In this document: piece by piece, positions 1-64,000 of the stretch
How the letters are laid out: every line of letters starts with the position of its first letter
Numbering within the stretch: the first letter of the stretch is position 1
Assembly: GCA_016288295.1 (NCBI GenBank)
Contig: JAEEYV010000027.1
Span: forward strand, 7,797 to 71,796
Length of the DNA stretch: 64,000 nt
Direction of reading: 5' to 3'
Source: Alphaproteobacteria bacterium
GTDB taxonomy: Bacteria; Pseudomonadota; Alphaproteobacteria; RF32; CAG-239
Notes under the pieces: generated by a model
What the model was told of the DNA's origin: nothing
The model's input: only the letters and a program-made list of their open reading frames with translations
The model's database searches: none
Made by a program: the position numbers and the translations under genes

Positions 1-2
1 TG

Positions 3-137
3 GTCAAACATCAAACATCTCAAGGATTAGAAAAGGGAGCTCGCGGACTAGGTAAATTTGTTAGAAAAACTGGTAGTAAAATGGTCGCAGGTATTAAGCG
101 TTTTAGAGGATCTGGTAGTGGTGGAAGTTCTGCTTAA
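3..137 (+). CDS. 3' end of an ORF that starts upstream of the window; product unknown (Gly/Ser-rich tail ...RFRGSGSGGSSA*)
   Basis: Frame 3 is open from the window edge to TAA at 135-137. The SD (ggggg, 166-170) and ATG (179) of the next same-strand gene follow closely. Confidence 0.3.
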   Translation, partial: VKHQTSQGLEKGARGLGKFVRKTGSKMVAGIKRFRGSGSGGSSA

Positions 138-178
138 ACTGAATTGGCATCAGATAACATTATCTGGGGGAAGTAGTA

Positions 179-3169
179 ATGACTAGAAAAAAGATAGGCA
201 TAAACAAATTGATTAAAGCAATCGTAAATATGGCGATATTGTTAGGATTTGTTTTGTGTGCTAATGATGCAATTGCTGCTTATGATTCACCTAACCTGTT
301 TATTCAAGGCAAAATGTCAGAATGTGCAAAACAAAAAAGAGGCGGAGCAACTTGTTTAAAAGAATTGAATAAGAAATCTTGCATTAACACCACACCTTTT
401 ACTCCCATGGGGGGGGTAACGTCAGAAATGTGTGCTCGTGGCAAGATTTGGTGTAGTCAAAATGATCCTCATCGCAAACACAAACGTTGCCAAAATGTGG
501 ATAGGGGCTACGTTGGAAATCACGAAGGCTATGACTATCATGCTGCTTGTGGAACTACTATACAAGCTCCTTGCGACGGAAAGATTACCAAATCACAAAA
601 AGAAGGATTGAGGTATGAGTGTACGGTATGCGGAAAAAATATTGAATATGTTTTTCATCATAATCAGTCTGCTAAAGAAAACGGAATTTATAAAAAAGGA
701 CAGAAAATCGGTGAAGCCGGTAATTTATATGGTTATCCATGTCATATGCATATTGAAATTCGATCAGGTGGCGTTTTGCTTGATCCGATGAATTCCGGTT
801 TTGATAATTATGTATGCAGTTGTGCACCACAAGAGCAACGAGTTAACAGAATGAGTTGTTTTGGTGTAGGATCAGCTAGTGACCTAACTGCCGCCGGAGA
901 ACCTCCGCTTAATCCTACAGATCCTAATAATCCCAACGAAAAAACCGTTGAACTCATGAATAATCATACAAGTTCTGGCTGTAATTATTTTGAAGTTATG
1001 TATAACTATCAACAGTTTGGATGCATATTCTGTACACCATTCAGAATCTTATTCAACACTATAAGTGTAATGGCAAAGAAAACTTATGATGTTCTGGCTC
1101 CTGCCGTTATAGGAGTGGTGCTAATCGGATTTGCAATCTGGTTAGCAATTGTTGTTATGCGCTTTGTATCACATTTTGAAACCAGGGAGCCTCGTATTTT
1201 TGTGAAGGCTATGCTCAATCAGGCCTTCAGGGTTTTGGTTGTGGTTTTGTTACTACAAGGACCTGTTGAACAACTTATGTCAATGACTCTTGACCCTATA
1301 TTTGCAACCGGATTAAAATTAGCACAAACAATCGGCGGTGAGCCTATGTCCGCATCAGGATGCGGACTTGTGGACGGTTCAACAACCTCTGCCCCCAGTA
1401 CAGCTGGCGGTGAAAATGGAGGGGAAGCGACGACATCGGGAGCTGTTCAAAGTGTAATCAACAATCCAGAAGAAGCTGGACTGTCTCCAGAAATGGGAAA
1501 TGGTATAATCTGCACAATTAAAAACACGCAAGACCAAATCATTGATATTTTGGCACTGGCTAGAGTTATGCATTGTTTGGCATGGGATAATACAACTCTG
1601 ATATTTATACCTAATTTTGCATATTTACTAACAGCATTTTTATTCTTTATTGCCGCATTTATATTAATGCTTGCATACCCATTTTTACTGGTTGACAGTA
1701 TGCTTAAGATGGCTGTTGCCATTGCTTTATTACCTGTGGCCTTGGCCGCATATGCATTCAAAATAACTTCAAAGTATTTAGCCAAGGTATTCGGTACATT
1801 TATTGATGCTATAATGACATTTATATTCTTGTCATTGGTAATTATGATTGTTACTACAATTGCAAAAGAATATGTGGGCGATATGAGACAAGCACATAAC
1901 TTTGAAGAGTTAGATGAAATAGCAAAGATTGTATGGTTTACAATTGGGGCTATTAAAATTATCTTTGTACTGTTCTTGGGATGGGCTGTATTGGATGATA
2001 TCAAGTCATTTGCAAAGAAATTTGCCGGAAGTATCGGCGGTGGTGGAGGAATCGGCGGAAGAATGAATATAGGATCTGCTGTAGGTCTTACTGCCAATAC
2101 CCTCTTAAAGAATTATGCGGTTAATCCGGCAATAAATGTCACTAAAAAAGGTGCAAAATCCGGAGCTGCATTGCTAAAAGAAAATATAAATCACGGATAT
2201 CGCAAAGTGAAGAGTTTAAGTTTCTCGTCATTGGCAAAACCAGCTACAAATGACGATGGAACTAACATGCTTGATGAAGACGGAAACCAGATGTATAAGA
2301 CCGGCGGTTCAAGTATCGGTCGGGCTTGGAATGCAGCTTTAGGTAAAATGAAGAGAGATGATCCTTCATCGTGGATCGGAGAGAAGTTTAATAAAGCCTT
2401 GAAAAAAGTAGAAGTTAATACGCATTCTCATTACAGAAGCTATGGAACCGATACAAGCGGAAATGTTATTGAAACAAAGACACAAATTAATGCTGACGGA
2501 TCAAAGACGATTGTTCAGAAGGATGATTTTGGAAGTATTTCTACAACTTATGATGAAAATGGAAATATTATAAAACAATCATCATCTCGCAATAAAATAT
2601 TGAAAAGAATCGTTAATAAGAGGGGAGAAGTTGATAATGCGACAATTGCGGCATTTGTTCAAAGTTCGCTGATGTCTCATACTAACCAACAATTGATGAT
2701 TATGGATGCGTTGATTAAATCTCGTATGCAAAACTATGTCGGTGGAACGCTGGATGACAGATTTTTATCAAGAAACATCTCCAGCAGTGTTGATGGTAAC
2801 GGAAATAGGACTATTACGATTACCCAGAAGAATGAAAATGGCACTGTTACGACGTTTTCAGCCCAATTTGTCAGAAATCGTGTTATGACCAAAGTATCGA
2901 CTATGGATAAAAACGGGAAAGGTGTTTCTTATGAAACAGACGGAATTATTCAGCGTAAATCCGTTATTGACGGAGATAAAGAAACCCGTCAATATTCCGT
3001 AGCAAATACTTATTCGAAGAGGTCTAATCATCCGGTATATATAAGCGGTGACGTATCAGCGAATATTCCGAAGCAAGATATTTTGTTCAGTCAAGACGAC
3101 ATGAAAGAGTTTGGACAGCAAGTTCAAAATGTCGGAAATAAGGCTTATACGTTCTCAGAATTTAAATAA
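179..3169 (+). CDS. Fusion protein: secreted M23/LytM-type metallopeptidase domain, polytopic VirB6/TrbL-like membrane domain, and hydrophilic C-terminal tail with YD-like repeats
   Basis: N-terminal signal-like segment. M23 zinc motifs HxxxD (HEGYD) and HxH (GYPCHMHIEIR) at aa ~115-195. aa ~290-640 has at least 6 long hydrophobic helices followed by a Gly run (GGGGGIGG), as in TrbL/VirB6. aa ~700-990 contains D-x-(D/N)-G-N motifs (TTYDENGNII, LDEDGNQMY, VDGNGNRTI). Confidence 0.6.
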   Translation: MTRKKIGINKLIKAIVNMAILLGFVLCANDAIAAYDSPNLFIQGKMSECAKQKRGGATCLKELNKKSCINTTPFTPMGGVTSEMCARGKIWCSQNDPHRKHKRCQNVDRGYVGNHEGYDYHAACGTTIQAPCDGKITKSQKEGLRYECTVCGKNIEYVFHHNQSAKENGIYKKGQKIGEAGNLYGYPCHMHIEIRSGGVLLDPMNSGFDNYVCSCAPQEQRVNRMSCFGVGSASDLTAAGEPPLNPTDPNNPNEKTVELMNNHTSSGCNYFEVMYNYQQFGCIFCTPFRILFNTISVMAKKTYDVLAPAVIGVVLIGFAIWLAIVVMRFVSHFETREPRIFVKAMLNQAFRVLVVVLLLQGPVEQLMSMTLDPIFATGLKLAQTIGGEPMSASGCGLVDGSTTSAPSTAGGENGGEATTSGAVQSVINNPEEAGLSPEMGNGIICTIKNTQDQIIDILALARVMHCLAWDNTTLIFIPNFAYLLTAFLFFIAAFILMLAYPFLLVDSMLKMAVAIALLPVALAAYAFKITSKYLAKVFGTFIDAIMTFIFLSLVIMIVTTIAKEYVGDMRQAHNFEELDEIAKIVWFTIGAIKIIFVLFLGWAVLDDIKSFAKKFAGSIGGGGGIGGRMNIGSAVGLTANTLLKNYAVNPAINVTKKGAKSGAALLKENINHGYRKVKSLSFSSLAKPATNDDGTNMLDEDGNQMYKTGGSSIGRAWNAALGKMKRDDPSSWIGEKFNKALKKVEVNTHSHYRSYGTDTSGNVIETKTQINADGSKTIVQKDDFGSISTTYDENGNIIKQSSSRNKILKRIVNKRGEVDNATIAAFVQSSLMSHTNQQLMIMDALIKSRMQNYVGGTLDDRFLSRNISSSVDGNGNRTITITQKNENGTVTTFSAQFVRNRVMTKVSTMDKNGKGVSYETDGIIQRKSVIDGDKETRQYSVANTYSKRSNHPVYISGDVSANIPKQDILFSQDDMKEFGQQVQNVGNKAYTFSEFK

Positions 3170-3194
3170 GTAACAGGCTCAAAGTGGCGTAAAA

Positions 3195-3227
3195 ACGGCA
3201 GAAACTCAAAACTTCTGTCGTTTTTTT
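3195..3227 (+). terminator. Rho-independent terminator after the M23/VirB6-like gene
   Basis: Stem acggcagaa (3195-3203) pairs with ttctgtcgt (3213-3221, one G-U pair), followed by a T7 run. Confidence 0.7.
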
Positions 3228-3286
3228 GCACAATATTGTCAGCTTTTGTGCAAAATTCTTGATTAATAATAAACTTTGATTATTAT
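3227..3286 (+). promoter_or_regulatory. Candidate operator plus sigma70-like promoter upstream of the XRE/S24-like regulator
   Basis: Inverted repeat tgcacaa (3227-3233) / ttgtgca (3246-3252) with a 12-nt spacer. TTGATT (3259-3264), 16-nt spacer, TATTAT (3281-3286). Confidence 0.4.
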
Positions 3287-3324
3287 GGTGGGTAGTGATT
3301 AAAAACATTTTTAGAGGGGGCATT

Positions 3325-4296
3325 ATGGAAGAAATTATTTTCCCAAATCAAATCAGAATGTATAGAAGATTGCGTGGTCGTTCAATGCAGGAACTTGCTG
3401 ATCATTTGGGAGTCAGCCTGTCTGCTATTTCAAAAATAGAAAAAGGCTATCGTCGTATTGACCAAGAACAATTGGTACGTGTATCGGAATTGTTGGATTG
3501 CCCGATGCAGGATTTATTTGTAAACGAACAGAACTCTCAAGAAGAAGTTGTTTTGTCTTGGAGACGTGAACAAGAAAGACGTAACAGAATAAACGAAAGA
3601 GCTGGTCTTAAAACTTTGGGTGCTGGATTGCGTCAAATCCGTAATGAAAAGAATCTGACATTGATTGAGGTTGCGGAAAGTTCGGATATGACTTTGTCAG
3701 TTTATCACCGTATTGAAATGGGCCAACGTGAAGTTTCCGATAAGGAAATGAAGAATATTGCGAAGGCCTTATCTATGACCGTAGATGAATTAAAGTCTAC
3801 AATTAAGCAACTTGATGAAAAAGGTGCTCTGGAAGAGATTATCCAAAGAAACGACTCTAAGTATAAATTGCTTTCAAATCCTCGCGGTGCAATTGCTGCT
3901 TTTGATAATGCATCTCGTGAGAGCCAAAAACTTTCTGTATATGGTGTAGCAGGAAAAGATGGAAATGTATTAGTTGATTTTGAAAACGAATCTAAGACGG
4001 TTTCACGCCCAAGTTCTTTGATTGGTAAAAAAGATGCTTATGCTTTGAACTTATGTTCTCGTCGCTTGGGTTCGTTGTTGCCTTCTCGCTCTATTTTAGT
4101 AATTAATCCGCAAGAAGTTGCAAGTGTTGGCGATATTGCCGCTTATTATGTTAAGCCGAATGAAGTAAAAATTATCAGTATTCGCGAAGATGACAATGGA
4201 AAACTTTATGGAATCAGATGGAATCCTGATGAAAAAATCGAATTCAGCAATAACGATTTGAGTAATTTGCATAAAGTGGTGGCTATTTATCTGTAA
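3325..4296 (+). CDS. Transcriptional regulator with two XRE-type HTH domains and a C-terminal LexA/CI (S24)-like domain
   Basis: Start moved to ATG 3325 (SD agaggggg at 3313-3320). The track start at 3295 is GTG. HTH 1: IRMYRRLRGRSMQELADHLGVSLSAISKIEKG. HTH 2: LRQIRNEKNLTLIEVAESSDMTLSVYHRIEMG. The C-terminal beta-rich segment aligns by eye to the S24 fold (LCSRRLGSLLPSRSILVINP ... NEVKIISI). Confidence 0.6.
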   Translation: MEEIIFPNQIRMYRRLRGRSMQELADHLGVSLSAISKIEKGYRRIDQEQLVRVSELLDCPMQDLFVNEQNSQEEVVLSWRREQERRNRINERAGLKTLGAGLRQIRNEKNLTLIEVAESSDMTLSVYHRIEMGQREVSDKEMKNIAKALSMTVDELKSTIKQLDEKGALEEIIQRNDSKYKLLSNPRGAIAAFDNASRESQKLSVYGVAGKDGNVLVDFENESKTVSRPSSLIGKKDAYALNLCSRRLGSLLPSRSILVINPQEVASVGDIAAYYVKPNEVKIISIREDDNGKLYGIRWNPDEKIEFSNNDLSNLHKVVAIYL

Positions 4297-4347
4297 TTTT
4301 ACTCTATACTGATTATATTTAGTGCAGATAAAATAAGGATAAAAACA

Positions 4348-6399
4348 TTGGCGGAAGATATCATAACTACTGCTACTTTCGGGCAGTCAACAAACAGCGA
4401 TAAAGAAGAAGAACCTATCATTATCGCGCAACGTTTTTTGAACATCTTCCGTCAATTACACATCTTCAGCAAAGAAAAGAAAGAAGAGTTTAATAACCAG
4501 CTTCTGAAGCAACCTAAAGCTATACGCAAGTGTTTAAAAACTTTGCCCGGCGGTTCTGTTTTGTTGGAATATATGGATGATCTAGAACGTGGAGATGAAG
4601 TTGACGATACAGATGCTTCAGGTGCTGAAGAAACAAGTATAGTTGCAGAAGCTTCTCAAGATATTGAGCAGGCTAAGTCGGCAACAAATGTTACTGTCAG
4701 TGCACCGATTATTGATAGTGATAATTTTGCAAAAGTATTAGCCAATAGTTTGGCTCAATCGAACGCTCAGATTATTAAGGAGTTGCGTAATGTCCCTAAT
4801 TTTAAGGCTCCAAAAGATAAACTTGAAGCCGAGCAACTAAAGCTTGTAGCTGATGAAACTTTTACAAAAACTATCTCAAATGCTTTGGCAGAAGCGATTT
4901 CCGCATCTGAACAGAAGCGGCAGGAAGATAGTAAGCTTATTACTCAGTCTTTTTTAGAACTGCAAGAAAATCTGAATAAGATGATTGAGCAGAATAATCA
5001 GATTAAGATTATATCTAATAGTGATGCTCCGGCAGAGGCTGCTACGGCTTTTCAAATCAAAAATGTAATTGATGATCTGGTAAAGGCTCAATCAAAATTT
5101 TTGAAAGAAACGACACAATCTCAAAAAGAAGAATTGTCTGCCCTTATTTCTCTAGCTATACAAGACAGTATAAAATTATCAACTCAGTCGTTGATTGATA
5201 GCTTCAAACAATTAGATGAAGATGGTCCAACACCGATTACATATGCAGCATCTTCTCCCAAAAAACAGGCTATGTTGGAAAATGTTACTGAGGCTTTAAA
5301 GGTTCAAGGACGTGAATTTTCCTCGATAATAGCATCGACGCTAAAAGAGAGCCAGCAAAATTCTGCCCAAACAATTATTCAGACTATTGAAAAATTGAAA
5401 GGGACGTCGGTACTATCCGGTGATACGAAGCCTCAAGTGGAAGAAATTATGAAGATGCAAGCTGATTTATTCCGTGAAATAACGCGTTCACAAAATCAGG
5501 AATTTTCAGCAATCATTACTTCTGCTTTAAGAGAAAGCCAACAACAATCTACGAATGCAATAATTACTGCATTATCACAGATGAAAGGTCTTGCAGTACA
5601 GATGCCCGAAGCTCGACCTTCGGTTGAAACAAAAGCGGTGCCTGAACAAATTGAGGAAATTAGCATTGATGACGCTAGTTCTCTTAAACCGGAGATAGGG
5701 ATTTCACCTGAAAAAGATTACACCGTTAAAGATAGTGATGTTGATACTGTTGCAACCGATGTTGAAACGCTTGTTGCTAAGAAGAAAAAGAAGAAGAAAA
5801 AGAAAAAGAATCGTGAAGAGCAATTAGTGATTCCTCCTATTGAAAAAGATAGCCAAACACCAATCCTTGATAAACCACTGCAAAAGAAAAAGACTATAAT
5901 TTCGGCTTTGCCGGAAATGCCTGTAGTAGAAGATAAGCCTGTTGACAATGCAGCTGATTGGGGGTTTGGTAGCGTAAACGAATCACCTGCTCCAGCTAAA
6001 ATTATAGAGCCTGAAAGCAACGTATCTTCAAAAGAGCAGGAATATGCTTCTGAAGGTGACGGTTGGACATGGGAATATCAGCCCGAAGAACCTGTTGCAG
6101 AAGAGGTTGCCGGTAAAGAAGGACAAGATTGGGAATGGGAATATGAAGAAATTCCTGAAGAACAACCTAATAATGAGCTGTCTGGGACCGAAGGACAAGA
6201 TTGGGAATGGGAATATGAAGAAATTCCTGAAGATGAACAGACAGTAATAGATGAGAATCCACAGGAAGTCACACCACAAGAACAAATTGTTCAATCTTCT
6301 GAAATTATTGCATCAAAAGACTTTGAGCTTATATTGGTGGGTGCGGATAACGACGAGGAAGAAGATCCGTATTTTTATACCGTTAATAGTGTGGGATAA
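4348..6399 (+). CDS. Highly acidic repeat protein with a poly-Lys tract and tandem Trp-acidic motifs; function unknown (candidate secreted substrate)
   Basis: TTG start, 683 aa, no signal peptide or TM segment. Three ~55-aa helical repeats (…EFS(S/A)II(A/T)S(T/A)L(K/R)ESQQ…). K10 run at nt 5779-5808. EGQDWEWEYEEIPE occurs twice, plus a degenerate GDGWTWEYQPEEP. Confidence 0.55.
   Translation: MAEDIITTATFGQSTNSDKEEEPIIIAQRFLNIFRQLHIFSKEKKEEFNNQLLKQPKAIRKCLKTLPGGSVLLEYMDDLERGDEVDDTDASGAEETSIVAEASQDIEQAKSATNVTVSAPIIDSDNFAKVLANSLAQSNAQIIKELRNVPNFKAPKDKLEAEQLKLVADETFTKTISNALAEAISASEQKRQEDSKLITQSFLELQENLNKMIEQNNQIKIISNSDAPAEAATAFQIKNVIDDLVKAQSKFLKETTQSQKEELSALISLAIQDSIKLSTQSLIDSFKQLDEDGPTPITYAASSPKKQAMLENVTEALKVQGREFSSIIASTLKESQQNSAQTIIQTIEKLKGTSVLSGDTKPQVEEIMKMQADLFREITRSQNQEFSAIITSALRESQQQSTNAIITALSQMKGLAVQMPEARPSVETKAVPEQIEEISIDDASSLKPEIGISPEKDYTVKDSDVDTVATDVETLVAKKKKKKKKKKNREEQLVIPPIEKDSQTPILDKPLQKKKTIISALPEMPVVEDKPVDNAADWGFGSVNESPAPAKIIEPESNVSSKEQEYASEGDGWTWEYQPEEPVAEEVAGKEGQDWEWEYEEIPEEQPNNELSGTEGQDWEWEYEEIPEDEQTVIDENPQEVTPQEQIVQSSEIIASKDFELILVGADNDEEEDPYFYTVNSVG
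6118..6233 (+). repeat. In-frame 72-bp-period direct repeat (44 bp perfect) encoding EGQDWEWEYEEIPE
   Basis: gaaggacaagattgggaatgggaatatgaagaaattcctgaaga occurs at 6118-6161 and again at 6190-6233. Confidence 0.9.
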
Positions 6400-6463
6400 G
6401 ATATCAATACAATTTACAATCGTTGTCTCCTAATCTAATATCATAGGTATTAAGGAGTATGAT

Positions 6464-6997
6464 ATGGTGCAAGATTCTCAAGATAACAACAGCAACGGCG
6501 ATGTCTGGTTCGTCGATAATTATATTCTGTTGAAAGATTATTACGATCGTACAATTTCGCGAATTGCAGCACGTTGTGTGCGCAAGGGTAATATGGCTTT
6601 AGAAGATTATCCGTTCTATGGTTATATTTTGGACGTGCTAGAAGAAATTAGCGAGACCGGAGATTATATAATTCGTCACAAAGACTTATATCCGTATGTG
6701 GAGAAAAAAGTTGCCGGAGGTATGAACGGATTTAGGCGTACTCTGGACGAGTATAAAGAAGAATTAAGAAAAAATTCTACTCCCGATATGATTAAGAATG
6801 ATGCTCGTGAAGTTGAAAAAATGAAAGAGGCTTTAGCTGTTCCGGATAAAGCCGTAGATCCAACAGTCGGAGCCGGTATGGGCATGGAAGAGTTGATGGA
6901 AAAACTGCTTCAACAGGATAGTGAAGCAAAGGCAAAAGTGGAAGCTGAATTTGCTGAAGCAAAACAAAAAGATAACACAGAGACAGACAATAAATAA
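6464..6997 (+). CDS. Hypothetical acidic cytosolic protein (177 aa)
   Basis: SD aaggag at 6453-6458 upstream of the ATG. No TM segment or signal peptide. Charged helical C-terminus. No family recognised. Confidence 0.5.
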   Translation: MVQDSQDNNSNGDVWFVDNYILLKDYYDRTISRIAARCVRKGNMALEDYPFYGYILDVLEEISETGDYIIRHKDLYPYVEKKVAGGMNGFRRTLDEYKEELRKNSTPDMIKNDAREVEKMKEALAVPDKAVDPTVGAGMGMEELMEKLLQQDSEAKAKVEAEFAEAKQKDNTETDNK

Positions 6998-7013
6998 AAC
7001 AAAGAGCAGGCCA

Positions 7014-8282
7014 ATGTTTAACAAATTGCATTGTAGAAAGATTTTATGGTTATTGATATTCGCACTGGTATTGTCCGGATGCAGATTTCCGAACAAAAAT
7101 TTTCGTTCCAATCAACAAGCATCTAATGTTGAAGTTATTGACCCTGCTCAAAGAGCAAATATTGTTAATGAAGTTGATCCTAATATGATACGTACACCTG
7201 CAGGTGCAAGTGCATTTGATTTGGAATCGCCTCTGCGTTGCCATGTAAACTGGAATTCTCAAGAGATGATTACCACTTTGCCATATGACATGAAGGCTTT
7301 TAATCTTACAAGAAACGGTGTTGACAATCCTCTTCCTCGTTATGAAGTAACCGGTTTTTCATTCAAGAAAATGCCGGCTGAAAAAGCTTTATTAAAATTG
7401 ACCAAAGAGGCTGGTATAAAGTTAGTCGCAAAAGATGCTCCTTATCCTAATATTTCCGCAGAGAATTTACGTGGTGAGTTATCAGAGGTAATTAAGATAA
7501 TTACAGATGCAGCTGAAATATATTATACATACAATGCAGAAACAAAAACATTAACAATCGGAAGAAAAACTGATTTTACTCTATACGTTCCAAAATCTCG
7601 ACCAATTATATTGGCCTTATTGGATGTGATGAGGGGAGCCGGAATTACCGATATTACAGCCGACTGGTCTGATTATTCACTCACATTTAAAGGGGATTAT
7701 GAATTACAAAAGAAAATTCAAAAACTTTTGGATGAGTTTGAAAGTAATCCAAAATTGATTGCATATGATGTTAGTGTATTCAAGGTTATTCCACATACCG
7801 AAAATGAAGATATTGATTGGCAACAAATGTTGCAAGTATTTGATTTCGGATCTGTTAAAACAGCCAAAACCGGGGTTATCGGCAGGATATTGACAACATC
7901 AAACGAAATTAATATCGGTACTCTATACAGCTTTTTGGAGCGACAGGCTTTTGTTATTCAAATGGCTGAAGGAAAATTTGTGGTACCGAATTTGTGGATG
8001 TCACGTTTTGATATCGGAAAATGTTCCGGTGATAGAATGCCAGAAACACAGTTGTCTTTGTTGGCAAAATCTTCACTTATGCCTCAGAACAGGCTGTTTT
8101 CTGACATTACTCTTGAGGGACGTGATGGACAGATTACACAGTTCAGTATTCGTAGCAAATTGGGTGAAAACTTTTTGATTATCGGTATTCCGAATGAAAT
8201 TATTGGAGCACAACCTGATAAATCTCAAACTGTTGTTTTTATTGTCCCAAGAGTGATAAAAACAGCAAAAAAACAAAATTAG
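7014..8282 (+). CDS. Outer-membrane lipoprotein with an N0-like domain and a short, divergent secretin-like C-terminal domain
   Basis: Start moved to ATG 7014, giving MFNKLHCRKILWLLIFALVLSGC (lipobox LSG|C). The middle segment (PAEKALLKLTKEAGIKLVAKD ... TLTIGRK) resembles N0/TcpQ-type domains. The C-terminus (VSVFKVIP...DIDWQQ ... FLIIGIPNE ... TVVFIVPRVIK) follows the secretin pattern by eye. Confidence 0.4.
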   Translation: MFNKLHCRKILWLLIFALVLSGCRFPNKNFRSNQQASNVEVIDPAQRANIVNEVDPNMIRTPAGASAFDLESPLRCHVNWNSQEMITTLPYDMKAFNLTRNGVDNPLPRYEVTGFSFKKMPAEKALLKLTKEAGIKLVAKDAPYPNISAENLRGELSEVIKIITDAAEIYYTYNAETKTLTIGRKTDFTLYVPKSRPIILALLDVMRGAGITDITADWSDYSLTFKGDYELQKKIQKLLDEFESNPKLIAYDVSVFKVIPHTENEDIDWQQMLQVFDFGSVKTAKTGVIGRILTTSNEINIGTLYSFLERQAFVIQMAEGKFVVPNLWMSRFDIGKCSGDRMPETQLSLLAKSSLMPQNRLFSDITLEGRDGQITQFSIRSKLGENFLIIGIPNEIIGAQPDKSQTVVFIVPRVIKTAKKQN

Positions 8283-8302
8283 TATAGATTAAGAGGTAAA
8301 AA

Positions 8303-8947
8303 ATGGACAATACACAGATGAATAAACCACGTTTCAAAAAAGTTAAACGCCCAATCAGGCGTGCGGCTGATAATGGCGAAAACAACATGGCTGTTCCATC
8401 AAAAGCTGTAATGGATAACCCTTTTAATAATCAGAATAACAATGGACCATTTCATGCGGACAATTATCTGGAAAACGACAATCTTCCTGCTATGCAACAA
8501 GATAGTCGTCTTAATCCGTCTTTCTTGTCTGATGAAGATGTGGAAGATGCAAATCCATCAATTAAAGATCGTTTTATGGTCGGAAATTTATATACCGGAA
8601 TGGCAATGCTGGTGGCAATTATTGCTTCTTTAATTCTTGGTATATTTATAGCAAAAACTTTTTTGGATACACCTAAGACTATAATGAACGGGTTACAGGG
8701 TGTAGTGCCTAATCGCGAGGTACCTAACGGAAGGGTAAGATGCGGTAAAGCCGAAAGGAATCAAGGATGTGTTTTGTATATCATGAATCCGCAAAGGCAA
8801 GATATGGATGGTCGAGATTTTAATGATATGGCGGCGCAATTGACCGGACGGCAGAAATTTCAAGTGGAAACTGCAAATTACTCGTATGCAACCGTAAAAA
8901 TACGACCGGGGGAAATAGCACAAATAAATATTCCACCAATGCTATAA
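8303..8947 (+). CDS. Bitopic membrane protein: disordered N-terminus, one TM segment, small C-terminal periplasmic domain; unknown function
   Basis: SD agaggt lies upstream of the ATG. TM segment YTGMAMLVAIIASLILGIFIA. No family recognised. Confidence 0.5.
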   Translation: MDNTQMNKPRFKKVKRPIRRAADNGENNMAVPSKAVMDNPFNNQNNNGPFHADNYLENDNLPAMQQDSRLNPSFLSDEDVEDANPSIKDRFMVGNLYTGMAMLVAIIASLILGIFIAKTFLDTPKTIMNGLQGVVPNREVPNGRVRCGKAERNQGCVLYIMNPQRQDMDGRDFNDMAAQLTGRQKFQVETANYSYATVKIRPGEIAQINIPPML

Positions 8948-8951
8948 ATGA

Positions 8952-8981
8952 TAAAAAAGGCTCCTGATATAGGAGCTTTTT
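8952..8981. terminator. Bidirectional terminator between convergent genes (8303-8947 and virB11)
   Basis: An A-run (8952-8958), stem ggctcct (8959-8965) / aggagct (8971-8977), and a T-run (8977-8981). Confidence 0.65.
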
Positions 8982-8982
8982 G

Positions 8983-9951
8983 TTAAGTAACTTCGGTAAC
9001 CGCACGCAGGTTGCCATCGCGATTGATTTGTACAACTCGCAATTTATGATGCATTTCTTCTATAGTTTTGCGGCGATCAAGTGTCGGGTATGAGTGCAAT
9101 ATACGATCAGCAAAAGCTTCATATGCAGCACTGGAACTTTCAGCGTGAATGGTTGCCAGGCAGTTATCATGTCCTGATCCCATAAGCTCCCAAATTGCAC
9201 CGGCGTTGCCGGTTGAAATTTCACCGCCAATAATAGCATCTGGGGTAAAACGAACTACCAAGTCAATAATGCCTTTGTAGTCAAACTGGTTAGTTTGTCC
9301 GGTACGAGACATTACGATATGGACACGATTGGGATGTGGAACTAAAAGCTCGCGTGCATCTTCAATCGTAATAACACGTTTGTGAATATCCAAAATCTTA
9401 AGCAGGTTGTTCAAAAACGTGGTTTTACCAGTTGCTGTCGCGCCACTGACCAGAATGTGATCACCGCGTTTGATGCTAAGCAAAAGACGCTCATACGGAT
9501 CTTCTGGATCTTTTATGTTTTTCAACGGGTTAATATGGTGTAATTGCTCACCTTGTTTTAATCCATAGTCTCCAAGACCAAAAGCAACATCATCACTATG
9601 AACACGGATGGCAATAGCCACGCCTCCGGCGATATCGTCTTCATCATACATTACGTTCTTGCCGCATATAGCTGAAAAACGGTGTTCTCCGGGAATGGTA
9701 GCATAAACTACGGGAGTGCCACCAATCGGGTCGAATGGAAGTTCATATGTGTTTGCAACAATGTAAAGAAGGTCGGTCAAATATTCCTTGGTTAGTTTTT
9801 CGTCTTTGTACATAACCCAAGGATAGGCTCTTTTGCCGCGAAGGCGCAACCATACCTGCCCTGAGCGATTGATTGCAACTTCCTCAATGTTTTCCTGATT
9901 ATACCAGTAAGCCAGAGGGCGTAAAACTGATTCTAATACTTCAAAACTCAT
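8983..9951 (-). CDS. virB11: VirB11-family T4SS traffic ATPase
   Basis: 322 aa. Walker A VSGATATGKTT, then RVITIEDARELL, and His-box-like CLATIHAES. SD gggaga upstream of the ATG. Last gene of the T4SS operon. Confidence 0.85.
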   Translation of the reverse strand: MSFEVLESVLRPLAYWYNQENIEEVAINRSGQVWLRLRGKRAYPWVMYKDEKLTKEYLTDLLYIVANTYELPFDPIGGTPVVYATIPGEHRFSAICGKNVMYDEDDIAGGVAIAIRVHSDDVAFGLGDYGLKQGEQLHHINPLKNIKDPEDPYERLLLSIKRGDHILVSGATATGKTTFLNNLLKILDIHKRVITIEDARELLVPHPNRVHIVMSRTGQTNQFDYKGIIDLVVRFTPDAIIGGEISTGNAGAIWELMGSGHDNCLATIHAESSSAAYEAFADRILHSYPTLDRRKTIEEMHHKLRVVQINRDGNLRAVTEVT

Positions 9952-9963
9952 ACTTTTCTCCCT

Positions 9964-12900
9964 CTAAAACAGTTGTGGAACATCGCTGTCTTCTTCATTG
10001 TTTCGATTGTTCTGGTTGTTGTATCTGCTACTGTTGCTTTGTGACGGCGGTGGCGGTGGCGGGGTAGCTCCAACGTTGGTTCTCCCCTGGTTATCCGGAG
10101 CATATGTTACTGGGGCAGAAACCAGTGCAGGAGAAGAATCACCACTTGAAGAGTTACGTTCTTCTCCGTGTAATTTTTTATAATCCTCTTCCGTAAATAA
10201 AGAATTTTCATATTCATGACTTTCATTAGCTCCTCCTTTTTTGGCTTCATCACGAAAATCATCCATGGTTTTAAGCCATAAATCAACTTTAGGAAAAACA
10301 ATAATTCTGGTGCCGGCAGGAACAACTACGACAGATTTTGTCTTCATGTAATCATTAAGCATATCCTCAAACATTTGTTTGGTGTCGTCTAAGAAATTTT
10401 GTCGTGCATCATTGGTGGCCTGTTGTTTTGAAGTTTCAGAGCTGTTTTCTCCTCCTTTAGAACTGTCTTCGGTTGAGAACAGAACACTTATGCCATTGGT
10501 AATAATTGATGTTACTAACGGCGTTGAATATTTTTTAACCAGTTGACGATCCAGATAACCCAATACCCCTCCTCGACCTTGAGCATCGCCAGTTTTAGCC
10601 GAACTCAAATCAAACATAACACCTTTAGGAGTAATCAATCTTTCCCAGATAATACTGATACGAGCAGAATTCTGACCTCCACTCTCTCCTCCGGTACTAC
10701 CGATTAAATGACTACCAGCAGGGATAATAACGTTTCGACCATCTTCAGCATATACGTTACGTTCAACGTAGGCAGTAACCGGTGCCTCATGTTCAGTATC
10801 AATAGGTCTTGAAATTACTGCCGGAATCGGTTTGTCAGCTAAAATCATCATATCCATATCAACCGGAAGGGTTGAAACAACCTTAGCAATTCCCCAATCT
10901 TTTTGTTTGCCATCAAAATATTCACGACTGAAAGTAGTACTTTTTGAACCGACAAACATACCTTGGCGACGAATTGCTTGGGCTTGTTGATTTGCAACTT
11001 GTTGTCCCGGTGTAGCAGGCGTTTGTTCAAGGCAATCATCACCGAGGCCATGTGCTTCGCAATATCCCTTATTTCCAGGAACAAAGACATTTGATGCTCC
11101 GGGTTTTGGAGCTACCGGTGTTCCGGGTTCTTCCGGCACCTCATCTAAAGGAATTCTTATACGACGTCCGCGAACTTCTCCTGTCTCAGGATCATGCACA
11201 AGATCTCCCTCCACAACGCCTTCAATTTTTCCGGTTTTAGGATTGATTACTTTATCTTGCACAATATCACCAAGATAATTTCCATTTAAATCAAGAGCAA
11301 TATTTGCAGAACGTTTATAATCTCTTTCTTCCAGAGGACGACTACCAACTTTCGGAAGGGGTTCAGAAGAAGATGGTTTTTCTTTTTCGGGATGTTTGAA
11401 CCAATCAAGATGACCGATTACAACTCCGCTTGCATCAACAGCTTTTCCGTCTTTTTCAAGAATTGCAACAATATTTCCATTCTCATCGACAACTTGTCCT
11501 TTCCCATTGTCATATCCCATTGGATTTCCTTCTTTATCATAGACCAGTTTTCTTTTATCAGGTATATAATATTGTAACGGAGTAGCTTTAGCAATAATCT
11601 CCCCCTCCGGATTGATAATATTTCCCTCTTCACCAAGGCTTCCGACAACTTCACCGGTTTGTGAAATTACGTTACCATTTAGCATTAACTCACCAATGAT
11701 ATCATTGTTTTTATTACGTATATGAAAATCACGATTTCCGCGCCCCAAAAGTTCCTGTGAATTGCTTACGGCAAAACCGTGAATTGATTTGGCCAAGTGT
11801 TGATTTGAAAATGATATAATCCCACCGTCAGGGGCAATATAACCTATTGCATTGTTATTGTCGTTATATACGTAAATATCATACAAAGCGTAGCCTATGT
11901 TTTTGTTACCGGACTTAACATTTCCATCAAAATCAACTGAACCTATATTTTTGCCCTGGGAGTCAATAACTTCGCCTTTGTCATTAACTGTTCCCATTAA
12001 TCTGTTAGCATTATTAAAAGCATACCTGTATCTGAACAACATTCCTAAATGAGAGGATGTTTTTGAGTTAACACTATCATCCGGCATAACGTATCCAATA
12101 TCCTGATTATTGTTGTCGATAACTCTACCGTCTAACATACTGCGCCCGACAATTTTATTGTTGAAATCAATAACCGGAACAATCGATACTATTTTGCCGA
12201 TGAGAGATTTTTGCTTATTATAAAGACGGTTTTGACTGTTAATACAGCCGAGATTATCATTTGCATAATTAAGGACACGACCGTCAGATGATGTTGTCCC
12301 GACAGGTTTACCGCCAAAATCAATAATAACTCCGCGAGAAACACCAAAGCCGATAATCGCACCATTATCAGAAATCACTTGAGAATTAGGTAATATTCTA
12401 CCCATATTAACCTCACGGTAGTTCTTAACCTCACCTGTCGGCGTAATTGTTCCAACTAATTCGCATTTGTCATTAACTACTGACATAAAATCAACAGCTT
12501 CACCAACAGCAGCACCACTGTTATCAAAAATTATGCCACTTGAGTTGACTTTGCCGATTGTTGAAGCTCCACTATCCTTGACTTGTCCTTGATTATCTAT
12601 AATGCCAATTATTTTTCCGTCATATGACATTGCCAGACGAGCCGGAGAGCCAAAACCATTAACCGGCATATATGAAGCTTTTTCAGACCAAGCAACAACA
12701 CTATTATCAGGCAATACCTTGCCTATGGGGTGCAATCCTTTATTTAAAACCTGGTTTCCGTCTGCCAAAATGCCTACACTTTGTCCAGTAGAGGTAACTG
12801 CATAAACAGTATTGATTTTACCTCCAAGTACGGAATTATGTTCGTCAATATTGTAACCATATTGGGTTAGATGTCCTCCTTGAGATATCCCGTTGTTAAT

Positions 12901-14274
12901 AATATCACCATTAGGCGAGATTGCACCGACAGATTTTCCTCCAAGGTCAAAAATTGAACCGAGAGAAAATGCGTTACCGTCTATTTTACCATCTGAGGTA
13001 TAAACATATCCAAGCGGTGAAATTATGCGGTTGTCATTACCGACGGATATTGTGCTATTAATACCGGTGATTCCAAGTGCTTGGTTGTTACCATTAAATA
13101 TAACTTTATTTTTTAAGACTGCACCTATAATGCTTCCGCTACTACTAACTGCGAAATCACCTCGTATTGTGCCTAAAGGAGCACCACCAACAGTTACGAC
13201 TTGTCCATTTTTAAGAGAATGACCTCGCAATTCTCCGCGATAATCAAAAATTGGACCTGTTTGAATTAGTTGGCCAATTTGTTTGCCTTCTTTGTCATAT
13301 ATAACATTCCATGGACCAAGCTGTCCTATAATATCTGTACCTTTAGCAATCTTTCCTTCCGGCATAACCCGACCTAAATATTGTCCGGAACTATCTGCCG
13401 CAGTTGATGCAATATCGACCATAAAACCTATTATATTGCCTTTTGTATCAGCAATATTTCCATCAGATTGGAGATAACCGATTAATTTTTCACCATTGAT
13501 TACCTCACCATTAAATGTAACCAATCCAATATATTTTCCGGCATTGCTAAATGCGTATCCTGAACGAACTACACTACCGATAACTTTATTGTCTGAATTA
13601 TATGCAAGGCCGTTTGCCTTAATAAAACCAATCTGTTTGCCATCAAAATCAGTTATTTTTCCGCCCGGAGAAACGTTGCCGATAAATTTTCCTGCTAAAT
13701 CAATAACCATTTTTGAGGAAACAAGGCGTCCATCTAAAACGTAATCATTACCTGAACGTCTGTAAGCATATCCGTCAGATGAAACAAAACCTATATTTTG
13801 CCCTTGAAGGTTGGTATATACACCGTCCCCTGTAAGCCGTCCTACCGTTTTGCCGTCATCTGCATAAATCAGCCCAGGAAATAATACTGCACCTAAAATA
13901 TCAAATTTTTCATCAACAACCAAGCCATTAGGAAGAACTTTGCCGACAATTTTTCCGGTTGCCAGGCGTACAGCTCCGTCAGAGCTAACTTTTCCCAACA
14001 TACGATTATCATTACCTATGGCAACACCTTGCGGAACAACACCGCCGATAAGTTTGCCGGATGAGTTAAGAATCAAACTATCTGCCGTAATATTCCCAAT
14101 AAGGCGATTGTCAAAACTTACAACTTTGCCATCTGGAATAACTTTTCCAATTAATGCACCATTAAAATCAATAGCAGTAATTTCTTGTGCCGACGCAAGG
14201 TTAACATTGGCAAAAATCATTGCAAAAACAAAAAGCAATATGTTTTTAAATTTGCTGTTTACCTTTGACGTCAA
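9964..14274 (-). CDS. virB10: Giant VirB10 homolog: signal/anchor, ~900 aa of D-x-x-G-x-x-I-G repeats, Pro-rich linker, VirB10/TrbI C-terminal domain, and a Pro/Asn-rich tail
   Basis: TTG start 8 nt after the SD ggagg. VirB10 core at about nt 10270-10960 (…IIPAGSHLIGSTGG…GDAQGRGGVLGYLDRQLVKKY…TRIIVFPKVDLWL). Pro-rich segments (EKPSSSEPLPKVGSRP, EEPGTPVAPKPG). Repeats at about nt 11390-14190. Confidence 0.8.
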   Translation of the reverse strand: MTSKVNSKFKNILLFVFAMIFANVNLASAQEITAIDFNGALIGKVIPDGKVVSFDNRLIGNITADSLILNSSGKLIGGVVPQGVAIGNDNRMLGKVSSDGAVRLATGKIVGKVLPNGLVVDEKFDILGAVLFPGLIYADDGKTVGRLTGDGVYTNLQGQNIGFVSSDGYAYRRSGNDYVLDGRLVSSKMVIDLAGKFIGNVSPGGKITDFDGKQIGFIKANGLAYNSDNKVIGSVVRSGYAFSNAGKYIGLVTFNGEVINGEKLIGYLQSDGNIADTKGNIIGFMVDIASTAADSSGQYLGRVMPEGKIAKGTDIIGQLGPWNVIYDKEGKQIGQLIQTGPIFDYRGELRGHSLKNGQVVTVGGAPLGTIRGDFAVSSSGSIIGAVLKNKVIFNGNNQALGITGINSTISVGNDNRIISPLGYVYTSDGKIDGNAFSLGSIFDLGGKSVGAISPNGDIINNGISQGGHLTQYGYNIDEHNSVLGGKINTVYAVTSTGQSVGILADGNQVLNKGLHPIGKVLPDNSVVAWSEKASYMPVNGFGSPARLAMSYDGKIIGIIDNQGQVKDSGASTIGKVNSSGIIFDNSGAAVGEAVDFMSVVNDKCELVGTITPTGEVKNYREVNMGRILPNSQVISDNGAIIGFGVSRGVIIDFGGKPVGTTSSDGRVLNYANDNLGCINSQNRLYNKQKSLIGKIVSIVPVIDFNNKIVGRSMLDGRVIDNNNQDIGYVMPDDSVNSKTSSHLGMLFRYRYAFNNANRLMGTVNDKGEVIDSQGKNIGSVDFDGNVKSGNKNIGYALYDIYVYNDNNNAIGYIAPDGGIISFSNQHLAKSIHGFAVSNSQELLGRGNRDFHIRNKNNDIIGELMLNGNVISQTGEVVGSLGEEGNIINPEGEIIAKATPLQYYIPDKRKLVYDKEGNPMGYDNGKGQVVDENGNIVAILEKDGKAVDASGVVIGHLDWFKHPEKEKPSSSEPLPKVGSRPLEERDYKRSANIALDLNGNYLGDIVQDKVINPKTGKIEGVVEGDLVHDPETGEVRGRRIRIPLDEVPEEPGTPVAPKPGASNVFVPGNKGYCEAHGLGDDCLEQTPATPGQQVANQQAQAIRRQGMFVGSKSTTFSREYFDGKQKDWGIAKVVSTLPVDMDMMILADKPIPAVISRPIDTEHEAPVTAYVERNVYAEDGRNVIIPAGSHLIGSTGGESGGQNSARISIIWERLITPKGVMFDLSSAKTGDAQGRGGVLGYLDRQLVKKYSTPLVTSIITNGISVLFSTEDSSKGGENSSETSKQQATNDARQNFLDDTKQMFEDMLNDYMKTKSVVVVPAGTRIIVFPKVDLWLKTMDDFRDEAKKGGANESHEYENSLFTEEDYKKLHGEERNSSSGDSSPALVSAPVTYAPDNQGRTNVGATPPPPPPSQSNSSRYNNQNNRNNEEDSDVPQLF

Positions 14275-14276
14275 TT

Positions 14277-17200
14277 TTAGTTCCTCCGATTTTTTGCTAC
14301 TTCTTGCAAAGCATATCCGGCAACACGTTTATCCAGATTAATAAATGAGCCGTTACTCTTCATATACCCGATAATTTTATTGTTGGTATCAACTACTGAT
14401 CCGTCAGAGGCCAGGCGACCAACGTATCGACCGGTATTACCGAGAATAGTGGTTCCAATTTTATAAATACGCCCCAAAATTTCATCTTCGTTATCTACCG
14501 CTAAATCGGTTGATAAAACTCGACCGATGACAGATCCACGATGATCAATAACCATGCCATTGGCTGCAATATAACCAACAACTTTGTCCTCATTGTTTAT
14601 AACTAAATCACCATCAACGATTTCACCTATAAGTTTTCCTGAATTATTGAGCACATTACCGTCAGACAAAGATCTACCCATTTTTATGTTCGTAGTATCG
14701 ATAATTGAACCGTCAGGCATAACCGAGCCAACAACTTTTCCGGCAAAATCAATAACTGTTCCACGTTTAGCAAGACTCAAGTTCTTATCTGTAGAACCTC
14801 CGGGAAGAATAGCTGTTATGTTTTTACCATTTAAATCAATGACATCTCCGACCGAGTTTGTGTAACCCTTGTAAGATCCCCAAACATCCATAACAATTCC
14901 TTCGGGAATTATCTCTCCGATTATAACAGATTTGTTATTCAAAACCTTGCTATCAGGAGTGCTACGACCAACGGTTTTTCCATCAAGAGCAATTATGCGA
15001 CCATCAGATAAACCATAACCAAGGAAGGAACCATCATAACCTATTGCTGACCCTCTTCTTATAATGCCACCTTTAAGATTGCCTTTGTTGTCAAAATAGT
15101 ATCCTTTGGCATCAAGGCGACCGAGTTTTTCACCAAAACGATTTATTACTTCACTATTATAAACTGCCATACCTATGATTTTGCCACTAAAATCAGCAAC
15201 TTTTCCGGTAAATGCTTGGTACCCAGGAACATTATTGTAAAATGCGGCGCCATCACCATAAAGCTTACCAACAGATGCACCTTTACCATCGTAAACATTG
15301 CCGTCAGGAAATAAATGCCCTAATATTTTGCCCTGGTGATCAATTAGTGTGGTTCTGTTCGGCATTGCAACGCCAATAATTTTGCTGTTTTCATCAATAA
15401 CAGCATTGTTAGGCAACAAACGCCCCGAAGTCTGTCCACGGATAGGGACACGTGCTGCAGAATTAACCATACCGATAAAGTTACCTTCTAAATCGTAGGC
15501 ATTGGTGTTTTGCAGTATATGACCAATGTACGCACCTTTTTTATCAAAAATGTCACCATATGTGCCAACACAACCAACCGGTTTGGCTTGTTGCGACAAA
15601 ACAAGACCGTTCTCGTTTACCAGACCCAACAGGTTACCATCATAAGAAACGGCAACTCCTGAACGGGCAACTCCACCTATAATATCACCTTTTTCATTTA
15701 ATACTGTACCATCAGGATTAATGCAACCAACGTAGTTGCCATTTTGGCGGACTATGCCATCGGTTTCAACTTCGCCGATTTTGGTACACGAATCGTCAAA
15801 AACAGGACCTGGAACTACAACTTCACCAATATAATTACCACTTTCATCAACTACTATGCCATCGACATTAACTTTATAGCCGGTTTCTTGATTTGATTTA
15901 CGAACAATACCGTCTTTTTCAAGATACCCAATATTTTTGCACCCTTGGCCGACTACAAGACCACCGCGGACCATACGTGCAACAATATTGGAGCCATTAG
16001 GATTTTTTACCAACCCATTGGATAATACTCTACCTACAATCTGCTTTTGACTATTCTCAATTGTACCATTATTGTTAACAATTCCAAGTACTTCTCCTTT
16101 GGGAGTAATAGGTATCATTTGGTCTTGAACAAGATGTCCGACGATATTAGACGTATTAGTCACTATACGACCGTCTGCATCTATTGAACCAATGACATTA
16201 CCGTTGACATCAAAAACTTCACCATCATTTCCAATATAACCGGTAATTTTGTTGTTTTTATCCAACAGAAGTTTGGCAAAATCGCCAACCTCTCCTATTT
16301 CTTGTCCATCAGCAGTAATAATCTTGCCTGATGGGGCCATTTTTCCTAAAACATTGCCGTTAAAATCAATTGCATTGCCATTTTCATCAACATAACCGAT
16401 AACTTTACCGCTTTTGTCGTACGCCAGTTGTTTGGGAGTTGTACCCGTACTGCCAATAATCCTCCCATCGTCATCAACTACCGTACCATCATTAAGTAAT
16501 TTACCAATTTTATTACCGTCAAAATCATGGACAACACCTTGATCATCAACATATCCAATAGCATTACCTTTTTGACCGTAAGCAAGGCGATATCCTTGTT
16601 CTTTGGTATCACCAACTTTACCGATTACATTACCTCTGTCATCAACAATCGCACCGTCTTCAAGTAACTTACCGATTTCTCTACCGTTCACATCGCGGAC
16701 GGAACCTTGATCATCAACAAAACCTATGATTTTGCCATCAGGACTATATGCCAGACGGTAATTTTTCTCATTATCACCACCGGATTTACCAATTACATTG
16801 CCTCTGTCATCGACAATCGTACCGTCTTCAAGTAACTTACCGATTTCTCTACCATTCACATCATGGACGGAACCTTGATCATCAACAAAACCTATGATTT
16901 TGCCATCAGCATCACGAGCGAGATGAAATCCTTTTTCGTTAATTTCTCCGGCCTTTCCGATAATATTACCTTCATTATCAACAATTGAACCATCGTTACG
17001 CATATTGCCAATTTCTTCACCATTTATGTCATATACAATACCGTTATCATCAATATAACCTATGTTATTGCCATTGCTATCATAAGCTAAAGCTTTAACA
17101 TTTGATTCATTATCAACATTAGCTATAACCTTGCCATTTGCATCAACAATCGCCCCGCCAGAAGATACTTTGCCGACTACTTTGCCATCAAAATCATGAA

Positions 17201-19187
17201 CATCACCATTTTCATCGACGTAACCAATGGCGTTGCCATCATTATCATAGGCTAATGCTTTGATGTCAGATGTTTTGCCAACATTGGCTATAACTTTGCC
17301 GTTTGCATCAACAATCGCCCCGCCAGAAGATACTTTGCCTATTGTATTTCCTTTGAAATCATGGACTTCTCCATCTTTATCTACGTAGCCTATAACTTTG
17401 CCATCATTATCATAGGCTAATGCTTTGATGTCAGACGTTTTGCCAACATTGGCTATAACTTTGCCGTTTGCATCAACAATCGCCCCGCCAGAAGATACTT
17501 TGCCGACTACTTTGCCATCAAAATCATGAACATCACCATTTTCATCGACGTAACCAATGGCGTTGCCATCATTATCATAGGCTAATGCTTTGAACTTTGA
17601 ACTTTTATCGCTATTGGGGGCTGCATGACCAATAACATTGCCTGCTCCATCAACAATGGTTCCATTTGAAGAAACCGTACCTATTTTTTTGCCGTCAGCG
17701 CCAATAACATTATTTGCATTATCAACATATCCTATAACTTTTCCGTCATTATCATAAGCCAACAAAGCGCCAGAAGTTGTTAACTTATTACCGTTTTTAT
17801 CAATTATTGTTCCGTCAGGACGAATCCTTCCTATAGAATTGCCTTGAAAATCACGGGCTGTACCATCGTCATCAACATAGCCGACGACTTTACCAGAAGA
17901 ATCTCGAACTAATTTGCGGTCAACACTACGTGACGGATTTTTTTTGCTTGCAATAACATTGCCATTTTTATCAACACTACCGACGATTTCTCCGTCAGCA
18001 TCGACTACTGTGCCATCAGGCATGACAACGCCGACTATATTGCCGTTTTCATCGACCGCTACTCTGCCGGTTTTATTAACGTGTCCTATGGTGCTGCCAG
18101 TACTATCAACAACTTCCCCTTTATCGTTTAACCGTCCTATAACGTTATCACTCATATCGGTTACAGTACCGTCAGCCATAACTTGTCCGATAATATTGCC
18201 AGCATCATCGTAAACATATCCCATGTCAACAGCACGTCCGATAACATCACCATCATTATTGACTACCGTACCATCAGGCAACATGCGACCGGTAACATTA
18301 TTATTAAGGTCAACTACCGAACCATCGGGATTAACATAACCTATGACGTTGCCTTTATCATCAAAAACCAATTTGCGATTGTTGGCAATTCCAATAATAT
18401 TGCCTTCGCCATCAATAGCCAGTCCGGTTTCATTAATACGACCGATAACATTGCCTTTATCATCGTGGACATAACCACTTTCGTCTGCATATCCGATAAT
18501 TGTGCCATCGGGGCCAACTACGGCTCGGGTCATTGTTTTGCCGTCTGTGCCGGAAGAGAACTTGCCAGAAGATGTGTCTTCTATTGTTTCACAAAAATTG
18601 CAGTCTTCTTTAGTTACAGCATTACCATAAACCGGAACTTTTGCAGACTTTGAACTTGTTTGTGCAAGGTGGGTTTCGTGCCAGGAAATAATGAAATTAT
18701 TTTGGACGTTTCCTGTAACTACTGGTGTCCAAGACATAGTAATATCACAAGTTTCGGAACCATGAAGCGTTTTGCCGGAACATTTTTCTGTATATTTAAA
18801 ACCATCAAAAGGGGCTTCGGCTAGTTTAACTTCTGTTATATTTATAGAAGCTTTACCATTTGTACCGACAGTTAAAACATTTTTGGCATCAGTTCCTACA
18901 AGGACTTGTCCCAAGGGGACAGGATTGGGTGTTGTAGTTATTGGGGGAGTACCATCATCCGGTGTAGAAAATTGAATTTCAGCACTAGGAGCAGTAGTAG
19001 TTTCGTCCGGAAAAGCGGTATCATTTTCAGGAAACTCAATAGAAGCTTCATCTTTTTTATCTCCGTTTGAAAACAGGAGATAAACGCCCAACAGAAAAAT
19101 AATAAAAGAAGTGATACCAACCGCAAGAATTATGCGGTTGGTCTTTTTTATGTAACTTTCCGAATGTGTTAAAACTTCTTTACTCAT
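14277..19187 (-). CDS. 1636-aa membrane-anchored repeat protein (N-terminal TM, Ig/ASH-like Cys-containing domain, then ~1400 aa of the repeat also found in VirB10); T4SS-associated, function unknown
   Basis: The ATG overlaps the virB9 stop (ATGA at 19184-19187), and the stop lies 2 nt before the virB10 start. TM segment IILAVGITSFIIFLLGVYLLF. Repeats resemble VDENGNIVGVVMPDGTVVDADGEIVGSVDKNGNVI throughout. Confidence 0.75.
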   Translation of the reverse strand: MSKEVLTHSESYIKKTNRIILAVGITSFIIFLLGVYLLFSNGDKKDEASIEFPENDTAFPDETTTAPSAEIQFSTPDDGTPPITTTPNPVPLGQVLVGTDAKNVLTVGTNGKASINITEVKLAEAPFDGFKYTEKCSGKTLHGSETCDITMSWTPVVTGNVQNNFIISWHETHLAQTSSKSAKVPVYGNAVTKEDCNFCETIEDTSSGKFSSGTDGKTMTRAVVGPDGTIIGYADESGYVHDDKGNVIGRINETGLAIDGEGNIIGIANNRKLVFDDKGNVIGYVNPDGSVVDLNNNVTGRMLPDGTVVNNDGDVIGRAVDMGYVYDDAGNIIGQVMADGTVTDMSDNVIGRLNDKGEVVDSTGSTIGHVNKTGRVAVDENGNIVGVVMPDGTVVDADGEIVGSVDKNGNVIASKKNPSRSVDRKLVRDSSGKVVGYVDDDGTARDFQGNSIGRIRPDGTIIDKNGNKLTTSGALLAYDNDGKVIGYVDNANNVIGADGKKIGTVSSNGTIVDGAGNVIGHAAPNSDKSSKFKALAYDNDGNAIGYVDENGDVHDFDGKVVGKVSSGGAIVDANGKVIANVGKTSDIKALAYDNDGKVIGYVDKDGEVHDFKGNTIGKVSSGGAIVDANGKVIANVGKTSDIKALAYDNDGNAIGYVDENGDVHDFDGKVVGKVSSGGAIVDANGKVIANVDNESNVKALAYDSNGNNIGYIDDNGIVYDINGEEIGNMRNDGSIVDNEGNIIGKAGEINEKGFHLARDADGKIIGFVDDQGSVHDVNGREIGKLLEDGTIVDDRGNVIGKSGGDNEKNYRLAYSPDGKIIGFVDDQGSVRDVNGREIGKLLEDGAIVDDRGNVIGKVGDTKEQGYRLAYGQKGNAIGYVDDQGVVHDFDGNKIGKLLNDGTVVDDDGRIIGSTGTTPKQLAYDKSGKVIGYVDENGNAIDFNGNVLGKMAPSGKIITADGQEIGEVGDFAKLLLDKNNKITGYIGNDGEVFDVNGNVIGSIDADGRIVTNTSNIVGHLVQDQMIPITPKGEVLGIVNNNGTIENSQKQIVGRVLSNGLVKNPNGSNIVARMVRGGLVVGQGCKNIGYLEKDGIVRKSNQETGYKVNVDGIVVDESGNYIGEVVVPGPVFDDSCTKIGEVETDGIVRQNGNYVGCINPDGTVLNEKGDIIGGVARSGVAVSYDGNLLGLVNENGLVLSQQAKPVGCVGTYGDIFDKKGAYIGHILQNTNAYDLEGNFIGMVNSAARVPIRGQTSGRLLPNNAVIDENSKIIGVAMPNRTTLIDHQGKILGHLFPDGNVYDGKGASVGKLYGDGAAFYNNVPGYQAFTGKVADFSGKIIGMAVYNSEVINRFGEKLGRLDAKGYYFDNKGNLKGGIIRRGSAIGYDGSFLGYGLSDGRIIALDGKTVGRSTPDSKVLNNKSVIIGEIIPEGIVMDVWGSYKGYTNSVGDVIDLNGKNITAILPGGSTDKNLSLAKRGTVIDFAGKVVGSVMPDGSIIDTTNIKMGRSLSDGNVLNNSGKLIGEIVDGDLVINNEDKVVGYIAANGMVIDHRGSVIGRVLSTDLAVDNEDEILGRIYKIGTTILGNTGRYVGRLASDGSVVDTNNKIIGYMKSNGSFINLDKRVAGYALQEVAKNRRN
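16430..17595 (-). repeat. In-frame tandem DNA repeats inside the 1636-aa gene: three 165-bp units (17101-17595) and about four ~168-171-bp units (16430-17100)
   Basis: 103 bp are identical at 17161-17263 and 17491-17593 (330-bp offset); including the preceding 30 bp (17131-17160 vs 17461-17490, one mismatch) gives ~133 bp. ttgccgtttgcatcaacaatcgccccgccagaagatactttgcc recurs at 165-bp spacing. The 16633 and 16801 units are near-identical (168-bp offset). Confidence 0.9.
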
Positions 19188-20785
19188 TGTGTCCTAACTA
19201 CGCTACAAAATACACCACTTCTACCAAGACGACTGCAAACACCATCGCCTTCTTCAAGAGATTTGACCGGTCCTATACGGAGATGGAACAGTTCTTTACC
19301 CTGACCATCCGCCGGTGCATCAACAGAAAAGAACGGATCATACTTGCCAAGAATCTTGGAATGTTTATTTGATACATCATCCCATAAATTTTCCAGATTT
19401 TCGACATTGGCATCAGTTCCCAATTCTATGGAAATATTTGAACCACTACTGTCTACAAAGCCTGAACCATATCGATATTGATTAGCGATAGATGAGGCCG
19501 CAGGGTCAAATTGTTGCGTATTCTGAATACGATGCATTTTTGAATAATCAAAGTCAGCCGCACCACCAGAGCCGGGGAACATGGCTCCCCCATTACCCAT
19601 ATCTTCACTATAATCTCCTGTCGGTTCATTGGCCGCGCCATTTACAGGACCGGAACTGAAATCAGGATATGAAGCTCCGCCGGCCTTTGATTGAGCGCCA
19701 GCCGGAATTTTTGCGCCACGGTCCCATTCTTTATCAGTAACATCTTTGGCGTAACTTGCATCTTCAAGTCCTGCGTCATCAGAACGACGAAGTTTAAGGC
19801 AAACAATCCTTTTTCCGTTTCTTAAAACCATATCGCCTATTCCCTCAACGATGATTAAGCGATTATTAGGGCCTTTAGTACGAAATCCGACTGGAACCTC
19901 CATTCTTTCAACAATGAGAGAAACAACCGGCCTTTGGGTCATATAAAGGGCTCTTTTTCCCAAATCAATGTATGTAAAAATGTCATCTCGCCATACTCGT
20001 TCGGGAGCGATGACAACATCATCTGCGTTGGGTACATAAACCTCAATATCAAAACGAAATTGCGTGGGATCAAGAGGAATGTTTTCGACCCAATTATTTT
20101 TTTGATCCCGTTTAGTAAAAGTTGAATCAACCGATTTTCCCCCTTTACCAAAATAAGACGTAGCATTTATTCGACCACCGCCGCCGGACGACATGGCTTT
20201 GGCGCCACCATTATTGCCACCGACCACGTCAATATCAACAATGGCATTGGTTAAACGTTCTGTATTAACGCCTTCACTGCGCGCATAAAAGACATAACGG
20301 TTGCCTGAGCGCCCAAAAACAACGATATTGGTATCAACACCGACATTAGCTCCGGCAGTTGGATAAAGCAATAAGGTATTAGGTCCGGAAATTTGCCCAT
20401 CAAATGTGGAATTATCACCAATATAAATATCTTCAACCATTTCCCACTCGGGAAAATTTATCAGTGTAATCATACCTTCACGCAGGCGCAAAGGCAAAAC
20501 TAAATCCGGAGACCAATAGTATTTCGAATAAGCCGGTTTGCTTTGGCCTTCGCCAAGATTTTGCAAAGGATCAAGCCAGGCACTTTGGATCATTCCCAAA
20601 GAGTTGAACCCCATGTAACTCATATCCATAGGTTGATACATTCCCTGCGATTGTGCCGTAGCCTGATCTGCTCCATTAGCCACGGATTGAGCATTGCTCA
20701 TTTCCGTAAACAGAAAACTGCTTAAAACAACAATTGCAGCCCCTGCACATTTAAAAAATATAGCTCTATTCATATTATTGTACAT
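19184..20785 (-). CDS. virB9: VirB9/CagX-family outer-membrane core protein with a C-terminal SPOR-like domain
   Basis: Signal peptide. VirB9 N-domain (PLRLREGMITLINFPEWEMVEDIYIGD…NIVVFGRSGNRYVFYARS). C-domain (VWRDDIFTYIDLG…LIIVEGIGDMVLRNGKRIVCLKL). The last ~80 aa end in …ELFHLRIGPVKSLEEGDGVCSRLGRSGVFCSVV. Confidence 0.8.
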   Translation of the reverse strand: MYNNMNRAIFFKCAGAAIVVLSSFLFTEMSNAQSVANGADQATAQSQGMYQPMDMSYMGFNSLGMIQSAWLDPLQNLGEGQSKPAYSKYYWSPDLVLPLRLREGMITLINFPEWEMVEDIYIGDNSTFDGQISGPNTLLLYPTAGANVGVDTNIVVFGRSGNRYVFYARSEGVNTERLTNAIVDIDVVGGNNGGAKAMSSGGGGRINATSYFGKGGKSVDSTFTKRDQKNNWVENIPLDPTQFRFDIEVYVPNADDVVIAPERVWRDDIFTYIDLGKRALYMTQRPVVSLIVERMEVPVGFRTKGPNNRLIIVEGIGDMVLRNGKRIVCLKLRRSDDAGLEDASYAKDVTDKEWDRGAKIPAGAQSKAGGASYPDFSSGPVNGAANEPTGDYSEDMGNGGAMFPGSGGAADFDYSKMHRIQNTQQFDPAASSIANQYRYGSGFVDSSGSNISIELGTDANVENLENLWDDVSNKHSKILGKYDPFFSVDAPADGQGKELFHLRIGPVKSLEEGDGVCSRLGRSGVFCSVVRTQ

Positions 20786-21506
20786 TATTTAACCTCAAAG
20801 AATAACTGGTTACTGTGAAGCCTGCCGGATTTTTCAGGCGTTCTTTATATTTAACTCTTTTGTGCCTATATGTTATTTTTAAAGAAGCAGTCCAGTATTT
20901 AATGATTGGCTCTTCTGCATCGGGGAACATATCACGAGTTTCGTATTCAACCTGCCAAATTCCCGTACTCAATTCGTTTGCTGTTACAATACGAACATCA
21001 CGAACCATATGACGTTCTTTAATCAACTCAAGAGCTCGACTAGCCGTGTTTTTTGAGAAATCATCATAGACAGTAGGAGATGACATTTCCTGAATAGCTC
21101 CGCCCGGAGACCATCTGGCTTCCGCCTCCAAGATGTCTTTATTAAAACTACTGCGCATTAAAACGTACTGACGAACAAAAACTTCAGTTATGCTTCTTAC
21201 TTCCGCAAGATTGCGTTTTAACGGTTGGATATTGTAGACTTGCTCTTCTTTGTTTTGGAAATTTAGCAGAAACGGCTCTATTCTGTGTAGCGGAATAACC
21301 TGAGATATTGCCAACAAAAGCACAATATTACAGCAGATGCTTACCGCCATAATGATAGCGAATGCGCGAGCCGTCCATAGATATCTTTTTTCGGCGACAT
21401 TAGCAACAAATACGTCTGATGATGAATACGAATCGCGCTTGCGACGAACACTGCTGTTGCCTAAAAGGCGCTGATTACTATTATTATTTCCTAACTGTTG
21501 AGCCAT
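20775..21506 (-). CDS. virB8: VirB8-family protein (paralog 2)
   Basis: Start moved to ATG 21506 (SD agggg 5 nt upstream). The track start at 21521 is TTG. N-terminal TM segment, then an NTF2-like periplasmic domain with FVRQYVLMRSSFN and WTASLKITY. Confidence 0.75.
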   Translation of the reverse strand: MAQQLGNNNSNQRLLGNSSVRRKRDSYSSSDVFVANVAEKRYLWTARAFAIIMAVSICCNIVLLLAISQVIPLHRIEPFLLNFQNKEEQVYNIQPLKRNLAEVRSITEVFVRQYVLMRSSFNKDILEAEARWSPGGAIQEMSSPTVYDDFSKNTASRALELIKERHMVRDVRIVTANELSTGIWQVEYETRDMFPDAEEPIIKYWTASLKITYRHKRVKYKERLKNPAGFTVTSYSLRLNNVQ

Positions 21507-21527
21507 GATAACCCCTAACAAAGCCGG

Positions 21528-21716
21528 CTAAATTGTTTCAATAAACCAATCCGGCAAGGATTGAGGGAGTTCGACCTGAAGGCAAGCACATGGGGAGAGT
21601 TTGAGCTCATCAACGTCTTTACCGATTTCAACCGGCTCCGGCTCGTAGTATGATCCCATTAGCCCGCACCCAGCCAAAAACACGATGACAAGCAATAATA
21701 CTGCTTTTTTAATCAT
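21528..21716 (-). CDS. Small lipoprotein, VirB7-like by size and position
   Basis: 62 aa. MIKKAVLLLVIVFLAGC has lipobox LAG|C. The gene sits between the two virB8 paralogs, upstream of virB9. Confidence 0.55.
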   Translation of the reverse strand: MIKKAVLLLVIVFLAGCGLMGSYYEPEPVEIGKDVDELKLSPCACLQVELPQSLPDWFIETI

Positions 21717-21806
21717 AAGAATATTCCTCTGTTAACTATAGTTAGTTAGACTTTAGTATCTTTTTTTACAAAAGTCTAAATATAACAAACTTATTAACAG
21801 GCAATA

Positions 21807-22553
21807 TTAAAAATGAGCACGACTTTGACTGTATTTGGTAACGGTGAACCCCAGAGGATTAATCAAACGACGTCCCAAAAACAGTCTTTCAGGAATAAAA
21901 TATGCTATAACCGATGCTGTCCAGAAACTGGTATTAAGTGTTAGATATGAACTTCCGCTAGGGCGTGATACTTCATAAATTTTAAAATCGACTTTCCATA
22001 TTGGACTGGTTTGTCCACCAGCTCTTTGTGAAGATATGATTTCAACTTCTCTGTTAATCAATTTTTCCTTGTTTTTGCTTTCAATACCTTCACGTGTTTT
22101 ATTAAATTCTGTAAAAACTTTATTTGAAGATAAAAAATGAATGATTCCTCCCGGATGCCAACGAGATCTCATCTCCATAAAATCGTTAACATACGAGTTA
22201 CGATATATAATATATTGGCGAACAAATATCTCCATAAATTTGTCTTTCGAGGCCATATCATAGGCAATAGGCTCATATCTAACCGCGTCATCTGAACTAT
22301 TTTGGTTAATGATCAAAAACGGTTCCACCGAAACCATCGGAGCTAATTTAAATAAGGAAAGTGAAGCTGCTAAGAAAACTGCCAAAGAAACAAAAGCTGC
22401 AAAAATAAAAAAACGTGAAAGCCAAAGATAATAGTACGTCTTAACCCCGTATTTTTCTTTTTCGGACTGACCGAGAAAGTGGTAGGTTCTACCACTTTTA
22501 TCGGTCAAAGCCATTATTTTGGTGTTTTCAAGAATATTCCCTAATTTGCTCAT
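21807..22553 (-). CDS. virB8: VirB8-family protein (paralog 1)
   Basis: 248 aa. TM segment FFIFAAFVSLAVFLAASLSLF. FVRQYIIYRNSYV and WTASVIAYF parallel paralog 2. Confidence 0.75.
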   Translation of the reverse strand: MSKLGNILENTKIMALTDKSGRTYHFLGQSEKEKYGVKTYYYLWLSRFFIFAAFVSLAVFLAASLSLFKLAPMVSVEPFLIINQNSSDDAVRYEPIAYDMASKDKFMEIFVRQYIIYRNSYVNDFMEMRSRWHPGGIIHFLSSNKVFTEFNKTREGIESKNKEKLINREVEIISSQRAGGQTSPIWKVDFKIYEVSRPSGSSYLTLNTSFWTASVIAYFIPERLFLGRRLINPLGFTVTKYSQSRAHF

Positions 22554-22565
22554 TGATACAATTCT

Positions 22566-25500
22566 CTAATACGGCATACAAACCGGCTGCTCATAATTGT
22601 CAATCTCTTTTTGAATGGCATCGTAGCCCTCTTTTCTTGATTTTTCAATTACTTTTTCATTTGCTTTAGCAGTTTTGATGCTTTGCTCAAGAGTACTACC
22701 TGCTTCGGTGTTAGTCGTCAGGTTTACTCTTGCATCATTATCTTGGAGAAGTGCTTTATAAGTATTGTATACCTTTTCATATCGTTCTTTGACGATATTG
22801 TTGTCATGAACAACTGAATCTAAATCTTTAGATATACGGCTCATAAGCACATTTTTCTGTTCTTTGAGTTTATTTGCAATATATTTATAGTCATTATTAT
22901 CCGAAAAATCCACATTATCTTTAATGGCAAAATTAACTTTTTCAAACGTTTCTTTGAGATTTTTCTTAAAGTCTGTCATGTTAGCTTCTATCTCATCAAC
23001 ATTTTTCTTAACTTCCATCTCCTTATCAACAAAATGTAGAAAATCTCCGATTTGGTTAGTTGTAAACATTGCTCTTTGATAGATGTTTTCATATGCTGTC
23101 AAATCATATTTACCGTCTTTCTCGGCTTTTTCCTCTTTCTTAATCAACATCGTATACCCGTAATGAGGCAAATCGTTAACCGATAGAACGCCATCTTTAT
23201 ATTTTAAGAACATTCCGAGTTCGCTATTGGTAAGTTCACTTACGCTGCCGGCAGCATTTCCATATGTGTCACGGTGCTTCTTGTTTTCTATTTCGTTATC
23301 ACGAATCACATAGGTATTGATGACGCCTCCGATGCCTATTTGTCGACCTTTTATTTTGATATCTTTACAAGCTGTCAACTGACGGTATTTTTGCTGATTT
23401 GCCGCTGTCGGCTGTTTTTTAACATCAATCACTGAATATTTACCGCTGTCATCACCATCAATAATATATCGGTCGTCGCTTGTACATGGCAATTGAACGC
23501 CACGAACAAAGGATTTTCCTTCTCCACCACGTTCTAAGACAACGCTTAAATCAACACCTTTTTCAACGTAAGCATTATCTGAAAGCAACAATTCCCAAAT
23601 ATGCGGTTGAGTTAAACCGTATTCAAGAAATGCTTGATGGCTCAAACGTCCATCTGAGCTGACATCAAGTTTTTTATAATCCGTAGTATCCAGATGTACT
23701 ATATCTCTGACTGTCGGGTAATGAGCCGTCAAAGGAGCTTTAGGAGCGGTAAAGTCATGTTCTTTTGCTGGCAACCCTACAAAGTATTGAGTGTCAGCTG
23801 TTGTACAGCTAAATTTAGAACAAACATCTTCAATTGATGGTTTGAATATTTCTCTTAAAAGGGCAATTATGCTCTCGGCATTTACCGATGCAGTACCAAT
23901 TGCCGTTCTGACACTACGTTCAAAACATTTGCGTGGCAAATTAGTCAACTGCTCTGTAAGTGCTGCATGTTTGGAAACAATCGAAGGATTATTTGAGTTC
24001 ATATACAGGGCGTCTTCTTCTTTCATAGTATTAAGCTCGTCCTGATGTTTTTGAATGAACTCAATAGCACAACTGCGAGCGGTGTCAACAAGGCTGTCTG
24101 CTTTCTTAATAAAACCAAGTGCTTTACTGTTGTTGATATTTAATTCCGCAAATAAATCTTGCAATTTAGGAGTTGTAGCACTATCAGTTTGCAAGTTTGC
24201 AATCTTGGTATCATATTCGCTTTCAACCGAAATTATTTCATCACGATATTTTTGTTGTATCTTTTCTATATCGGTATCGACTTTATCCAACGATTTTTGA
24301 ACTGTTGCACGACTATTCTCATATCTTTTACGAAGAACACGCTGTTTATTCAGCTCTTCCATATTTTCAAGACGAGCTTTAGATGATTCTTCAAAAGACT
24401 GCTTGGCCATAATATAGCCTGATGAAAATGTGTTTGCTCCACGTTTTTCCATTATATTTAATTCGTTATATGCGCTATCGGCAGTGGATTTATTCTTGGC
24501 TACTAAGTCATTAAGCTTTTCAATCTCTTCTGTAGCATATGAAATTTGCTTACTAAGTGCATCTTGTCTTGAATCTAGTTCTGCCCTTCGAGCCTGATGA
24601 GGCATAAGCTCATTGTTTTCTCTTTGCCTTATGGCATCAACCGCGGCAATTTTTTCTTCAACAAGTTTTTCACTAGCTCTGAGGGTAGGTTCTCTGTTTT
24701 CAAGAGCCGCTGTAACTTGATTCAAAGCATCGATAGCTCCACTCTCGTCATCCTCGGGCAAGCTGGCGCTAAATTTTTGTGCTATAGCAATTGCTGTATC
24801 AGCTAAATCAAGTTCGTTCAAATAAGCTTTCATGTTTTCGTACTTGCCATCAAGATATTGATCATAATAGCTACGTTGGTCATTCCAAAGCGGAAATGGA
24901 TGTGAAGCTTTGCCATAAACCGGATTTTCAGAATATTGATCTTCAACCAAAATCTGAGCCGCTTTACGACCAATCAACCAATTTAATTGCTCAACCTCAC
25001 GAATAGAATTTGCAAATTCTTTGTCACGACTCGGAGTTTTGTAATAATCCGATTGACGCTCTTTTAAAGCTTCTTTTTCAAGTTTTTCAATATCAGGTTC
25101 AACTAATGTTTGGCTATCTTTTTCCGTATCAACATCATCACCGGCAAAAATATCCATGTCTATATCACTACCTACAGATGCATTGGCTGTCTTAAAGGTA
25201 GTAATTGCCCAACCTGACAATCCTTTTCGGCTATCATAATCACAAGTGCTTTGAGGTTTAGAAGATTGACCAAACCAAACCTTATTAGGCTCGGAATAAC
25301 GACGACCAACATATCTCAACACACAAGTATCAGCTTTTTCAACGGATGAAACTGCTTTTTCGTGAAGTTTTTTATACAGGCTGTGCTGTTTATATAAGTC
25401 TTTATATTCAGGCAGACGTTGCAATAGGTTATGAACATCCAAAGCGCTATTGATTTCCAATTGAATATCAGCAATACGCTTTAAGGCTTCAAGCTCGTTT

Positions 25501-26417
25501 TCGCTACCGGCTAAAGGCGAAGGTTCTGCCTTGGTCTTAGGAACAACAAAAATGTTCGTCTGCGAGGAACCTGAAGATGATTCATCCGGTGATGCGTTAG
25601 CTGAAGCTTGTGCCGCATCGACTGATTTGCTGTTCATAAATTGTGCAAAAACAAGTTTTGTGCTACCGCTGATCTCTGATGAGTCGATGGTTAATGCCGA
25701 AGTGTTTTGCGGCTTGGGTGCCGGAACAATTTTGTCTTCTCTGAGCAATTTAAGAGCGTAATACTGATTGCGCATCGCCATAAGTTCTTCTGTTACCTTC
25801 AAAATATCATTCATCTTATGAGCGGCCATATAAACATTGTAATCTACGGGGTTTCCTGCGTCCGAACCCGCAGTATTGTTTTCTCCTGTACTTTTTGCTG
25901 TCATTGCTTCTTCGGTAAAGGCTTCAACCTCTCTGCGCAGAGTATTTAATTTGCTCTCCAACCCTGTGATAGAAGCTTTAATTTCAACTAATGTATCATA
26001 ATAAAAGTCGTCACCTTTTCTTTCGTACGCAGTATTGGTCTTGGAATCGGTAAAGACTGCAGGATATTGTAAGAAAAGATCGGTGATGGCGACCTTTACA
26101 GCCTCATAATCCGTCATATCAACCGAACTTGTCGAAGCAAACTCCTTAGCACCCGGAATTTTGCCGACGATGTTTAGAACTTTACCTTTAATTCTATCAA
26201 CTTCAGATTTTACTTTAGTAAGAGCTTGTTTAACTTTGGCTACATATTCTTCCTGGATAGTGGCCAGATATTGTTCGCCTTGTTGAATAGTTGATTTAAT
26301 ATCACCTTTAGCATCAAAAGATACACCAAACAGTAACTGAGCATCAGCCGGTTTGGAGAGAGATAATGCTGCAACAATAAAGCAGGCAGCTAAAGAAATA
26401 CGGGTAAATATTTTCAT
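22566..26417 (-). CDS. 1283-aa secreted, largely alpha-helical/coiled-coil protein; T4SS-associated, unknown function
   Basis: Signal peptide MKIFTRISLAACFIVAALSLSKPADA. No internal TM segment. The start overlaps the upstream stop by 4 nt (26414-26417). Confidence 0.6.
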   Translation of the reverse strand: MKIFTRISLAACFIVAALSLSKPADAQLLFGVSFDAKGDIKSTIQQGEQYLATIQEEYVAKVKQALTKVKSEVDRIKGKVLNIVGKIPGAKEFASTSSVDMTDYEAVKVAITDLFLQYPAVFTDSKTNTAYERKGDDFYYDTLVEIKASITGLESKLNTLRREVEAFTEEAMTAKSTGENNTAGSDAGNPVDYNVYMAAHKMNDILKVTEELMAMRNQYYALKLLREDKIVPAPKPQNTSALTIDSSEISGSTKLVFAQFMNSKSVDAAQASANASPDESSSGSSQTNIFVVPKTKAEPSPLAGSENELEALKRIADIQLEINSALDVHNLLQRLPEYKDLYKQHSLYKKLHEKAVSSVEKADTCVLRYVGRRYSEPNKVWFGQSSKPQSTCDYDSRKGLSGWAITTFKTANASVGSDIDMDIFAGDDVDTEKDSQTLVEPDIEKLEKEALKERQSDYYKTPSRDKEFANSIREVEQLNWLIGRKAAQILVEDQYSENPVYGKASHPFPLWNDQRSYYDQYLDGKYENMKAYLNELDLADTAIAIAQKFSASLPEDDESGAIDALNQVTAALENREPTLRASEKLVEEKIAAVDAIRQRENNELMPHQARRAELDSRQDALSKQISYATEEIEKLNDLVAKNKSTADSAYNELNIMEKRGANTFSSGYIMAKQSFEESSKARLENMEELNKQRVLRKRYENSRATVQKSLDKVDTDIEKIQQKYRDEIISVESEYDTKIANLQTDSATTPKLQDLFAELNINNSKALGFIKKADSLVDTARSCAIEFIQKHQDELNTMKEEDALYMNSNNPSIVSKHAALTEQLTNLPRKCFERSVRTAIGTASVNAESIIALLREIFKPSIEDVCSKFSCTTADTQYFVGLPAKEHDFTAPKAPLTAHYPTVRDIVHLDTTDYKKLDVSSDGRLSHQAFLEYGLTQPHIWELLLSDNAYVEKGVDLSVVLERGGEGKSFVRGVQLPCTSDDRYIIDGDDSGKYSVIDVKKQPTAANQQKYRQLTACKDIKIKGRQIGIGGVINTYVIRDNEIENKKHRDTYGNAAGSVSELTNSELGMFLKYKDGVLSVNDLPHYGYTMLIKKEEKAEKDGKYDLTAYENIYQRAMFTTNQIGDFLHFVDKEMEVKKNVDEIEANMTDFKKNLKETFEKVNFAIKDNVDFSDNNDYKYIANKLKEQKNVLMSRISKDLDSVVHDNNIVKERYEKVYNTYKALLQDNDARVNLTTNTEAGSTLEQSIKTAKANEKVIEKSRKEGYDAIQKEIDNYEQPVCMPY

Positions 26418-27667
26418 TGGTTTTCTCCTTTATCTTCTGATGATGTCGAAGAATTTGTTGTTTCAGATGCTGAAGCTTGAGCATCAGCAACAGCAGCCTC
26501 AAAAATGCCCTGCGATGCTTCTGTAAGTGATCCAGCCACAGGCTCTCCCGGTTCTGCAGGTTTTAACTCAACCTTTCCAACACTGTAATTTTCATCTTGA
26601 GGGGTGTATTTGTAATTGCTAAGGTTTATTTCTCCGGTCGCGTTTCCGGTATTTCTAAAGCCGTTCTGTGTCAAATCATAACTTACATCAAGTTTTAATT
26701 TTTGGAGTAACAATTCGGTATAGTTAATAAGAGCAAGCATATTGGAACGTGCTAACTCAATACCAGCAATAGCGTCACCCGAGGTCCCTCCTTCTACATC
26801 TGCGGCACCACGACTTAATTTTTCGGCACTTTCATTGTCGGCCATTAACTCAGCACGGATAGCTGTTGTTCTTTGGAATACAACATTAAGATCCTGCCAA
26901 TACATGGCATCATATCTGGCGCGATTAGCCCAGAAACTGCGTGTACTGTTTTGATCTTGTCCACCAAGGGTTAATAATTTTAATGTATCCTTTAAATCTT
27001 CCGCAGAATCGTAATCTTTAGCAATAGAAGTAAATTGATTAATTTGGGAAGTTAGCTCACTTTTGAGTAAATCTTTTTGGCGATTGAATTCGCCTACTGC
27101 CATAGAATATACATCTTTGATATTTGTGATATTATCTTGGGTACTGAAAATAAGGTTATTCTTTTGACGAAGTAATTCTGTAATTCTTTCATTATTAATA
27201 ACAGCATGAGAAGGATCTTTAAGAATATCTTCTTGTAATTTATTGATATCTATATTCAAGGAATTAATCTTGGCGTTACTACTTTCCACAATTGATGAAA
27301 TTTCTTTAGTTGCTTTGCCTTTAGCTTCAGACATATCAAGATCTATCTTCATATATTTTGCTGCAATATTAGAAAATTGAGGATATTGAGAAAGCAGACT
27401 TTGAATGGAATTGATATTATTGATTTTTACAAATTCATAAGCTTCTTTTGCACCTTCTCCGTACTGAATAACGGTTTGCACAAAGGTACTTTCCATCACG
27501 GTTTTATAGGCCTTTTCAACCTTGGTTTTAATCGTTGTGAAAGACTTTTGCAGACTGTTAACAACATCAGTCTTAAATGGTGGCAACAGAAATGCCTCTG
27601 CCTTAAACGGTATAGATGATAACAAGGCTGAAGCAACAATTAGTATTGAGGTATTTTTTTTCATCAC
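26414..27667 (-). CDS. 417-aa secreted helical protein; T4SS-associated, unknown function
   Basis: Signal peptide MMKKNTSILIVASALLSSIPFKAEA. Junctions overlap by 1 nt (upstream) and 4 nt (downstream). Acidic, Ser-rich C-terminus. Confidence 0.6.
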   Translation of the reverse strand: MMKKNTSILIVASALLSSIPFKAEAFLLPPFKTDVVNSLQKSFTTIKTKVEKAYKTVMESTFVQTVIQYGEGAKEAYEFVKINNINSIQSLLSQYPQFSNIAAKYMKIDLDMSEAKGKATKEISSIVESSNAKINSLNIDINKLQEDILKDPSHAVINNERITELLRQKNNLIFSTQDNITNIKDVYSMAVGEFNRQKDLLKSELTSQINQFTSIAKDYDSAEDLKDTLKLLTLGGQDQNSTRSFWANRARYDAMYWQDLNVVFQRTTAIRAELMADNESAEKLSRGAADVEGGTSGDAIAGIELARSNMLALINYTELLLQKLKLDVSYDLTQNGFRNTGNATGEINLSNYKYTPQDENYSVGKVELKPAEPGEPVAGSLTEASQGIFEAAVADAQASASETTNSSTSSEDKGENQ

Positions 27668-28320
27668 TAATCTCCTTCTTCTGTTTCATCTTCTACCGGA
27701 GCTCTTAAGCCTGATTTTACAAGTTCAAACTGCATTTCAGTCATTGAACTTTGCATATCAAGAATACGTACCCAACGTTGAGCAGCTTCCATAGTTTCTT
27801 TATTAATAGCCTGTTTAATTTCACGATCATTACTGGTAGCAGAAATTTCATCATTAGTTTCAGTCTTACGGTTTTGGGCAATTTGAGCTCGCAGACACAT
27901 AGAATATGCAAGAACACGAGACCAGTCTTCTCTTGTAATCGCTTGTTTTTCTTTCTTGCTTAAGGCATATTTCATGGTTAAATCTTTACCTTCAGCACTG
28001 AATATGGTTCCGCGTTTAACGGCTTTTTCCAATTTGCTGATATCATCTATGTTGTCAGCTATAATCGGAATGGTACGAACCGGAATTTTATCAAATTTGA
28101 ATTTGTCAGGTATCGGAGGAAGAACGCCCAATGGTCCCTGACGTAACTGATTGTAATAACTTTCGATCTTTTGATATTTTTCTTGAATGACCTGATATTT
28201 TTTTTGAACATTTTCAAGAAAACTCATGGTCGTTTCTAAGAACTCAAAGTCAGCACGGGCCTCAGAGGCTATCGACATCCCTAAACAGAGCGCCAGCAAT
28301 GTCAGTAATATTTTTCTCAT
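27667..28320 (-). CDS. 217-aa secreted helical protein, VirB5/TrbJ-like by size, position and composition
   Basis: Signal peptide …SIASEARA. Gln/Lys-rich helices (FLENVQKKYQVIQEKYQKIESYYNQLRQ). Size and post-virB4 position fit VirB5/TrbJ. No motif-level proof. Confidence 0.4.
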   Translation of the reverse strand: MRKILLTLLALCLGMSIASEARADFEFLETTMSFLENVQKKYQVIQEKYQKIESYYNQLRQGPLGVLPPIPDKFKFDKIPVRTIPIIADNIDDISKLEKAVKRGTIFSAEGKDLTMKYALSKKEKQAITREDWSRVLAYSMCLRAQIAQNRKTETNDEISATSNDREIKQAINKETMEAAQRWVRILDMQSSMTEMQFELVKSGLRAPVEDETEEGD

Positions 28321-28332
28321 AATCTGCCTCCA

Positions 28333-30336
28333 TTATTGACCGTTAGACCTATTTATAAGGTTATTATATATCTCATCGGCCATATTATGAATTACTTCTT
28401 GGTCGTTTCCGTTTTGGTTCTCTGAATTCTCGGTATTGTCTCCGCCTTGTGAAGTGCCAGACTGCGATGGTTGGCCTCCATTCTTATACGGATTTGTACC
28501 TAACTTACCACCATTTTTAAGGTATTCATTTATTTCATCAACTGTCATTTCTTTAGAATTTTTTTGAAACCATTCATACTCTGCATTAGGATTGGTTGGT
28601 TCTGTATTTTGAGGTTGAGTGTTACCATTTTCTCCTCCTCGAGAACCATTGCCTGATGATGGTTCTCCATCACCTTCTGCCTCTGTGTTATCAACAAAAA
28701 CATCTCTTGAAAGCGAGCAAAGTTGGTTGGTAGCTTCAAAAACAATCTCTCCGGAAAGTAGTGATGACATTTTATTTAAAAGGATTTGAATTTGTTCATT
28801 GCCTAGAGCATGTACAACGCCATCATCTCTCGTAGTAGAAGAAGTAGCTGTGTGTTCGGCCTGTTCGTCCAAGGTGTCTTTATAATTTGAAGCCTCGTTT
28901 TTAGCTTTTGTAGCTTCTGCCGATAATGCAACAACTGTTTCAAAGACCATATTTTGACAATCTTTACGGCTGTTCTGAGCATTTGTCATATCCCTTGCGT
29001 TGTTTTCTGCAACAATCTTGGTCAAGCATGATTTCATTTTTTCGAGATCTACCAAATCCTGAACACTAAGACCGCAACGTTTAGCCAATGGGGTAACAAA
29101 ATCTCCCTTAGCGCTGTAGTTTACACCTTTGGTGCTACCGATTTCATCGTTACCGGAAGTTTCAGAAGCAAAAATTTGACTACTGGTAAAACTTAATTCA
29201 GCACTGGATACGTCGTATGAGGATTTGTTGTCCATGCCTCCACGCCCTTGGTTCCTATCTTCTATCGGATTTGCGGTTGAAGGAAGATCTGTTTCCGGAG
29301 TTATATCTCCATGTCCATCTCCGCCTGAGACACCGTTGCTATTACCGCCAGAAGAAGTACCGGATGTGGTGCTCGGAGGAACATTTTCTTCATCTCCGGT
29401 AACAACATTTGTTGGGGTAGCAATATCATTTGAAGTGTCTTCTGTATTTGTCAGCCATCTATCAAACGGACTTGTATTGCCTGAAGGTTGCGGGGTGTCT
29501 GTGGAAGTCGGCGTAGTAACCGTGCTACCGGAAGCACCTCCGGCATCGTTAGTTGCGTTTGCAGAACTATCATCTGTGATGCTTTCATCTTCTAATGGTT
29601 CAAATCTTCTGCGATGGTAGCCGGTATCATCTTGAGTTGTTTCTGGAGAATTATAGAATCCCGGGGTTAAATCTGATGTCGGATTGACATATGCGTTACC
29701 CGATTGTGCTGAAACTTCATTTCTGATAATGCCAGATGAAGATGGGACGCTATTGGTTGGGATGGAATCATCAACAACAATATTTTCAGGTTCTGAGAAG
29801 TTTCTTGGATGGTTATTATTCGTATTATTGTTATCTCTGGTAGTAGCAGAGTTAGTTGTACTTGAGGATGTGGATGATGAATTGCCTGTGGGTTGTCTGT
29901 CGTTACGATTATCAGCTAAATTATCAGAATCGTCGTAATTTTCTTTGCCTCTAGATGAATTGAGTTTGTCCATAAGGGCTTGGTATTGTGCCTTGCGTTG
30001 CTCGACTTCGTTTTTATAGCGTTCGTAGGCCGCGGCCCCTGCTTCAACGCGTTTTTTAGCATCTTCAATTGCTTTAATGGCTTTTTCTATATCTACGCCA
30101 AATATTGTTTTGAACTGATACAAAGTTCCGGCAGCATCGCCTATAATTGAGTTCAAAAGACTACCATTAGTAATCACCTCAACACTTTGTAATATTCCCG
30201 TAGCACCATTAGCAACGATACCGATTGTACCGGCAATATTGCCCGGGTCCATAGTGATTAATGCCGATGCCGGCGAAGATGTAAGGATTATTGCGGCGCA
30301 CGCCGAAACCATACTAATTGACTTAATTTTTAACAT
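28333..30336 (-). CDS. 667-aa secreted protein with a long Ser/Thr/Asn/Gly-rich low-complexity core; T4SS-associated, unknown function
   Basis: Start moved to ATG 30336 (SD ggaggg at 30341-30346, minus strand), giving MLKIKSISMVSACAAIILTSSPASA. The helical N-terminal ~130 aa is followed by ~270 aa of S/T/N/G/D low complexity. Confidence 0.55.
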   Translation of the reverse strand: MLKIKSISMVSACAAIILTSSPASALITMDPGNIAGTIGIVANGATGILQSVEVITNGSLLNSIIGDAAGTLYQFKTIFGVDIEKAIKAIEDAKKRVEAGAAAYERYKNEVEQRKAQYQALMDKLNSSRGKENYDDSDNLADNRNDRQPTGNSSSTSSSTTNSATTRDNNNTNNNHPRNFSEPENIVVDDSIPTNSVPSSSGIIRNEVSAQSGNAYVNPTSDLTPGFYNSPETTQDDTGYHRRRFEPLEDESITDDSSANATNDAGGASGSTVTTPTSTDTPQPSGNTSPFDRWLTNTEDTSNDIATPTNVVTGDEENVPPSTTSGTSSGGNSNGVSGGDGHGDITPETDLPSTANPIEDRNQGRGGMDNKSSYDVSSAELSFTSSQIFASETSGNDEIGSTKGVNYSAKGDFVTPLAKRCGLSVQDLVDLEKMKSCLTKIVAENNARDMTNAQNSRKDCQNMVFETVVALSAEATKAKNEASNYKDTLDEQAEHTATSSTTRDDGVVHALGNEQIQILLNKMSSLLSGEIVFEATNQLCSLSRDVFVDNTEAEGDGEPSSGNGSRGGENGNTQPQNTEPTNPNAEYEWFQKNSKEMTVDEINEYLKNGGKLGTNPYKNGGQPSQSGTSQGGDNTENSENQNGNDQEVIHNMADEIYNNLINRSNGQ

Positions 30337-30413
30337 ACCACCCTCCATATAGAGACTCACCTCTATCTTATGGTAGCATGAAAAAATATGTTTATAAACT
30401 TATTTTTGCGGAA

Positions 30414-32846
30414 TCATGAAAAATTTAAATATTTTGTAACAAAATTTTCTTCACCATATTGTCTGATTAACTCTTCTACCAACAAAACGTTTTTGCGGCT
30501 CGAATTATAAAGTTTCAGATATGGGCCTAAACCACTCAAATCAACATCTAATATAACAGATTCACCGGTTGCCGGGCGAGAAAGCAAAATAGCATACGGA
30601 AATTCACGATAAGATTTACCGAAAACAAAGTCTATTTCGCGTTGATTTAAGTTCCAGTTTTCATAATCTTCCGGTCGTGCTTGCGGATTGCGGAAGAAAA
30701 TTACGGTTTGACATTGACCACGAATAACTTCTCCGACCCCCAAAGAGTCGATAATGTTAGGTTGTTGAAATGCACACAAATAAGCTTGGCGCTTTTTACG
30801 TCCTTCTTGCAGACCGATAATAAAGTAATCACGGAACATAGGGTGTTTTAACATCGGTGCTGTTTCATCAATCATAATAAGTGATGGAACACCGGTTTCT
30901 CCAGTTTCAGACTGAATACGGTGCATGATATAACTGATGACAGCAGGAGCTAAAGTTTCATCTTCAAAAATATGTGTAAAATCAAAAGCCATAAAACGTT
31001 TGGTATGCAAATCAAGGCTATCATTGGTAGCATTGAAAATTCTGCCGTACTGATCAGGATTTACCCAGCGATATAGCTCTCGGCGCATGTTGCCGGTCGG
31101 AGAAAAACAGCTTTTATATAAATTAGTCATAACTCGTTCTTCAGGCCGGAGATAATCAAAAGCCGTGGTTACCGCACGAGCAATTTCGCGCTCGGAAAGA
31201 GCATCTTCTACCATGGTAATTGACTTCATCCAACGACGCAAAAAGGCTCTGTTGTTCGGTGTAGGAGCAGCATCAAATGGGTTAAGAGAAACGTTCTTTT
31301 CATCACCATCAAAGCCAATATAAGCACCGCCAACCGCACGTGTAAAAATTTCAGCACCCAAGTGACGATCAAAGAAGAACACCTTTAAATCTTTATGACG
31401 CATAGCCTGTCCGGCCAAAAATGTCAGCAATGTGGTTTTACCTTGTCCGGTCGGACCGATAATACAACAGTGAGCAACAGCGGCTTCTTCTGATGAAACG
31501 TGAAATTGGAAACGGTATCCAGAACCTGTTGTCGTACGAAATGTGGTGATTGCCCCAGGACCCCAGTCACATTTGTTAAAACCTTCTGCCGGTTTATCAA
31601 AACATATTGCCGCTGTAACGACGCGGGATAAGTACAAATACATCCGCGGATAAGTTTCATATGTAGGAAATTGGTTGAAAAATGTTGCTTGAGTGACCCA
31701 ACCTTCGCGTACAGGGGTAACACCAAAAAGACGACAAATTCTTTGTACTTCACTTTCAGCAAAATCTATTTCTTCTTTATTTTTACCAAACAGAATAAGC
31801 GACATTGAATATTGAGTAAGAGCTTGGTAGTTGGCATCACTATCTTCAATTGCACCCATTGCTTCACTATATTGATCGATGACATCTTGCGAAAAACTGG
31901 TTACACGAGCCATGTTGCGTTGCTGGATCAATAACGCACGAGCTACCGGACGGTAAATGGGTTTTATATTATGTAAAAGTGTCAATTCACAGTCGATTGC
32001 CAATAATGAGGCAACCATTGATTCATCCATATAATCACCGGATGAGCGTATCCCCATAGCAACAGCAAGAGTTTCTTTTTCTCCGGAAAAAAAGCGAATT
32101 ATCCCTTCCTCACCAGTAAAATGAATATGATCCGCCGTTAGAAGCTCATTTAGTTGCGCTCCTTCAGCATTACCAACTTTAGGATCTGGTTTGGAAACCG
32201 GACTGCAGATACGTGTGAAAATATGAAAAGGACTTTCCTCAGCAGGGCTGTTTTCATCTTCATACATGGCACGGACGCCATATTCGCTAAGGGTAGCAAG
32301 TAAAGATTGTGAAGCATAGTTTAAGTCCTTGAGAGCATCAGGACGATCCGGAACAGATATAATTATATAGTGTGAATTACTATAAACCCGGTTTAATGTC
32401 GATTGCCACGTATAGGCTACTTTTTCAAGAATTTTGTTATCAAACGTGTTTTCAATGACATCAGCAGGAACTCTTTCGCGTGATGTAATAACGCGAGCAA
32501 CAATTTGCAAATCGGACATACTGTCAATCCAGGCTTTGCGAGCTTCGGCCATGGATAGGACTTTTTCTTCGGTAGCAAAGGCTAAATCCGTACCTTCGAT
32601 TTTGAATACTCGACAGTAAGAACCATTATAACAACGTATGGTCATGCCGTCGGACATCAATTTGTTAAAAGGCATAAAGTCTGAAACCCGAGATTCACTT
32701 GGTTGTGGCAAAACCATGCGTCCAATCTTAGTTGCCCACAGTCCGGCAAATGAGGCTGCTGAAATAAATCCGATAATCGCTACCAAAACTTCTTTGTTGC
32801 TTAATCCCTGCACAAAGATAGTTAAAAAATCAAAATCAGGGTTCAA
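30414..32846 (-). CDS. virB4: VirB4-family T4SS ATPase
   Basis: 810 aa. Walker A IIGPTGQGKTT and Walker B PSLIMIDETAP. Overlaps virB3 by 11 nt. Confidence 0.9.
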   Translation of the reverse strand: MNPDFDFLTIFVQGLSNKEVLVAIIGFISAASFAGLWATKIGRMVLPQPSESRVSDFMPFNKLMSDGMTIRCYNGSYCRVFKIEGTDLAFATEEKVLSMAEARKAWIDSMSDLQIVARVITSRERVPADVIENTFDNKILEKVAYTWQSTLNRVYSNSHYIIISVPDRPDALKDLNYASQSLLATLSEYGVRAMYEDENSPAEESPFHIFTRICSPVSKPDPKVGNAEGAQLNELLTADHIHFTGEEGIIRFFSGEKETLAVAMGIRSSGDYMDESMVASLLAIDCELTLLHNIKPIYRPVARALLIQQRNMARVTSFSQDVIDQYSEAMGAIEDSDANYQALTQYSMSLILFGKNKEEIDFAESEVQRICRLFGVTPVREGWVTQATFFNQFPTYETYPRMYLYLSRVVTAAICFDKPAEGFNKCDWGPGAITTFRTTTGSGYRFQFHVSSEEAAVAHCCIIGPTGQGKTTLLTFLAGQAMRHKDLKVFFFDRHLGAEIFTRAVGGAYIGFDGDEKNVSLNPFDAAPTPNNRAFLRRWMKSITMVEDALSEREIARAVTTAFDYLRPEERVMTNLYKSCFSPTGNMRRELYRWVNPDQYGRIFNATNDSLDLHTKRFMAFDFTHIFEDETLAPAVISYIMHRIQSETGETGVPSLIMIDETAPMLKHPMFRDYFIIGLQEGRKKRQAYLCAFQQPNIIDSLGVGEVIRGQCQTVIFFRNPQARPEDYENWNLNQREIDFVFGKSYREFPYAILLSRPATGESVILDVDLSGLGPYLKLYNSSRKNVLLVEELIRQYGEENFVTKYLNFS

Positions 32847-33126
32847 ACTTATTCCCCTTTGTCTTGTACAAATTGTTGGTTATACGAAAAGTCTGTCCGT
32901 AGGCTTGAATCATGTTGGAAATATGAGGTTCCTTGCCACCCCATAAGACAATCGCAACGTGAGTTAAAACAATGGAGAAGATAAAAATAAGAGGGTTGAC
33001 TGCAAACATTCCGATGGCTGAAAACATAGCCGGAAATTGAATTCCGAGATTGAGCAACACCGGAAGATATGCTCCCCACAAAAGTTTGGGAGGATTGGCA
33101 ACAGCTTTTAATATAGGTTCTCTCAT
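32836..33126 (-). CDS. virB3: VirB3-family small inner-membrane protein
   Basis: 96 aa. PILKAVANPPKLLWGAYLPVLLNL followed by two hydrophobic helices. Lies immediately upstream of, and overlaps, virB4. Confidence 0.7.
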   Translation of the reverse strand: MREPILKAVANPPKLLWGAYLPVLLNLGIQFPAMFSAIGMFAVNPLIFIFSIVLTHVAIVLWGGKEPHISNMIQAYGQTFRITNNLYKTKGNKFEP

Positions 33127-33151
33127 AAAGTCTCCATTATTTCATATGCAG

Positions 33152-33180
33152 ATTCTATAAAAAAAAGTTTTCGATTGCAA
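33152..33180 (-). promoter_or_regulatory. Candidate sigma70-like promoter for virB3-virB4 and downstream genes
   Basis: On the minus strand: TTGCAA (33175-33180), 17-nt spacer, TAGAAT (33152-33157). About 25 nt upstream of the virB3 SD (ggag). Confidence 0.45.
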
Positions 33181-33221
33181 CAAAAAAACCTGTGCTGTTA
33201 GCATATAAAAAATCAGTTAGT

Positions 33222-33252
33222 AATAAAAAATATGCACCGCAATGCGGTGCAT
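33222..33252 (-). terminator. Rho-independent terminator/attenuator between the pilin paralogs and virB3
   Basis: Perfect 9-bp stem atgcaccgc (33232-33240) / gcggtgcat (33244-33252). On the minus strand it is followed by attttttatta. Confidence 0.7.
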
Positions 33253-33276
33253 AATCTAAAGAGCACATCACAACCT

Positions 33277-33621
33277 TCAATTCGTATGTAGAAAATCTCC
33301 ATATCCAAGTTCTGCGACAATTTCATCATCACCACCAAAATACCGAATAAATAACGAGATAGATGAAACTAGCATTAAACTGAAACTGATAGTGGCAAGG
33401 TGTTTAAAACTGATTTTACCAAAAACCGCCGCAAATGAAAATGCAATAAGACCCAATCCTCCGATTATGTATATTATACCTCTTAAATCTATTAAGGTTT
33501 CAATCACTTTGCTTCGCACTTTTGAAAAAATACCAGCATCGGCCGAGGCTTCAGTAACAAAGCACAATATAAAAAATATGGTCCATAGAAGCAAAAATTT
33601 ATTTCTGATTAAAAACTTCAT
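33277..33621 (-). CDS. virB2: VirB2/TrbC-like pilin paralog 3
   Basis: 114 aa. Signal peptide ending EASA|DAG. Mature part has two hydrophobic helices. Confidence 0.65.
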   Translation of the reverse strand: MKFLIRNKFLLLWTIFFILCFVTEASADAGIFSKVRSKVIETLIDLRGIIYIIGGLGLIAFSFAAVFGKISFKHLATISFSLMLVSSISLFIRYFGGDDEIVAELGYGDFLHTN

Positions 33622-33632
33622 AGCAACCTCCT

Positions 33633-33968
33633 TTATCTGAGTGTATCCTGCACATCTGCAAGTTCTTCACCTGTCATGTATTGAACGATTCCAGATGTTC
33701 CTGCAATAACCATCAAACCAATAATAATTGCACCGAGCCATTTCCAGTTAAAGTTTCCAAAAAAGCCTCCAACGGCAATCGCAATAATACCAAAACCAGA
33801 AACAGCAAAGATAATATCTCTCATACCCTCAAAGATTTCTGAACCTTTTTTGATTAAATCGGCAAACAGGCCGGTGTCGGCGAAAGAATTGGTTGCAAAT
33901 AAAATTGAAGAAAGCAAAAACGCAACCAATGCTGAAAGGATCGTTTTCTTTAATTTTATGTACAACAT
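33633..33968 (-). CDS. virB2: VirB2/TrbC-like pilin paralog 2
   Basis: 111 aa. Signal peptide ending NSFA|DTG. Mature part has GFFGNFNWKWLGAIIIGLMVIAG, parallel to paralog 1. Confidence 0.65.
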   Translation of the reverse strand: MLYIKLKKTILSALVAFLLSSILFATNSFADTGLFADLIKKGSEIFEGMRDIIFAVSGFGIIAIAVGGFFGNFNWKWLGAIIIGLMVIAGTSGIVQYMTGEELADVQDTLR

Positions 33969-34002
33969 ATTTTTCTCCTTTATTTATTGTTAGGTGGGTA
34001 AG

Positions 34003-34024
34003 GGGAGCGGAGTACTCCGCTCCC
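34003..34024 (-). other. Perfect 10-bp-arm GC-rich hairpin between pilin paralogs 1 and 2 (no U-tail)
   Basis: gggagcggag-ta-ctccgctccc. It lies 7 nt downstream of the paralog-1 stop on the minus strand. Confidence 0.6.
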
Positions 34025-34030
34025 TATATT

Positions 34031-34375
34031 TTATACACCTGATTGTTCGAATGTATCTTGCATTCTGCCAGTCTGTTCTGTATCACCGGTGCTGTATTTA
34101 ATAACAGCTCCTGCAGCAGCCAGTACTGCCAAACCAACTGCCAAACCGGCAAACCATTTCCAGTTGATTTTTCCAAAAATAGCTAAGAAAGCAACAACAA
34201 CCAAGCCAAAGCCGCCTAAGATGAAAACAATGGATTTGACGCTCAGAAATAGGCTTATTAACTTATCCTTAACCAATTCCATAATTCCATTAGCAGCGAA
34301 AGCATCGCCGGTCATTGCAATAAAGGCCACCATGGCAAGAGCCATAAATGTCCAAATATTTTTATTAAATCGCAT
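34031..34375 (-). CDS. virB2: VirB2/TrbC-like pilin paralog 1 (first gene of the T4SS operon)
   Basis: 114 aa. Signal peptide ending DAFA|ANG. Mature part has IFGKINWKWFAGLAVGLAVLAAAG. SD aaggag upstream. Confidence 0.65.
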   Translation of the reverse strand: MRFNKNIWTFMALAMVAFIAMTGDAFAANGIMELVKDKLISLFLSVKSIVFILGGFGLVVVAFLAIFGKINWKWFAGLAVGLAVLAAAGAVIKYSTGDTEQTGRMQDTFEQSGV

Positions 34376-34460
34376 AGTTTTTCTCCTTAAATCAATTTAA
34401 AGTACTTCTTTACACACTTTCAGAATATCTGATTTTTTGAAAAAAAGCCAGAATAATCGT

Positions 34461-34482
34461 CGTTGTAAAAAATCTTACAACG
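34461..34482. promoter_or_regulatory. Inverted repeat in the divergent T4SS/pilus control region (candidate operator)
   Basis: cgttgtaa-aaaatc-ttacaacg, with perfect 8-bp arms, inside the 293-bp intergenic region 34376-34668. Confidence 0.3.
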
Positions 34483-34668
34483 CATTGTTTTTCATCATTT
34501 TTTGTTCCCTGTAACAAAAAATTCATAGTCACATTACTGTAAATTTGGGCAGTTTGAGGCAGTTTTTAAAGTGCAATCAAAACAAAAAACGGATTTTGTT
34601 AACAACCTTAAATAAGACCTTGCCAAGAGTCATGCTTTATTTTACTTTTAGTTTCGGATGGGTTAACA

Positions 34669-36249
34669 ATGAAGAAAACAGTCAAAGGATTTTGCACAAG
34701 TTTTGCACTTTCTTCGTTTGCAATTTGGGTTGCAAGCGAAGTGTTTTCGTCTGTCGTTCCCGCTCAACAAAATGAGATTAAAATTCCGCAAAAAAATATA
34801 GCTTTGTTTTTTCAAAAATCTGATTTTGCGCCACATCCGATAGTCACAAAACAGGTGGCGACTGCTGATTTAGCTAAACTTAAAACAGTAACAAAAGATG
34901 AGAACGCCTTAAGTAAAGAAGAAATTGCCGCACTGACTACCAATGTTTCGGAACCGATTAAAATCGCATCCATCGAGGATGTAGCAGATATTCCTATTGA
35001 ACAAGATGCTGTTGCTAAATCTAATGAGATAATTTATCAAGAACCTACTCTTGAAAAAACTGCACCTGCAAAAATTGCCAGCAGATCACCGTTGCCACCG
35101 ATTACGCAGGAAAATCCCAAAGCAAAAGACGAGAAAAAAGAAAACGAGAACATTATTAAAATTGCCGATGCGAGTTTAGATGCGAGTTTAAATAAAAATC
35201 CGGAAATTATATTGCCACCGATCGTGTCATCTGTTGACGAAGAGGAAACAGATATAATTCCTCTTGAAAAGGCTCCGATAAAATCTAAAGCAGAAAATGT
35301 GGAAGTGGTTGATAGCGCACCACAGACTCAAGTTGCGGCAGTAGATAAACAAATTTCTATTGATGCAATGTCTATTGAGGTTAATGACACCGTTGAAGAG
35401 CCTAAACAGCGAGAATGGCAGGAAATGAGTGAAATTAATGATGATCCGTGGGTTGTTGCTAAAGCTAATAAGTTTGCTAAAAATAGTAAAGCTGTTGAGG
35501 ATTATGCTGCCGATGAAGACGAAGCAAAAATAGAAGAGATGCTTGCTCCCACAAAAATGGAAGATGAAGGAAAAGAGACGCAAACAGCCAGAGTGGCAAA
35601 AAATCTTTTGATTCCGATACCTGAAGACATTTTAAATGATGAAAATTTAACACCTCAATTGGTTTCTCCTAAAAAGAATTTAGTTAAGCGAGATGATACT
35701 GATAGTGACGAAGATGTAATTATTGAAGATGTCCCTGATGAAGAAACCCCTAAAAACAAAAAAGGTGTTTGGGAAAAGATAACTTCAATCTTTAGCAGTG
35801 ACGATGAAGATAATACCGACGTAAGTATCAATAGTGATACAATAACATCTGGTAAAAAGAAAATAAGGAAGTCTTTTAGTGATGCCGGGGAAAACCCATC
35901 CAAAATTTTACCTGCAGAGATGAGGCTTTCTTTTCAGCCTGGGAGAGCAGAGATTTCGGGGCAAACTCTGCGTTGGGTTCAGGCCTTTGCAAATAAGGCT
36001 GCAACTTCTCCCAATATAATATTAGAGGTTAGAATTGATAAAAACAGTTCTTACGCTCTACAACAACGTCGCCTCGACCTTTTGAATACCATTCTCAGTC
36101 GTAGTGGAATTGATGAAAGTAAGGTAAATACCGTGTTTACGTCACGTGAGCCGAACTCCTTTATTATAAGGACTCTGCGCATTAATGATGGGACACAGCG
36201 CAAGATGAAAAATAACATACAGCCAAAATCTGTTTATCAGACATGGTGA
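34669..36249 (+). CDS. Secreted acidic protein with a degenerate OmpA/MotB-like C-terminal domain; first gene of the pilus-side operon
   Basis: Signal-like N-terminus. Long acidic low-complexity middle. The C-terminal ~110 aa (LSFQPGRAEISGQTLRWVQAFANKA…ILEVRIDKNSSYALQQRRLDLLNTILSRSGIDESKV) follows the OmpA_C layout by eye. Confidence 0.45.
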   Translation: MKKTVKGFCTSFALSSFAIWVASEVFSSVVPAQQNEIKIPQKNIALFFQKSDFAPHPIVTKQVATADLAKLKTVTKDENALSKEEIAALTTNVSEPIKIASIEDVADIPIEQDAVAKSNEIIYQEPTLEKTAPAKIASRSPLPPITQENPKAKDEKKENENIIKIADASLDASLNKNPEIILPPIVSSVDEEETDIIPLEKAPIKSKAENVEVVDSAPQTQVAAVDKQISIDAMSIEVNDTVEEPKQREWQEMSEINDDPWVVAKANKFAKNSKAVEDYAADEDEAKIEEMLAPTKMEDEGKETQTARVAKNLLIPIPEDILNDENLTPQLVSPKKNLVKRDDTDSDEDVIIEDVPDEETPKNKKGVWEKITSIFSSDDEDNTDVSINSDTITSGKKKIRKSFSDAGENPSKILPAEMRLSFQPGRAEISGQTLRWVQAFANKAATSPNIILEVRIDKNSSYALQQRRLDLLNTILSRSGIDESKVNTVFTSREPNSFIIRTLRINDGTQRKMKNNIQPKSVYQTW

Positions 36250-36335
36250 TAACATTTTGAGGTCTCTTGATTATTTTTTTTCAGCTTGTATGATGATATA
36301 AAATTGTGATTAAAATAGATTGAAAGCATAAGAAA

Positions 36336-37025
36336 ATGAGCTACAAATTTCTTTTATCAGCCGGTTTTTTAGGGGTTTTGCTAGTATCAGGGTGTGCTAG
36401 CTTTGACAGACGACAGGGGGCTGCTGAGTATTCTTCTTTGCAAGAGCCTGCTCCGATAGAGACCGGGCAAACATGTCCTTCGGCGCAATATCCCGACCAA
36501 TATGATACAAGATGTGCTGCAGAAGATGAATTTGTAAATTATACAAAAGTGGCAGCTGACTATCGTGAATTTGGTGAACGCTCGCCTCGTGATTATATGG
36601 TTGTAAATGGTGGTGCCGGTAGCAATATGTCTGCGACCATTCCGCCTTCTGTGGATGGTGAAGTAATCGACTACGAAACAGCTATTGATCCGAATGGAGA
36701 TAGCATGGAAGTATATGATGATGGCTATGAAGGTGACGAATATGCTGCTGAAGATGCTGTCGAAGATTGGTTGGCTGAAGAAGGAAAGAGTTTGAAAGCT
36801 ATTTTGACCGAATGGAGCGAAAAATCCGGTTGGAGACTGGTGTGGAATACAAATCGTAATTATACGTTAACGGCCGGGGCAATGTTTCGTGGTCGCTTTG
36901 CCGATGTAAGTTCAGCTCTGATCAGAGCTTTTGCCAGAGCTCGCCCGGCCCCGATAGCAACTTTCTATAAGGGTAACCGTGTCTTGGTGGTTGAGACTAA
37001 GGAGGATGAAAATGCTTATGAATAA
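36336..37025 (+). CDS. pilL: PilL-like lipoprotein with a TcpQ-type C-terminal domain (type IVb pilus)
   Basis: Lipobox LLVSG|C. The C-terminus LKAILTEWSEKSGWRLVWNTNRNYTLTAGAMFRGRFADVSSALIRAF matches the TcpQ/PilL pattern. Lies directly upstream of the secretin. Confidence 0.55.
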   Translation: MSYKFLLSAGFLGVLLVSGCASFDRRQGAAEYSSLQEPAPIETGQTCPSAQYPDQYDTRCAAEDEFVNYTKVAADYREFGERSPRDYMVVNGGAGSNMSATIPPSVDGEVIDYETAIDPNGDSMEVYDDGYEGDEYAAEDAVEDWLAEEGKSLKAILTEWSEKSGWRLVWNTNRNYTLTAGAMFRGRFADVSSALIRAFARARPAPIATFYKGNRVLVVETKEDENAYE

Positions 37026-38619
37026 ATTGATAAAATACGGCTTGGGTTGTGGCGTAGTCGTTTTGATTGGAGCGTGCTCAATATCAACAAGCATGGATGC
37101 TACTTTAGAAAGAGAAATTGAAGCGACAACTGAATTAAAAGAAAGAGCTAAAGCTCCTGCAGAAATCGTTCAAAATGACGTTGTACATGTAAAAGATGAA
37201 ATATGGTTGGGGGATAAGAGTGAGGTTGAATATGAGGGATCCCCAGTCCCTGCTTATTTGGAGACTAAAGAAGGCGTTACATTAATAAGTAACCGTCCGA
37301 TTACTCTTTATGAAATCGGGGATATGATTACTAAAATTACTTCTATAAGAGTAAGATATGCTTCAAGTTTGGAAGATGAAGTAAAAAAAGAAGCTGAGGG
37401 GAATGAGCCTTCTCCGGAGATGATGGGAGCGCATTGGGCAGCTCCTGGAAAAATGTTGGTTTCGTACAGAGGCCCTTTATCAGGATTATTGGATGAAGTT
37501 GCTGCCCGTTTTGGGTTATGGTGGAAATACGACAAGAATGAAATCCATTTCTATAAATTTGTGAGCAAAACTTTTGTGGTTTACAGTTTACCGACACAAC
37601 AGAGTTTGCAGGCTCAAGTAGGGGGAAGCTCTACAGATTCAGGCAGTGCCGGCGACTCATCGGTTTCATTGTCAAGTACAGCTACTCTGGAACTATGGAA
37701 TAACATTCAAGAAACAATTACATCTATGATTAGTGATGATGCAAAGTTGGCTTTGGATAAAAACAATGGTACAATCTCATTAACGGCGACACCGACTGAT
37801 ATAAAGAAAGTCGCAAACTATATTAATGAATTGAATGGACGTTTATCAAGACAAGTTGCAATCAGTGTCAAAGTATTGCAAGTTAATGTCAGCGATTCTG
37901 ATTCTTTCGGACTTAACTTCGAAGCTGCATTTGATGATGGACAAACCGTTCTTGGTGCGGCTAGCCCAGCGGGTTTGGGTGAGGATATTACCAAAAACTT
38001 GACCATGAAAATTATGCCTGGTAATTGGAAAATTGATACCAGCATTCAAGCATTATCAAAGCGCAATACCACTAACCTGGTAACCAGCGGTACGGTTACA
38101 ACCATGAACAATAAGCCGGCGCCAATTCAGGTGGTTAAGAAGCAGAACTATATTTCTGAAATTACAAAGACCAATAGCGGCGGAGATGGTGATAATTATG
38201 ATATCTCGACTGAAACTGAAGAAATAGAAACCGGTTTTACGATGAGTGTTTTACCGAGAATTTTAGAACATGGTCGTATGATGGTAATGTTTAATATGAC
38301 ATTATCTGATCTGCTTGAATTGCAGAAAGTCAGTCTTTCTACCGGTAGCGAAGAAGATAAGGGTAATTACATCCAAAACCCAATTATTGAATCACGAGGT
38401 TTTTCACAAGAAGTAATTATGAAATCTGGTGAATCTTTGGTATTGACTGGTTTTGAAAGGGTTGAAAATTCAGCAGATAAAACCGGTTTTGGTTCGGCAG
38501 ATAATTCTTTGTTGGGTGGTTCGGCCGCAGCTAAAAAAACCAGAAGTATTTTGGTTATAATTTTGACACCTGTTGTTCTCGAATCTCCTCTTGATCCTGA
38601 AACTCGTGTTCACGAATAA
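37012..38619 (+). CDS. pilN: PilN-type lipoprotein secretin (type IVb pilus)
   Basis: Start set to ATG 37012 (SD aaggagg at 36999-37005). Lipobox LIGA|C. Secretin domain VKVLQVNVSDSDSFGLNFEAAF … SLVLTGFERVEN … SILVIILTPVVLE. Confidence 0.75.
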   Translation: MLMNKLIKYGLGCGVVVLIGACSISTSMDATLEREIEATTELKERAKAPAEIVQNDVVHVKDEIWLGDKSEVEYEGSPVPAYLETKEGVTLISNRPITLYEIGDMITKITSIRVRYASSLEDEVKKEAEGNEPSPEMMGAHWAAPGKMLVSYRGPLSGLLDEVAARFGLWWKYDKNEIHFYKFVSKTFVVYSLPTQQSLQAQVGGSSTDSGSAGDSSVSLSSTATLELWNNIQETITSMISDDAKLALDKNNGTISLTATPTDIKKVANYINELNGRLSRQVAISVKVLQVNVSDSDSFGLNFEAAFDDGQTVLGAASPAGLGEDITKNLTMKIMPGNWKIDTSIQALSKRNTTNLVTSGTVTTMNNKPAPIQVVKKQNYISEITKTNSGGDGDNYDISTETEEIETGFTMSVLPRILEHGRMMVMFNMTLSDLLELQKVSLSTGSEEDKGNYIQNPIIESRGFSQEVIMKSGESLVLTGFERVENSADKTGFGSADNSLLGGSAAAKKTRSILVIILTPVVLESPLDPETRVHE

Positions 38620-38637
38620 GCCATAAAGGAAGTTGAC

Positions 38638-39897
38638 GTGGAAGAAAATACAGACATCGAAACAAGCTATGCCGGTAACAGAACTTGGGGAACCACGATT
38701 AATGTCGGCGGTACCGAGTATGCGGCCAGTTTGTTTTGGCAATCGTTGCAAAATCAGGAAAACCCTCAACCTGAGATTATTGAGTCGTCTCAAGGGGTTT
38801 TGGAAGGTGCTGATTTATTCTGTATAAAAAAAGGTAAGACACCTCAGTTTGGTATTTGCGTATCAGCTGATGGCTATAAATCAGGTGAAAACGTTGCGGC
38901 AATAGGTGTTGCAACGGCTTTGGCTGATCAGCCTTCGTTTGTTGCTGTATTTAAGGTAAAAAACGGATGGTGGTATATCTGCGTACGTGATGATGTTATT
39001 TTGGCTAACGGCGATATGCTCTATACATCTGAAGAAGATGCCAAAAAGCAATTTATGAGTATGTTGATGGTGCCGGATTGGCGCTTGAAGATTGCTCCTC
39101 CGGAATGGGGAATTGAAGATGCGTTATATCCAGATCTTGAAGATATAATGCAACGAGGTAGCCGTGTTAAGTTACAAAAAATTGATAGAAAAGGTAAATA
39201 TTTTTATCTGATTGTAGCGGCAATTGCTTTTGTGGTTTTGTTTTTGGTGTATAAACTGTTTATGACTTTTATAGCAACACCGTCGAAGCCACGTATTCCA
39301 AATATTCCGCAAATTCCGCCGAAAGAGCAGGAAGTTCCTCCTGAGCCGAAACCGTGGGAGAATTTGCCTTTGCAAGATGTGTATATGCAAAGATGTTATA
39401 CTAATGTCTTACAATTGGTTGAAATTTTGCCTCCGGGATGGAATATAGGTCAAGTAACTTGTACTTTAGGAAGTGTGGGAACTTCTTGGGCAAGGCAATT
39501 CGGAAGAATTTCAATTATAGAAAAGGCACTTAGCGAATCAAAAGCTAATCTTTCGAGACCTATTGTTACTGCGGATGGAAATGTTGTTTCAACATCAATC
39601 GGGATGGGTGATATTGGAACTGAGAATTCAGAGCCGACGAAAAATCAGACGGATTTGAAGAATACGCTGAACAATTTTTTCCAATCTATCGGACAGAGCG
39701 TACAACTGTCAGATTATCAATATACATCCCCACAGCAAAATGTTTATCGTTCGGTAAAATTTAGCTTTGTTTCAAATTATAATCCGAGGATTTGGAGCAA
39801 TTTGTTAACTAAATTTTCAGGACTTGAGATGAATACAATTAAGTATGACCCCGCAAGCGGTGTTTGGAGTTATGAAGGAGCTATCTATGCGTTGTAG
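38638..39897 (+). CDS. PilO-position protein (419 aa, single central TM); assigned by synteny only
   Basis: GTG start after the SD aaggaag. TM segment YFYLIVAAIAFVVLFLVYKLFMTFIA. Lies between the secretin and the PilP-like gene, as in R64 pilN-pilO-pilP. Confidence 0.4.
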   Translation: MEENTDIETSYAGNRTWGTTINVGGTEYAASLFWQSLQNQENPQPEIIESSQGVLEGADLFCIKKGKTPQFGICVSADGYKSGENVAAIGVATALADQPSFVAVFKVKNGWWYICVRDDVILANGDMLYTSEEDAKKQFMSMLMVPDWRLKIAPPEWGIEDALYPDLEDIMQRGSRVKLQKIDRKGKYFYLIVAAIAFVVLFLVYKLFMTFIATPSKPRIPNIPQIPPKEQEVPPEPKPWENLPLQDVYMQRCYTNVLQLVEILPPGWNIGQVTCTLGSVGTSWARQFGRISIIEKALSESKANLSRPIVTADGNVVSTSIGMGDIGTENSEPTKNQTDLKNTLNNFFQSIGQSVQLSDYQYTSPQQNVYRSVKFSFVSNYNPRIWSNLLTKFSGLEMNTIKYDPASGVWSYEGAIYAL

Positions 39898-41302
39898 TTT
39901 TAGAAATATATTATGTGGATTGGCTGTTTTAGTTGCGGCAGGATTGCTCGCTGATTTGGCTTATGCACAAGGAAATGTTACTTTGTTAGCAGATGACGAG
40001 GACGAAGAAACCAGCTTTGATCCGATACTTCCGAACGAATCGGCTTCTAAAAGCGGTTTAATATCACCGCAAGCGCCAACAAACAGCAGCAGACCATCTG
40101 ATGTTATTCCGATGGATGTTGAGGCTCGTACTCCGGATAAAGTATCTGTTGATCTTGAGGACAATGATGAAGATATTAATATGCCGATAGAATCTGGGAC
40201 GCAACCGATAACGGACGGAACTTCCCCAGCAACTGAAAGCGGTGTTTCAGGTACTGCACCTACTCCGGCGCCGAAGCCAGAGGTCGAGATTGCTCCAATA
40301 TTGAATGATAATATAAATAATGAATTATTTATGAGAATGTCGGATTTGGAAAAGCAAACGACGTTATTGAATTTGGAATTGAAAAAAGAGCGATTGGCAA
40401 ATGAAATTGCTGCTGTAAAAGCACAAAGGAAAAAGGCTCAGGAAGAGGAAGAAGCCAGAAAAGCTGAAGAGGAGCGCAAGCGCATTGAATGGGAAAATGA
40501 GCAAGAGCGTTTGAAGATTGAAGAACAGCGCAAGTTGAAAGAAGTTGAAATGGCTTTGGAAAAATTGCGTCAGGAAAAAATTGTTAAAGCCTATAAAGAG
40601 ACAATGCTGGCTTCAACTCAAAAATGGATTAAGAAAAATGCGGAAATTTATGCCGAAATTGCGAAGAAGGATGATATAATTAAAGAAATGCTAAAAGATT
40701 ATAAGGAAAAATTCGGTATTTTGGCACAAAAAGCAGAAGATGTTAAGGGCAAAGCTGAAGTTGCAAAAGTTAACCATGATAAAAAGGTTGCCAATTTGGA
40801 AAATCAGATTGCCGTCTTGAAAACCAGACTTGAAGCTGAGATTGAAAAAGCGCGACAAGCTGCTTTAGGCGGTGGCAATAAAGGTAAGAATCCTTTTGCT
40901 GACGGCACTTCTGAAGCGGTTTCTCCGGAAAAAGTAAAATTGAGTAAAGAATATGCCATTATGGAAATTTTGGGTTCCGGTGATGATTTGGCTGCAAAAT
41001 TGATTAATGAAGATGGCGATGTGTTCATGGTTAAAGTCGGAACTACTTTACGTAATGGATATACAATTGATGAAATTACTAAAACATTCTTAAGTGCTGT
41101 AAAAGAGAATGATAGGGATTATCTATATTTCTCAGCTGGCGGTATTTTGGATCGTGAGCCTGTTAAACCAGCTGTTACGATAAAAGAGCCAGCAGGTGGC
41201 TCGTCTTCAGCAAAGAAAACTGAAGAATCGGGAGCAAGACGTCCGGGACTGATACGGACTCAAGGCATCCCCAGTCTTGGTAACGGAATGATTGTTAGAT
41301 AA
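39887..41302 (+). CDS. pilP: PilP-like protein extended by a long charged coiled coil
   Basis: Start moved to ATG 39887 (SD gaaggag at 39874-39880). Signal peptide …LADLAYA|QG. Coiled coil with EEEARKAEEERKRIEWENEQERLKIEEQRK. C-terminal beta domain YAIMEILGSGDDLAAKLINEDGDVFMVKVGTTLRNGYTIDEI. Confidence 0.5.
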   Translation: MRCSFRNILCGLAVLVAAGLLADLAYAQGNVTLLADDEDEETSFDPILPNESASKSGLISPQAPTNSSRPSDVIPMDVEARTPDKVSVDLEDNDEDINMPIESGTQPITDGTSPATESGVSGTAPTPAPKPEVEIAPILNDNINNELFMRMSDLEKQTTLLNLELKKERLANEIAAVKAQRKKAQEEEEARKAEEERKRIEWENEQERLKIEEQRKLKEVEMALEKLRQEKIVKAYKETMLASTQKWIKKNAEIYAEIAKKDDIIKEMLKDYKEKFGILAQKAEDVKGKAEVAKVNHDKKVANLENQIAVLKTRLEAEIEKARQAALGGGNKGKNPFADGTSEAVSPEKVKLSKEYAIMEILGSGDDLAAKLINEDGDVFMVKVGTTLRNGYTIDEITKTFLSAVKENDRDYLYFSAGGILDREPVKPAVTIKEPAGGSSSAKKTEESGARRPGLIRTQGIPSLGNGMIVR

Positions 41303-41315
41303 GCTTTGAAGCAAA

Positions 41316-42983
41316 ATGGCAGAAGAAGAGAAAAATGAAGAGGAAGAAGTAAAGGAAGAAAAGGCGCCCGAAAAAGCCGCCAAAAAGCCTGTTGACGTAA
41401 TGGCTTTTATTGAGGGGCTTTTTGACAACGGCAATTACCTTTGCACTCTTCCGGGAGCCAAGCTTCCTGACGGAACTGTCTTAAATATTAATGATGAAAC
41501 AAGGCGTCGATTGGCTTTGTTTTCAGATGGGCAGTTTTTGGTTGCATCAGAACACAAATTTGACGGTCCGGTATTAAACTTCCAAACTATTGCCGCAAAA
41601 AAGGGGTTGGTTATGCAACCCCCAAAATATATTTCGCAAAACGAACTTAATACCATTTATGCAATGGCGGAGCGTAATAAGACGATTTCAAGCGATGATG
41701 TTGACTTGGAACGTCTGCAAATGCAACAAGACTTTGTAAATATTGTAAAGCGCGCTTCTTCCATGAAAGTATCAGATGTACACGTAGTTGTATCCGATAA
41801 CTATTCAGAGGTTATTTTCCGTACCAACGGTATTATGGTAAAGGAAATGGAATATAGCAAAGAGTGGGGAGATTTGTTTGTGCGTGCAGTATTTGCGTCG
41901 GCAGATATTTCAGACTCAAACTTTGCGCAAAATGAGTTCCAAGGCGCACAAAAATTGGGTTCGACGCCGTTGCGCGGTTCTAAAGGAAAATTAATGTTGC
42001 CTCACAATGTGTTGGCTATACGTTTACAATTTAACCCGATTGCTTTTGGATCTCAATATTTGGTTATGCGTATTTTGTACGCAGATGACAATCCGGACGG
42101 AAGTGATGATTTGGCTGCTTTGGGATGCGGTGAATATGAACAGGAGTTGTTGTTCCGTCTACGTTCGGCTCCGGTCGGGCTGAATGTGGTGGCCGGACCT
42201 ACCGGATCAGGAAAATCAACCCTGTTGCAGCGTAACATGATTAAGTTGCTGAAAGAAAAGAATAATGAAGTTAACCTTTTGACTGTGGAAGACCCTCCCG
42301 AATATCCTATTCCGGGAGCAAGACAGATGCCGGTTACCAATGCTAATACAGAAGAAGAGAAAAACGAACAATTCGGCTTGGCATTGAATGCGGCATTGCG
42401 TTCCGACCCTGATGTACTGATGGTAGGTGAAACACGTTCATTATCAGCAGCAAGCTTGGTGTTTAAAGGGGCATTGTCCGGTCACTTGGTTTGGACGACT
42501 TTGCACGCCAACTCTGCACCGGCAATTGTAACCCGTTTGCGCGATATGGGAGTGCAGTCGTATATGTTGGGCGATCCGGAGTTGTTAAAAGGTCTGGTTT
42601 CGCAACGATTATTCCGTAAACTTTGCCCTTATTGCCGTATGCCGGCACGTGAGCATTTAGATAACCCGGGAGTGCAGCGATTAAGAATCGCTTTGGGTGA
42701 TTTTGGTATTGAAAATACATATTTAAAAGGACCGGGATGTAAATTCTGCGGAGGAAGAGGTATTAAGGGACGTCTTGGCGTACAAGAGATGATTTTGCCT
42801 GATGCCACGTTTTTGGAGTTGATGATTGCCGGTGAAACCCGTAAAGCGATTGACTATTGGACCAGTGATTTGAATGGACGTCCGTTAAAAGATGCGGCGT
42901 TAGAGCGTATGTTAAAAGGACTGATTGACCTTGATGAAGTGGAACGTTGGTGTGGCTTGTTAGACCAACGTCCGGTATATTAG
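41316..42983 (+). CDS. pilQ: GspE/PilB-family pilus assembly ATPase (PilQ in R64 nomenclature)
   Basis: Walker A VAGPTGSGKST. Asp box LLTVEDPPEYPI. Walker B DVLMVGETR. His box GHLVWTTLHAN. Tetracysteine CPYC…CKFCGG. Confidence 0.9.
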   Translation: MAEEEKNEEEEVKEEKAPEKAAKKPVDVMAFIEGLFDNGNYLCTLPGAKLPDGTVLNINDETRRRLALFSDGQFLVASEHKFDGPVLNFQTIAAKKGLVMQPPKYISQNELNTIYAMAERNKTISSDDVDLERLQMQQDFVNIVKRASSMKVSDVHVVVSDNYSEVIFRTNGIMVKEMEYSKEWGDLFVRAVFASADISDSNFAQNEFQGAQKLGSTPLRGSKGKLMLPHNVLAIRLQFNPIAFGSQYLVMRILYADDNPDGSDDLAALGCGEYEQELLFRLRSAPVGLNVVAGPTGSGKSTLLQRNMIKLLKEKNNEVNLLTVEDPPEYPIPGARQMPVTNANTEEEKNEQFGLALNAALRSDPDVLMVGETRSLSAASLVFKGALSGHLVWTTLHANSAPAIVTRLRDMGVQSYMLGDPELLKGLVSQRLFRKLCPYCRMPAREHLDNPGVQRLRIALGDFGIENTYLKGPGCKFCGGRGIKGRLGVQEMILPDATFLELMIAGETRKAIDYWTSDLNGRPLKDAALERMLKGLIDLDEVERWCGLLDQRPVY

Positions 42984-42993
42984 GAGATAGTTT

Positions 42994-44103
42994 ATGCCGA
43001 ATTCGAACTTAGCAAAAGCAATGCGCAAATTGAATTCGATTGAGGTTTATTATGCCAAAATCATTTGTAATATGTCCGGTGAAGTGCGGTTAAAAATGTA
43101 TAGAAAAATCGCCTCGCTGATGTCAAACCGATTTTCGTTGATGAATGCCTTAGATATGTTGCATGCAACTGTTACGAATGACGGCAAAAACCCTAGTGAA
43201 CCGATGGCGATTGCAATTGCCAGTTGGGCAAATGCACTGCAAAATGGTCAACCTTTTTCAGAAGCTTTACGCGGTTGGGCACCGGATCGTGAAAGATTGA
43301 TGTTATCAGTGGGCGATGTTTCGGACTTGGAAAGTGCTATTCGCAACCTAATTAAGGTTACAGAAGGCACGACCAAAATGATCCGCCCGATTATCGGTGC
43401 GGTAAGCTATCCGGCATTTTTGATGATGATGGTGGTTTTGATTATTTATGGTATCGGTGCCTACATGGTGCCACCGATGATTGAAGCTGCTCCGGACGTA
43501 AAATGGACCGGTATTGCTAAGAACCTGGCAGATCTGTCTGACTGGATCAGAGTTTATTGGCCGGTGGCTTTTTCGATTGTGCCGATAGTAGGTATAATTA
43601 TATATGCAACGCTAGGTGTTTGGACCGGAACAATACGTGCTTTTATCGACAGGTTGCCACCGTGGTCATTGTATAAAATTTTTACAGGCATTACCTGGTT
43701 GTTGGCGATGTCGGCGTTGATTAAGGGTGGAACACCGGTTGCTAATGCATTGCGTGCTTTGCGCCGTGACTCAACCCGTTATTTGAAGGAGCGAATCGAT
43801 AAGACTTTGGTCTTTATTAATAACGGTGATAACTTGGGACAAGCGCTTTCAAAGACCGGACTTGAGTTTCCGGATAAAGAAATTATCGGTGACCTTAAAA
43901 TTTATTCAGAAATGGATAACTTTGAAGAAGCTTTGGATAAGCTCGCTAACGAATGGTTGGAAAACTCGGCTTATACAATTGAGCAAAAAGCCAGTATTTT
44001 GAACATGGTAGCCTTACTTGCAGTGTCCGGCGTTATTGCCTGGGCGGTTTGGGGAACATTTGTTATGCAAGACCAAATTACGAGCGCAATGGGAATCGGC
44101 TAA
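42994..44103 (+). CDS. pilR: GspF/PilC-family inner-membrane platform protein (PilR in R64 nomenclature)
   Basis: 369 aa with three TM segments. PIIGAVSYPAFLMMMVVLIIYGIGAYMVPPM fits the GspF pattern. Lies immediately after the ATPase. Confidence 0.8.
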   Translation: MPNSNLAKAMRKLNSIEVYYAKIICNMSGEVRLKMYRKIASLMSNRFSLMNALDMLHATVTNDGKNPSEPMAIAIASWANALQNGQPFSEALRGWAPDRERLMLSVGDVSDLESAIRNLIKVTEGTTKMIRPIIGAVSYPAFLMMMVVLIIYGIGAYMVPPMIEAAPDVKWTGIAKNLADLSDWIRVYWPVAFSIVPIVGIIIYATLGVWTGTIRAFIDRLPPWSLYKIFTGITWLLAMSALIKGGTPVANALRALRRDSTRYLKERIDKTLVFINNGDNLGQALSKTGLEFPDKEIIGDLKIYSEMDNFEEALDKLANEWLENSAYTIEQKASILNMVALLAVSGVIAWAVWGTFVMQDQITSAMGIG

Positions 44104-44104
44104 A

Positions 44105-44650
44105 ATGGACTTTAAGAATAAAAAGAATCTGCTTTTTTGGGGAGGAATCGGGCTGGTTGCCGTAACAATTTTAGCCGTTATGCTAAAGCACACTCCCAAA
44201 AAAGCGGTAACTTCAGCTGAAGAAGTAGCAAAAATTGTTGAAGACGTGCATAAAATATATGCAAATAAAGCCAGTTTTTGGGGACTCAACAACGAATCTT
44301 TTGCTAGTAACGATATATTAACCAAATTTCGTTATAAAGGGAATCAGCTGATTAATACCTTGGGCAAACCAATCCTGATCGGGAGAGGGGAAGGCGGTGA
44401 CGTCGTTATGCCCGGCGAAAGAAGCTTTGACGTTGTTTATACTGATTTGACGGCAAAAGAATGCGTTGACGCGGCGGCTTATCGGTTTGAGCAACCGGAA
44501 AATTTGGGACTTTTGCGAATCACAATAACAAATGGCGAAAAAAGTCAGGTGTTTGAGTGGGGAGCAGAAGACCACAAGCTCCCGATAAGTCGGGTCGAAG
44601 CAAAGCGTTTTTGCTCAAACAAATCAAGGGTTATGTGGACTTTTGAGTGA
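44105..44650 (+). CDS. Small bitopic protein with a Cys pair in its periplasmic domain; pilus accessory (PilM-like?)
   Basis: ATG 44105 lies 1 nt after the pilR stop. TM segment LLFWGGIGLVAVTILAVML. No prepilin G-x4-E motif. Lies between the platform gene and the pilin gene. Confidence 0.4.
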   Translation: MDFKNKKNLLFWGGIGLVAVTILAVMLKHTPKKAVTSAEEVAKIVEDVHKIYANKASFWGLNNESFASNDILTKFRYKGNQLINTLGKPILIGRGEGGDVVMPGERSFDVVYTDLTAKECVDAAAYRFEQPENLGLLRITITNGEKSQVFEWGAEDHKLPISRVEAKRFCSNKSRVMWTFE

Positions 44651-44683
44651 GGGGAGAGCAAAGAGGTTTTCAGAAAAAAACAC

Positions 44684-44712
44684 TTGCAATTGTTACAGTT
44701 TTGTGACATAAT
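44684..44712 (+). promoter_or_regulatory. Strong sigma70-like promoter (extended -10) for the pilin gene
   Basis: TTGCAA (44684-44689), 17-nt spacer ending in TGa, then CATAAT (44707-44712). SD gaggag at 44738-44743. Confidence 0.55.
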
Positions 44713-44750
44713 GTAAAGTGGGATGTGATATTTTTTTGAGGAGATTAAAA

Positions 44751-45287
44751 ATGATGAAATTTAATAGTGAACAATCCGGACGTTCAATGGTTGAAATGCT
44801 CGGTGTATTGGCCATTATCGGCGTTTTGTCAGTTGCCGGTATCGCCGGTTATTCAAAGGCTATGGCTAAGTTTAAGGTTAATGCAGTAATGGATCAGATG
44901 ACAATGACCGCTGCAAATATCAGAACTGCTTATTCTAGCCAGCCCAACTATAATGGTATATCTGCATCGGTTATTCGTAACCTTGGATTAGCAGAAAAGG
45001 CTATGGAAAGTGGCACATCAGCGCTTAAAAACACATACGGCGGGGCGGTAACTGTTGAGGCATCTGGTTCTGGTGATAAGCAATTTAAGTTGACATTTAG
45101 CGGACTTCCGAAGAGTGCTTGTGCTACTATAGGTACAGCTGACTGGGGATTCGGTTCCGGCGGTTTGTCAGGTCTTATAATTAACGGCTCGGTTCCGGTA
45201 ACAGCAATAGGTAGTCTTGCTACTGTTGGAGGAGCTAATGCTTGTGGCGCTGGCGACAACAACAGTATCGCCCTTGTATATAACTAG
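44751..45287 (+). CDS. pilS: Type IV prepilin (major pilin; PilS position)
   Basis: Start moved to ATG 44751. MMKFNSEQSG|RSMVEMLGVLAIIGVLSVAGIAGY has Gly at -1, Glu at +5 and a hydrophobic alpha1-N helix. Two C-terminal Cys residues. Confidence 0.8.
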   Translation: MMKFNSEQSGRSMVEMLGVLAIIGVLSVAGIAGYSKAMAKFKVNAVMDQMTMTAANIRTAYSSQPNYNGISASVIRNLGLAEKAMESGTSALKNTYGGAVTVEASGSGDKQFKLTFSGLPKSACATIGTADWGFGSGGLSGLIINGSVPVTAIGSLATVGGANACGAGDNNSIALVYN

Positions 45288-45312
45288 TTTAGTATAAACC
45301 ATCCTAACGAGA

Positions 45313-45347
45313 AGAAAAGGTAGCGAAAGCTACCTTTTCTTTTGTTT
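45313..45347 (+). terminator. Rho-independent terminator after the pilin gene
   Basis: agaaaaggtagc (45313-45324), loop gaaa, gctaccttttct (45329-45340), then tttgttt. Confidence 0.8.
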
Positions 45348-45441
45348 AAAACATCATTCCTCGCACGGTGTGTCTGTTTCAAACGTCATGCCTAAATCAA
45401 ATATGTCATCACTCCCAAAGCGTAAGTCAAGAAAATAACCT

Positions 45442-45551
45442 GTCATGCCTCTTTTTTAGCTTGCTAAAAAAGTCAAGGCATCTTCAATATTGTTTTTTAT
45501 TTTGTCATGCCTCCGAGCATGAAAATGCGAGGTCAAGGCATCTTCAATATT
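45442..45551 (+). repeat. Two tandem ~61-bp structured units (gtcatgcctc, inner hairpin, gtcaaggcatcttcaatatt, T-run)
   Basis: gtcatgcct occurs at 45442 and 45504, with a solo copy at 45385. gtcaaggcatcttcaatatt occurs at 45472-45491 and 45532-45551. atgcct/aggcat form outer stems. The inner hairpin of unit 1 is cttttttagc/gctaaaaaag. Confidence 0.8.
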
Positions 45552-45563
45552 TTTTTAAATAAG

Positions 45564-45671
45564 GTAGATCCCTGGACGATTTTGCAGGCAAAATCGAGGG
45601 ATGACTTTTTTGATTTTTATATAATACCGTAGATCCCTGGGCGATTTTGCAAGCAAAATCGAGGGATGACT
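45564..45671 (+). repeat. Two copies of a 43-nt palindromic element (REP/MITE-like hairpin), 65 bp apart
   Basis: gtagatccctggRcgattttgcaRgcaaaatcgagggatgact occurs at 45564-45606 and 45629-45671 (41/43 identical). Stem cgattttg/caaaatcg plus atccct/agggat. Confidence 0.85.
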
Positions 45672-45748
45672 ATTTTTTATTATTTAAGTGCTTGTTAAGA
45701 ATTGCAATGCTAAAAATGTGTATTGCTTATATAAAAAGGACTACCAAA

Positions 45749-47482
45749 ATGAAATCGTTGACTAAAGTGTTGTGGAGTAGTGCACTGTTTTTAGGCGGAG
45801 CAATGGTAGCTCTTGCGGCATTAACTCTATACTATTGGCAAAGAGTGAGTGTAAACACTGTTTTTATGCATATTACAACACTAGATGACGTTCCCTTGCA
45901 GTTGCGGGCAGTTTTTGCTATCGGTGCGGCAATTGTTGCAGTTATGTTCGTTGTCTTTGGAATGAAATTGCACAAAAAATGGCGTTTGTTGATTTTTTTA
46001 TGTGCGATATGTTTTTTTGCTTATACCTTCAAATTGGATACTTTTATAAGAGGAATTGGTGAAAAATCATATATTTATGAAAATGAATATGCTTTTTTTG
46101 AAGACGATGAAAAATCAAATCCAAAGCGCAATTTGATAATATTATATCTCGAATCGATGGAAGATAATTATCGCCATGATAAAAACGGTGATAATTTGTT
46201 ACCGGAATTATCAAAACTCTATGATGAAAACTATCATTTTGATAATTTTGTTCAGCTCGAGCATACCTATCAGACTATTCTTGCCCAAATAGCGGGTTTA
46301 TGTAGTGTAATTTATAAAAATGAATTTAAAAGCTACGACTTTGCGTATGCTTTTAATAACATACTTGCTAACGTAACTTGTATGCCTGACGTATTGGCAC
46401 AAAAAGGATATAATACCTTTTTTATCAAAGGGGCGTCACTTGACTTTACAATGACTCGAAAAATTATGGCTCAACACGGTTTTAAGGAGTTGTCGGGAAA
46501 AAATGAACTGAAGGATCTACCGGGTATAAAGATGGGAAATAGTTGGGGAGTGAGTGATCGTTCTTTATATGAGATTATGAAACAAAAGGTAGCACAACTT
46601 GCTAAACAAGATAAGCCTTTTTTAGCGGTGATGACCACCCTTGATACCCACGAGCCTGACACGTTTTTGGATGAAAAATGTACATCGAAGTTTAATGATA
46701 AGCGTGATGTGATAATGTGTGCCGATAAAATGGCGGCTGATTTTATAAAATGGGTACAAAAACAAGATTTTTATCAAAATACAACGATTGTGGTTATCGG
46801 AGATCATGTTAATAATAATGCCGGTCATATGGGAAAAGAAATATTTAATGTTATTATAAATCCGGCCAATGAACTGCAAAAACAGTCACATAAATGGACG
46901 ACCTTGGATTTGGCACCGACAATATTGGAGGCAATCGGCATAAAGGCTCCGAAATTCGGCCTTGGGCGCTCTCTGTGGCAAAAAGAGCCGACGCTAATTG
47001 AAAAATATGGCAGTAAACTTGATTGGGAATTTTATAAAAGCTCAGATTTTTATAAAAAATTCAATGTAAAACAAATTGGAACTAAAAATTTTGAAAAATT
47101 ACCATTAAGTATTAAAATGAAGGAAAATGATATAAAAAAATACGCTTCATTATATGCAGAAACAGATGTTTTTGAAGTTAGCCCAATATACACAGATGAA
47201 CTTAATTTTAGCGTAGAAACTAAAAAAGATGTTTGTATTAACATGAAATTTTTAGCTTTGATAAGCGAAAAACATAAAGATGATATTTTGATTAATAATA
47301 AAAAAGTTGCTGAATGGTCGAAAATAAGAGATGAAGAACCTCCATTTGAAAGAACCATCTGCCTAAAACAAAAAGACTTGCCGGAAGATGGTAAAATTGT
47401 ACTGAAAATAGATCGAAAAATGCCTTGCGAAATTTTTTCCTGCGGATATGGGTGGCAAGAAATTGAGGTTGCAGAACAATAG
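45749..47482 (+). CDS. LTA-synthase/OpgB-family membrane sulfatase-fold transferase (alkaline-phosphatase superfamily)
   Basis: Start moved to ATG 45749 (SD aagga). The track TTG start at 45647 lies inside the hairpin repeat. Three N-terminal TM segments. NLIILYLESMEDNY, TTLDTHEP and VVIGDH fit the family pattern. Confidence 0.65.
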   Translation: MKSLTKVLWSSALFLGGAMVALAALTLYYWQRVSVNTVFMHITTLDDVPLQLRAVFAIGAAIVAVMFVVFGMKLHKKWRLLIFLCAICFFAYTFKLDTFIRGIGEKSYIYENEYAFFEDDEKSNPKRNLIILYLESMEDNYRHDKNGDNLLPELSKLYDENYHFDNFVQLEHTYQTILAQIAGLCSVIYKNEFKSYDFAYAFNNILANVTCMPDVLAQKGYNTFFIKGASLDFTMTRKIMAQHGFKELSGKNELKDLPGIKMGNSWGVSDRSLYEIMKQKVAQLAKQDKPFLAVMTTLDTHEPDTFLDEKCTSKFNDKRDVIMCADKMAADFIKWVQKQDFYQNTTIVVIGDHVNNNAGHMGKEIFNVIINPANELQKQSHKWTTLDLAPTILEAIGIKAPKFGLGRSLWQKEPTLIEKYGSKLDWEFYKSSDFYKKFNVKQIGTKNFEKLPLSIKMKENDIKKYASLYAETDVFEVSPIYTDELNFSVETKKDVCINMKFLALISEKHKDDILINNKKVAEWSKIRDEEPPFERTICLKQKDLPEDGKIVLKIDRKMPCEIFSCGYGWQEIEVAEQ

Positions 47483-47485
47483 AAA

Positions 47486-48046
47486 TTATCTTTTGATTTC
47501 AAGCAATTGGGCAGAAAAATTCTCAACTGTCGGGTTGCAGATGTATGCTCCGGCGCGGATTTTGCCCCTAAAAACAGGTAGTTGGAAAAGGCGTATCCTA
47601 ACAAAATCTTTGCCGTTTAAGGAATATGACAAGCAAAATTCACCCTGAAAACTCTCCAAACAATATGACATTTGGTCAGAAATGACGGCAATTGGTACAA
47701 GAGCCATGTCTGATACACCGTTACAGCAAACCGTTGTTGCTAATGACCAACTTTGATCCTGCTTGCGAGTAAGCGAGATTTTGCACCAATTATGTTCATC
47801 AACACGTCCCATCAGCCCACATTGCGCTCCAATCGGTTGAGAATCATCGATTTTCCATTTAACGGTGATGTTAAAGTCGCGAGTGTATTCGGTAAAGAAA
47901 AAATGCCCGTTATCACGACTGATGCCATGACGGACATCCTGCCAGAAATCAGTTTTTTTATCAGGGATAACAATAAAAGAATCGGTACTAAGATGAAAAT
48001 CAGGCTCGTTTAGCCAATCAAAGTCGCGGATAGCTTCCAGTAGCAT
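47486..48046 (-). CDS. DUF1349-like (concanavalin-A-like fold) cytosolic protein
   Basis: WLNEP…TDFWQD…DNGHFF fits my recollection of the DUF1349 pattern. The start overlaps the cbpA-like stop (TAATG). Confidence 0.4.
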   Translation of the reverse strand: MLLEAIRDFDWLNEPDFHLSTDSFIVIPDKKTDFWQDVRHGISRDNGHFFFTEYTRDFNITVKWKIDDSQPIGAQCGLMGRVDEHNWCKISLTRKQDQSWSLATTVCCNGVSDMALVPIAVISDQMSYCLESFQGEFCLSYSLNGKDFVRIRLFQLPVFRGKIRAGAYICNPTVENFSAQLLEIKR

Positions 48047-48957
48047 TAAAAACTCCTGACATTTTCATCGGGGAGTTTGGCAACAACTTCATTCAGCTCA
48101 GTATTTTTGTGAGCAGGAGAAATTATTTTTAAGATCATAATTTGATCGCCAGTTCCTTTAAAGTTTTTCAATCCTTTGCCTTTAAGGCGTAATTTTTCGC
48201 CACTGCTGGCATAAGCCGGGATTTTGACAGCCACATTGCCGTCTATGGTTGGAACAACTATCTTAGCCCCTAAAATTGCCTCTTTGAGGCTGATAGGCAG
48301 TTCCATAATTACATTTTGCCCATCAAGTTTGAAATATGGATGTTCGGCAACATTTAAGGTTATTAAAACATCGCCGTTAGCTCCGCCCATATGTCCGGTT
48401 TTTCCTAAACCTTTGAGGCGCAAAGTTTGTCCGTCCATCGTGCCGGCAGGAATTTTGACATTGATGTTGCGTCCGCCGATGTTAACTTGTTTTTCAGAGC
48501 CTTTTACGGCTGATAAAAAGTCAACTTTCATGGTATAGGCAATATCTTCACCTTTGCGGGCTCGAGGTTGGCGCCGCCCTGCTCCAGTAAAAGCAGAAAA
48601 AATTTCCTCTCCAAAAATAGATGAAAAATCAAAATCCGGACCTTTGCCACCGGCAGAAGATGTGTAATAAAAACCATTTGTATCACCAAACGGATTGCCT
48701 CCTTGGCCAAAACCGGCTCCAAATCCTGTCGGTTTGCCATCCGAATCGATTTCATTATTATCGTATTTGGCTCGTTTGGACTCATCACCCAAAATATCAT
48801 ATGCGGCTGAAACTTCTTTAAACTTTTCGGCAGCAGAAGGATTATCCTTATTGACATCAGGGTGATATTTGCGAGCAAGCTTGTGATAGGCCGACTTAAT
48901 GTCGGCCTTACTTGCGGTTTTGCTAACACCTAGTATTGCGTATAAATCTTTTCCCAT
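48046..48957 (-). CDS. cbpA: CbpA-type DnaJ-family co-chaperone (J domain, G/F region, no zinc finger)
   Basis: DLYAILGVSKTASKADIKSAYHKLARKYHPDVN includes the HPD motif. G/F-rich linker. Two C-terminal beta domains. No CxxCxGxG repeats. Confidence 0.8.
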   Translation of the reverse strand: MGKDLYAILGVSKTASKADIKSAYHKLARKYHPDVNKDNPSAAEKFKEVSAAYDILGDESKRAKYDNNEIDSDGKPTGFGAGFGQGGNPFGDTNGFYYTSSAGGKGPDFDFSSIFGEEIFSAFTGAGRRQPRARKGEDIAYTMKVDFLSAVKGSEKQVNIGGRNINVKIPAGTMDGQTLRLKGLGKTGHMGGANGDVLITLNVAEHPYFKLDGQNVIMELPISLKEAILGAKIVVPTIDGNVAVKIPAYASSGEKLRLKGKGLKNFKGTGDQIMILKIISPAHKNTELNEVVAKLPDENVRSF

Positions 48958-49007
48958 TGATACTTTTTACTACCTTTCAGTATCTATATAGGGGTTATTT
49001 TTGGCGA

Positions 49008-49529
49008 TTACAAGTTTACGCAATCAAAGGTAACACGGCGATAATAGCCATGATAAAGATTGATTTTGCGCATAATAGCCGTACGATTGCCATGTTCACG
49101 ACAATAGTGAGCGGCCAACGGCATCATTTCATCAACCTGAATATCGCGATATTCATAGGTTACCGAATCGGCATTTTGGCTTTGAACCGAAACGCGGTTG
49201 GCAAATGATTTGTATTCATTTTCATCAACTTTTACATCTTTGCTGACGGTTGGAGCTTTGATGACGGCGCTCTCGCTTACGCAGCTGGTATCTTGTTCAA
49301 CAACATAATAACTAATTTTGTCATCAACAATCGGAGCGGCTGTAACAACAGGAGCAACTGCAGGAACAACAACGGTTTGCGGCTGAACTCGAGTAATAAC
49401 AGGTTTACGAGTCGGCTGATTGCAGAATAATGCATAGTAGTTTTCGCAAGTACCATTGGTGCAGTTTACACAATGGCAAGCACCCAAAATAAAACAAAGT
49501 CCGAGGGCAATTAAGTTGATTTTTTTCAT
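49008..49529 (-). CDS. Cys-rich lipoprotein, unknown function
   Basis: MKKINLIALGLCFILGAC has lipobox LGA|C. 173 aa. Confidence 0.5.
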   Translation of the reverse strand: MKKINLIALGLCFILGACHCVNCTNGTCENYYALFCNQPTRKPVITRVQPQTVVVPAVAPVVTAAPIVDDKISYYVVEQDTSCVSESAVIKAPTVSKDVKVDENEYKSFANRVSVQSQNADSVTYEYRDIQVDEMMPLAAHYCREHGNRTAIMRKINLYHGYYRRVTFDCVNL

Positions 49530-49594
49530 GTTTTTGGTCCTTTTCTAAAATTACATGAGAGGAACTTATCACTTTTCGACAAATTTGGCAACTT

Positions 49595-49915
49595 TTATTT
49601 GAGCAAATCGTAAATTTCTTTGCCGGCCCGTTCCAAAATCTGTAATACGCGCCGATTATCAGCATTTTTGGAGCGGCTATTGCTGAGTTTATCAAGCATT
49701 TTTTGCAATTTGCGATTAAAATTAGCATTCTCACGCAATGATTCAACGTTTTTCAGCTCTTCTTCATCATCTATTTTATAATCAGCAACCGCTTTGATGA
49801 CGGCAAGATATTGCGCTTCTTTGGTGGCAGCAAATTGGGCTTCAGCCTTCCCGCTTAATAGCACTAAGGCAATTAAAACAACGGATAACATTTTCATAGT
49901 TTTCCCTCTCCTCAA
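49595..49915 (-). CDS. Small secreted helical protein, unknown function
   Basis: Signal peptide MKMLSVVLIALVLLSGKAEA. The start may be the internal ATG at 49897. Confidence 0.45.
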   Translation of the reverse strand: MRRGKTMKMLSVVLIALVLLSGKAEAQFAATKEAQYLAVIKAVADYKIDDEEELKNVESLRENANFNRKLQKMLDKLSNSRSKNADNRRVLQILERAGKEIYDLLK

Positions 49916-49993
49916 ATTTATGATTGAGTTTGTTCGTGTTAGTAATATAATACGCAGTAATGGAATTTTGCAATTAAATATTGAGGCAATACA

Positions 49994-50977
49994 ATGAAAA
50001 AAACTATTTGGGTACTGTTAGATGACCGCATGGGAAGTGTAGGTCAGGCAAAGGGAATTTTGCAGGAACTTGATGACGATTTTGAAATTGTCGAGAAAAA
50101 GATTGTATATACAAAGTTAGCCGCATTGCCGAATTGGATCAGAGGCAAAAAATTTTTGATCGGGGTCAATAAAAAATTGTCTGATAATCTGGAGGTTGAA
50201 GAATATCCCGACATTGTAATGTCAATAAGCCGGAGAACAGCTCCGATTGCGCTATGGATTAAGCATCGTTCAAACGGAAAAACTAAAATTGTACAATTGA
50301 TGTTGCCGGGAAAATATGGCTTGAAAGATATGGATTTGGTTGTGGTGCCGCAACACGACCACGGAAAAGTTCAGGGACAGAATTTGTTTTATATTACGGG
50401 ATGTCCGCACCGGATAAACGATAAAACATTGGCTGAGGCAAGAGAAAAATGGACTGCGGAATTTCTTAAATTACCACGTCCGTTGACTGCGGTTTTGGTC
50501 GGCGGAGCGATTAAAGGAAAGCCTTTTAGCGAGAGCAATGCCTCTATGTTGGCTGATGCCATTGCTTATATGCAAGAGCAAACCAGCGGTTCAATATTGA
50601 TTACATCATCCAGACGGACAGGGAAAGTCGCCGAAGATATAATTATGAGTAAATTCAATGGGATTCCGACTTACACATATTTGTGGGGAGAAAAAAAGGA
50701 AAACCCAATTATGGGATTTTATGCTTTGGCTGATCGTTTTGTTGTAACCGGCGATTCTGTTTCAATGGCTTGTGAAGCATGTGGAACAGGAAAACCGGTG
50801 GTGATTTTTACCGGAAAAAGGTGGCTAACAGCCAAGCATATGCGCTTTGTTAAATCTCTGGTTGATGAAGGATATGCTACTGATTTTTCATCACAAAATT
50901 TGATTGATTTTATGCCACAAAAAACTTTGCGACCATCTGCTGAAGTTGCAGAAAAGATAAAATCTATGTTTGATTAA
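49994..50977 (+). CDS. ELM1/DUF1022-family protein (GT-B-like)
   Basis: The N-terminus IWVLLDDRMGSVGQAKGILQEL and the length (~327 aa) fit the ELM1/DUF1022 pattern as I recall it. Confidence 0.5.
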   Translation: MKKTIWVLLDDRMGSVGQAKGILQELDDDFEIVEKKIVYTKLAALPNWIRGKKFLIGVNKKLSDNLEVEEYPDIVMSISRRTAPIALWIKHRSNGKTKIVQLMLPGKYGLKDMDLVVVPQHDHGKVQGQNLFYITGCPHRINDKTLAEAREKWTAEFLKLPRPLTAVLVGGAIKGKPFSESNASMLADAIAYMQEQTSGSILITSSRRTGKVAEDIIMSKFNGIPTYTYLWGEKKENPIMGFYALADRFVVTGDSVSMACEACGTGKPVVIFTGKRWLTAKHMRFVKSLVDEGYATDFSSQNLIDFMPQKTLRPSAEVAEKIKSMFD

Positions 50978-51675
50978 TAAAGATTACTTTTACGAGTAAT
51001 TACAACTTTTTGGTACATTTTACCAAAATAGGTTGTTTTGTGCCATTCATAAGAATTACGGTTGACAATATAATCTTTAATTTCGGTTTGCCACATTCTT
51101 TCTGCAAATGGTTGGTATAGGCGATTAAACATTTTAACAAACCATTTGAGCGGATGCCACCAGACTGCATTGTTATAATCGATAAAAACGACTTTACCTT
51201 CAGGAGCAAGGTTGGCGAGAATTTGGTTAATCAACTTGCTTTTGGTTGGAAGCGGCAATTCATGAAGCAACATATAACAAATGATGACATCATATTTTCC
51301 ACTAAACGGAACGGTAACATCACGATTAATAAAATTCATATAAGGGTAAGTAAAACGATATTTGCTACGGACATAGCGGAGCTGTGTAAGGCTGACATCG
51401 ACAACATCAAGTGAGCCATAAACTCCGATTTTTGATGCAAGTTGCCCCAATTGATCTCCAAAAGTTGCGCCTAACTGCAAAACCTGTTGATGAGGATTAA
51501 CTTCAGCAATACATGCATCTGCAAGTTTTTTACTGTAACCGAAGGTTAAAATATTTAAAAATCGCTGGTGATTAAACAGTTTGGTTAAAAACTTGTTTTC
51601 GTACAAACAACTGTAGAATTCCTGCTGATAAAGCGGAATAGTTGCCGGATTGTCAACAATTTTACTTTTTGCCAT
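50974..51675 (-). CDS. Class I methyltransferase-fold protein with a degenerate SAM motif I; RquA-like candidate
   Basis: VLQLGATFGD stands in place of the usual hhDhGxGxG. Followed by GSLDVVDV, DVIICYMLLHELP and EGKVVFIDY. Confidence 0.4.
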   Translation of the reverse strand: MAKSKIVDNPATIPLYQQEFYSCLYENKFLTKLFNHQRFLNILTFGYSKKLADACIAEVNPHQQVLQLGATFGDQLGQLASKIGVYGSLDVVDVSLTQLRYVRSKYRFTYPYMNFINRDVTVPFSGKYDVIICYMLLHELPLPTKSKLINQILANLAPEGKVVFIDYNNAVWWHPLKWFVKMFNRLYQPFAERMWQTEIKDYIVNRNSYEWHKTTYFGKMYQKVVITRKSNLY

Positions 51676-51678
51676 AAC

Positions 51679-52443
51679 TTACTCCTTTTTCCAATCACCA
51701 CAAGTTGCTTGCCAACACGATAATGATGCCACCGCCGCAGTTTCAGCGCGTAAAATGCGTTTTCCTAAACTAACGGCGCAGGCGTATGATTTTGAGTGTA
51801 ATAAATTCAATTCCCGCTCACTAAAGCCACCCTCAGGACCAATCAATAATGCCGATGGGGGGGGTGCTGATGAAAAGACGGTTACAATGTCTTTTCCGGT
51901 GCCAGTTTCATCCATAAAATAAAGTCGACGATGCAAATCCCAGTTTTCTAAAAGCTTGAAAAGTGCAATCGGTTCATTAATTTGCGGAAGATCAACGCGG
52001 CGTGATTGTTCGGCGGCTTCAATCGTTTGAGCTTGCCAACGTTCTATTTTTATCTTGTCCGAAATGGTGTAGCGTGTAATGACCGGAACAATGCGAGAAG
52101 CACCAAGTTCGGTGGCTTTTTCAACAACAAAATCTGTACGATCTTTTTTGAGCGGAGCAAACATCAGCCAAATATCGGGAACGCGTTCAAAATCACGAGT
52201 TTTGCTATTAATTTTAAGCAAAACAGATTTTTTATTTTTTGGGGTGAGTGTGCAGTCAAATTCTCCATCACGATTATTAAAAACCAGCAATTTGTCGCCA
52301 GACTGCAAACGCATTACGGTAAGCAAATAATGACTCTGTTCTGCATTCAATTCGACAACGGAATCGACAGACAAATCGACATCTGTATAAATACGGATTT
52401 TTGAAGTCTTCGGCACGTGGCTCTCCCTAACAAAATTCTGCAT
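51679..52443 (-). CDS. rsmE: 16S rRNA (uracil1498-N3)-methyltransferase RsmE
   Basis: 254 aa with N-terminal PUA-like and C-terminal SPOUT domains. Signature LLIGPEGGFSEREL. Confidence 0.8.
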   Translation of the reverse strand: MQNFVRESHVPKTSKIRIYTDVDLSVDSVVELNAEQSHYLLTVMRLQSGDKLLVFNNRDGEFDCTLTPKNKKSVLLKINSKTRDFERVPDIWLMFAPLKKDRTDFVVEKATELGASRIVPVITRYTISDKIKIERWQAQTIEAAEQSRRVDLPQINEPIALFKLLENWDLHRRLYFMDETGTGKDIVTVFSSAPPPSALLIGPEGGFSERELNLLHSKSYACAVSLGKRILRAETAAVASLSCWQATCGDWKKE

Positions 52444-52523
52444 AAATGACTCAATAAACTTGAGTTTTGATGCTAGTTATTATAACTCATGGTTAGTTAA
52501 GTTTTAGTTACAGGCAAAAAAAT

Positions 52524-53183
52524 ATGATTATAACTATCGACGGACCTGCTGCTGCAGGTAAAGGGACTCTGGCGGCCAGCTTGGCTAAAAAATATAATTT
52601 GGCATATTTTGATACCGGTATGGTGTATCGTGCCGTCGGGTTGGAGATGCTGCTCAACGGATATGATTTGAGCGATAATAAAAAAGCAGAAGCTTTTGCC
52701 GAGAACTTAACTTTTCCAAAAATGATGGAGTTGTCAAAAAATCCGGAATTTCGCTCACTGAACGGCAGTCGCGCAGCGTCGGCAGTGGCAGCTATGCCAA
52801 AAGTGAGAGAAGCTTTGTTACAAATGCAACAAAATTTTTCGCATAATCCGGTCTTTGCCGACGGAAGTAAGGCTGACGGGGCGATTTATGACGGGCGTGA
52901 TACCGGAACAGTTATATGCCCGCATGCGGATATTAAGTTTTTTGTGACTGCCTCACCGGAAGTTCGGGCAATGCGGCGTTTTAAGGAATATCAGGAAAAA
53001 GGACAAGCCGCTAATTATGAAGAAGTGCTTGAACAAACCATCGCACGCGACAAAAATGATTATGCCCGCGCCGGAAGCCAGCCGGCGGCAGATGCCATAC
53101 ATTTTGACACATCAGACCTTTCAATTGATGAGGTTTTTGACCAAGTATGCGCAATAATCGAGAAAAAACAAGCTGCTGTTTAA
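52524..53183 (+). CDS. cmk: Cytidylate kinase
   Basis: P-loop IITIDGPAAAGKGTLA. YFDTGMVYRA and DGRDTGTV. Lies upstream of rpsA, the classic cmk-rpsA arrangement. Confidence 0.9.
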   Translation: MIITIDGPAAAGKGTLAASLAKKYNLAYFDTGMVYRAVGLEMLLNGYDLSDNKKAEAFAENLTFPKMMELSKNPEFRSLNGSRAASAVAAMPKVREALLQMQQNFSHNPVFADGSKADGAIYDGRDTGTVICPHADIKFFVTASPEVRAMRRFKEYQEKGQAANYEEVLEQTIARDKNDYARAGSQPAADAIHFDTSDLSIDEVFDQVCAIIEKKQAAV

Positions 53184-54145
53184 TACGTCCGATGTTTCTT
53201 TTCGTATATTTTTATTTTGCAAAAACGGTAAACTATTCCTCTTCCCTTGTATTTTTTCTCAAAAACAAAGTTTTTGATTGATTTGATGATTTTAGAAAGT
53301 GGCTCAAAATTTGAGTTTTTAGCATAATTCGAATCCAAAAATTTGCTGATAAGTCCATAATCATACTCGGTGTATTTTTTAATAAACAGCGGAGCAAGTT
53401 TTTGAAAATGGTTATTGTCCATAAGGAAAGCCTGTTTTTTAATGAGCGGCATACCCAGTAGGAAAAGGATAAAAAAATCGTCATCATATACTCGGGTTTT
53501 GTTCGGGCGAAAACGATGAGTAAGCCGTATAAAAAAAGGAATAGTTTTAAGGCTGTTTCTGATAACTGATTGATTTTTCTTGATTTGTTCTTTTAAGTTA
53601 TTTTTTGAAAAGACTGCGTCCCATTTTAATCCGTGTTCTTCTATAATTGCAGATATCTTTTTTTCATAAATACGAACAATATCATTTTTAGCCATTTCAG
53701 TTTTTATATCGGTTATAAAATCCTTAAACCATCGGGTAGCAAAAACTTCCGGTTTTAAGACAACAAAAAAACTCATCATAAATTTATTGGCACACAATGA
53801 CCATGCCGAAACATTGACTTTTTCCATCTTTTTGAAAATATTTTCTAAAGGATATAGAGGACCAAACATCGAATCGTTAGCTAAAATCAGTTCATCATAA
53901 TCTGTCAAATTGAAAATTTTGTTATATAAAATTCCCCATGAGCCAAAGTCGTACTTTTTATGCCTTTGTGCAAGGCAAAGCTTGGTATAAGGTTTAATTT
54001 TAAGCAATTCTTCTTTTGGCATATCACAATCGGCGCAGTAATAAATATCGGCATATTCGGAAAGTTTTTTGAGATAATAAACAACATAATCTTCAATAAT
54101 ATTTTGTTTGCTATATCCGGCAAACAGGCACAGTCTTTTAGTCAT
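53180..54145 (-). CDS. Putative polysaccharide glycosyltransferase (RgpF/rhamnan-synthesis-F-like)
   Basis: Start moved to ATG 54145 because a terminator-like hairpin lies inside the track's N-terminal extension. YDFGSW and ANDSMFGPLYP resemble RgpF-family motifs as I recall them. Confidence 0.4.
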   Translation of the reverse strand: MTKRLCLFAGYSKQNIIEDYVVYYLKKLSEYADIYYCADCDMPKEELLKIKPYTKLCLAQRHKKYDFGSWGILYNKIFNLTDYDELILANDSMFGPLYPLENIFKKMEKVNVSAWSLCANKFMMSFFVVLKPEVFATRWFKDFITDIKTEMAKNDIVRIYEKKISAIIEEHGLKWDAVFSKNNLKEQIKKNQSVIRNSLKTIPFFIRLTHRFRPNKTRVYDDDFFILFLLGMPLIKKQAFLMDNNHFQKLAPLFIKKYTEYDYGLISKFLDSNYAKNSNFEPLSKIIKSIKNFVFEKKYKGRGIVYRFCKIKIYEKKHRTY

Positions 54146-54162
54146 GTTCAACCCCAATACAA

Positions 54163-54189
54163 TAAAAAAGTCGCTTGATGAAAGCGACT
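54163..54189 (-). terminator. Canonical intrinsic-terminator hairpin 18 nt upstream of the glycosyltransferase ATG (attenuator, or terminator of an unannotated transcript)
   Basis: On the minus strand: agtcgctt-tcatc-aagcgact followed by tttttatt. Confidence 0.55.
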
Positions 54190-54399
54190 GGAAGTTGAAA
54201 CCATTTGAGAGAAATGTGCAGTGTATTTGGCGTGTATATGCTACACACCTTATTAGCTGCCTTCCAGTCATAGACTAAAAGGCAGTTTTTACGCCCGTAA
54301 CCGAGCAACTCTCAGAAGGGTTTCAAACCTTACACCGGTAATCAGCCGATGCAGTTTTAAGATAATTTGCGAAAATGCGTAAGTCAAACAAAAAAAATC

Positions 54400-54427
54400 T
54401 TGAAAAATAAATATTTGTGTGTATAAA
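54400..54427 (+). promoter_or_regulatory. Candidate rpsA promoter
   Basis: TTGAAA (54400-54405), 16-nt spacer, TATAAA (54422-54427). This would leave a ~100-nt structured leader. Confidence 0.4.
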
Positions 54428-54533
54428 AGACCTGACTCTGAAAACACGGTGCGTTGTTTTTTGAGGATTGTAACACGCACAAGTCCACCCTTTTTTAGTT
54501 CTCGGGTTGGCATTTTTTGAATTGATTTTTTAT

Positions 54534-56210
54534 ATGAATACAGAATTTCAAGTTCCAGAAACAAAAGAAGTATTTGCCGACTTGCTCAATGAGCAAATGG
54601 GCGAGCAACATTTTGCCGGTTCAGTAGTAAAAGGAACTATTGTCAAAATTACTCCTGACTTTGTTATGGTTGATGTAGGGTTGAAGTCTGAAGGACGTAT
54701 TCCTCTGCGTGAATTTGGTCAAAATCCGGAATTAAACGTCGGCGATGTTGTCGAAGTTTATGTTGATCGCTATGAAGACAGAGACGGAAACGTTGTATTG
54801 TCTCGTGAAAAAGCTCGTCGTGAAGAAGCTTGGCAAGATCTGGAAAAGGCTATGAACGCCGGCGAACGTATCAACGGTGTTATCTTTGGTCGTGTTAAAG
54901 GCGGCTTTACCGTTGATTTGAACGGTGCTATCGCTTTCTTGCCGGGATCTCAAATTGATATCCGTCCGATCCGCGATATTTCTCCGTTGATGGGAATTTC
55001 TCAGCCGTTCCAAATTTTGAAAATGGACAAGGTTAGAGGCAATATTGTTGTTTCTCGCCGTGTTGTTTTGGAAGAAACCCGTGCTGAATCTCGCGCCGAA
55101 CTTATCGACGCTATTAAAGAAGGCTCTGTTCTCGAGGGCGTTGTTAAAAACGTTACCGATTACGGTGCATTCATTGATTTGGGCGGTGTTGACGGCTTAT
55201 TGCACGTTACCGATATTTCATGGAAGCGTATTAATCATCCGGCAGAAGTTTTGTCGGTTGGTCAAACCGTTAAAGTTCAGGTTATTAAATTCAATGAGGA
55301 CAACCAACGCATCAGCTTGGGTATGAAACAATTGGAAAACGACCCATGGCAAAACGTTGAAGAAAGATTCCATGTCGGTGATGTATGCAAAGGTAAAGTT
55401 ACAAATATTACCGATTATGGTGCATTTGTTGAATTAGAAGACGGAATCGAAGGTTTGGTTCACGTTTCTGAAATGAGCTGGACTCGTAAGAACGTTCATC
55501 CGGGCAAAATCGTTTCTACTTCTCAAGAAGTTGAAGTTAAGGTTTTGGAAGTTGATCCAGAAAAGAGAAGAATCAGCCTCGGTATCAAACAATGCACTCC
55601 TAACCCTTGGGCTGCTTATGTTGAAGAGCATCCGGTCGGTTCAGTTATTGAAGGCAAAATCAAAAATATTACCGAATTTGGTTTGTTCATCGGTTTGAAC
55701 GATGAAATCGACGGTATGATTCATTTGTCTGATATTTCTTGGGACAAAGCCGGTGAAGAGGCCGTTAAGGACTACACCAAAGGTCAGGAAATCCAAGCCA
55801 AAATTATCGACGTCGATGTTGAAAAAGAGCGTATCAGCCTCGGCATTAAACAGTTGACCGAAAACGCTAATGCTACAGCATTGGATAACTTCAAAAAGGG
55901 TGACAATGTTAAAGCCACCGTTGTTGATGCTGCCGATGATGTATTGAACGTTGAAGTTGATGGTGTTGCCGCAACAATCAAAAAAGCCGATTTGGCAAAA
56001 GACAAAGCCGGTCAGGATTTGAACAAATTCAAAGCCGGTGATGTTGTTGAAGCTAAAGTCAGCACTGTTGATAAGAAAAAAGGCAAACTGACTTTGTCAA
56101 TCAAAGCATTGGAAATTGAAGAAGAGAAGAAGGCGTTGGAAGAATATTCCAACACAACTTCAGGCTCTACTTTAGGCGATGCTTTGGGCGAAGCTTTAAA
56201 AAAGAAATAA
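54534..56210 (+). CDS. rpsA: 30S ribosomal protein S1
   Basis: Six S1 OB-fold repeats (e.g. GSVVKGTIVKITPDFVMVDVGLKSEGRIP, GSVLEGVVKNVTDYGAFIDLGGVDGLLHV). Start taken as ATG 54534; the track TTG start at 54507 is also possible. Confidence 0.9.
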   Translation: MNTEFQVPETKEVFADLLNEQMGEQHFAGSVVKGTIVKITPDFVMVDVGLKSEGRIPLREFGQNPELNVGDVVEVYVDRYEDRDGNVVLSREKARREEAWQDLEKAMNAGERINGVIFGRVKGGFTVDLNGAIAFLPGSQIDIRPIRDISPLMGISQPFQILKMDKVRGNIVVSRRVVLEETRAESRAELIDAIKEGSVLEGVVKNVTDYGAFIDLGGVDGLLHVTDISWKRINHPAEVLSVGQTVKVQVIKFNEDNQRISLGMKQLENDPWQNVEERFHVGDVCKGKVTNITDYGAFVELEDGIEGLVHVSEMSWTRKNVHPGKIVSTSQEVEVKVLEVDPEKRRISLGIKQCTPNPWAAYVEEHPVGSVIEGKIKNITEFGLFIGLNDEIDGMIHLSDISWDKAGEEAVKDYTKGQEIQAKIIDVDVEKERISLGIKQLTENANATALDNFKKGDNVKATVVDAADDVLNVEVDGVAATIKKADLAKDKAGQDLNKFKAGDVVEAKVSTVDKKKGKLTLSIKALEIEEEKKALEEYSNTTSGSTLGDALGEALKKK

Positions 56211-56237
56211 TCAGATTTGATTGTTTGATTTTGGCAG

Positions 56238-56268
56238 AGCCGTCCGCAAGGGCGGCTTTGTTGATTTT
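56238..56268 (+). terminator. Rho-independent terminator after rpsA
   Basis: agccgtcc-gcaa-gggcggct followed by ttgttgatttt. Confidence 0.7.
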
Positions 56269-56318
56269 AAAATAACTCTTGCCAAGTGAAATAAAAAACG
56301 CTAAACAATAAACACTTT

Positions 56319-56409
56319 GGATAGATGGCCGAGTGGTCGAAGGCGCACGATTGGAAATCGTGTGTACGTCTAAAGCGTACCGAGGGTTCGAATCCCTCTC
56401 TATCCGCCA
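56319..56409 (+). tRNA. tRNA-Ser (anticodon GGA), class II with long variable arm, CCA encoded
   Basis: Acceptor stem ggataga/tctatcc. Anticodon stem cacga/tcgtg with loop ttGGAaa. Variable arm gtacg-tctaaag-cgtac. T arm gaggg-ttcgaat-ccctc. 3' gcca. Confidence 0.9.
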
Positions 56410-56421
56410 TTTATAATAAAG

Positions 56422-56443
56422 CCCTCCCTTGCGGAGGGTTTTT
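56422..56443 (+). terminator. Terminator after tRNA-Ser
   Basis: ccctcc-cttgc-ggaggg followed by ttttt. Confidence 0.7.
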
Positions 56444-56486
56444 GTTGTAAATAGTGAAGATTAATAAGATTTGAACCCTCGGAAAA

Positions 56487-56639
56487 GAGGGTTCGACTAC
56501 AAGCGAAAGGCGGGCGGAAGAACGCCGGTGAGGCGAAGCCGAATGAGCGTAGTGGGACAAGCATTGCGAAGCAATGTCGCGGACAATCCCTCTCTATCAG
56601 CCATTTACAATAAACCCTCCCTTACGGAGAGTTTATTGC
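56487..56639 (+). pseudogene. Duplicated tRNA-Ser 3' portion (T-arm 5' half, 88-nt GC-rich insert, T-arm 3' half with acceptor 3' strand, flank and degenerate terminator)
   Basis: gagggttcga occurs at 56487-56496. 56585-56639 matches 56391-56446 at about 49 of 55 positions. The insert 56497-56584 is about 60% GC by my count. Confidence 0.7.
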
Positions 56640-56656
56640 AAATGGTGAACAAGAAG

Positions 56657-57829
56657 CTATGAATTTAACTGTTTCATCAGTACCCAGTAGTAAACACTTA
56701 TGATGATTTTATAGCACAACAATGCCGATAATGCTATATAGATAGAACATATGTCTGCAATAAGACCAAAAACATAAAACGATACCGTAGTTAACAATCC
56801 GCCAAATATGGCAACAATAGAGCGCATAGTTGCACGTTGTGTATCTGAGAATTCTTTTTGTAATAGCGCTGATTCTGCAGAATGTTCTCCGCCTGTTGCT
56901 AACGATGAAGCAGATATAATGAACGGCGATAAGACATTATTGATTAATAATCCTAAAAATATGGTTATGCATTTAAATGTGCTTGAAACAAAAGCCATTT
57001 TAAATAGGCCAATTTTGCGCATAAATATTGCAAAATAGAACCCTATCGAACTACAAATTCTATAAATAAACACCACAATATCTACGGCCCATAAAGGAAT
57101 AAACAGATTGTAATATATGCTGTTAAGTCTATATTGGGTTTCTCCCCAACTATAATTCATAATTTGTGCTATGGTTATTTTTTGTAATTTTTTATTTTCT
57201 TTGAATTGTTTTAGGGCTTCCATAAAATGCTTCAATGCGCTAGAAGATGAAGGCTCATAATTTGAGGGTTCCACAAAGAAAAAACATATAACTAATTGAC
57301 AAACAGCCGGTAATATAGATACCCATGCTAAAATATTTAAATTAAGAAAATAGATAACGGGAACAGCAATTACTGTAGATAATGCTGCGCCCAACCACCT
57401 ATATATCTTAGTCGTAGAAAATATAATATCGTATTTCTCGGTTTTGCGTAAATCTTTCATGGTTTCAAAGATGAGTGCTTCATCCGTACCCGAGTTAAAA
57501 GCATCTCCTATCCCCCAAAAAAGGGCTCCCAGAAATAACAAAAATGTACTATGCATATTCCCTGCTAAAGCAAAACAAAATCCCGATAAAATTAAAAATA
57601 TTCCAGACATAATTAATGTTTTTTTTCGAGACCATTTATCAGATATCAAACTTGTCGGCAGTTCGGCCAAAGATTGGGTCAAAATATAGGTGGAAAATAT
57701 TAAAGATGCAGAGGCATAACTACCAGTTATTTGATCAAAATAAATGATAGCCACCGCTGATAATGGCCACATGTATATAAAAAAATTATTTAATTTGAAT
57801 AATCTGATGTTTCTACGGATTTTTAACAT
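56657..57829 (-). CDS. MFS-type transporter
   Basis: 390 aa with about 10-12 hydrophobic helices in an MFS-like two-half layout. No substrate inference possible. Confidence 0.6.
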   Translation of the reverse strand: MLKIRRNIRLFKLNNFFIYMWPLSAVAIIYFDQITGSYASASLIFSTYILTQSLAELPTSLISDKWSRKKTLIMSGIFLILSGFCFALAGNMHSTFLLFLGALFWGIGDAFNSGTDEALIFETMKDLRKTEKYDIIFSTTKIYRWLGAALSTVIAVPVIYFLNLNILAWVSILPAVCQLVICFFFVEPSNYEPSSSSALKHFMEALKQFKENKKLQKITIAQIMNYSWGETQYRLNSIYYNLFIPLWAVDIVVFIYRICSSIGFYFAIFMRKIGLFKMAFVSSTFKCITIFLGLLINNVLSPFIISASSLATGGEHSAESALLQKEFSDTQRATMRSIVAIFGGLLTTVSFYVFGLIADICSIYIALSALLCYKIIISVYYWVLMKQLNS

Positions 57830-57997
57830 TTAATTTTGATTTGCTTTGAATTTACGGTTGGTTCACAGATTATTACAGCGGTTTAAACTAGTCAATAACC
57901 AAGCTAAGTTTTTGATGTTTTAAAGACGTTCTTTATAATAATCTTAACCTTTGCTATATTATAATGTCTGGCACAGTCAAAAATAAGGACATTAAAA

Positions 57998-59902
57998 ATG
58001 CATTCAATCAATTCGCTCATCTTAGATTTAACCTTAATCACCATTTATGCCGGTATTACGACTTTGATTTTCAAAAAACTGAAGCAACCGACGGTTTTGG
58101 GGTATGTATTGGCAGGTATTTTTGCCGGTCCTTATTTTGGTCTGGTGCCGACGGTTACTGATAGAGCCAACCTTGAAGTATGGGCAGATATCGGCGTAAT
58201 TTTCCTGCTTTTCGGTTTGGGATTGGAATTCAGTTTCAAAAAAATGATGAATGTCGGTAAATCGGCGTTGATTACCGCAAATACCAATATTTTGTTTATG
58301 CTGTTTTTGGGCTACAATACCGGCTTGTTGCTTGGGTGGTCGATAATGGACAGTTTCTTTTTGGGAAGCATGATTTCTATGTCATCAACAACCATTATTA
58401 TCAAGGCTTTCGAGGATTTAAATATTCGCAAACAAAAGTTTACGGATTTGGTCTTCGGGGTTTTGGTGGTTGAAGATATTATGGGGATTTTGATGTTGGT
58501 GTTGTTGCCGACAATTGCTTTGAGCAGTACCATAAACGGCAAGGAATTGGCGCAAAGTATTGCCAAATTGGCTTTTTTCTTAGTCTTATGTTTTGTTATC
58601 GGAATATATTTGGTGCCGAGTTTTTTGAAAAAAATTGCCTCATTTTTAAACGATGAAATGCTACTGTTGATTTCTATTTGTCTTTGTTTTGGTATGGTGT
58701 TAATGGCCACAGCATCAGGTTTTTCATCTGCGTTGGGAGCCTTTTTGATGGGGTCAATTTTGGCTGAAACTCCTATTATTGAGCGAATCGAAAAGAACAT
58801 AAAACCGCTGAAAGATTTTTTCGGAATGGTATTTTTTGTATCTGTCGGCATGATGGTTGACCCAACCATGTTTATAACATATGCCGAGCCGATTTTGGTG
58901 ATTACCATAATCGTTGTAGTCGGAATGATTTTCTTTTCGTGTATGGGATTTTTATTTTCGGGCGAAACCTTAAAAACAGCAATGCATGGTGGTTTTTCAT
59001 TGGCACAGGTCGGTGAGTTTGCATTTATTATTGCAAGCCTCGGTATGAGTATTAAGGTGCTTAGCCCGCAAGTATATCCAATTATTGTAGCGGTGTCGGT
59101 TATTACAACATTTTTAACTCCAATGATGATCAAGGCCGCAGATCCGGCTTATAAATATGTGCAGAAGATGTTGCCGGAAGCGGTTTTGAAACGAATCGAA
59201 AATACAGCAATTGCGCAGGAAACAAAAATTGAGGAACAGCGGTGGAAATTGTTATTTAAGAATTATTTTATCCGCTTGGTTTTGCTGACCATGATTTCTT
59301 TAACTATTTTCGGTCTGTCTAACTATTTTATAAAGCCTTTTGTTCACAAGATGTTGCCAAATCTGACCGCAAGAATAGTCGTTACCGGTATAACTTTGCT
59401 GTTGATGTCACCGTTTCTTAAGGCATTAATCGGGTGGAGAACCATTGTTCCACCAGTGGTAAAGGATAAAATTGCTGAAGTTATGGAAAAAAGAAAGAAA
59501 AACAAAGGTGAAACTAAGAAAAATTTAGCTAAAAAAGTTGTCGGCAGTACAATAAAAGTGGGTAATTTATATCTTCAGGCGTTGTCAGATAAAAGTTTCT
59601 TTATTTCAAATCATAAAGCATCTGCTGTTTATTATAAATTATGGAACGCCAAAAAGATAAACCGTCTGCCCTTAATGTTGATGACAAGTTTTAGGTTGCT
59701 GGTGGTGCTGTTTATTATTTCAACCGTAGTACACCAATTTTTGACTGAAAATCCGAAAGTTACGTGGGCATTAGTGATAATATCAATTCTGTTGCTTACA
59801 CAATCAAGCTGGCTGTTTAAACAATATCTCAAAATTGAACATCAGTTCCTAGACAACCTTAACGGGCAAAGGAGCAACGATACTCCCGAACAGGGCGAAT
59901 AG
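57998..59902 (+). CDS. Cation:proton antiporter (CPA2/Kef-NapA-like) with extra C-terminal TM segments
   Basis: N-terminus LILDLTLITIYAGITTLIFKKLKQPTVLGYVLAGIFAGP and more than 10 TM helices are typical of the Na+/H+-exchanger family. No obvious KTN/Rossmann domain. Confidence 0.7.
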   Translation: MHSINSLILDLTLITIYAGITTLIFKKLKQPTVLGYVLAGIFAGPYFGLVPTVTDRANLEVWADIGVIFLLFGLGLEFSFKKMMNVGKSALITANTNILFMLFLGYNTGLLLGWSIMDSFFLGSMISMSSTTIIIKAFEDLNIRKQKFTDLVFGVLVVEDIMGILMLVLLPTIALSSTINGKELAQSIAKLAFFLVLCFVIGIYLVPSFLKKIASFLNDEMLLLISICLCFGMVLMATASGFSSALGAFLMGSILAETPIIERIEKNIKPLKDFFGMVFFVSVGMMVDPTMFITYAEPILVITIIVVVGMIFFSCMGFLFSGETLKTAMHGGFSLAQVGEFAFIIASLGMSIKVLSPQVYPIIVAVSVITTFLTPMMIKAADPAYKYVQKMLPEAVLKRIENTAIAQETKIEEQRWKLLFKNYFIRLVLLTMISLTIFGLSNYFIKPFVHKMLPNLTARIVVTGITLLLMSPFLKALIGWRTIVPPVVKDKIAEVMEKRKKNKGETKKNLAKKVVGSTIKVGNLYLQALSDKSFFISNHKASAVYYKLWNAKKINRLPLMLMTSFRLLVVLFIISTVVHQFLTENPKVTWALVIISILLLTQSSWLFKQYLKIEHQFLDNLNGQRSNDTPEQGE

Positions 59903-62900
59903 TCAGTTTTTAAGAAGTTCTGCCGCAGAAAGATAATCAAATTTACCACTACCAAGAACCGGCGGTTTTTTAACATAGATGACTTTTTTGGGCATCCACA
60001 GCTCACTTAATCCTTCCTTTTTAAAGTGTTCTCTGATGGTAGCGACATTTGCATCTTCGTGATTGGTTATTAATACCAACTGTTCACCTTTCTTTTCATC
60101 ATCAATAGTCAAAATGCCTTGGATTGACTGCGGATATAAACGATCTATTGCTTCTTCTACCGCTGTTAGGGAAACCATTTCTCCACCAATCTTAGCAAAT
60201 CGTTTGGCTCGGCCTTGAATAAAAATGTACCCATCTTCATCAATAGTTACAATATCGCCGGTATTATACCAGCCTTTATTAAGTGGTTGCAAAACGTTGG
60301 GACGGTCAGCTTTCATGTAGCCCTGCATGATATTATCGCCCTTAACAAAAAGTTCTCCGCCGTTGTCAACCCCAGGAACAGGCTCAAGTTTATATTCTAT
60401 ACCCGGGACAAAACGCCCTACACTACCTTCACGGAAATGCATCGGTGTATTAAGGCTTAAAACAGGTGCTGTTTCGGTTGCACCGTACCCTTCAAGTATG
60501 CGAACGCCAAATTTTTTCATCCATAAATCTGCTGTTGTCGGCTTTAGTTTTTCGCCACCGATTACAGCATATTTTAGCGAGAAAAAGTCGTACGGATTGG
60601 CCATTTTTCCGTAGCCGGCAAAAAAGGTATCCGTACCAAAAATTACCGTTGAAACCGTATCATAGCATAGTTCAGGAACTATACGGTAATGCAATGGAGA
60701 AGGATAGAAAAAGGTTTTTACCCCAAAGAGAAGCGGCAAAAGGGTGCCTACGCTCAAGCCAAAGGAATGGAACATCGGCAGGGCATTAAATATAATATCA
60801 CTTGAATTGAAAGGAATTATGCTTGCAATTTGATATCTATTGGCCTGCAAATTGCGGTGTGATAAAAGTACTGCTTTAGGCAACCCTTCAGAGCCAGAAG
60901 TAAACAAAATTACTGCAGTCTTGTCCGGTGTTTTGGTCGGATGACGATGCTGTAAATATTCTATAAAACCACGACATTTAGTCAGTAATGTTACTTGATG
61001 AGCAAAATCTTCTAAATAAATTATGTTAATTTTGACTTCAAGCATCGCCTGTTCCAAACGAAAAAGCTTGGCTTGTTCAATAAAGGCGTGCGAAGTGATA
61101 ACTGTTTTTAAGTTAACTGCTTTTAAGGATGCCAAAAAGGGTTTATTTCCAAGAGTAAAATTGAGCATTGCCGGGGTTTTATCAGCATATTGCAGGGCAA
61201 AAAAGCTGATAATATTGGCTAAAACATTAGGCAACATTATTCCAACTTTATCTTGTCCGGCAAAGTTCTGACGATAGGCAACACCCAAAATATAACTTTT
61301 CAAAATAAACGCTTTGCAACTTTGCGGTTTGCGATTGATGTCTTCTGCAAGAATGTGATCTTTACCGTAGATATGGCAGATATCAAGAAGCGAATCGAAA
61401 ATATTCTGATTAATCTTTGAGGTATTATAAATCATTGTTGCCATGATATCATAAAGTTTTTGTGATACCAAGCGACGGTATTGGCGACGTGGAACACTTG
61501 TGTCAATCTCAAACTTTTGGGGTTGCAAAATCTCAAGACTAATCGGCGGAAACCAACGAGTGCGGATTTTGTTTTTAAGATATGAAAATTTAGAATATTG
61601 CGCACCGTTAATACGCACCGGAAGAATTTTTGCACCCGCTTTTTGAGCTATAACGCCAGCTCCTTCATAAATTTTCATCATTGAACCGGTAACAGTGATA
61701 CGCCCCTCAGGAAAAATCATGATTTTTTTGTTTTTCTTGAGTTCATCTATTAAATTACGTAAAGACAAAGGATTGCGCGGATCTATGGCATAAAAATCAA
61801 CCAATAAACGGGCTATAGGCATAAACCATTTGTTAGCCCACGTAGTATTGATAGCAAAAGTTATGCGCTCGGGCATAAAAGCAGCCATAAGTACACCATC
61901 GAGCAATGACACATGATTAGCTACAATTAAAACCCTTTTACCGGCTTTGCGGAAATTGCTTAATCCGTGTACTTTGCTATGAAACAAAAATCCTAAAAGG
62001 CTCTGCACCAATGAACGTGGCAGAGCTTCCGGCAAAAGTTTACAAATGTAGAATGAAACTAAAGTGCTAATGATTGCCATGGTTAAAAATAAATTAGGCA
62101 AACCTAAACCAAGTGCCAAAAATATGGCCGCAAATATTGCTATTATTGCCATGCCTAATGCGTTCAAAATATTATTACCGGCAATTATACTGGCAACGTG
62201 GGATTTGGGTGCACGAGATTGCATTATGGCATTGAGCGGAATAATGTATAATCCGCCAAAAAACGCCAACATAAACAATGATAAACTCAAGCCAAAAGCA
62301 TGTGGCTGCGAAAAAAATTTAATAAAAGATATTTGGGTAGTCGGTGTCGGGTAGTTGTTGGTAAAAACATAAATTAAGTAAAGGCAGATTGCCATACCGA
62401 TGGCTCCCAACGGAACATAAGTGGTATGAATAAAACCTTTAAGAATTTTATTGCAGGCGTATGAGCCGACGGCAACACCAAAAGAAAAGAGTACTAAAAA
62501 GAAAGTAATAACGCCCTCAGAAGTGTTGAGTATTTGCCCACAAATCGGATAAACCTGAACCGCAACCAACGCTCCGATAATCCAAAACCAAGTTGCACCA
62601 AGAATGCTTTGGAAAACAGTTTTATTTTTGCGTAAAAAGGCAAAATTGGAAATTGTTGCCGCAAAAATGTTACGTCTAACTCTTAAATCAGGACGTGGTG
62701 CCGGAGCATCAGGAATATAACATGAAGCGCATAGACCTGATAACGCAAGCATTATCAGGACTACTATCGTTATATTGGTAGGTAGCAAAGTACCTAAAAT
62801 CAAGCCTAGTAAAATAGCTAAATATGTTGTGCTTTCAATATAGGCATTACCGGTTATCAGTTCTTCGGTTTTGAGGTGTTGAGGAAGAAGCGAATATTTA

Positions 62901-63304
62901 ATTGGCCCGAAAAATGCCGACTGCGCGCCCATCAAAGCCAGAATAATAATCAGAAACGGCAGGCTCCGTGTATACCAAGCAATGGCAACGCTTGTCATTA
63001 ATATAACCTCAGTAACTTTTAAGATACGGGCAATGATATTACGATGATATTTGTCAGCAAGTTCGCCCGCCGTGGCTGAAAACAAGAAAAATGGCAAAAT
63101 AAAAAGACCGGCAATCACGTTTGACAGGACATCGGATTGGGCGGTCATTTTGAGAGCAACCATGGTCAAAAGAGCGTTTTTGAACAAGTTATCATTAAGT
63201 GCTCCTAAAAATTGGGTGATCAGCAGTGGTAAAAAGCGGCGAGTTTTTAGTAGTGACATCGGTAAAAATCCTTGTTGTTTTTTATAAAATAAACTCTTTG
63301 CCAA
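59903..63304 (-). CDS. aas: Tri-domain LplT-Aas fusion: lysophospholipid MFS transporter, PlsC-type acyltransferase and acyl-ACP synthetase (AMP-binding)
   Basis: N-terminal MFS (FLPLLITQFLGALNDNLFKNA). Acyltransferase motifs NHVSLLDG and FPEGRIT. Adenylation motifs FTSGSEGLPKAV, GYGATET and YNTGDI. The track start at 63304 is TTG; ATG 63259 (SD aagga) is the more likely start. Confidence 0.85.
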   Translation of the reverse strand: MAKSLFYKKQQGFLPMSLLKTRRFLPLLITQFLGALNDNLFKNALLTMVALKMTAQSDVLSNVIAGLFILPFFLFSATAGELADKYHRNIIARILKVTEVILMTSVAIAWYTRSLPFLIIILALMGAQSAFFGPIKYSLLPQHLKTEELITGNAYIESTTYLAILLGLILGTLLPTNITIVVLIMLALSGLCASCYIPDAPAPRPDLRVRRNIFAATISNFAFLRKNKTVFQSILGATWFWIIGALVAVQVYPICGQILNTSEGVITFFLVLFSFGVAVGSYACNKILKGFIHTTYVPLGAIGMAICLYLIYVFTNNYPTPTTQISFIKFFSQPHAFGLSLSLFMLAFFGGLYIIPLNAIMQSRAPKSHVASIIAGNNILNALGMAIIAIFAAIFLALGLGLPNLFLTMAIISTLVSFYICKLLPEALPRSLVQSLLGFLFHSKVHGLSNFRKAGKRVLIVANHVSLLDGVLMAAFMPERITFAINTTWANKWFMPIARLLVDFYAIDPRNPLSLRNLIDELKKNKKIMIFPEGRITVTGSMMKIYEGAGVIAQKAGAKILPVRINGAQYSKFSYLKNKIRTRWFPPISLEILQPQKFEIDTSVPRRQYRRLVSQKLYDIMATMIYNTSKINQNIFDSLLDICHIYGKDHILAEDINRKPQSCKAFILKSYILGVAYRQNFAGQDKVGIMLPNVLANIISFFALQYADKTPAMLNFTLGNKPFLASLKAVNLKTVITSHAFIEQAKLFRLEQAMLEVKINIIYLEDFAHQVTLLTKCRGFIEYLQHRHPTKTPDKTAVILFTSGSEGLPKAVLLSHRNLQANRYQIASIIPFNSSDIIFNALPMFHSFGLSVGTLLPLLFGVKTFFYPSPLHYRIVPELCYDTVSTVIFGTDTFFAGYGKMANPYDFFSLKYAVIGGEKLKPTTADLWMKKFGVRILEGYGATETAPVLSLNTPMHFREGSVGRFVPGIEYKLEPVPGVDNGGELFVKGDNIMQGYMKADRPNVLQPLNKGWYNTGDIVTIDEDGYIFIQGRAKRFAKIGGEMVSLTAVEEAIDRLYPQSIQGILTIDDEKKGEQLVLITNHEDANVATIREHFKKEGLSELWMPKKVIYVKKPPVLGSGKFDYLSAAELLKN

Positions 63305-63329
63305 ACTGGTGTCAAGGATTATAAACAGA

Positions 63330-63356
63330 AGAGCAGACCTTTGTGAGGTCTGCTCT
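63330..63356. terminator. Hairpin between the 193-aa membrane-protein gene and the aas start (weak U-tails on both strands)
   Basis: agagcagacc-tttgtga-ggtctgctct, a perfect 10-bp stem. Confidence 0.45.
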
Positions 63357-63375
63357 TTCTGTGATAGATTTGTCT

Positions 63376-63957
63376 TTACTCTTTTTTGGTGTCACTGCAG
63401 TCATTGTCTTTTGGGGTTTGAATCGAAATTTTTCCTCCAAAGAGTTTGATTCCGGTTATGGTAACATCTCGTCCTCCAAGTGTTATCATCAATACCATCA
63501 ACACATAACGTAAACTGTTCCAGTCTACTGGGGTATCAATACCGCCCAACGGCCAGACGAGGCAATTACAAATATATCCACCAGCAAGTGCCCAGCCGAC
63601 GATGGGTATCCAATACCTTTTGACTGCTTTGCGGAAATCTTGCTTCCCTTCACTGTATGGAGAGTTGGTAATGAAGATCTCTCCTCCAATTTTTTTGAAT
63701 CCTATAATCAGGACGTCTCGAGTTCCGGTAATTACAACCATCCAGAATAAGACTTCGTTGAGTTGTTCGAATTCAACAAGCTTAAAGCCCCAGATTGGGG
63801 ACACTACAAAATTCATAATGTAGCCTGCAGCGATAGCAAGCCCAACGCCGAAAATCCAGAGGTTCTTGGTCCAAAAACTGATTTCGACCATAAGGTGGTC
63901 TATTGAAGAACCTCGGCTTTCTGCAGCTGTCATTACTTTTGTCTCTTCCATTGTCAC
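63376..63957 (-). CDS. Small membrane protein built from an internal duplication (two ~65-aa two-helix units)
   Basis: WIFGVGLAIAAGYIMNFVVSPIWG…VVITGTRDVLIIGFKKIGGEIFI parallels WIPIVGWALAGGYICNCLVWPLGG…LMITLGGRDVTITGIKLFGGKISI. Confidence 0.5.
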   Translation of the reverse strand: MTMEETKVMTAAESRGSSIDHLMVEISFWTKNLWIFGVGLAIAAGYIMNFVVSPIWGFKLVEFEQLNEVLFWMVVITGTRDVLIIGFKKIGGEIFITNSPYSEGKQDFRKAVKRYWIPIVGWALAGGYICNCLVWPLGGIDTPVDWNSLRYVLMVLMITLGGRDVTITGIKLFGGKISIQTPKDNDCSDTKKE

Positions 63958-64000
63958 AATTGTTAAGATTAATAATTTTTTGTTGCTGTGATTGTAGCAG

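Follow-up and report, generated by a model that had tools for sequence, protein, structure and literature searches.

Local opening of the sacculus for assembly of a type IV secretion system (T4SS) is the role proposed for the specialised lytic transglycosylases of Gram-negative systems (GAMMA class), such as VirB1 of A. tumefaciens and Brucella and Cag4 of H. pylori. VirB1 is often non-essential. VirB1 proteins are soluble periplasmic enzymes that cleave glycan strands, a category to which every known Gram-negative homolog belongs according to a 2025 review (PMC12857230). The Gram-positive counterparts PrgK (pCF10; LytM, muramidase and CHAP), TraG (pIP501), Orf14 (Tn916) and CwlT (ICEBs1) are membrane-tethered proteins dedicated to a T4SS that combine peptidase and glycosidase domains in modular fashion; they are separate proteins of monoderm hosts, held by a single anchor helix and not fused to VirB6. 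A hydrolase joined covalently to a wall-crossing structural subunit occurs in other machines with unrelated carrier domains. FlgJ-type fusions combine the flagellar rod cap with a muramidase, or in some lineages with an M23 peptidase, and the T6SS protein VgrG3 combines a spike with a lysozyme.

VirB6 forms the base of the T4SS stalk in the cryo-EM structures of R388 (PDB 7O3V, 8RT9). The R388 protein, TrwI, has about 340 residues and carries neither an N-terminal enzyme nor a C-terminal domain; only its helices alpha1 and alpha2 lie in the membrane (PMC9259494). The N-terminus of VirB6 is periplasmic and is a known binding site for VirB10 (PMC6120205). Longer VirB6 proteins, with the core flanked by large hydrophilic extensions, are encoded by tandem genes of the Rickettsiales rvh system (RvhB6a-e; VirB6-1 to -4 of Anaplasma and Ehrlichia); the Rickettsia RvhB6a-e proteins have 674-1154 aa (PMC2653234). 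The function of the large extra domains of such "extended VirB6" proteins is called unknown in the 2025 review (PMC12857230).

The window, that is, the whole 64-kb stretch of DNA analysed here, encodes an extended VirB6 protein in which one of the extensions can be given a predicted enzymatic function (Table 1). The 996-aa ORF is real and conserved, with 46 full-length homologs (29-71% identity) and, at E<=1e-30, relatives in 381 representatives of 50%-identity clusters. The best 150 representatives were ranked with a profile that itself includes M23, so the share of M23 among them is inflated, and the count over 99 related loci given below is the fairer figure. The NCBI label of one family member is only "M23 family metallopeptidase".

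Table 1. Features of the fusion gene and its surroundings (positions in the window; aa, residues of the fusion protein)
Feature	Position	Strand	Basis or remark
Open 3' end of upstream ORF, running off the left window edge	3..137	+	Frame 3
Shine-Dalgarno-like GGGGGAAG stretch	165-172		5' of the fusion gene
M23-VirB6-tail fusion gene	179..3169	+	Complete ORF, 996 aa
Signal peptide, aa 1-33	179..277	+	Basic N-region, hydrophobic core; putative cleavage between AIA and A, read from the sequence
Cys-rich N-terminal subdomain, aa 35-99	281..475	+	Conserved in part of the family
M23/LytM metallopeptidase domain, aa 100-215	476..823	+	Pfam PF01551, fold, motifs
M23 active-site codon H115	521-523
M23 active-site codon D119	533-535
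M23 active-site codon H161	659-661
M23 active-site codon H189	743-745
M23 active-site codon H191	749-751
Pro/Asn/Asp-rich flexible linker between hydrolase and VirB6 core, aa 239-266	893..976	+	AF2 pLDDT <50
VirB6/TrbL core, aa 270-620	986..2038	+	Pfam, hydrophobicity, AF2, Foldseek, BLASTP
Gly-rich connector, aa 621-689, mostly low-confidence	2039..2245	+	AF2 pLDDT <50 for aa 621-669
Family-specific C-terminal domain, aa 690-996	2246..3166	+	AF2, HMM, Foldseek
Double-HTH (XRE-type) regulator gene	3325..4296	+	Pfam HTH_3 twice
VirB-type T4SS cluster (VirB2-B11)	8983..34375	-	Pfam, NCBIfam, VirB3 ORF

The hydrophilic extensions comprise about 270 aa before the core and about 375 aa after it. 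At the N-terminus, a hydrophobicity scan placed a hydrophobic segment at aa 14-34 in the region of the signal peptide, and the xDAxA motif of the latter is kept in the consensus of a 24-sequence alignment of the family. Given this signal peptide, the M23 domain is predicted to be exported to the periplasm. The Cys-rich subdomain that follows has four cysteines invariant in the alignments (C49, C59, C68, C85), and its sub-HMM matches 41 of 151 representatives. This subdomain may regulate or occlude the M23 domain. The linker to the VirB6 core varies in length and is filled with gaps in the alignment. Promoter and terminator scans around the fusion gene yielded nothing informative.

A sequence-only reading of this DNA had described the ORF as a secreted M23 domain joined to a TrbL/VirB6-type domain, and both Pfam profiles indeed match. 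The Peptidase_M23 match scores well above the curated cut-off (aa 114-203, E 1e-10, 42.1 bits against 28.7) and covers profile positions 2-96 of 96. The motifs singled out in that reading, HEGYD and HMH, contain the predicted Zn ligands H115, D119 and H191 and one of the two catalytic histidines, H189, the other being H161; these five residues are invariant in the 24-sequence alignment. Among 45 homologs with identity down to 32%, four of the five (H115, D119, H161, H191) never vary, and H189 is kept in at least 90%. In a search of the PDB with the family profile, ShyA (6u2a) came first (E 2.6e-13), its catalytic residues aligning with the HxxxD, H and HxH of the family, and the best sequence matches of the domain are the active endopeptidases ShyA, TagE and a Neisseria M23 peptidase. 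Foldseek aligned the modelled domain, which has a pLDDT of approximately 80-93 throughout (AF2), with 1qwy (LytM; 102 columns, rmsd 2.9 A), 8s0u (PrgK LytM domain; 104 columns, rmsd 2.7 A) and 6jn7. The protein is a true M23-VirB6 fusion with a predicted intact active site.

The Pfam TrbL/VirB6 (PF04610) match is marginal in the window protein (aa 453-591, E 7e-6, 26.4 bits against a cut-off of 25.9) and stronger in orthologs (42.1 bits in P0107, 36.3 bits in P0133). The AF2 model of the core has seven long helices (285-331, 338-360, 363-385, 437-470, 480-525, 528-574 and 580-619) and a cysteine-containing loop at aa 386-436. Hydrophobic segments lie at about aa 305-330, 340-360, 478-500, 511-527, 540-562 and 584-604, and the loop between them (aa 361-476) bears the invariant C395, C445 and C466. 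These segments agree with the pattern typical of VirB6, which has five or more hydrophobic helices, the second or third of them followed by a large periplasmic loop. The top Foldseek match of the core in the PDB is R388 TrwI/VirB6 (8rt9_F), with a modest E-value of 1.2e-3, a probability of 1.0 and a target TM-score of 0.62; the target TM-score against 7o3v_J is 0.67. By fold, the hydrophobic region thus resembles VirB6 rather than an unrelated transporter, and with the catalytic residues aligned as well, neither of the two outcomes that would have told against the sequence-only reading occurred. TrwI was not found by a sequence-profile search of the PDB and is 10-15% identical to the core, but the two share the seven long helices, five of them hydrophobic, in the same order and fold, and TrwI supplies a structural model for the position of the fused domains.

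The C-terminal tail had been described as some 350 hydrophilic residues with YD-like motifs. The hydrophilic tail is there, but YD motifs are not supported, since the tail has no Pfam match to YD/RHS (PF05593) at E<=1 and the Foldseek probabilities for RHS (4igl) and teneurin are at most 0.12. Modelled by itself, the tail gives a pLDDT of 87.2 and a pTM of 0.80 (AF2), which argues against low-complexity filler; it forms two antiparallel beta-meander sheets with helices between them and contains no cysteine. It is present in many relatives. A Foldseek search of the PDB gave no real match (TM-scores at most 0.22), and the tail HMM has no other match in the window, so that kinship with the giant proteins nearby, which carry beta-flower repeats, was rejected as well.

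The T4SS cluster on the opposite strand encodes VirB11, a giant VirB10 (1436 aa), a 1636-aa beta-flower protein, VirB9 with a SPOR domain, two VirB8, VirB4, VirB3, three VirB2 and four secreted proteins without an assigned family. It contains no VirB6, VirB1 or VirD4, and a hydrophobicity scan covering all but the short VirB3 ORF revealed no polytopic proteins other than VirB2. The ORFs between 22566 and 30360, considered as a possible second VirB6, include none that is polytopic or matches the core HMM, and a six-frame translation of the window contains no second VirB6 core. The fusion protein presumably serves this cluster. Neither a relaxase nor a coupling protein was found near the T4SS among the window ORFs (Pfam). 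A plasmid origin of the window was rejected; tblastn against 72,556 plasmids gave no match, and the housekeeping genes cmk, rpsA and rsmE are present.

The reported lack of a VirB1 lytic transglycosylase holds for the 64-kb window, where neither Pfam searches of all real ORFs with 100 aa or more nor a scan of 644 reading frames in all six frames revealed an SLT or VirB1-like domain. Free lysozymes, other wall hydrolases and a second M23 domain are likewise absent from the window (Pfam; custom SLT and VgrG3C HMMs in six frames). The fusion protein itself has no Pfam match to SLT, so that it can be no more than a functional analogue of VirB1. The gene for a VirB1-like SLT protein could lie outside the window; in Rickettsia, the candidate VirB1 gene is found apart from the other vir genes (PMC2653234). 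VirB9 carries a SPOR domain, of a peptidoglycan-binding type, which indicates further contacts between the machine and the wall.

The fusion gene had been taken for the only VirB6 gene, separated from the main operon. The first statement is true of the 64 kb at hand, but it is an artefact of the left edge. The window begins 178 nt 5' of the fusion gene, within another ORF; its reading frame (frame 3) is open from base 3 until the stop codon at 135-137, and its last residues are ...GSGSGGSSA*. In relatives, 0-60 nt separate the fusion gene from the end of a VirB6-like gene, and at least three paralogs lie directly upstream; synteny indicates that the fragment encodes the C-terminal tail of the VirB6 paralog before it. 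As to the second statement, the gene does lie on the strand opposite to virB2-B11, but it is not isolated, being, by comparison with relatives, the last member of a conserved operon of VirB6 paralogs that precedes the HTH gene. The tandem paralogs of relatives are similar to the core in BLASTP (E 3e-30, 3e-18 and 1e-6).

In the 99 related loci, the fusion gene is the last of three to six tandem VirB6 paralogs, usually four (four in 56 loci, five in 11, six in 5). A hydrolase module is found at the N-terminus of the last paralog in 80 of the 99 loci vs 0 of the 331 other paralogs. The modules are M23 alone in 62 loci, M23 together with a VgrG3-like lysozyme in 16 and an SLT transglycosylase in 2, and 19 loci have no detectable module; in these the function is therefore dispensable or supplied elsewhere. 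Pfam matches in the N-terminal slot of orthologs include SLT (E 1e-17, P0116), with E-S, GxMQ and AYNxG-like motifs, and T6SS_VgrG3-like_C (E 7e-18). Since the slot may hold M23, M23 with a VgrG3-like lysozyme, M23 with SLT, SLT alone or nothing, it is modular, as judged from the domain matches. In nearly all related loci (99 of 99 informative) the last VirB6 paralog is followed by the HTH gene, usually 110-170 nt further on; the called ORF of this gene starts at GTG 3295, and homologs begin at ATG 3325. The gene tables of six relative loci share the order VirB6 paralogs, fusion gene, HTH regulator, VirB11 and VirB10. A short way upstream of the operon is also where many related contigs begin; no rRNA or tRNA that could account for this turned up with Rfam.

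With an M23 domain on the last VirB6 protein and other wall enzymes at the same place in relatives, this secretion system probably has a wall opener of the VirB1 type built in. We propose, with a probability of about 0.6, that the fusion protein is the last extended-VirB6 paralog of a chromosomal T4SS in an uncultured alphaproteobacterium of the ruminant gut and that its tethered M23 domain opens the sacculus in cis, in the manner of VirB1. The suggestion in the sequence-only reading that the M23 fusion replaces VirB1 is strengthened by the SLT and VgrG3-like lysozyme modules in the same slot of orthologs. The M23 domain would be exported, as the N-terminus of VirB6 is periplasmic, and would stay tethered at the base of the stalk, where the machine crosses the sacculus. 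There it could cut peptide cross-links locally, its closest likeness being to the DD-endopeptidases ShyA, TagE and Csd3, and thus open a gap for an unusually bulky stalk and outer-membrane complex, with the 1436-aa VirB10 and its 1636-aa partner. The VirB1-type job would then be done in cis and at fixed stoichiometry, in contrast to the soluble VirB1 of canonical Gram-negative systems. Some points weigh against this proposal: 19 of the 99 loci lack a module, VirB1 itself is often non-essential, the scores of the core are marginal (TrbL) or modest (TrwI), an SLT protein may be encoded outside the window, and many M23 enzymes are latent or auto-inhibited.

A different use of the same domains would be offensive, with the cassette, once exported, freed from its VirB6 anchor or borne at the tip of the apparatus, degrading the wall of a neighbour through a contact-dependent interbacterial T4SS. 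The T6SS_VgrG3-like_C module of orthologs is chiefly known from an antibacterial T6SS effector, small genes for secreted LprI-like lysozyme inhibitors, which resemble immunity genes, come directly after a few of the fusion genes with a glycosidase, and the missing relaxase and coupling protein would also fit. The disordered linker might be a processing site; VirB1* is cleaved off VirB1. We nevertheless regard such a device as unlikely, since the domain follows a Sec signal and precedes the membrane helices, an arrangement that leads to the producer's own periplasm and not to the T4SS channel, and no known T4SS effector signal was identified. Moreover, the close HTH gene leaves no space for an immunity gene in the window and most loci; room for an extra gene (a gap >400 nt) exists in 3 of 16 VgrG3-type loci, with a small ORF in both of those inspected (L043, L044). 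Slightly fainter still is the prospect that the M23, SLT and VgrG3-like lysozyme cassettes are interchangeable and, besides clearing the wall of the producer, are released or presented at the apparatus to perforate that of a target bacterium, the LprI-like inhibitors acting as immunity proteins; among T4SSs, the system would then correspond to the VgrG3 spike of T6SS or to a phage tail lysin. A related speculation is that the four to six paralogs form a heteromeric stalk with the enzyme on one protomer only.

The M23 domain might also be a non-catalytic scaffold that binds peptidoglycan or a partner (VirB10, VirB9-SPOR) or activates another hydrolase. Degenerate LytM domains act as scaffolds or activators in SpoIIQ, EnvC, NlpD and DipM, three of which (SpoIIQ, EnvC and DipM) are among the PDB sequence matches of the domain, but these proteins have lost Zn-binding or catalytic residues that are invariant or, for H189, nearly so in the fusion family. 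A regulatory, non-catalytic role has been reported for the LytM domain of pCF10 PrgK (PMC12857230), and the VirB10-binding site at the VirB6 N-terminus would suit a scaffold too. With active endopeptidases as the best matches, we find this explanation improbable. More doubtful still is a housekeeping wall endopeptidase with an exapted VirB6-like anchor and no part in type IV secretion. It would agree with the plain NCBI label and with the strand opposite to virB2-B11, but, judged from relatives, the gene ends a tandem array that is the sole source of VirB6 for a virB cluster otherwise lacking one, the same order with VirB11 and VirB10 was read in six relative loci, and the VirB6 array followed by the HTH regulator recurs in approximately 100 related loci checked.

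Under the preferred reading, a wall opener in cis, the protein would have the role proposed for VirB1, whose SLT domain is likewise found on some orthologs, but the window protein is a predicted peptide cleaver without SLT and is covalently part of VirB6. The principle agrees with that of the FlgJ-type and VgrG3 proteins, and the Gram-positive systems and VgrG3 are linked to the family also by similar modules, namely the LytM domain of PrgK and VgrG3-like_C. Extended VirB6 proteins are a known kind; the predicted built-in VirB1-like function sets this one apart. A literature search for M23-VirB6 or SLT-VirB6 fusions, or for a T4SS of RF32/CAG-239 gut Alphaproteobacteria, found no description, although one may still have been published. 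One extension of an extended VirB6 protein would gain a clear and testable enzymatic assignment, a wall hydrolase, usually a peptidase and sometimes also a glycosidase, hard-wired into the stalk-base subunit in an uncultured lineage. The attachment site of the enzyme suggests the place and time of wall opening during T4SS assembly. Module swapping at one position of one paralog is a natural experiment that supports the idea of a functional equivalence of M23, SLT and lysozyme in this role.

The closest overall likeness is to the rvh system, with its tandem extended VirB6 genes of approximately 430-1400 aa (here seen in the related loci) in an operon separate from virB8-B11, its duplicated scaffold genes (here two VirB8 and three VirB2) and its chromosomal location in an alphaproteobacterial host; homology of the rvh proteins to the fusion family is known here from the shared Pfam family only. 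Unlike in rvh, the last paralog bears a peptidoglycan hydrolase, and the hosts are free-living gut bacteria rather than obligate intracellular ones. These loci also point to a conserved T4SS of large size, rvh-like and accompanied by a type IVb pilus, in gut and rumen Alphaproteobacteria that are common but uncultured; all genome matches are to uncultured Alphaproteobacteria of the gut or rumen.

The gene that joins an M23 peptidase to a VirB6/TrbL core is clearly genuine. In the ORF listing of the window it has an ATG start, with a Shine-Dalgarno-like GGGGGAAG located 6 nt before the start codon. An initial protein search gave 46 homologs that match the fusion protein over its full length at 29-71% identity, and the family profile retrieved 381 proteins at E<=1e-30 from 1.84 billion cluster representatives.

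Both domains of the fusion are recognized by Pfam: Peptidase_M23 at aa 114-203 (E 1e-10, 42.1 bits; cut-off 28.7) and TrbL/VirB6 at aa 453-591 (E 7e-6, 26.4 bits, barely exceeding the cut-off of 25.9). The residues H115, D119, H161, H189 and H191 are all invariant in an alignment of 24 sequences; in 45 sequences with identity down to 32%, H189 is conserved to at least 90% and the other four do not vary. The top PDB match of the family profile is the Vibrio DD-endopeptidase ShyA (6u2a, E 2.6e-13), with which all catalytic motifs align, followed by TagE, a Neisseria M23 peptidase, Csd3 and LytM. The AF2 model of the fusion protein (mean pLDDT 76) has as its best PDB match in Foldseek the VirB6 subunit TrwI from the cryo-EM structure of the R388 T4SS (8rt9_F, probability 1.0, target TM-score 0.62; the second TrwI structure, 7o3v_J, gives 0.67), and its N-terminal domain is matched by LytM and by the LytM domain of PrgK. 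TrwI, too, is built of seven long helices, and its alpha1, alpha2 and alpha5-alpha7 are the hydrophobic ones (PMC9259494). The M23 and VirB6 assignments proposed in the sequence-only reading therefore stand by sequence and by fold; neither of the outcomes named there as refuting it was seen, as the catalytic residues do align and the hydrophobic region resembles VirB6 instead of an unrelated transporter family.

Features of the fusion protein (aa), of the window and of related loci (nt; L numbers are fetched related loci)
Feature	Position	Strand	Remark
Fusion gene	179..3169	+	996 aa
Signal-peptide-like start	aa 14-34 (hydrophobic stretch)		basic N-region, AIA|A; read from sequence
Cys-rich subdomain	aa 35-99
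M23 domain motifs	H115 + D119; H161; H189 + H191		HxxxD; extra catalytic His; HxH
Linker	aa 239-266		low model confidence
Seven long helices	between aa 285 and 619		Cys-containing loop 386-436
Connector after helices			Gly-rich
Beta-rich tail	aa 690-996
Acidic protein	4348..6399	+	683 aa
Acidic protein, L008	12525..14567
Three more conserved genes	6464..8947		downstream of acidic-protein gene
Divergent VirB-type system	8983..34375	-	opposite to fusion gene; VirB11, VirB10, beta-flower protein, VirB9, two VirB8, four secreted proteins, VirB4, VirB3, three VirB2
VirB10 homolog	9964..14274	-	1436 aa, beta-flower repeats
Beta-flower protein next to VirB10	14277..19187	-	1636 aa, nearly all beta-flower/DUF3659 repeats
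VirB9/CagX homolog	19184..20785	-	SPOR domain at end, E 1.9e-4
Two tandem VirB8 genes	20775..22553	-
Four secreted proteins	22566..30360		675, 217, 417, 1283 aa; usual place of VirB5, B6, B7
Three tandem VirB2/TrbC pilin genes and VirB3	32836..34375	-
Type IVb pilus cluster	36336..47482	+	adjoins T4SS
tRNA	56319..56406		T4SS flank
Start genes of VirB6 operon	L008 455..1567; L010 411..1520		both genes outside window
Small secreted-protein genes	L043 12967..13389	-
	L034 13415..14320; L035 15627..16468; L036 13384..14254; L044 12951..13364

The claim that the fusion protein is the only VirB6 homolog is true within the window, but the window starts only 178 nt upstream of its gene. An open stretch in frame 3 extends from base 3 up to a stop at 135-137, so this is the 3' end of an ORF whose remainder lies beyond the window edge. 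Wherever the flank of a relative is long enough, the fusion gene closes a conserved operon that comprises a ~284-aa putative alpha/beta-hydrolase, a 60-aa two-helix protein, at least three polytopic proteins and the fusion gene itself; downstream are a double-HTH regulator gene and four conserved genes, beyond which the other strand carries VirB11 and VirB10. The upstream polytopic proteins of relatives match the fusion core in BLASTP (E 3e-30, 3e-18 and 1e-6) and have motifs in common with it, two of them match Pfam TrbL (24.6 and 26.3 bits), and by sequence similarity they are paralogs of the core. At least two tandem core-bearing genes are present in 103 of the 111 fetched loci; complete arrays have four paralogs in 56 loci, five in 11 and six in 5. 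The tandem paralogs in relatives and the window-edge ORF therefore make it most likely that the apparent uniqueness is an edge artefact. The gene does lie on the strand opposite to the virB cluster, but rather than standing apart it is, by synteny, the last member of the VirB6-paralog operon seen in relatives. The array resembles the one in the Rickettsiales rvh system, where five extended RvhB6 genes lie in tandem (674-1154 aa; PMC2653234).

In the first operon protein of relatives the alpha/beta-hydrolase signature is weak (Abhydrolase_1, E 6e-5); the second has two transmembrane helices. Many independent assemblies of relatives break at nearly one position, ~0.4 kb before the operon begins (L008, L009, L010, L011, L014, L015, L018, L020 and others, with ranges beginning at contig position 1). 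Rfam detects no rRNA or tRNA in the retained upstream sequence, and the near-identical breaks suggest a repeat just upstream.

The family was classified using sub-HMMs for the M23 domain, core and tail, with representatives checked by Pfam. On this classification the N-terminal slot is a swappable cassette of predicted wall hydrolases: M23 alone, as in the window protein; M23 with T6SS_VgrG3-like_C, a lysozyme-like peptidoglycan hydrolase domain (e.g. related protein P0067 and locus L043); VgrG3-like_C alone (P0075 and P0098, E 7e-18 in the latter); M23 with SLT (P0116; SLT E 1e-17, with E-S, GxMQ and AYNxG-like motifs); SLT alone; or no module. Architectures were counted per locus, which avoids the ranking bias of the M23-containing profile, in 99 loci with an HTH gene after the last paralog, a few of them fetched twice. 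The last paralog, which holds the position of the fusion gene, is M23-core-tail in 49 of these loci, M23-VgrG3C-core-tail in 16, M23-core in 13, and M23-SLT-core-tail and SLT-core-tail in one each; 19 have no detectable hydrolase. None of the other 331 paralogs carries a module. Elsewhere in the 64 kb of the window, no SLT, lysozyme-like or second M23 domain was found by Pfam or by six-frame HMM search, in agreement with the reported absence of a VirB1 transglycosylase. The hydrolase module probably does a VirB1-like job, most strongly because it is confined to the last paralog and a VirB1-type SLT domain can occupy the same slot.

Immediately downstream of a few fusion genes with SLT or VgrG3-like modules, the opposite strand encodes small secreted proteins of ~140 aa. 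One of them matches the lysozyme inhibitor LprI in Pfam (E 1.2e-4), and its size, signal peptide and Cys pattern recur in the others. Such a gene is absent after the fusion gene of the window, where the gap to the next ORF is 126 nt.

We propose that the N-terminal part of the fusion protein would be exported by Sec, and that the VirB6 core would insert in the membrane so that its N-terminus faces the periplasm, the location established for VirB6 (PMC6120205). The flexible linker of ~30 residues could tether the M23 domain at the base of the stalk, where it would cut peptide cross-links locally and so create space for a machine that is unusually bulky. The domains, the fold and the synteny are shown; each step of the mechanism past these is what we infer, with the fusion protein as a possible cis-acting analogue of VirB1.

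The VgrG3-like module of some variants and the LprI-like inhibitor genes beside a few glycosidase-bearing ones would also fit an offensive or released device that breaches walls; however, the Sec signal peptide and the place N-terminal to the membrane helices direct the hydrolase to the producer's own periplasm, and most loci, the window included, have no room for an immunity gene, so that we consider such a device unlikely. A non-catalytic scaffold of the SpoIIQ or EnvC kind is more doubtful still, given the conserved active site, and the conserved synteny makes a housekeeping peptidase without relation to secretion highly improbable.

A 2025 review (PMC12857230) describes VirB1 as a soluble SLT enzyme throughout the known Gram-negative systems and calls the functions of extended-VirB6 domains unknown. 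No account of an M23-VirB6 or SLT-VirB6 fusion, nor of the T4SS of the fusion gene, turned up in the searchable literature, and one family member is named at NCBI just "M23 family metallopeptidase". We read the protein as an extended VirB6 into which a modular function of the VirB1 kind is probably built.

Modelled by itself (pLDDT 87, pTM 0.80), the tail is predicted to fold into two antiparallel beta-meander sheets with helices between them. Foldseek found no convincing structural relative (TM-scores <=0.22), its matches being generic beta-meander proteins, e.g. OspA and lectins, and the tail HMM matches no other window protein, including the neighbouring beta-flower-repeat giants. The earlier description of the tail as YD-like is not upheld: Pfam has no RHS/YD match and the Foldseek probability for RHS/teneurin is <=0.12. 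Both sequence and model indicate that the tail is a family-specific domain. It contains no cysteines, versus 20 in the exported N-terminal part and the loop. In the classical VirB6 topology the C-terminus is cytoplasmic (PMC6120205); in the R388 structure the membrane holds only alpha1 and alpha2 (PMC9259494), and with this arrangement the tail would be periplasmic.

Apart from the pilins, a scan that left out the short VirB3 ORF found no polytopic protein in the virB cluster. The 217-aa secreted protein of the cluster is a candidate VirB5. The VirB8 and VirB2 duplications are reminiscent of rvh. SPOR domains bind denuded glycan strands of peptidoglycan, so that of VirB9 would be a second link between the T4SS and the cell wall, and it suggests further wall engagement by the machine. 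In the VirB10 homolog, the TrbI domain is confined to the C-terminus and is preceded by many Bflower_2/Bflower repeats; Bflower_2 repeats also occur in some VirB6 paralog tails of relatives (P0167, L036).

Pfam detects no VirD4 coupling protein or relaxase in the window or near the T4SS, and the window has no plasmid match. Its housekeeping genes include cmk, rpsA, rsmE and a cbpA-like gene. The informative genome matches are all MAGs from guts of humans, ruminants, birds and other animals, labelled Alphaproteobacteria, "uncultured Azospirillum sp.", Rhodospirillales or Candidatus Scatocola; the few matches under other labels are probably mis-binned contigs. DNA of the window itself occurs in bovine and sheep gut metagenomes. 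The T4SS looks chromosomal and lineage-wide, and its region is probably not a conjugative element.

The adjoining type IVb pilus cluster, similar to those of the R64 thin pilus and bundle-forming pilus, encodes a TcpQ-like protein, a secretin, PilO, one unassigned protein, a T2SSE ATPase, a T2SSF platform protein and two PilS/bundlin prepilins, and is followed by a Sulfatase-family membrane protein. The highly acidic 683-aa protein matches no Pfam family; it contains an 11-lysine run and repeated GQDWEWEYEE motifs, and in relatives it occupies the same place after the HTH regulator gene.

Follow-up and report, generated by a model that had tools for sequence, protein, structure and literature searches.

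A giant VirB10 with beta-flower-type repeats, split into two genes, in type IV secretion loci of gut and rumen Alphaproteobacteria

Introduction

What are the two adjacent giant proteins, both filled with one short repeat, that are encoded between VirB9 and a VirB11-type ATPase in a type IV secretion system (T4SS) locus of an uncultured alphaproteobacterium? The locus is chromosomal, not plasmid-borne, and was found on contig JAEEYV010000027.1 of assembly GCA_016288295.1; the whole 64,000-nucleotide stretch that was analysed is referred to as the window. Of the T4SS subunits, only VirB10 is believed to require a covalently continuous chain from the inner to the outer membrane, along which ATP-driven conformational signals are passed. 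The initial annotation of the window identified the 1436-aa ORF as VirB10 and treated the 1636-aa protein that precedes it as a separate one. Here we asked how the two proteins relate to each other, to VirB10 and to known repeat families, and what role the repeats might have.

Results

The genes of the locus follow the order VirB8, VirB7-like, VirB8, VirB9, VirB10-N, VirB10-C and VirB11, with VirB4, VirB3-like and VirB2-like genes upstream. The Pfam scan identified CagX (E 2e-11) and SPOR (22.1 bits, cut-off 21) domains in VirB9, and one VirB6-like protein of the locus carries an M23 peptidase. The VirB11-type ATPase had the same position in all related loci. The features were as follows (position in the window, strand, description and basis).

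8983..9951, minus, VirB11-type ATPase (Pfam T2SSE, E 9e-20)
9964..14274, minus, VirB10-C, 1436 aa, 153 kDa, TTG start; predicted secreted, outer-membrane-pore half
9967..10272, minus, low-complexity C-terminal tail of VirB10-C with the conserved end ..PPPPP..VPQLF (orthologue C-termini compared)
10273..10845, minus, TrbI/VirB10 C-terminal barrel domain, residues 1144-1334 (Pfam PF03743)
10885..11265, minus, Pro/Glu-rich linker from array to TrbI, with Cys pair 1072/1081 (sequence)
11266..14184, minus, VirB10-C array of 17-aa beta-hairpins, residues 31-~1003, ~57 units, ~975 aa (Pfam, autocorrelation, AF2)
13741..14184, minus, N-terminal module of mature VirB10-C, residues 31-178 (conservation among orthologues)
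14185..14274, minus, predicted Sec-type signal peptide, residues 1-30 (..NLASA / QEITAIDFNG; read by eye)
14272..14290, minus, VirB10-N/VirB10-C junction (read directly from the sequence)
14277..19187, minus, VirB10-N, 1636 aa, 172 kDa; inner-membrane-anchored N-terminal half of the split giant VirB10
14310..14741, minus, VirB10-N C-terminal module, colinear paralogue of the first ~140 mature VirB10-C residues
14310..18542, minus, VirB10-N array of 17-aa beta-hairpins, residues 216-1626, ~83 units, ~1410 aa (Pfam, autocorrelation, AF2)
16272..17762, minus, zone of 55-56-aa super-repeats (LAYDxxG...), residues 476-972 (TRF, unit lists)
18675..18926, minus, probable Ig-like (ASH/HYDIN-type) periplasmic domain, residues 88-171 (Pfam, sub-threshold)
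19068..19187, minus, cytoplasmic tail (..LTHSxxY[IV][KR]KTNR) and one TM helix, residues ~19-40 (Kyte-Doolittle, conservation)
19184..20785, minus, VirB9/CagX with a C-terminal SPOR (peptidoglycan-binding) domain (Pfam)
20775..22553, minus, two VirB8 genes, 20775-21521 and 21807-22553 (Pfam, E 2e-25 and 1.6e-12)
21528-21716, minus, VirB7-like lipoprotein, 62 aa, lipobox LAGC (ORF between the two VirB8 genes)
30414-32846, minus, VirB4 (NCBIfam VirB4_CagE, E 2e-108)
32836-33126, minus, VirB3-like (size, position and hydrophobic pattern only)
33277-34375, minus, three VirB2-like pilin genes in tandem (size, position and hydrophobic pattern only)

The identification of the 1436-aa ORF as VirB10 was upheld by its TrbI domain, which matched PF03743 at E 1.2e-32 (113.8 bits, cut-off 35) and through which a profile search of the PDB recovered ComB10 (E 7.6e-28), TrwE, TraF and Xanthomonas VirB10. 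By this homology, VirB10-C would be expected to have the two-helix antenna of the outer-membrane pore. A Pro-rich region at residues ~1085-1110 (..PLDEVPEEPGTPVAPKPG..) precedes the barrel domain, and the repeat lies, as first described, between the N-terminus and this linker. The N-terminus itself was reinterpreted. In place of the anchor proposed initially, we read by eye a predicted Sec-type signal peptide with a Lys-rich n-region, an h-region of ~12 residues and an A-x-A site before Q-E; its Kyte-Doolittle maximum was 1.84, compared to 2.63 for the TM helix of VirB10-N (the highest 19-residue window of that protein, at residue 19). The layout was identical in all 18 VirB10-C orthologues inspected and the mature N-terminus was invariant. 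No stretch of VirB10-C is better conserved than the first ~150 mature residues, which have many invariant columns and a majority-residue frequency of 0.86-0.91 versus 0.77-0.80 for the TrbI domain (34 orthologues).

VirB10-N begins with a cytoplasmic tail that is kept in orthologues and in the fused VirB10s described below. Beyond the TM helix, residues 88-171 may form an Ig-like domain: Pfam ASH (E 4.8e-4) and HYDIN_VesB Ig-like (E 8e-3) matched below their gathering scores, and ASH matched 17 of the 34 VirB10-N sequences scanned (the window fragment plus 33 orthologues; best E 6.6e-6), with zero PDB sequence matches to the region. This region holds a Cys pair (136/147) and is followed by CxxC at 196/199. 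The cytoplasmic tail, TM helix and TrbI domain of a VirB10 are therefore divided between the two ORFs, since the TrbI ORF starts with a signal peptide and the tail and TM helix lie on the upstream ORF; the two ORFs jointly carry all three elements, as do the fused proteins P0155 and P0178.

Comparison with these fused relatives showed that the 1636-aa protein is not a separate component but corresponds to the N-terminal part of single-gene VirB10s. The relatives encode one Bflower- and TrbI-containing VirB10 of 2,000-2,600 aa with the same N-terminus, repeats and TrbI domain. Residues 1-200 of VirB10-N matched residues 1-200 of P0155 (E 1e-25), P0178 (9e-19) and P0165 (6e-17), the C-terminus of VirB10-C matched the fused C-termini (E 1e-53 to 1e-60), and full VirB10-N aligned with the N-terminal ~1,600 aa of fused VirB10s, with which end-anchored full-length alignments agreed. 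The VirB10-N gene was found between VirB9 and VirB10-C in every split-type locus; in two other loci (L004 and L005), a fused single gene occupied the position between VirB9 and VirB11 and no repeat gene was present upstream. The nearest VirB10s of normal size (500-680 aa) were without the repeat. A neighbour-joining tree of the TrbI domain recovered the giants as monophyletic in 25/25 bootstraps, as it did the split type (25/25), which was nested within the fused forms in 24/25. In sum, VirB10 gained the repeat, 1,000-2,000 aa of it between the inner-membrane anchor and the TrbI domain, in one gut/rumen alphaproteobacterial clade, with a single later split of the giant gene in the lineage of the window. 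Together, VirB10-N and VirB10-C contain ~2,400 aa of repeat, more than the ~1,500 aa of their fused relatives, indicating a history of duplication and expansion instead of a clean cut. We are highly confident that the two ORFs represent a giant VirB10 with a beta-flower-type repeat, split into VirB10-N and VirB10-C.

At the junction, a GGAGG Shine-Dalgarno sequence is embedded in the last codons of VirB10-N (R-R-N) and is followed by the TAA stop, 2 nt and the TTG start of VirB10-C, with a spacing of 8 nt from GGAGG to TTG. The junctions of loci L002 and L006 displayed gaps of 1-3 nt and different relative frames which, together with the embedded Shine-Dalgarno sequence, indicates two coupled genes and not a frameshift or sequencing error. 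That the ORFs are mis-assembled repeats, a doubt raised with the initial annotation, or that a frameshift turned a single VirB10 gene into a pseudogene, has a vanishingly small probability. Repeats are hard to assemble and the super-repeat zone does differ between two same-species assemblies, but the split layout, signal peptide, embedded Shine-Dalgarno sequence and termini were present in all 80 fetched loci of GTDB species representatives with enough upstream DNA. Numerous independent assemblies from ENA, Logan and NCBI, among them a contig of 1.89 Mb, showed the split too. Lineages varied in gap size and relative frame, and orthologues were 39-76% identical and colinear. The position of the split form as one clade nested among fused forms likewise excludes an assembly artefact. 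With the two-gene layout kept across independent assemblies and species, this explanation is refuted for the architecture and could apply at most to the exact cassette count in the window.

Amongst GTDB species-representative genomes, the split form matched 133 stretches, each of them in a gut or rumen MAG of an uncultured organism; the hosts were humans, ruminants, poultry, mice and rabbits. As it is chromosomal and widespread across these stretches, the T4SS is probably central to the lifestyle of this group of uncultured gut/rumen Alphaproteobacteria.

The repeat that fills both ORFs is short, rich in Gly, Asp, Asn, Ile and Val, and follows the 17-residue consensus D-x-x-G-x-x-I-G-x-V-x-x-D-G-x-V-x; a unit HMM gave the consensus D-N-D-G-K-I-I-G-R-V-D-P-D-G-Y-V, which carries a [DNEQ]xxG hairpin-tip motif. 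Lag-17 residue identity was 0.168 in VirB10-C (residues 31-1010) and 0.214 in VirB10-N (residues 216-1636), far above chance given shuffle maxima of 0.111 and 0.115, respectively (1000 shuffles, largest value over lags 5-59), and the non-repeat parts of both proteins displayed no autocorrelation peak. These data bear out the initial description of one short repeat filling two adjacent giant proteins, together with its extents (measured here as 11266-14184, ~975 aa, and 14310-18542, ~1410 aa) and its estimate of units on the order of a hundred, as we count ~140 by length (~57 in VirB10-C and ~83 in VirB10-N) and 33 and 68, respectively, with a strict unit HMM. Two details were revised. The unit measures 17 aa by autocorrelation and unit HMM, not 19-20 aa, and the weaker repeat reported in the tail of the VirB6-like protein (179-3169) amounts to scattered D-x-x-G turns, with zero unit-HMM matches and zero Bflower or DUF3659 Pfam matches there. 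Autocorrelation gave no dominant super-period of 68, 85 or 102 aa. VirB10-N nevertheless contains a zone of 55-56-aa super-repeats, or cassettes, each consisting of three hairpins and a linker, part of which is visible as a tandem DNA repeat (17114-17593, 165 nt x 2.9, 86% matches by TRF).

The repeat belongs to the existing Pfam families Bflower_2/Bflower and DUF3659. Whereas the initial annotation noted a loose likeness to DUF3659-type repeats, PF21785 (Bflower_2, cut-off 38) matched VirB10-N at E 4.6e-105 (345.7 bits, 14 stretches) and VirB10-C at E 2.6e-51 (172.6 bits, 7 stretches), and PF21784 (Bflower, cut-off 25) matched them at E 2.5e-58 (195.9 bits) and E 3.2e-15 (57 bits), with a Bflower match in 34/34 VirB10-N sequences scanned. 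The likeness to DUF3659 suggested at the outset was confirmed in VirB10-N (PF12396, E 3e-47, 158.7 bits, above the gathering cut-off of 24.8); VirB10-C reached only 16.9 bits. The beta-flower fold was named in 2023 from AlphaFold models, without an assigned function, and the [DNEQ]xxG hairpin-tip motif is the defining mark of the family (Durairaj et al. 2023, PMC10584680). Pfam matches to Pentapeptide were absent, the period being 17 and not 5. Precomputed Pfam hits in a public collection placed Bflower with TrbI in all of the best 120 of 1042 homologues, so that the architecture is already in databases, but unremarked. The searchable literature yielded no paper linking VirB10 to a beta-flower/DUF3659 repeat or describing the split arrangement, in keeping with the initial statement that no described T4SS with this repeat was known.

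AlphaFold2 (AF2) models supported a hairpin fold. Residues 28-1010 of VirB10-C formed a single confident all-beta body (pLDDT 88.4, pTM 0.83) in which ~116 short strands, of 5 and 3-4 residues, alternate every 17 aa, with pLDDT <50 at model residues 933-963, the end of the array. Residues 437-1636 of VirB10-N were likewise all-beta, the C-terminal ~700 aa at pLDDT 80-92; confidence fell at each cassette linker and a helix was placed at model residues 1191-1199. Short antiparallel hairpins were modelled at high confidence in both arrays.

In sequence and in local fold, the repeat shows an affinity to YD/RHS hairpins, and the original exclusion of YD/RHS was accordingly too strong. RHS_repeat matched all 34 VirB10-N sequences scanned at E<=0.01 (best E 9.8e-24), scoring 25.9 bits overall in VirB10-N (cut-off 22) with no single stretch above the cut-off, and zero matches were found in VirB10-C. 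For both models (E 8.5e-26 and 2.9e-39), the PDB structures ranked best by Foldseek were Rhs cores, teneurin YD shells and Tc toxin BC, with a probability of up to 0.99 over ~1,100 columns, as local alignments only with TM-scores of just 0.06-0.10 and an rmsd to the compact cocoon of ~29 A. Taken with the pTM of 0.83, this rmsd would suggest that the model is compact and not drawn out into a long rod, and each ~1,000-aa array could on this basis be envisaged as closing into a hollow, Rhs/YD-like shell around cargo or a channel part. We regard such a cocoon as quite improbable. The TM-scores mean that the global shapes are not superposable, Bflower scores were more than 10x the RHS_repeat score, and the DPxG[LWM] autoproteolysis motif was absent from both VirB10-N and VirB10-C, as was a C-terminal toxin, the C-termini being a short helix and TrbI. 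The 17-aa hairpin, with strands of 3-5 residues, is also shorter than YD repeats.

Both arrays aligned position by position between the orthologues of different species, suggestive of purifying selection, and Cys pairs were conserved in VirB10-N and VirB10-C orthologues, with even Cys numbers in both. Amongst 70 VirB10-C variants of one human-gut species, median identity was 99.7% and length was constant. VirB10-N orthologues listed for three species-level clusters had one length each (1581, 1266 and 1370 aa) in independent assemblies, a few shorter entries aside, although between species the length ranged from 1,050 to 1,840 aa. In the cassette zone, 'A-type' copies numbered three in the window, two in L001 and one in L002; L001, a same-species contig with 99.8% DNA identity elsewhere, had lost one 'A-type' unit and gained one 'C/D-type' unit in frame, and a sister species had two fewer units.

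This variation, the 165-nt tandem DNA repeat and the spread of VirB10-N lengths could be read as signs that the arrays, or the 55-aa cassettes if not the whole, form a variable module exposed at the surface for contact or immune evasion. They would then reach the cell surface, tuning secretion or escaping host or phage recognition, and copy number would shift by in-frame recombination, as for CagY (PMC3585145, PMC5954226, PMC2194252). We consider this unlikely, though the least so of the alternatives. VirB10-C is near-identical and constant in length, VirB10-N keeps one length per species-level cluster, the arrays are colinear between species, and topology rules place both in the periplasm; the single strain-level difference is possibly a short-read assembly error in near-identical repeats.

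A peptidoglycan or cell-wall anchor, in which the arrays fix the machine to the sacculus like choline-binding or clostridial hairpin repeats, was judged slightly less probable again. The annotations of some beta-flower relatives read 'cell wall-binding protein' (PMC10584680), and the locus has other wall-related additions in the SPOR domain of VirB9 and the M23 peptidase of the VirB6-like protein. Choline-binding protein F and a TcdA repeat fragment were amongst the weaker Foldseek matches of the VirB10-N model, but at probability <=0.07 and TM <=0.1, and Pfam CW_binding gave zero matches. Moreover, ~140 units per protein pair are more than an anchor needs, and neither the split nor the extreme conservation of the VirB10-C N-terminus would be explained. 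A role as wall anchor could coexist with one as scaffold.

The two halves are related at the ends that adjoin in the gene order. The C-terminal module of VirB10-N, beyond which lie a short terminal helix and the conserved last residues ..PEVAKNRRN, aligned with the N-terminus of mature VirB10-C across 141 aa with 36% identity and a single gap (E 6e-26), and register-shifted alignments of the modules scored lower. In most of 80 loci, the best match of a VirB10-C N-terminal probe lay ~160 aa before the VirB10-N C-terminus. The paralogy of the two modules and the conservation of that in VirB10-C are at most suggestive of contact between them.

Discussion

Of the explanations considered, the best is that the arrays act as a scaffold through which the two halves of VirB10 reassociate, an overall account to which we assign a probability of roughly 55%. 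The mechanism itself, as follows, falls slightly short of an even chance. Both arrays would be periplasmic, because VirB10-N has an N-in anchor, VirB10-C is predicted to be Sec-exported and the conserved Cys numbers are even. As rigid all-beta bodies they may enlarge the periplasmic part of the T4SS, comparable to the repeats of CagY and DotG, and may re-join VirB10-N and VirB10-C non-covalently. The likely joint would pair the VirB10-N C-terminal module with the paralogous VirB10-C N-terminal module, restoring the link from inner to outer membrane that canonical VirB10 makes as one chain, and the 55-aa cassettes, which lie early in the VirB10-N array, could provide a length-adjustable, more flexible spacer. 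More tentatively, and less probably, VirB10 may be functional as two polypeptides that complementary hairpin modules of beta-flower/YD-like type join to each other in the periplasm, with the arrays as self-associating rigid building material; if true, this would be the first cellular role for the 'dark' beta-flower fold.

Until now, the beta-flower/DUF3659 fold was known only from AlphaFold models without function, and the present locus places it in a defined machine. [quoted passage not shown] They are, however, closed shallow barrels of ~96 aa with 8, 10 or 12 strands and 4-, 5- or 6-fold symmetry, often with a C-terminal helix or lipoprotein signal, and their hairpins measure ~19 aa, with longer loops, whereas here 57-83 uninterrupted 17-aa hairpins occur in a secretion-machine subunit. 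The RHS/YD shells of T6SS Rhs effectors, teneurins and Tc toxin BC are likewise long hairpin arrays with a Y/x-D-x-x-G turn, but differ in global shape (TM 0.06-0.10) and in their autoproteolysis motif, toxin or T6SS link.

The rvh T4SS of Rickettsiales is, like this one, a chromosomal alphaproteobacterial system and not plasmid-borne, and has a duplicated VirB8 and enlarged accessory proteins; its VirB10 is, to our knowledge, of normal size and without such repeats. The analogies first drawn with CagY and DotG are fitting. Helicobacter pylori CagY is also a VirB10-family protein enlarged several-fold by repeats N-terminal to the TrbI domain, but as a single polypeptide and with a middle repeat region that is not invariant within species, as the VirB10-C array is. 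We know of no 17-aa beta-hairpins amongst the CagY repeats, and the two repeat sequences are unrelated, as the profile search of the PDB returned no CagY chain at E<=0.01. In CagY, the repeats stem from direct DNA repeats able to recombine in frame (PMC3585145, PMC5954226, PMC2194252), and one account describes CagY as unlike other VirB10 orthologues in having a large repeat region (PMC5954226). The DotG proteins of Legionella and Coxiella, of 1,000-1,500 aa, have a C-terminal TrbI domain after a repeat region of variable length (PMC6761968); their pentapeptide repeats are of a different family and DotG is not split. After CagY and DotG, this is the third independent enlargement of VirB10 by an internal repeat, with a different fold, which lends weight to the view that the evolvable element setting T4SS size is the periplasmic portion of VirB10.

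Canonical VirB10s (Agrobacterium tumefaciens VirB10, pKM101 TraF, R388 TrwE) share with the protein described here a homologous TrbI domain, a Pro-rich segment and the position between virB9 and virB11, and VirB10-N supplies their short cytoplasmic tail and single TM helix. They are single chains of ~380-630 aa across both membranes, in contrast to two chains totalling 3,072 aa, of which ~2,400 aa are hairpins. This natural, ancient and widespread split offers a ready test of whether, as modelled, VirB10 mechanically links the inner-membrane ATPases to the outer-membrane gate.

A 17-aa repeat fills two adjacent VirB10 genes

Two adjacent genes of the window are built of a single short repeat in which Gly, Asp, Asn, Ile and Val are abundant. 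We refer to their products as VirB10-N, the upstream protein, and VirB10-C, which bears the TrbI domain.

14277-19187, minus strand: VirB10-N ORF, 1636 aa, ATG start
9964-14274, minus strand: VirB10-C ORF, 1436 aa, TTG start
17114-17593: tandem DNA repeat, 165 nt x 2.9, the DNA-level form of the VirB10-N super-repeat

Autocorrelation of residues peaked at lag 17 and its multiples in both proteins, and not at 19-20, which corrects the unit length of 19-20 aa proposed in the initial annotation. Identity at lag 17 was 0.168 in residues 31-1010 of VirB10-C and 0.214 in residues 216-1636 of VirB10-N, against shuffle maxima (highest over lags 5-59 in 1000 shuffles) of 0.111 and 0.115, respectively; the peak was absent from the non-repeat ends of both proteins. 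An iterated HMM of the unit yielded the consensus D-N-D-G-K-I-I-G-R-V-D-P-D-G-Y-V(-x) and recovered 68 units in VirB10-N and 33 in VirB10-C, with array lengths leaving room for about 83 and 57. VirB10-N additionally carries a 55-56-aa super-repeat, comprising three hairpins and a linker, in a region that we call the cassette zone. Only these two ORFs matched the unit HMM within the window, and only VirB10-N and VirB10-C genes did so across 1.82 Mb of related loci. The tail of the VirB6-like protein at 179-3169, where a weaker form of the repeat had been claimed, contained scattered D-x-x-G turns and no match to the unit HMM.

By profile similarity, the repeat falls firmly into existing Pfam families: PF21785 Bflower_2 (E 4.6e-105 in VirB10-N, 2.6e-51 in VirB10-C), PF21784 Bflower (2.5e-58 and 3.2e-15) and PF12396 DUF3659 (3e-47 in VirB10-N, sub-threshold in VirB10-C). 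The beta-flower families were set up by Durairaj et al. 2023 (PMC10584680) for a fold seen in AlphaFold models only, a shallow barrel of 8-12 short strands with hairpin 'petals' tipped by [DNEQ]xxG. The initial annotation had raised the prospect of a well-characterized family already known in VirB10 homologues; a family exists in Pfam, yet it is neither well characterized nor described in VirB10. In NCBI records, members bear the names 'TrbI/VirB10 family protein', 'DUF3659 domain-containing protein' or 'hypothetical protein'. The RHS_repeat model matched all 34 VirB10-N sequences scanned (the window fragment and 33 orthologues; best E 9.8e-24), pointing to a genuine affinity with RHS/YD hairpins. 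In a PDB search, a profile built from the entire VirB10 family matched only the TrbI domains of ComB10, TrwE, TraF and Xanthomonas VirB10, and no solved structure matching the repeat; on this result the CagY repeat family was rejected for the array. Pentapeptide repeats were rejected given the lack of a Pfam match and the period of 17.

Predicted structure of the arrays

AlphaFold2 modelling of VirB10-C residues 28-1010 with 34 orthologues gave a mean pLDDT of 88.4 and a pTM of 0.83. The model comprises about 116 strands, alternating between 5 and 3-4 residues at exact 17-aa spacing, with disorder only in the segment directly before the Pro-rich linker. For VirB10-N residues 437-1636, pLDDT was 80-92 over the C-terminal ~700 aa, which end in a short helix, whilst the model was weak in the cassette zone and confidence dipped at every 55-aa linker. 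The first ~150 positions of its alignment were smeared over the N-termini of orthologues, probably adding to the low confidence at the start of the model.

In Foldseek searches of the PDB, both models ranked Rhs cores, teneurin YD shells and Tc toxin BC first (E down to 2.9e-39), with beta-propellers lower in the lists. TM-scores for the top matches were only 0.06-0.10 with an rmsd of ~30 A, so the likeness to Rhs/YD shells is local and the global shape is not shared. Membership of the Rhs family was rejected on these scores and on the lack of DPxG[LWM] motifs in both proteins, and an Rhs-like shell, favoured by the Foldseek ranking and the hairpin affinity, ranks below the scaffold proposed later. 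The arrays may be packed closed barrels or one wide spiral. Because pTM is high and the rmsd to a compact cocoon is only ~29 A across ~1,100 columns, we favour a compact, rigid body over a 30-nm rod.

VirB10 is split into two genes

Homologue searches returned two architectures, both with repeats and TrbI. More than 1,000 proteins of 1,420-1,770 aa resemble VirB10-C, and a second group of 2,000-2,600 aa covers 82-100 % of VirB10-N. Genomes with the long form, represented by two fused-type loci (L004 and L005), are arranged VirB8-VirB9-[one giant VirB10]-VirB11 and have no separate repeat gene; in the remaining genomes a repeat protein of 1,050-1,840 aa is always encoded 1-3 nt upstream of VirB10. 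The first 200 aa of VirB10-N lie outside the repeat and hold a conserved cytoplasmic tail, a TM helix, an Ig-like region and a CxxCE motif. They match the N-terminal 200 aa of the giants with E-values between 1e-25 and 6e-17, and the C-terminus of VirB10-C aligns to the C-termini of the giants (E 1e-53 to 1e-60). The putative Ig-like domain had no match in a PDB sequence search. Full-length end-anchored alignments agree with VirB10-N and VirB10-C as halves of the giants, and on these alignments the upstream 1636-aa ORF encodes one half of VirB10.

An NJ tree of the TrbI domain, rooted on normal-size VirB10s without the repeat, recovered the repeat-bearing giants as monophyletic in 25/25 bootstraps, the split type as monophyletic in 25/25 and the split type as nested within fused forms in 24/25, indicating that the giant VirB10 arose once and later split once. 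The last ~150 aa of VirB10-N are paralogous to, and colinear with, the N-terminal ~140 residues of mature VirB10-C (36 % identity, one gap), at an equivalent relative position in most of the 80 loci retrieved. Repeat sequence totals ~2,400 aa in the two halves but ~1,500 aa in fused proteins, and the split therefore probably proceeded by overlapping duplication, then complementary truncation and expansion.

At the junction (..AAT CGG AGG AAC TAA AA TTG..), the GGAGG ribosome-binding site of VirB10-C lies inside the last VirB10-N codons, 8 nt before the TTG start. The conserved ..NRRN C-terminus of VirB10-N is encoded by the codons that contain this site (AAT CGG AGG AAC; 14275-14290, minus strand), and its conservation may thus be partly at the RNA level. 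VirB10-C begins with a Lys-rich n-region, a hydrophobic core of ~12 residues and A-x-A followed by Q-E; this layout was found in 18/18 orthologues inspected, with an invariant mature N-terminus (EITAIDFNG.L.GKVIPDGKVV). The initial annotation had placed a membrane anchor here, but the A-x-A site and a Kyte-Doolittle value of 1.84, versus 2.63 in VirB10-N, predict a Sec signal peptide, and by hydropathy the real membrane anchor sits on VirB10-N. A pseudogene or frameshift was rejected given the conserved embedded ribosome-binding site, signal-peptide layout and invariant mature N-terminus.

The T4SS locus and its neighbours

The two genes belong to a complete-looking chromosomal T4SS, with ribosomal protein S1 and a tRNA nearby. 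The operon runs from three VirB2-like pilins through VirB3-like, VirB4, four ORFs without assignment, VirB8, a VirB7-like lipoprotein, a second VirB8, VirB9, VirB10-N and VirB10-C to VirB11; an M23-peptidase/VirB6 fusion and an HTH regulator are divergently transcribed. No VirD4 or relaxase was seen within the 64-kb window.

Features of the T4SS locus and adjoining genes
179-3169, plus strand: M23 peptidase fused to a TrbL/VirB6 membrane domain, 996 aa
4348-8947, plus strand: conserved ORFs of 683, 177, 453 and 214 aa, inside or beside the locus
9967-10272, minus strand: VirB10-C tail after TrbI, ~100 aa, low-complexity; conserved poly-Pro near its end, VPQLF as C-terminal motif
19184-20785, minus strand: VirB9/CagX homologue with a C-terminal SPOR (peptidoglycan-binding) domain (22.1 bits; Pfam threshold 21)
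21528-21716, minus strand: VirB7-like lipoprotein, 62 aa (MIKKAVLLLVIVFLAGC..., lipobox LAGC), between the two VirB8 genes
22566-30360, minus strand: conserved ORFs of 1283, 417, 217 and 675 aa, inside or beside the locus
32836-33126, minus strand: VirB3-like gene, upstream of VirB4
33277-34375, minus strand: three tandem VirB2-like pilin genes, 111-114 aa, signal peptide and two hydrophobic segments, upstream of VirB4
36336-44103, plus strand: type IVb pilus-like cluster (TcpQ, secretin, PilO accessory protein, T2SSE ATPase, T2SSF platform), adjoining the T4SS

The VirB2-like and VirB3-like genes were assigned by size, position and hydrophobic pattern only. The 62-aa lipoprotein is probably the VirB7 equivalent; a 62-aa ORF occupies the equivalent place in two split-type loci, L002 and L006. 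The M23/VirB6 fusion may take the place of VirB1 as an in-built wall hydrolase, and the pilus-like cluster recalls R64 thin-pilus genes. None of the eight conserved ORFs had a Pfam or NCBIfam match. The plus-strand set also occurs in L002, L006 and L001, a contig of the same species, and the 1283-aa ORF, cut at a contig end, in L002 and L006. One fused VirB10 relative (P0155) ends in PELF.

Distribution and variation

The split layout was found in 133 matching stretches of GTDB species-representative genomes. The 80 that were fetched are all MAGs from gut or rumen. Their records carry the labels Alphaproteobacteria, 'Azospirillum sp.', Rhodospirillales or Candidatus Scatocola, and a few labels evidently stem from mis-binning; hosts include humans, ruminants, deer, chickens, mice and rabbits. 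We take the group to be family CAG-239 of order RF32 in GTDB. Two MAGs with the alphaproteobacterial locus are labelled Bacteroidaceae (L017) and Lactobacillaceae (L062), and a further entry (P0227) Lactobacillales, which probably reflects faulty binning or labelling. L001, from another sample, has the same two genes with flanking DNA 99.8 % identical to the window. An assembly artefact, which the initial annotation had kept in view, was rejected for the two-gene layout on this recurrence.

In alignments of orthologues the VirB10-C repeats stay in register, with a mean column identity of 57 %, and conservation within the protein is highest in the first 150 mature residues (0.86-0.91, versus 0.77-0.80 for TrbI). 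Seventy variants from one human-gut species had constant length and a median identity of 99.7 %. VirB10-N is more plastic between species; in three 90 % clusters, the members listed share one length each, a few shorter entries aside. An exact look-up of the 1636-aa protein in a public collection gave no match, as same-species L001 differs in the cassette zone. This single strain-level difference is a swap of cassette units in residues 597-760, with three 'A-type' copies in the window versus two in L001, which has an extra 'C/D-type' copy; a sister species has two fewer units. Either CagY-type in-frame recombination or a mistake in short-read assembly could account for the swap. A surface-exposed variable module, to which such plasticity would be suited, ranks below a scaffold when set beside the constancy of VirB10-C.

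Proposed role and comparison with known systems

In canonical T4SSs, a single VirB10 chain joins the inner-membrane ATPases to the outer-membrane pore. Given the domain order, split and export signals observed here, this link would be rebuilt from two chains, with the paralogous, highly conserved terminal modules of VirB10-N and VirB10-C as the best candidates for the joint. A periplasmic location is expected for both arrays, since VirB10-N is anchored N-in, VirB10-C is Sec-exported and Cys residues occur in conserved pairs (8 in VirB10-N, 4 in VirB10-C). On this model the arrays would be a rigid all-beta scaffold giving the machine a larger periplasmic part, with the cassette zone as a more flexible, length-adjustable spacer. 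Anchoring to peptidoglycan, a reading in favour of which the SPOR domain of VirB9 can be cited, ranks below the scaffold; the arrays could serve in both roles.

Open-access papers and bioRxiv yielded no report tying VirB10 or a T4SS to DUF3659, beta-flower or RHS/YD repeats, in line with the initial view that no described T4SS has this repeat, and no description of a T4SS from the RF32/CAG-239/Scatocola group. The repeat family was already in Pfam; what appears to be new is a VirB10 expansion with a new fold, combined with gene fission. Specialists would not expect VirB10 to be split, nor a core T4SS subunit to hold ~140 beta-flower hairpins; the organisms have yet to be cultured, however, and the mechanism is a proposal. 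The closest functional analogues are CagY, a VirB10-family protein enlarged through internal repeats (PMC5954226, PMC3585145), and DotG, another member of the family enlarged in this way (PMC6761968). The analogy drawn initially holds in this respect, as does the lack of sequence relationship: the internal repeats of both are unrelated to the 17-aa unit and, unlike VirB10-N/VirB10-C, neither CagY nor DotG is split.

What the first reader, a model, noticed from the sequence alone, without database searches (positions are those of the whole stretch)
16430..17595. Near-identical in-frame 165-bp cassettes inside the 1636-aa gene: a likely recombination or copy-number switch
Three 165-bp (55-aa) units sit in tandem at 17101-17595. 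Units 1 and 3 share about 133 bp with a single mismatch (103 bp perfect, 17161-17263 = 17491-17593). Unit 2 shares the 44-bp core. Flanking units of ~168-171 bp (e.g. 16633 vs 16801) are also near-identical at the DNA level. The rest of the repeat array is conserved only at the protein level. Such long perfect in-frame repeats are substrates for RecA-dependent or slippage-driven expansion and contraction. That is the mechanism by which cagY repeat rearrangement tunes T4SS function under immune pressure.
Basis: seen in the sequence. Interest (0 to 1): 0.65.

Follow-up and report, generated by a model that had tools for sequence, protein, structure and literature searches.

The report
Recombining repeat cassettes in split VirB10
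A giant secretion-machine protein of an uncultured cattle-rumen bacterium contains near-identical 55-amino-acid DNA cassettes whose number really does differ between closely related strains, much as in the stomach pathogen's cagY gene, though any effect on function is unproven.

Summary
Three in-frame 165-bp units (17091-17585, minus strand) sit in a 1636-aa gene. The outer two share a perfect 127-bp block. The middle unit is identical to them except for a 58-bp diverged patch. A second pair of 168-bp units is 90% identical. All other units are saturated at synonymous sites.

The gene lies between virB9 and virB10. It encodes the membrane-anchored N-terminal half of a split giant VirB10, built from beta-hairpin ("beta-flower") modules.

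The nearest species has one unit where the window has three. Same-species rumen assemblies (99.3-99.9% identical flanks) differ from the window only at these two clusters. One lacks the first cassette. Another carries an extra hybrid 168-bp unit, the product expected from unequal crossing-over.

Across 79 related species, 24 orthologues have exact repeats of 30 bp or more, and all 60 repeat offsets are in-frame. Three other species show indels of 52, 53 and 78 aa, about one unit.

Recombination-driven copy-number variation is therefore supported. A cagY-like functional switch is not shown, and immune pressure is an unlikely driver in the rumen. Every comparator is a short-read assembly, so long reads are needed.

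The parts
14277..19187 (-). Gene 1. A 1636-aa protein with a short cytoplasmic tail, a TM helix (about aa 18-40), an Ig-like/ASH domain (about aa 88-171) and about 1400 aa of beta-hairpin (beta-flower) repeats. It ends in the conserved tail AKNRRN. It is the N-terminal half of a split giant VirB10.
   Evidence: ORF and translation. Pfam Bflower_2 4.6e-105, Bflower 2.5e-58, DUF3659 3e-47. N-terminal 200 aa align with residues 1-199 of the fused 2290-aa VirB10 P0036, E 3e-28. The same two-gene layout is present in the 72 of 79 species loci whose contig reaches gene 2.
17586..17762 (-). Unit U1 (aa 476-534, 59 aa). An old, diverged unit that flanks the cassette cluster.
   Evidence: It has a 1:1 orthologue in L016 (91% aa identity).
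17421..17585 (-). Cassette U2 (aa 535-589), type A patch with linker GKTSDI.
   Evidence: It is absent from same-species contig L090.
17256..17420 (-). Cassette U3 (aa 590-644), type B. It is identical to U2 except for the 58-bp patch at 17340-17397 and one further base. It is the unit most like the single orthologous unit of the nearest species.
17091..17255 (-). Cassette U4 (aa 645-699), type A patch with linker DNESNV. It shares a perfect 127-bp block with U2 (17137-17263 = 17467-17593).
16923..17090 (-). Unit U5 (aa 700-755). An old unit lying between the two young clusters.
16587..16922 (-). Units U6 (16755-16922) and U7 (16587-16754). A 168-bp pair, 90% identical, with exact blocks of 45 and 33 bp. 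This is the second recombination hot spot: there are three units here in L082 and L097.
16116..16586 (-). Units U8-U10 (aa 868-1024). Old units, each with a 1:1 orthologue in the nearest species.
9964..14274 (-). Gene 2, VirB10. It has a signal-like N-terminus, beta-flower repeats and a C-terminal TrbI/VirB10 domain. It shares no DNA-level repeats with gene 1 and shows no indels between strains.
   Evidence: Pfam TrbI 1.2e-32 and Bflower_2 2.6e-51. No blastn hit between the two genes. Gap-free alignment to L082.
19184..20785 (-). VirB9/CagX with a C-terminal SPOR domain, immediately upstream in the operon.
8983..9951 (-). VirB11-type ATPase, downstream in the operon. It was used as the anchor to find same-species contigs.

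Best explanation
The cassettes are young copies of a 55-56-aa, three-hairpin structural module. They lie in the length-variable central array of a T4SS protein that is the inner-membrane-anchored N-terminal half of a split, giant VirB10.

Neighbouring modules share 30-130 bp of perfect DNA identity in the same reading frame. Misaligned homologous recombination (unequal crossing-over or gene conversion), and possibly slipped-strand misalignment, can therefore add, delete or hybridise whole modules. Every product stays in frame, so the protein changes in length and module composition rather than switching off.

Shown here:
- the repeat anatomy;
- its recent origin;
- expansion from one unit to three since the split from the nearest species;
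- strain-level alleles with recombinant junctions;
- recurrence of the same behaviour across the family.

Inferred:
- the enzymology (RecA-dependent versus slippage);
- the rate of change;
- whether module number alters T4SS function.

My reading is ongoing birth-and-death turnover of modules in a weakly length-constrained spacer or exposed region, not a dedicated regulatory switch.
For: Anatomy and age of the repeats:
- A 127-bp perfect repeat and mosaic identity between units.
- Differences between units are clustered.
- pS is 0.10-0.39 within the young clusters against 0.5-0.85 elsewhere.

Nearest species:
- L016 (79-85% aa identity in the flanks) is 110 aa shorter. Its units match the window's one to one, except that one unit stands in place of U2+U3+U4.
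- U6 and U7 are as similar within each species (90% and 87% nt) as their orthologues are between species (88% and 86%). This indicates concerted evolution.

Same-species contigs (99.3-99.9% nt identity and collinear outside the array):
- L090 reads U1-U3-U4 and encodes 1581 aa, with only 3 substitutions elsewhere.
- L082 and L097 carry an extra 168-bp unit made of the U7 head and the U6 body, with private SNPs. This is the expected unequal-crossover product.
- Contigs break or carry gaps exactly at the cassettes in L088/L083, L095 and L097.

Across the family:
- 24 of 79 species have exact direct repeats of 30 bp or more in this gene.
- 60 of 60 repeat offsets are divisible by 3.
- All lie at 15-55% of protein length.
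- Gene length ranges from 1102 to 3151 aa.
- Unit-sized indels occur within other species: 53, 52 and 78 aa.
- Length polymorphism tracks DNA identity. The length-invariant species P0001 has no exact repeat of 20 bp or more. The polymorphic species have repeats of 110, 87 and 64 bp.

Structure:
- The AF2 model gives six strands per unit, with the pLDDT minima at or next to the inter-unit linkers.
Against: - All same-species comparators are short-read metagenome assemblies, which tend to collapse such repeats.
- The one-unit state in L088 (assembled with k=105, shorter than the 127-bp repeat) and the loss of the B unit in L082 could be artefacts.
- No independent assembly reproduces the window's three-unit arrangement.
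- How the window itself was assembled is unknown.
- The A-type patch has no identifiable donor, so the order of events is unresolved.
- Four of the ten orthologue clusters read, each with 20 to 186 members, show a single full-length size in the members read. Turnover is therefore not fast everywhere.
Confidence: 0.78

Rival explanations
1. A cagY-like adaptive device. Recombination in the array is selected because changing module number or composition tunes T4SS activity or varies an exposed epitope. The pressure could come from host antibody, phage or target cells.
For: - The gene belongs to the VirB10 system and is homologous to the N-terminus of fused giant VirB10 proteins.
- Every rearrangement is in-frame, 60 of 60 offsets. 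The same was reported for cagY (PMC2194252 abstract).
- Variation is confined to a central region that is hypervariable in length between species, while the flanks are conserved one to one.
- Three or four different array structures appear among four informative same-species assemblies.
Against: - There is no functional or within-host data.
- The habitat is rumen or gut lumen, where T-cell-driven selection as in H. pylori is implausible.
- Many related species keep a single length across many samples.
- Surface exposure of the array is unknown.
- The modules are beta-hairpins, unrelated to CagY's alpha-helical repeat modules (PMC2581425 title).
- In-frame-only repeats are also what neutral duplication inside a coding repeat would leave behind.
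Confidence: 0.17
2. There is no biological polymorphism. The species has one fixed array, and the differences between contigs are assembly collapse, mis-joins or strain-mixture chimeras at a hard repeat.
For: - Contigs end or carry N gaps precisely at the cassettes.
- The L088 state equals a loop-skipping path through the 127-bp repeat at k=105.
- The L082 loss of unit B could arise at k=55 or below through the 68-bp shared block.
Against: - L090 joins the U1 linker directly to the B patch across only 31 shared bases in a k=127 assembly. That junction needs reads that a U2-first genome would not supply (inference).
- L082 and L097 contain an additional hybrid unit with private SNPs. Collapse removes copies; it does not create them.
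- The one-versus-three unit difference from L016 and the unit-sized indels in three other species, each seen in several independent assemblies, cannot all be artefacts.
Confidence: 0.05

Closest known systems
Helicobacter pylori CagY (VirB10 orthologue with 5' and middle repeat regions)
   Same: - It is a T4SS component of the VirB10 system with a very large internal repeat region.
- It has many direct DNA repeats whose recombination always yields in-frame deletions or duplications.
- Strains differ in repeat content (PMC2194252, PMC5954226, PMC3585145).
   Different: - Here the repeat protein is split from the TrbI/VirB10 barrel domain into a separate upstream gene.
- The modules are beta-hairpin 'beta-flower' units of 52-59 aa, not alpha-helical modules.
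- Only two small clusters are DNA-identical, rather than an 'extraordinary number' of repeats.
- No link to function or to immunity is shown.
- The host is an uncultured rumen alphaproteobacterium.
Beta-flower fold families (Pfam PF21784/PF21785, clan CL0395; Durairaj et al. 2023, PMC10584680)
   Same: The repeats score far above the Pfam gathering thresholds. They carry the [DNEQ]xxG hairpin-tip motif described for the fold.
   Different: The described beta-flowers are small closed barrels of about 100 aa, made of 4-6 hairpins. Here about 1400 aa of hairpins form long arrays, and the evolutionary unit is three hairpins plus a linker. The paper does not mention a T4SS context in the passages read.
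Tandem-repeat surface proteins with recombinational copy-number variation (e.g. streptococcal alpha C/Rib proteins, Anaplasma Msp1a, staphylococcal Sdr/Clf R regions; named from my own knowledge)
   Same: Long in-frame, near-identical DNA repeats encode whole structural modules. Strain-to-strain variation in copy number arises by homologous recombination or slippage.
   Different: Those are surface adhesins or antigens with many identical copies. This is a membrane-anchored secretion-machine subunit in which most modules have diverged and only 2-3 are young.
Simple-sequence contingency loci (phase variation)
   Same: A repeat-mediated, heritable and potentially reversible change within a coding region.
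   Different: Contingency loci use units of 1-9 bp that shift the reading frame on and off. The units here are 165-168 bp and always preserve the frame.

Membership tests
CagY-type recombining VirB10 | The protein is a VirB10 orthologue, with the TrbI/VirB10 C-terminal domain in the same polypeptide. | tested here: not met
   There is no TrbI domain in the 1636-aa protein. It is in the next gene, 9964-14274. The N-terminal 200 aa are nonetheless collinear with fused VirB10 proteins. So it is half of a split VirB10, not a full orthologue.
CagY-type recombining VirB10 | A large internal region of direct DNA repeats whose recombination products are all in frame. | tested here: met
   Units of 165 and 168 bp with exact blocks of 127, 68, 45 and 38 bp. 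All 60 repeat offsets across 79 orthologues are divisible by 3.
CagY-type recombining VirB10 | Strains of one species carry in-frame deletion or duplication variants of the repeat region. | tested here: met
   Window U2-U3-U4, versus L090 U3-U4, versus L082 U2/3-U4 plus an extra U6/7 hybrid. Caveat: all comparators are short-read assemblies.
CagY-type recombining VirB10 | Recombination changes T4SS function and is driven by host adaptive immunity. | not testable with these tools
   This needs isogenic variants and infection or functional assays. The rumen habitat makes this driver unlikely.
CagY-type recombining VirB10 | Alpha-helical repeat modules. | tested here: not met
   The AF2 model is all-beta, with six strands per unit. 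Pfam assigns the region to beta-flower families.
Beta-flower (Pfam CL0395: PF21785, PF21784) | A profile match above the curated gathering score. | tested here: met
   Bflower_2 scores 345.7 bits (cut-off 38) over 14 stretches. Bflower scores 195.9 bits (cut-off 25).
Beta-flower (Pfam CL0395: PF21785, PF21784) | A closed shallow barrel of 4-6 beta-hairpin petals. | tested here: inconclusive
   The model has three hairpins per unit and low inter-unit confidence (pLDDT 67, pTM 0.41). Closure could not be judged. The PDB fold search gave no meaningful match, with TM at most 0.2.
Phase-variable contingency locus | A short (1-9 bp) repeat tract whose length change shifts frame or promoter spacing. 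| tested here: not met
   Units are 165-168 bp and all variants are in frame.

The most novel reading that the evidence does not exclude
This would be a second, independently evolved CagY-like system. A whole clade of uncultured gut and rumen Alphaproteobacteria carries a giant VirB10, split or fused, of 1.1-3.1 kaa. Its beta-hairpin module array would be actively remodelled by in-frame recombination to vary the length or exposed face of the T4SS in response to phage, protist or host pressure.
Probability: 0.17. Interest if true: 0.75.

Novelty: new variant of a known kind. Interest (0 to 1): 0.55.

Why it matters
CagY has been described as the VirB10 orthologue that, unlike others, carries a large recombining repeat region (PMC5954226). 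Here a structurally unrelated beta-hairpin array in a VirB10-system protein shows the same in-frame, recombination-driven plasticity. It occurs in a widespread clade of uncultured gut and rumen Alphaproteobacteria, with at least 224 species-level genomes carrying the family.

Two consequences follow.
- It gives a natural comparison for asking whether repeat plasticity is a general way to adjust T4SS architecture.
- It places the recently named beta-flower fold in a concrete cellular machine.

On the practical side, this locus will be mis-assembled or collapsed in short-read metagenome-assembled genomes, so gene lengths in databases should be treated with care.

Tried and rejected
- **Metagenome scan for same-species contigs.** The tool failed with an error and the cap was consumed. 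I found same-species contigs instead by exact look-up of neighbouring VirB11, VirB8 and VirB9 proteins.
- **Exact look-ups that found nothing.** The window protein, the window VirB10 and the variant proteins are not on record.
- **The 1581-aa cluster P0001.** It looked like the one-unit-shorter allele, but it is a different species at 45% identity.
- **Apparent length variants.** P0204, P0144 and P0154 are truncations or alternative starts, not indels.
- **Donor for the A-type patch.** A search of the window and of 80 species loci found nothing above 80% identity.
- **A simple two-unit (330-bp) duplication.** Rejected because U5 is not like U3 and U1 is not like U3.
- **Recombination between gene 1 and the virB10 gene.** Rejected: no blastn hit, and the longest shared word is 16 nt.
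- **Structure-based annotation.** The first alignments were unusable because MAFFT stretched or overlapped the query. The 4-unit model is only moderately confident. The PDB fold and sequence searches gave nothing meaningful.
- **Literature.** Searches for RF32 or VirB10 repeat regions in gut Alphaproteobacteria found no papers.

Full report
**1. The observation**

The finding lies in a minus-strand ORF, 14277-19187, encoding 1636 aa. Tandem Repeats Finder reports one array at 17114-17593: period 165, 2.9 copies, 86% matches, score 792. This is by far the strongest tandem repeat in the window; the next scores 209.

The longest exact direct repeat anywhere else in the 64 kb is 44 bp.

I divided the central array into ten units, U1-U10, starting at aa 476, 535, 590, 645, 700, 756, 812, 868, 921 and 973. 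The three cassettes are:
- U2, 17421-17585;
- U3, 17256-17420;
- U4, 17091-17255.

U3 is identical to U2 except for a 58-bp patch (17340-17397, 20 differences) and one further base. U2 and U4 differ only from unit position 120 onward and in the linker (GKTSDI versus DNESNV). U6 and U7 (16587-16922) are 90% identical, with exact blocks of 45 and 33 bp.

Proportions of synonymous differences (pS):

| Unit pair | pS |
|---|---|
| U2-U4 | 0.10 |
| U2-U3 | 0.29 |
| U3-U4 | 0.39 |
| U6-U7 | 0.22 |
| most other pairs | 0.5-0.85 |

So the statement that the rest of the array is conserved only at protein level is correct. The differences between young units are significantly clustered (permutation P from 1.5e-3 to below 5e-6). 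That mosaic pattern is what gene conversion or recombination breakpoints leave.

**2. What the gene is**

Pfam assigns the protein to the beta-flower families: Bflower_2 at 4.6e-105, Bflower at 2.5e-58 and DUF3659 at 3e-47. There is a weak Ig-like/ASH match near the N-terminus.

The gene order on the minus strand is VirB4 (30414-32846), four ORFs of which three had no Pfam match and one only a sub-threshold one, two VirB8 paralogues, VirB9/CagX with a SPOR domain, this gene, VirB10 (9964-14274, beta-flower repeats plus a TrbI domain) and VirB11.

The first 200 residues comprise the cytoplasmic tail, the TM helix and the Ig-like domain. They align residue for residue with the N-terminus of 2.2-2.6-kaa proteins from other uncultured Alphaproteobacteria that end in a TrbI/VirB10 domain (E 3e-28). 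The 1636-aa protein is therefore the N-terminal, inner-membrane-anchored half of a split giant VirB10.

The split layout is a first gene ending ...AKNRRN followed at once by a VirB10 gene. The ...AKNRRN gene is present in 79 of the 80 species-level genomes retrieved, and the VirB10 gene follows it in the 72 loci that extend far enough. All 80 are gut or rumen metagenome-assembled genomes labelled Alphaproteobacteria, 'Azospirillum sp. 51_20', CAG:495, Ca. Scatocola and similar names.

The beta-flower fold was named only in 2023 from AlphaFold models (PMC10584680). No solved structure matches the protein by sequence. A four-unit AF2 model (pLDDT 67, pTM 0.41) gives six strands, that is three hairpins, per unit. 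Its confidence minima fall at or next to the inter-unit linkers. It found nothing meaningful in the PDB, with TM at most 0.2. Adding or removing one DNA unit therefore adds or removes one three-hairpin module.

**3. Comparison with the nearest species**

L016 (ruminal_MAG_253) is 79% identical to the window protein over the first 450 aa and 85% identical over the last 600 aa. It is 1526 aa long, exactly 110 aa (two units) shorter.

Unit-by-unit comparison gives one-to-one orthology for U1 and U5-U10. A single L016 unit corresponds to U2+U3+U4, and it is closest to U3 (83% aa, 81% nt). The triplet is therefore a one-to-three expansion in the window's lineage. It is much younger than the species split, or it has been kept homogeneous since.

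The U6/U7 pair exists in both species. The paralogues within each species (90% and 87% nt) are as alike as the orthologues between species (88% and 86%). That indicates concerted evolution.

**4. Same-species evidence**

Exact look-ups of the neighbouring VirB11, VirB8 and VirB9 proteins returned contigs from several bovine or rumen metagenome assemblies. Outside the array they are 99.3-99.9% identical to the window and collinear with it. Inside the array they differ only at the two young clusters:

| Contig (sample) | State of the array |
|---|---|
| L090 (ERZ941504, k127) | U1-U3-U4-U5-U6-U7; 1581 aa; a clean 55-aa deletion of U2; 3 substitutions elsewhere |
| L082 (ERZ28600338) | U1-[A-type unit with U3's linker variant]-U4-U5-U6'-[U7 head + U6' body]-U7: one cassette fewer and one extra 168-bp unit |
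| L097 (ERZ28600639, same biosample as L082) | the same extra unit, and a 100-N gap over the cassettes |
| L088 + L083 (ERZ27270630, k105) | one cassette, and a contig break inside U6/U7 |
| L095 (SRR15023605) | contig ends at the start of U2 |

The extra hybrid unit in L082 and L097 is exactly what unequal crossing-over between misaligned U6 and U7 would produce. It also carries private SNPs.

The adjacent VirB10 gene shows no indels and shares no DNA similarity with gene 1.

**5. How much of this could be an assembly artefact**

Short-read assemblers collapse repeats longer than k. The one-unit state in L088 (127 bp against k=105), and possibly the loss of the B unit in L082, could therefore be artefacts.

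Two features cannot easily be explained that way:
- L090 joins the U1 linker to the B patch across only 31 shared bases in a k=127 assembly.
- L082 and L097 contain an additional hybrid unit.

No other assembly reproduces the window's three-unit order, and I do not know how the window was assembled. Even so, U2 and U4 have different linkers and private SNPs, which argues against a duplication artefact.

**6. Generality across the family**

Among the 79 species-level orthologues:
- gene length ranges from 1102 to 3151 aa;
- 24 have exact direct repeats of 30 bp or more, 9 of 60 bp or more, and 3 of 100 bp or more;
- all 60 repeat offsets are multiples of three;
- all lie at 15-55% of protein length.

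The alignment shows conserved N- and C-terminal arrays flanking a length-variable centre.

Within clusters of other species at 90% identity, most have one length over many assemblies: 1581, 1370, 1266 and 2201 aa. Three show real unit-sized indels in the array:
- 1576 versus 1629 aa;
- 1310 versus 1258 aa;
- 2290 versus 2212 aa, in a fused VirB10.

The length-invariant species (P0001) has no exact repeat of 20 bp or more. The polymorphic species carry repeats of 110, 87 and 64 bp. Instability thus tracks DNA identity, as a homology-dependent mechanism predicts.

**7. Mechanism and verdict**

The best-supported reading is that the central array evolves by birth and death of three-hairpin modules. 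The process is misaligned homologous recombination or gene conversion, and possibly slippage, between in-frame near-identical units. It produces strain-level alleles that differ in module number and composition.

The cagY analogy also has a real structural basis, because the gene belongs to the VirB10 system.

The functional half remains inference. No rate, reversibility or phenotype is known. Several related species are length-invariant. The rumen habitat makes adaptive immunity an unlikely driver. Phage, protist or target-cell pressure, or simple weak constraint on spacer length, are alternatives. CagY's repeat modules are alpha-helical (PMC2581425) and its recombination is T-cell dependent (PMC5954226); neither applies here.

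I rate this as a new variant of a known kind: in-frame repeat plasticity in a VirB10-system protein, in a new fold and a split-gene arrangement. Interest is moderate to good. Long reads across 16.4-17.8 kb are the decisive test.

Noticed in passing
window 9964-19187 (minus strand); loci L001-L080: The giant VirB10 is split into two genes. Gene 1 has the TM helix, an Ig-like domain and beta-flower arrays, and ends AKNRRN. Gene 2 has a signal-like N-terminus, arrays and the TrbI domain. This holds in the 72 of 79 species loci that extend into gene 2. Other uncultured Alphaproteobacteria carry a single fused protein of 2.2-2.6 kaa.
   Followed up: partly
window 19184-20785 (minus strand): The VirB9/CagX homologue carries a C-terminal SPOR (peptidoglycan-binding) domain.
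   Followed up: no
window 20775-21521 and 21807-22553 (minus strand): There are two tandem VirB8 paralogues. In one same-species assembly (L087/L097) the second copy is called as two fragments of 158 and 96 aa.
   Followed up: no
window 179-3169 (plus strand): A 996-aa protein combines an M23 peptidase domain with a TrbL/VirB6-like region.
   Followed up: no
window 6118-6233 (plus strand, in ORF 4348-6399): A 44-bp exact direct repeat at offset 72 (in frame) encodes a duplicated acidic motif, GQDWEWEYEEIPE, in a 683-aa protein with no Pfam match. The same gene has an N gap in one same-species scaffold.
   Followed up: partly
window 45549-45686: A 65-bp tandem repeat, 2.1 copies and 87% matches, spans the start of the sulfatase-family ORF 45647-47482.
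   Followed up: no
window 36979-44103 (plus strand): A type IV pilus / T2SS-like cluster (secretin, PilO-like protein, T2SSE ATPase, T2SSF platform) lies next to the T4SS locus. Ribosomal protein S1 and tRNA-Ser lie further on. GC is uniform at about 39%, which indicates a chromosomal context.
   Followed up: no
L058 11709-17369 (VirB10 gene); also L072, L020, L041: Other species carry even longer perfect in-frame repeats: 591 bp at offset 588 in the L058 VirB10 gene, 196 bp in L072, 167 bp in L020 and 122 bp in the L041 VirB10 gene.
   Followed up: no
window 17175-17232 and 17505-17562 (A-type patch of U4 and U2): The A-type patch differs from the ancestral-like B patch at 20 of 58 positions. 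Its best match in the window or in 80 related species is at most 80% identical. Its origin (a lost unit, import from an unsampled strain, or rapid divergence) is unexplained.
   Followed up: partly
tool behaviour: The same-species variants of the 1636-aa protein, seen as called genes on public contigs, are absent from the protein search collection. Protein-level searches alone would have missed the strain polymorphism.
   Followed up: yes
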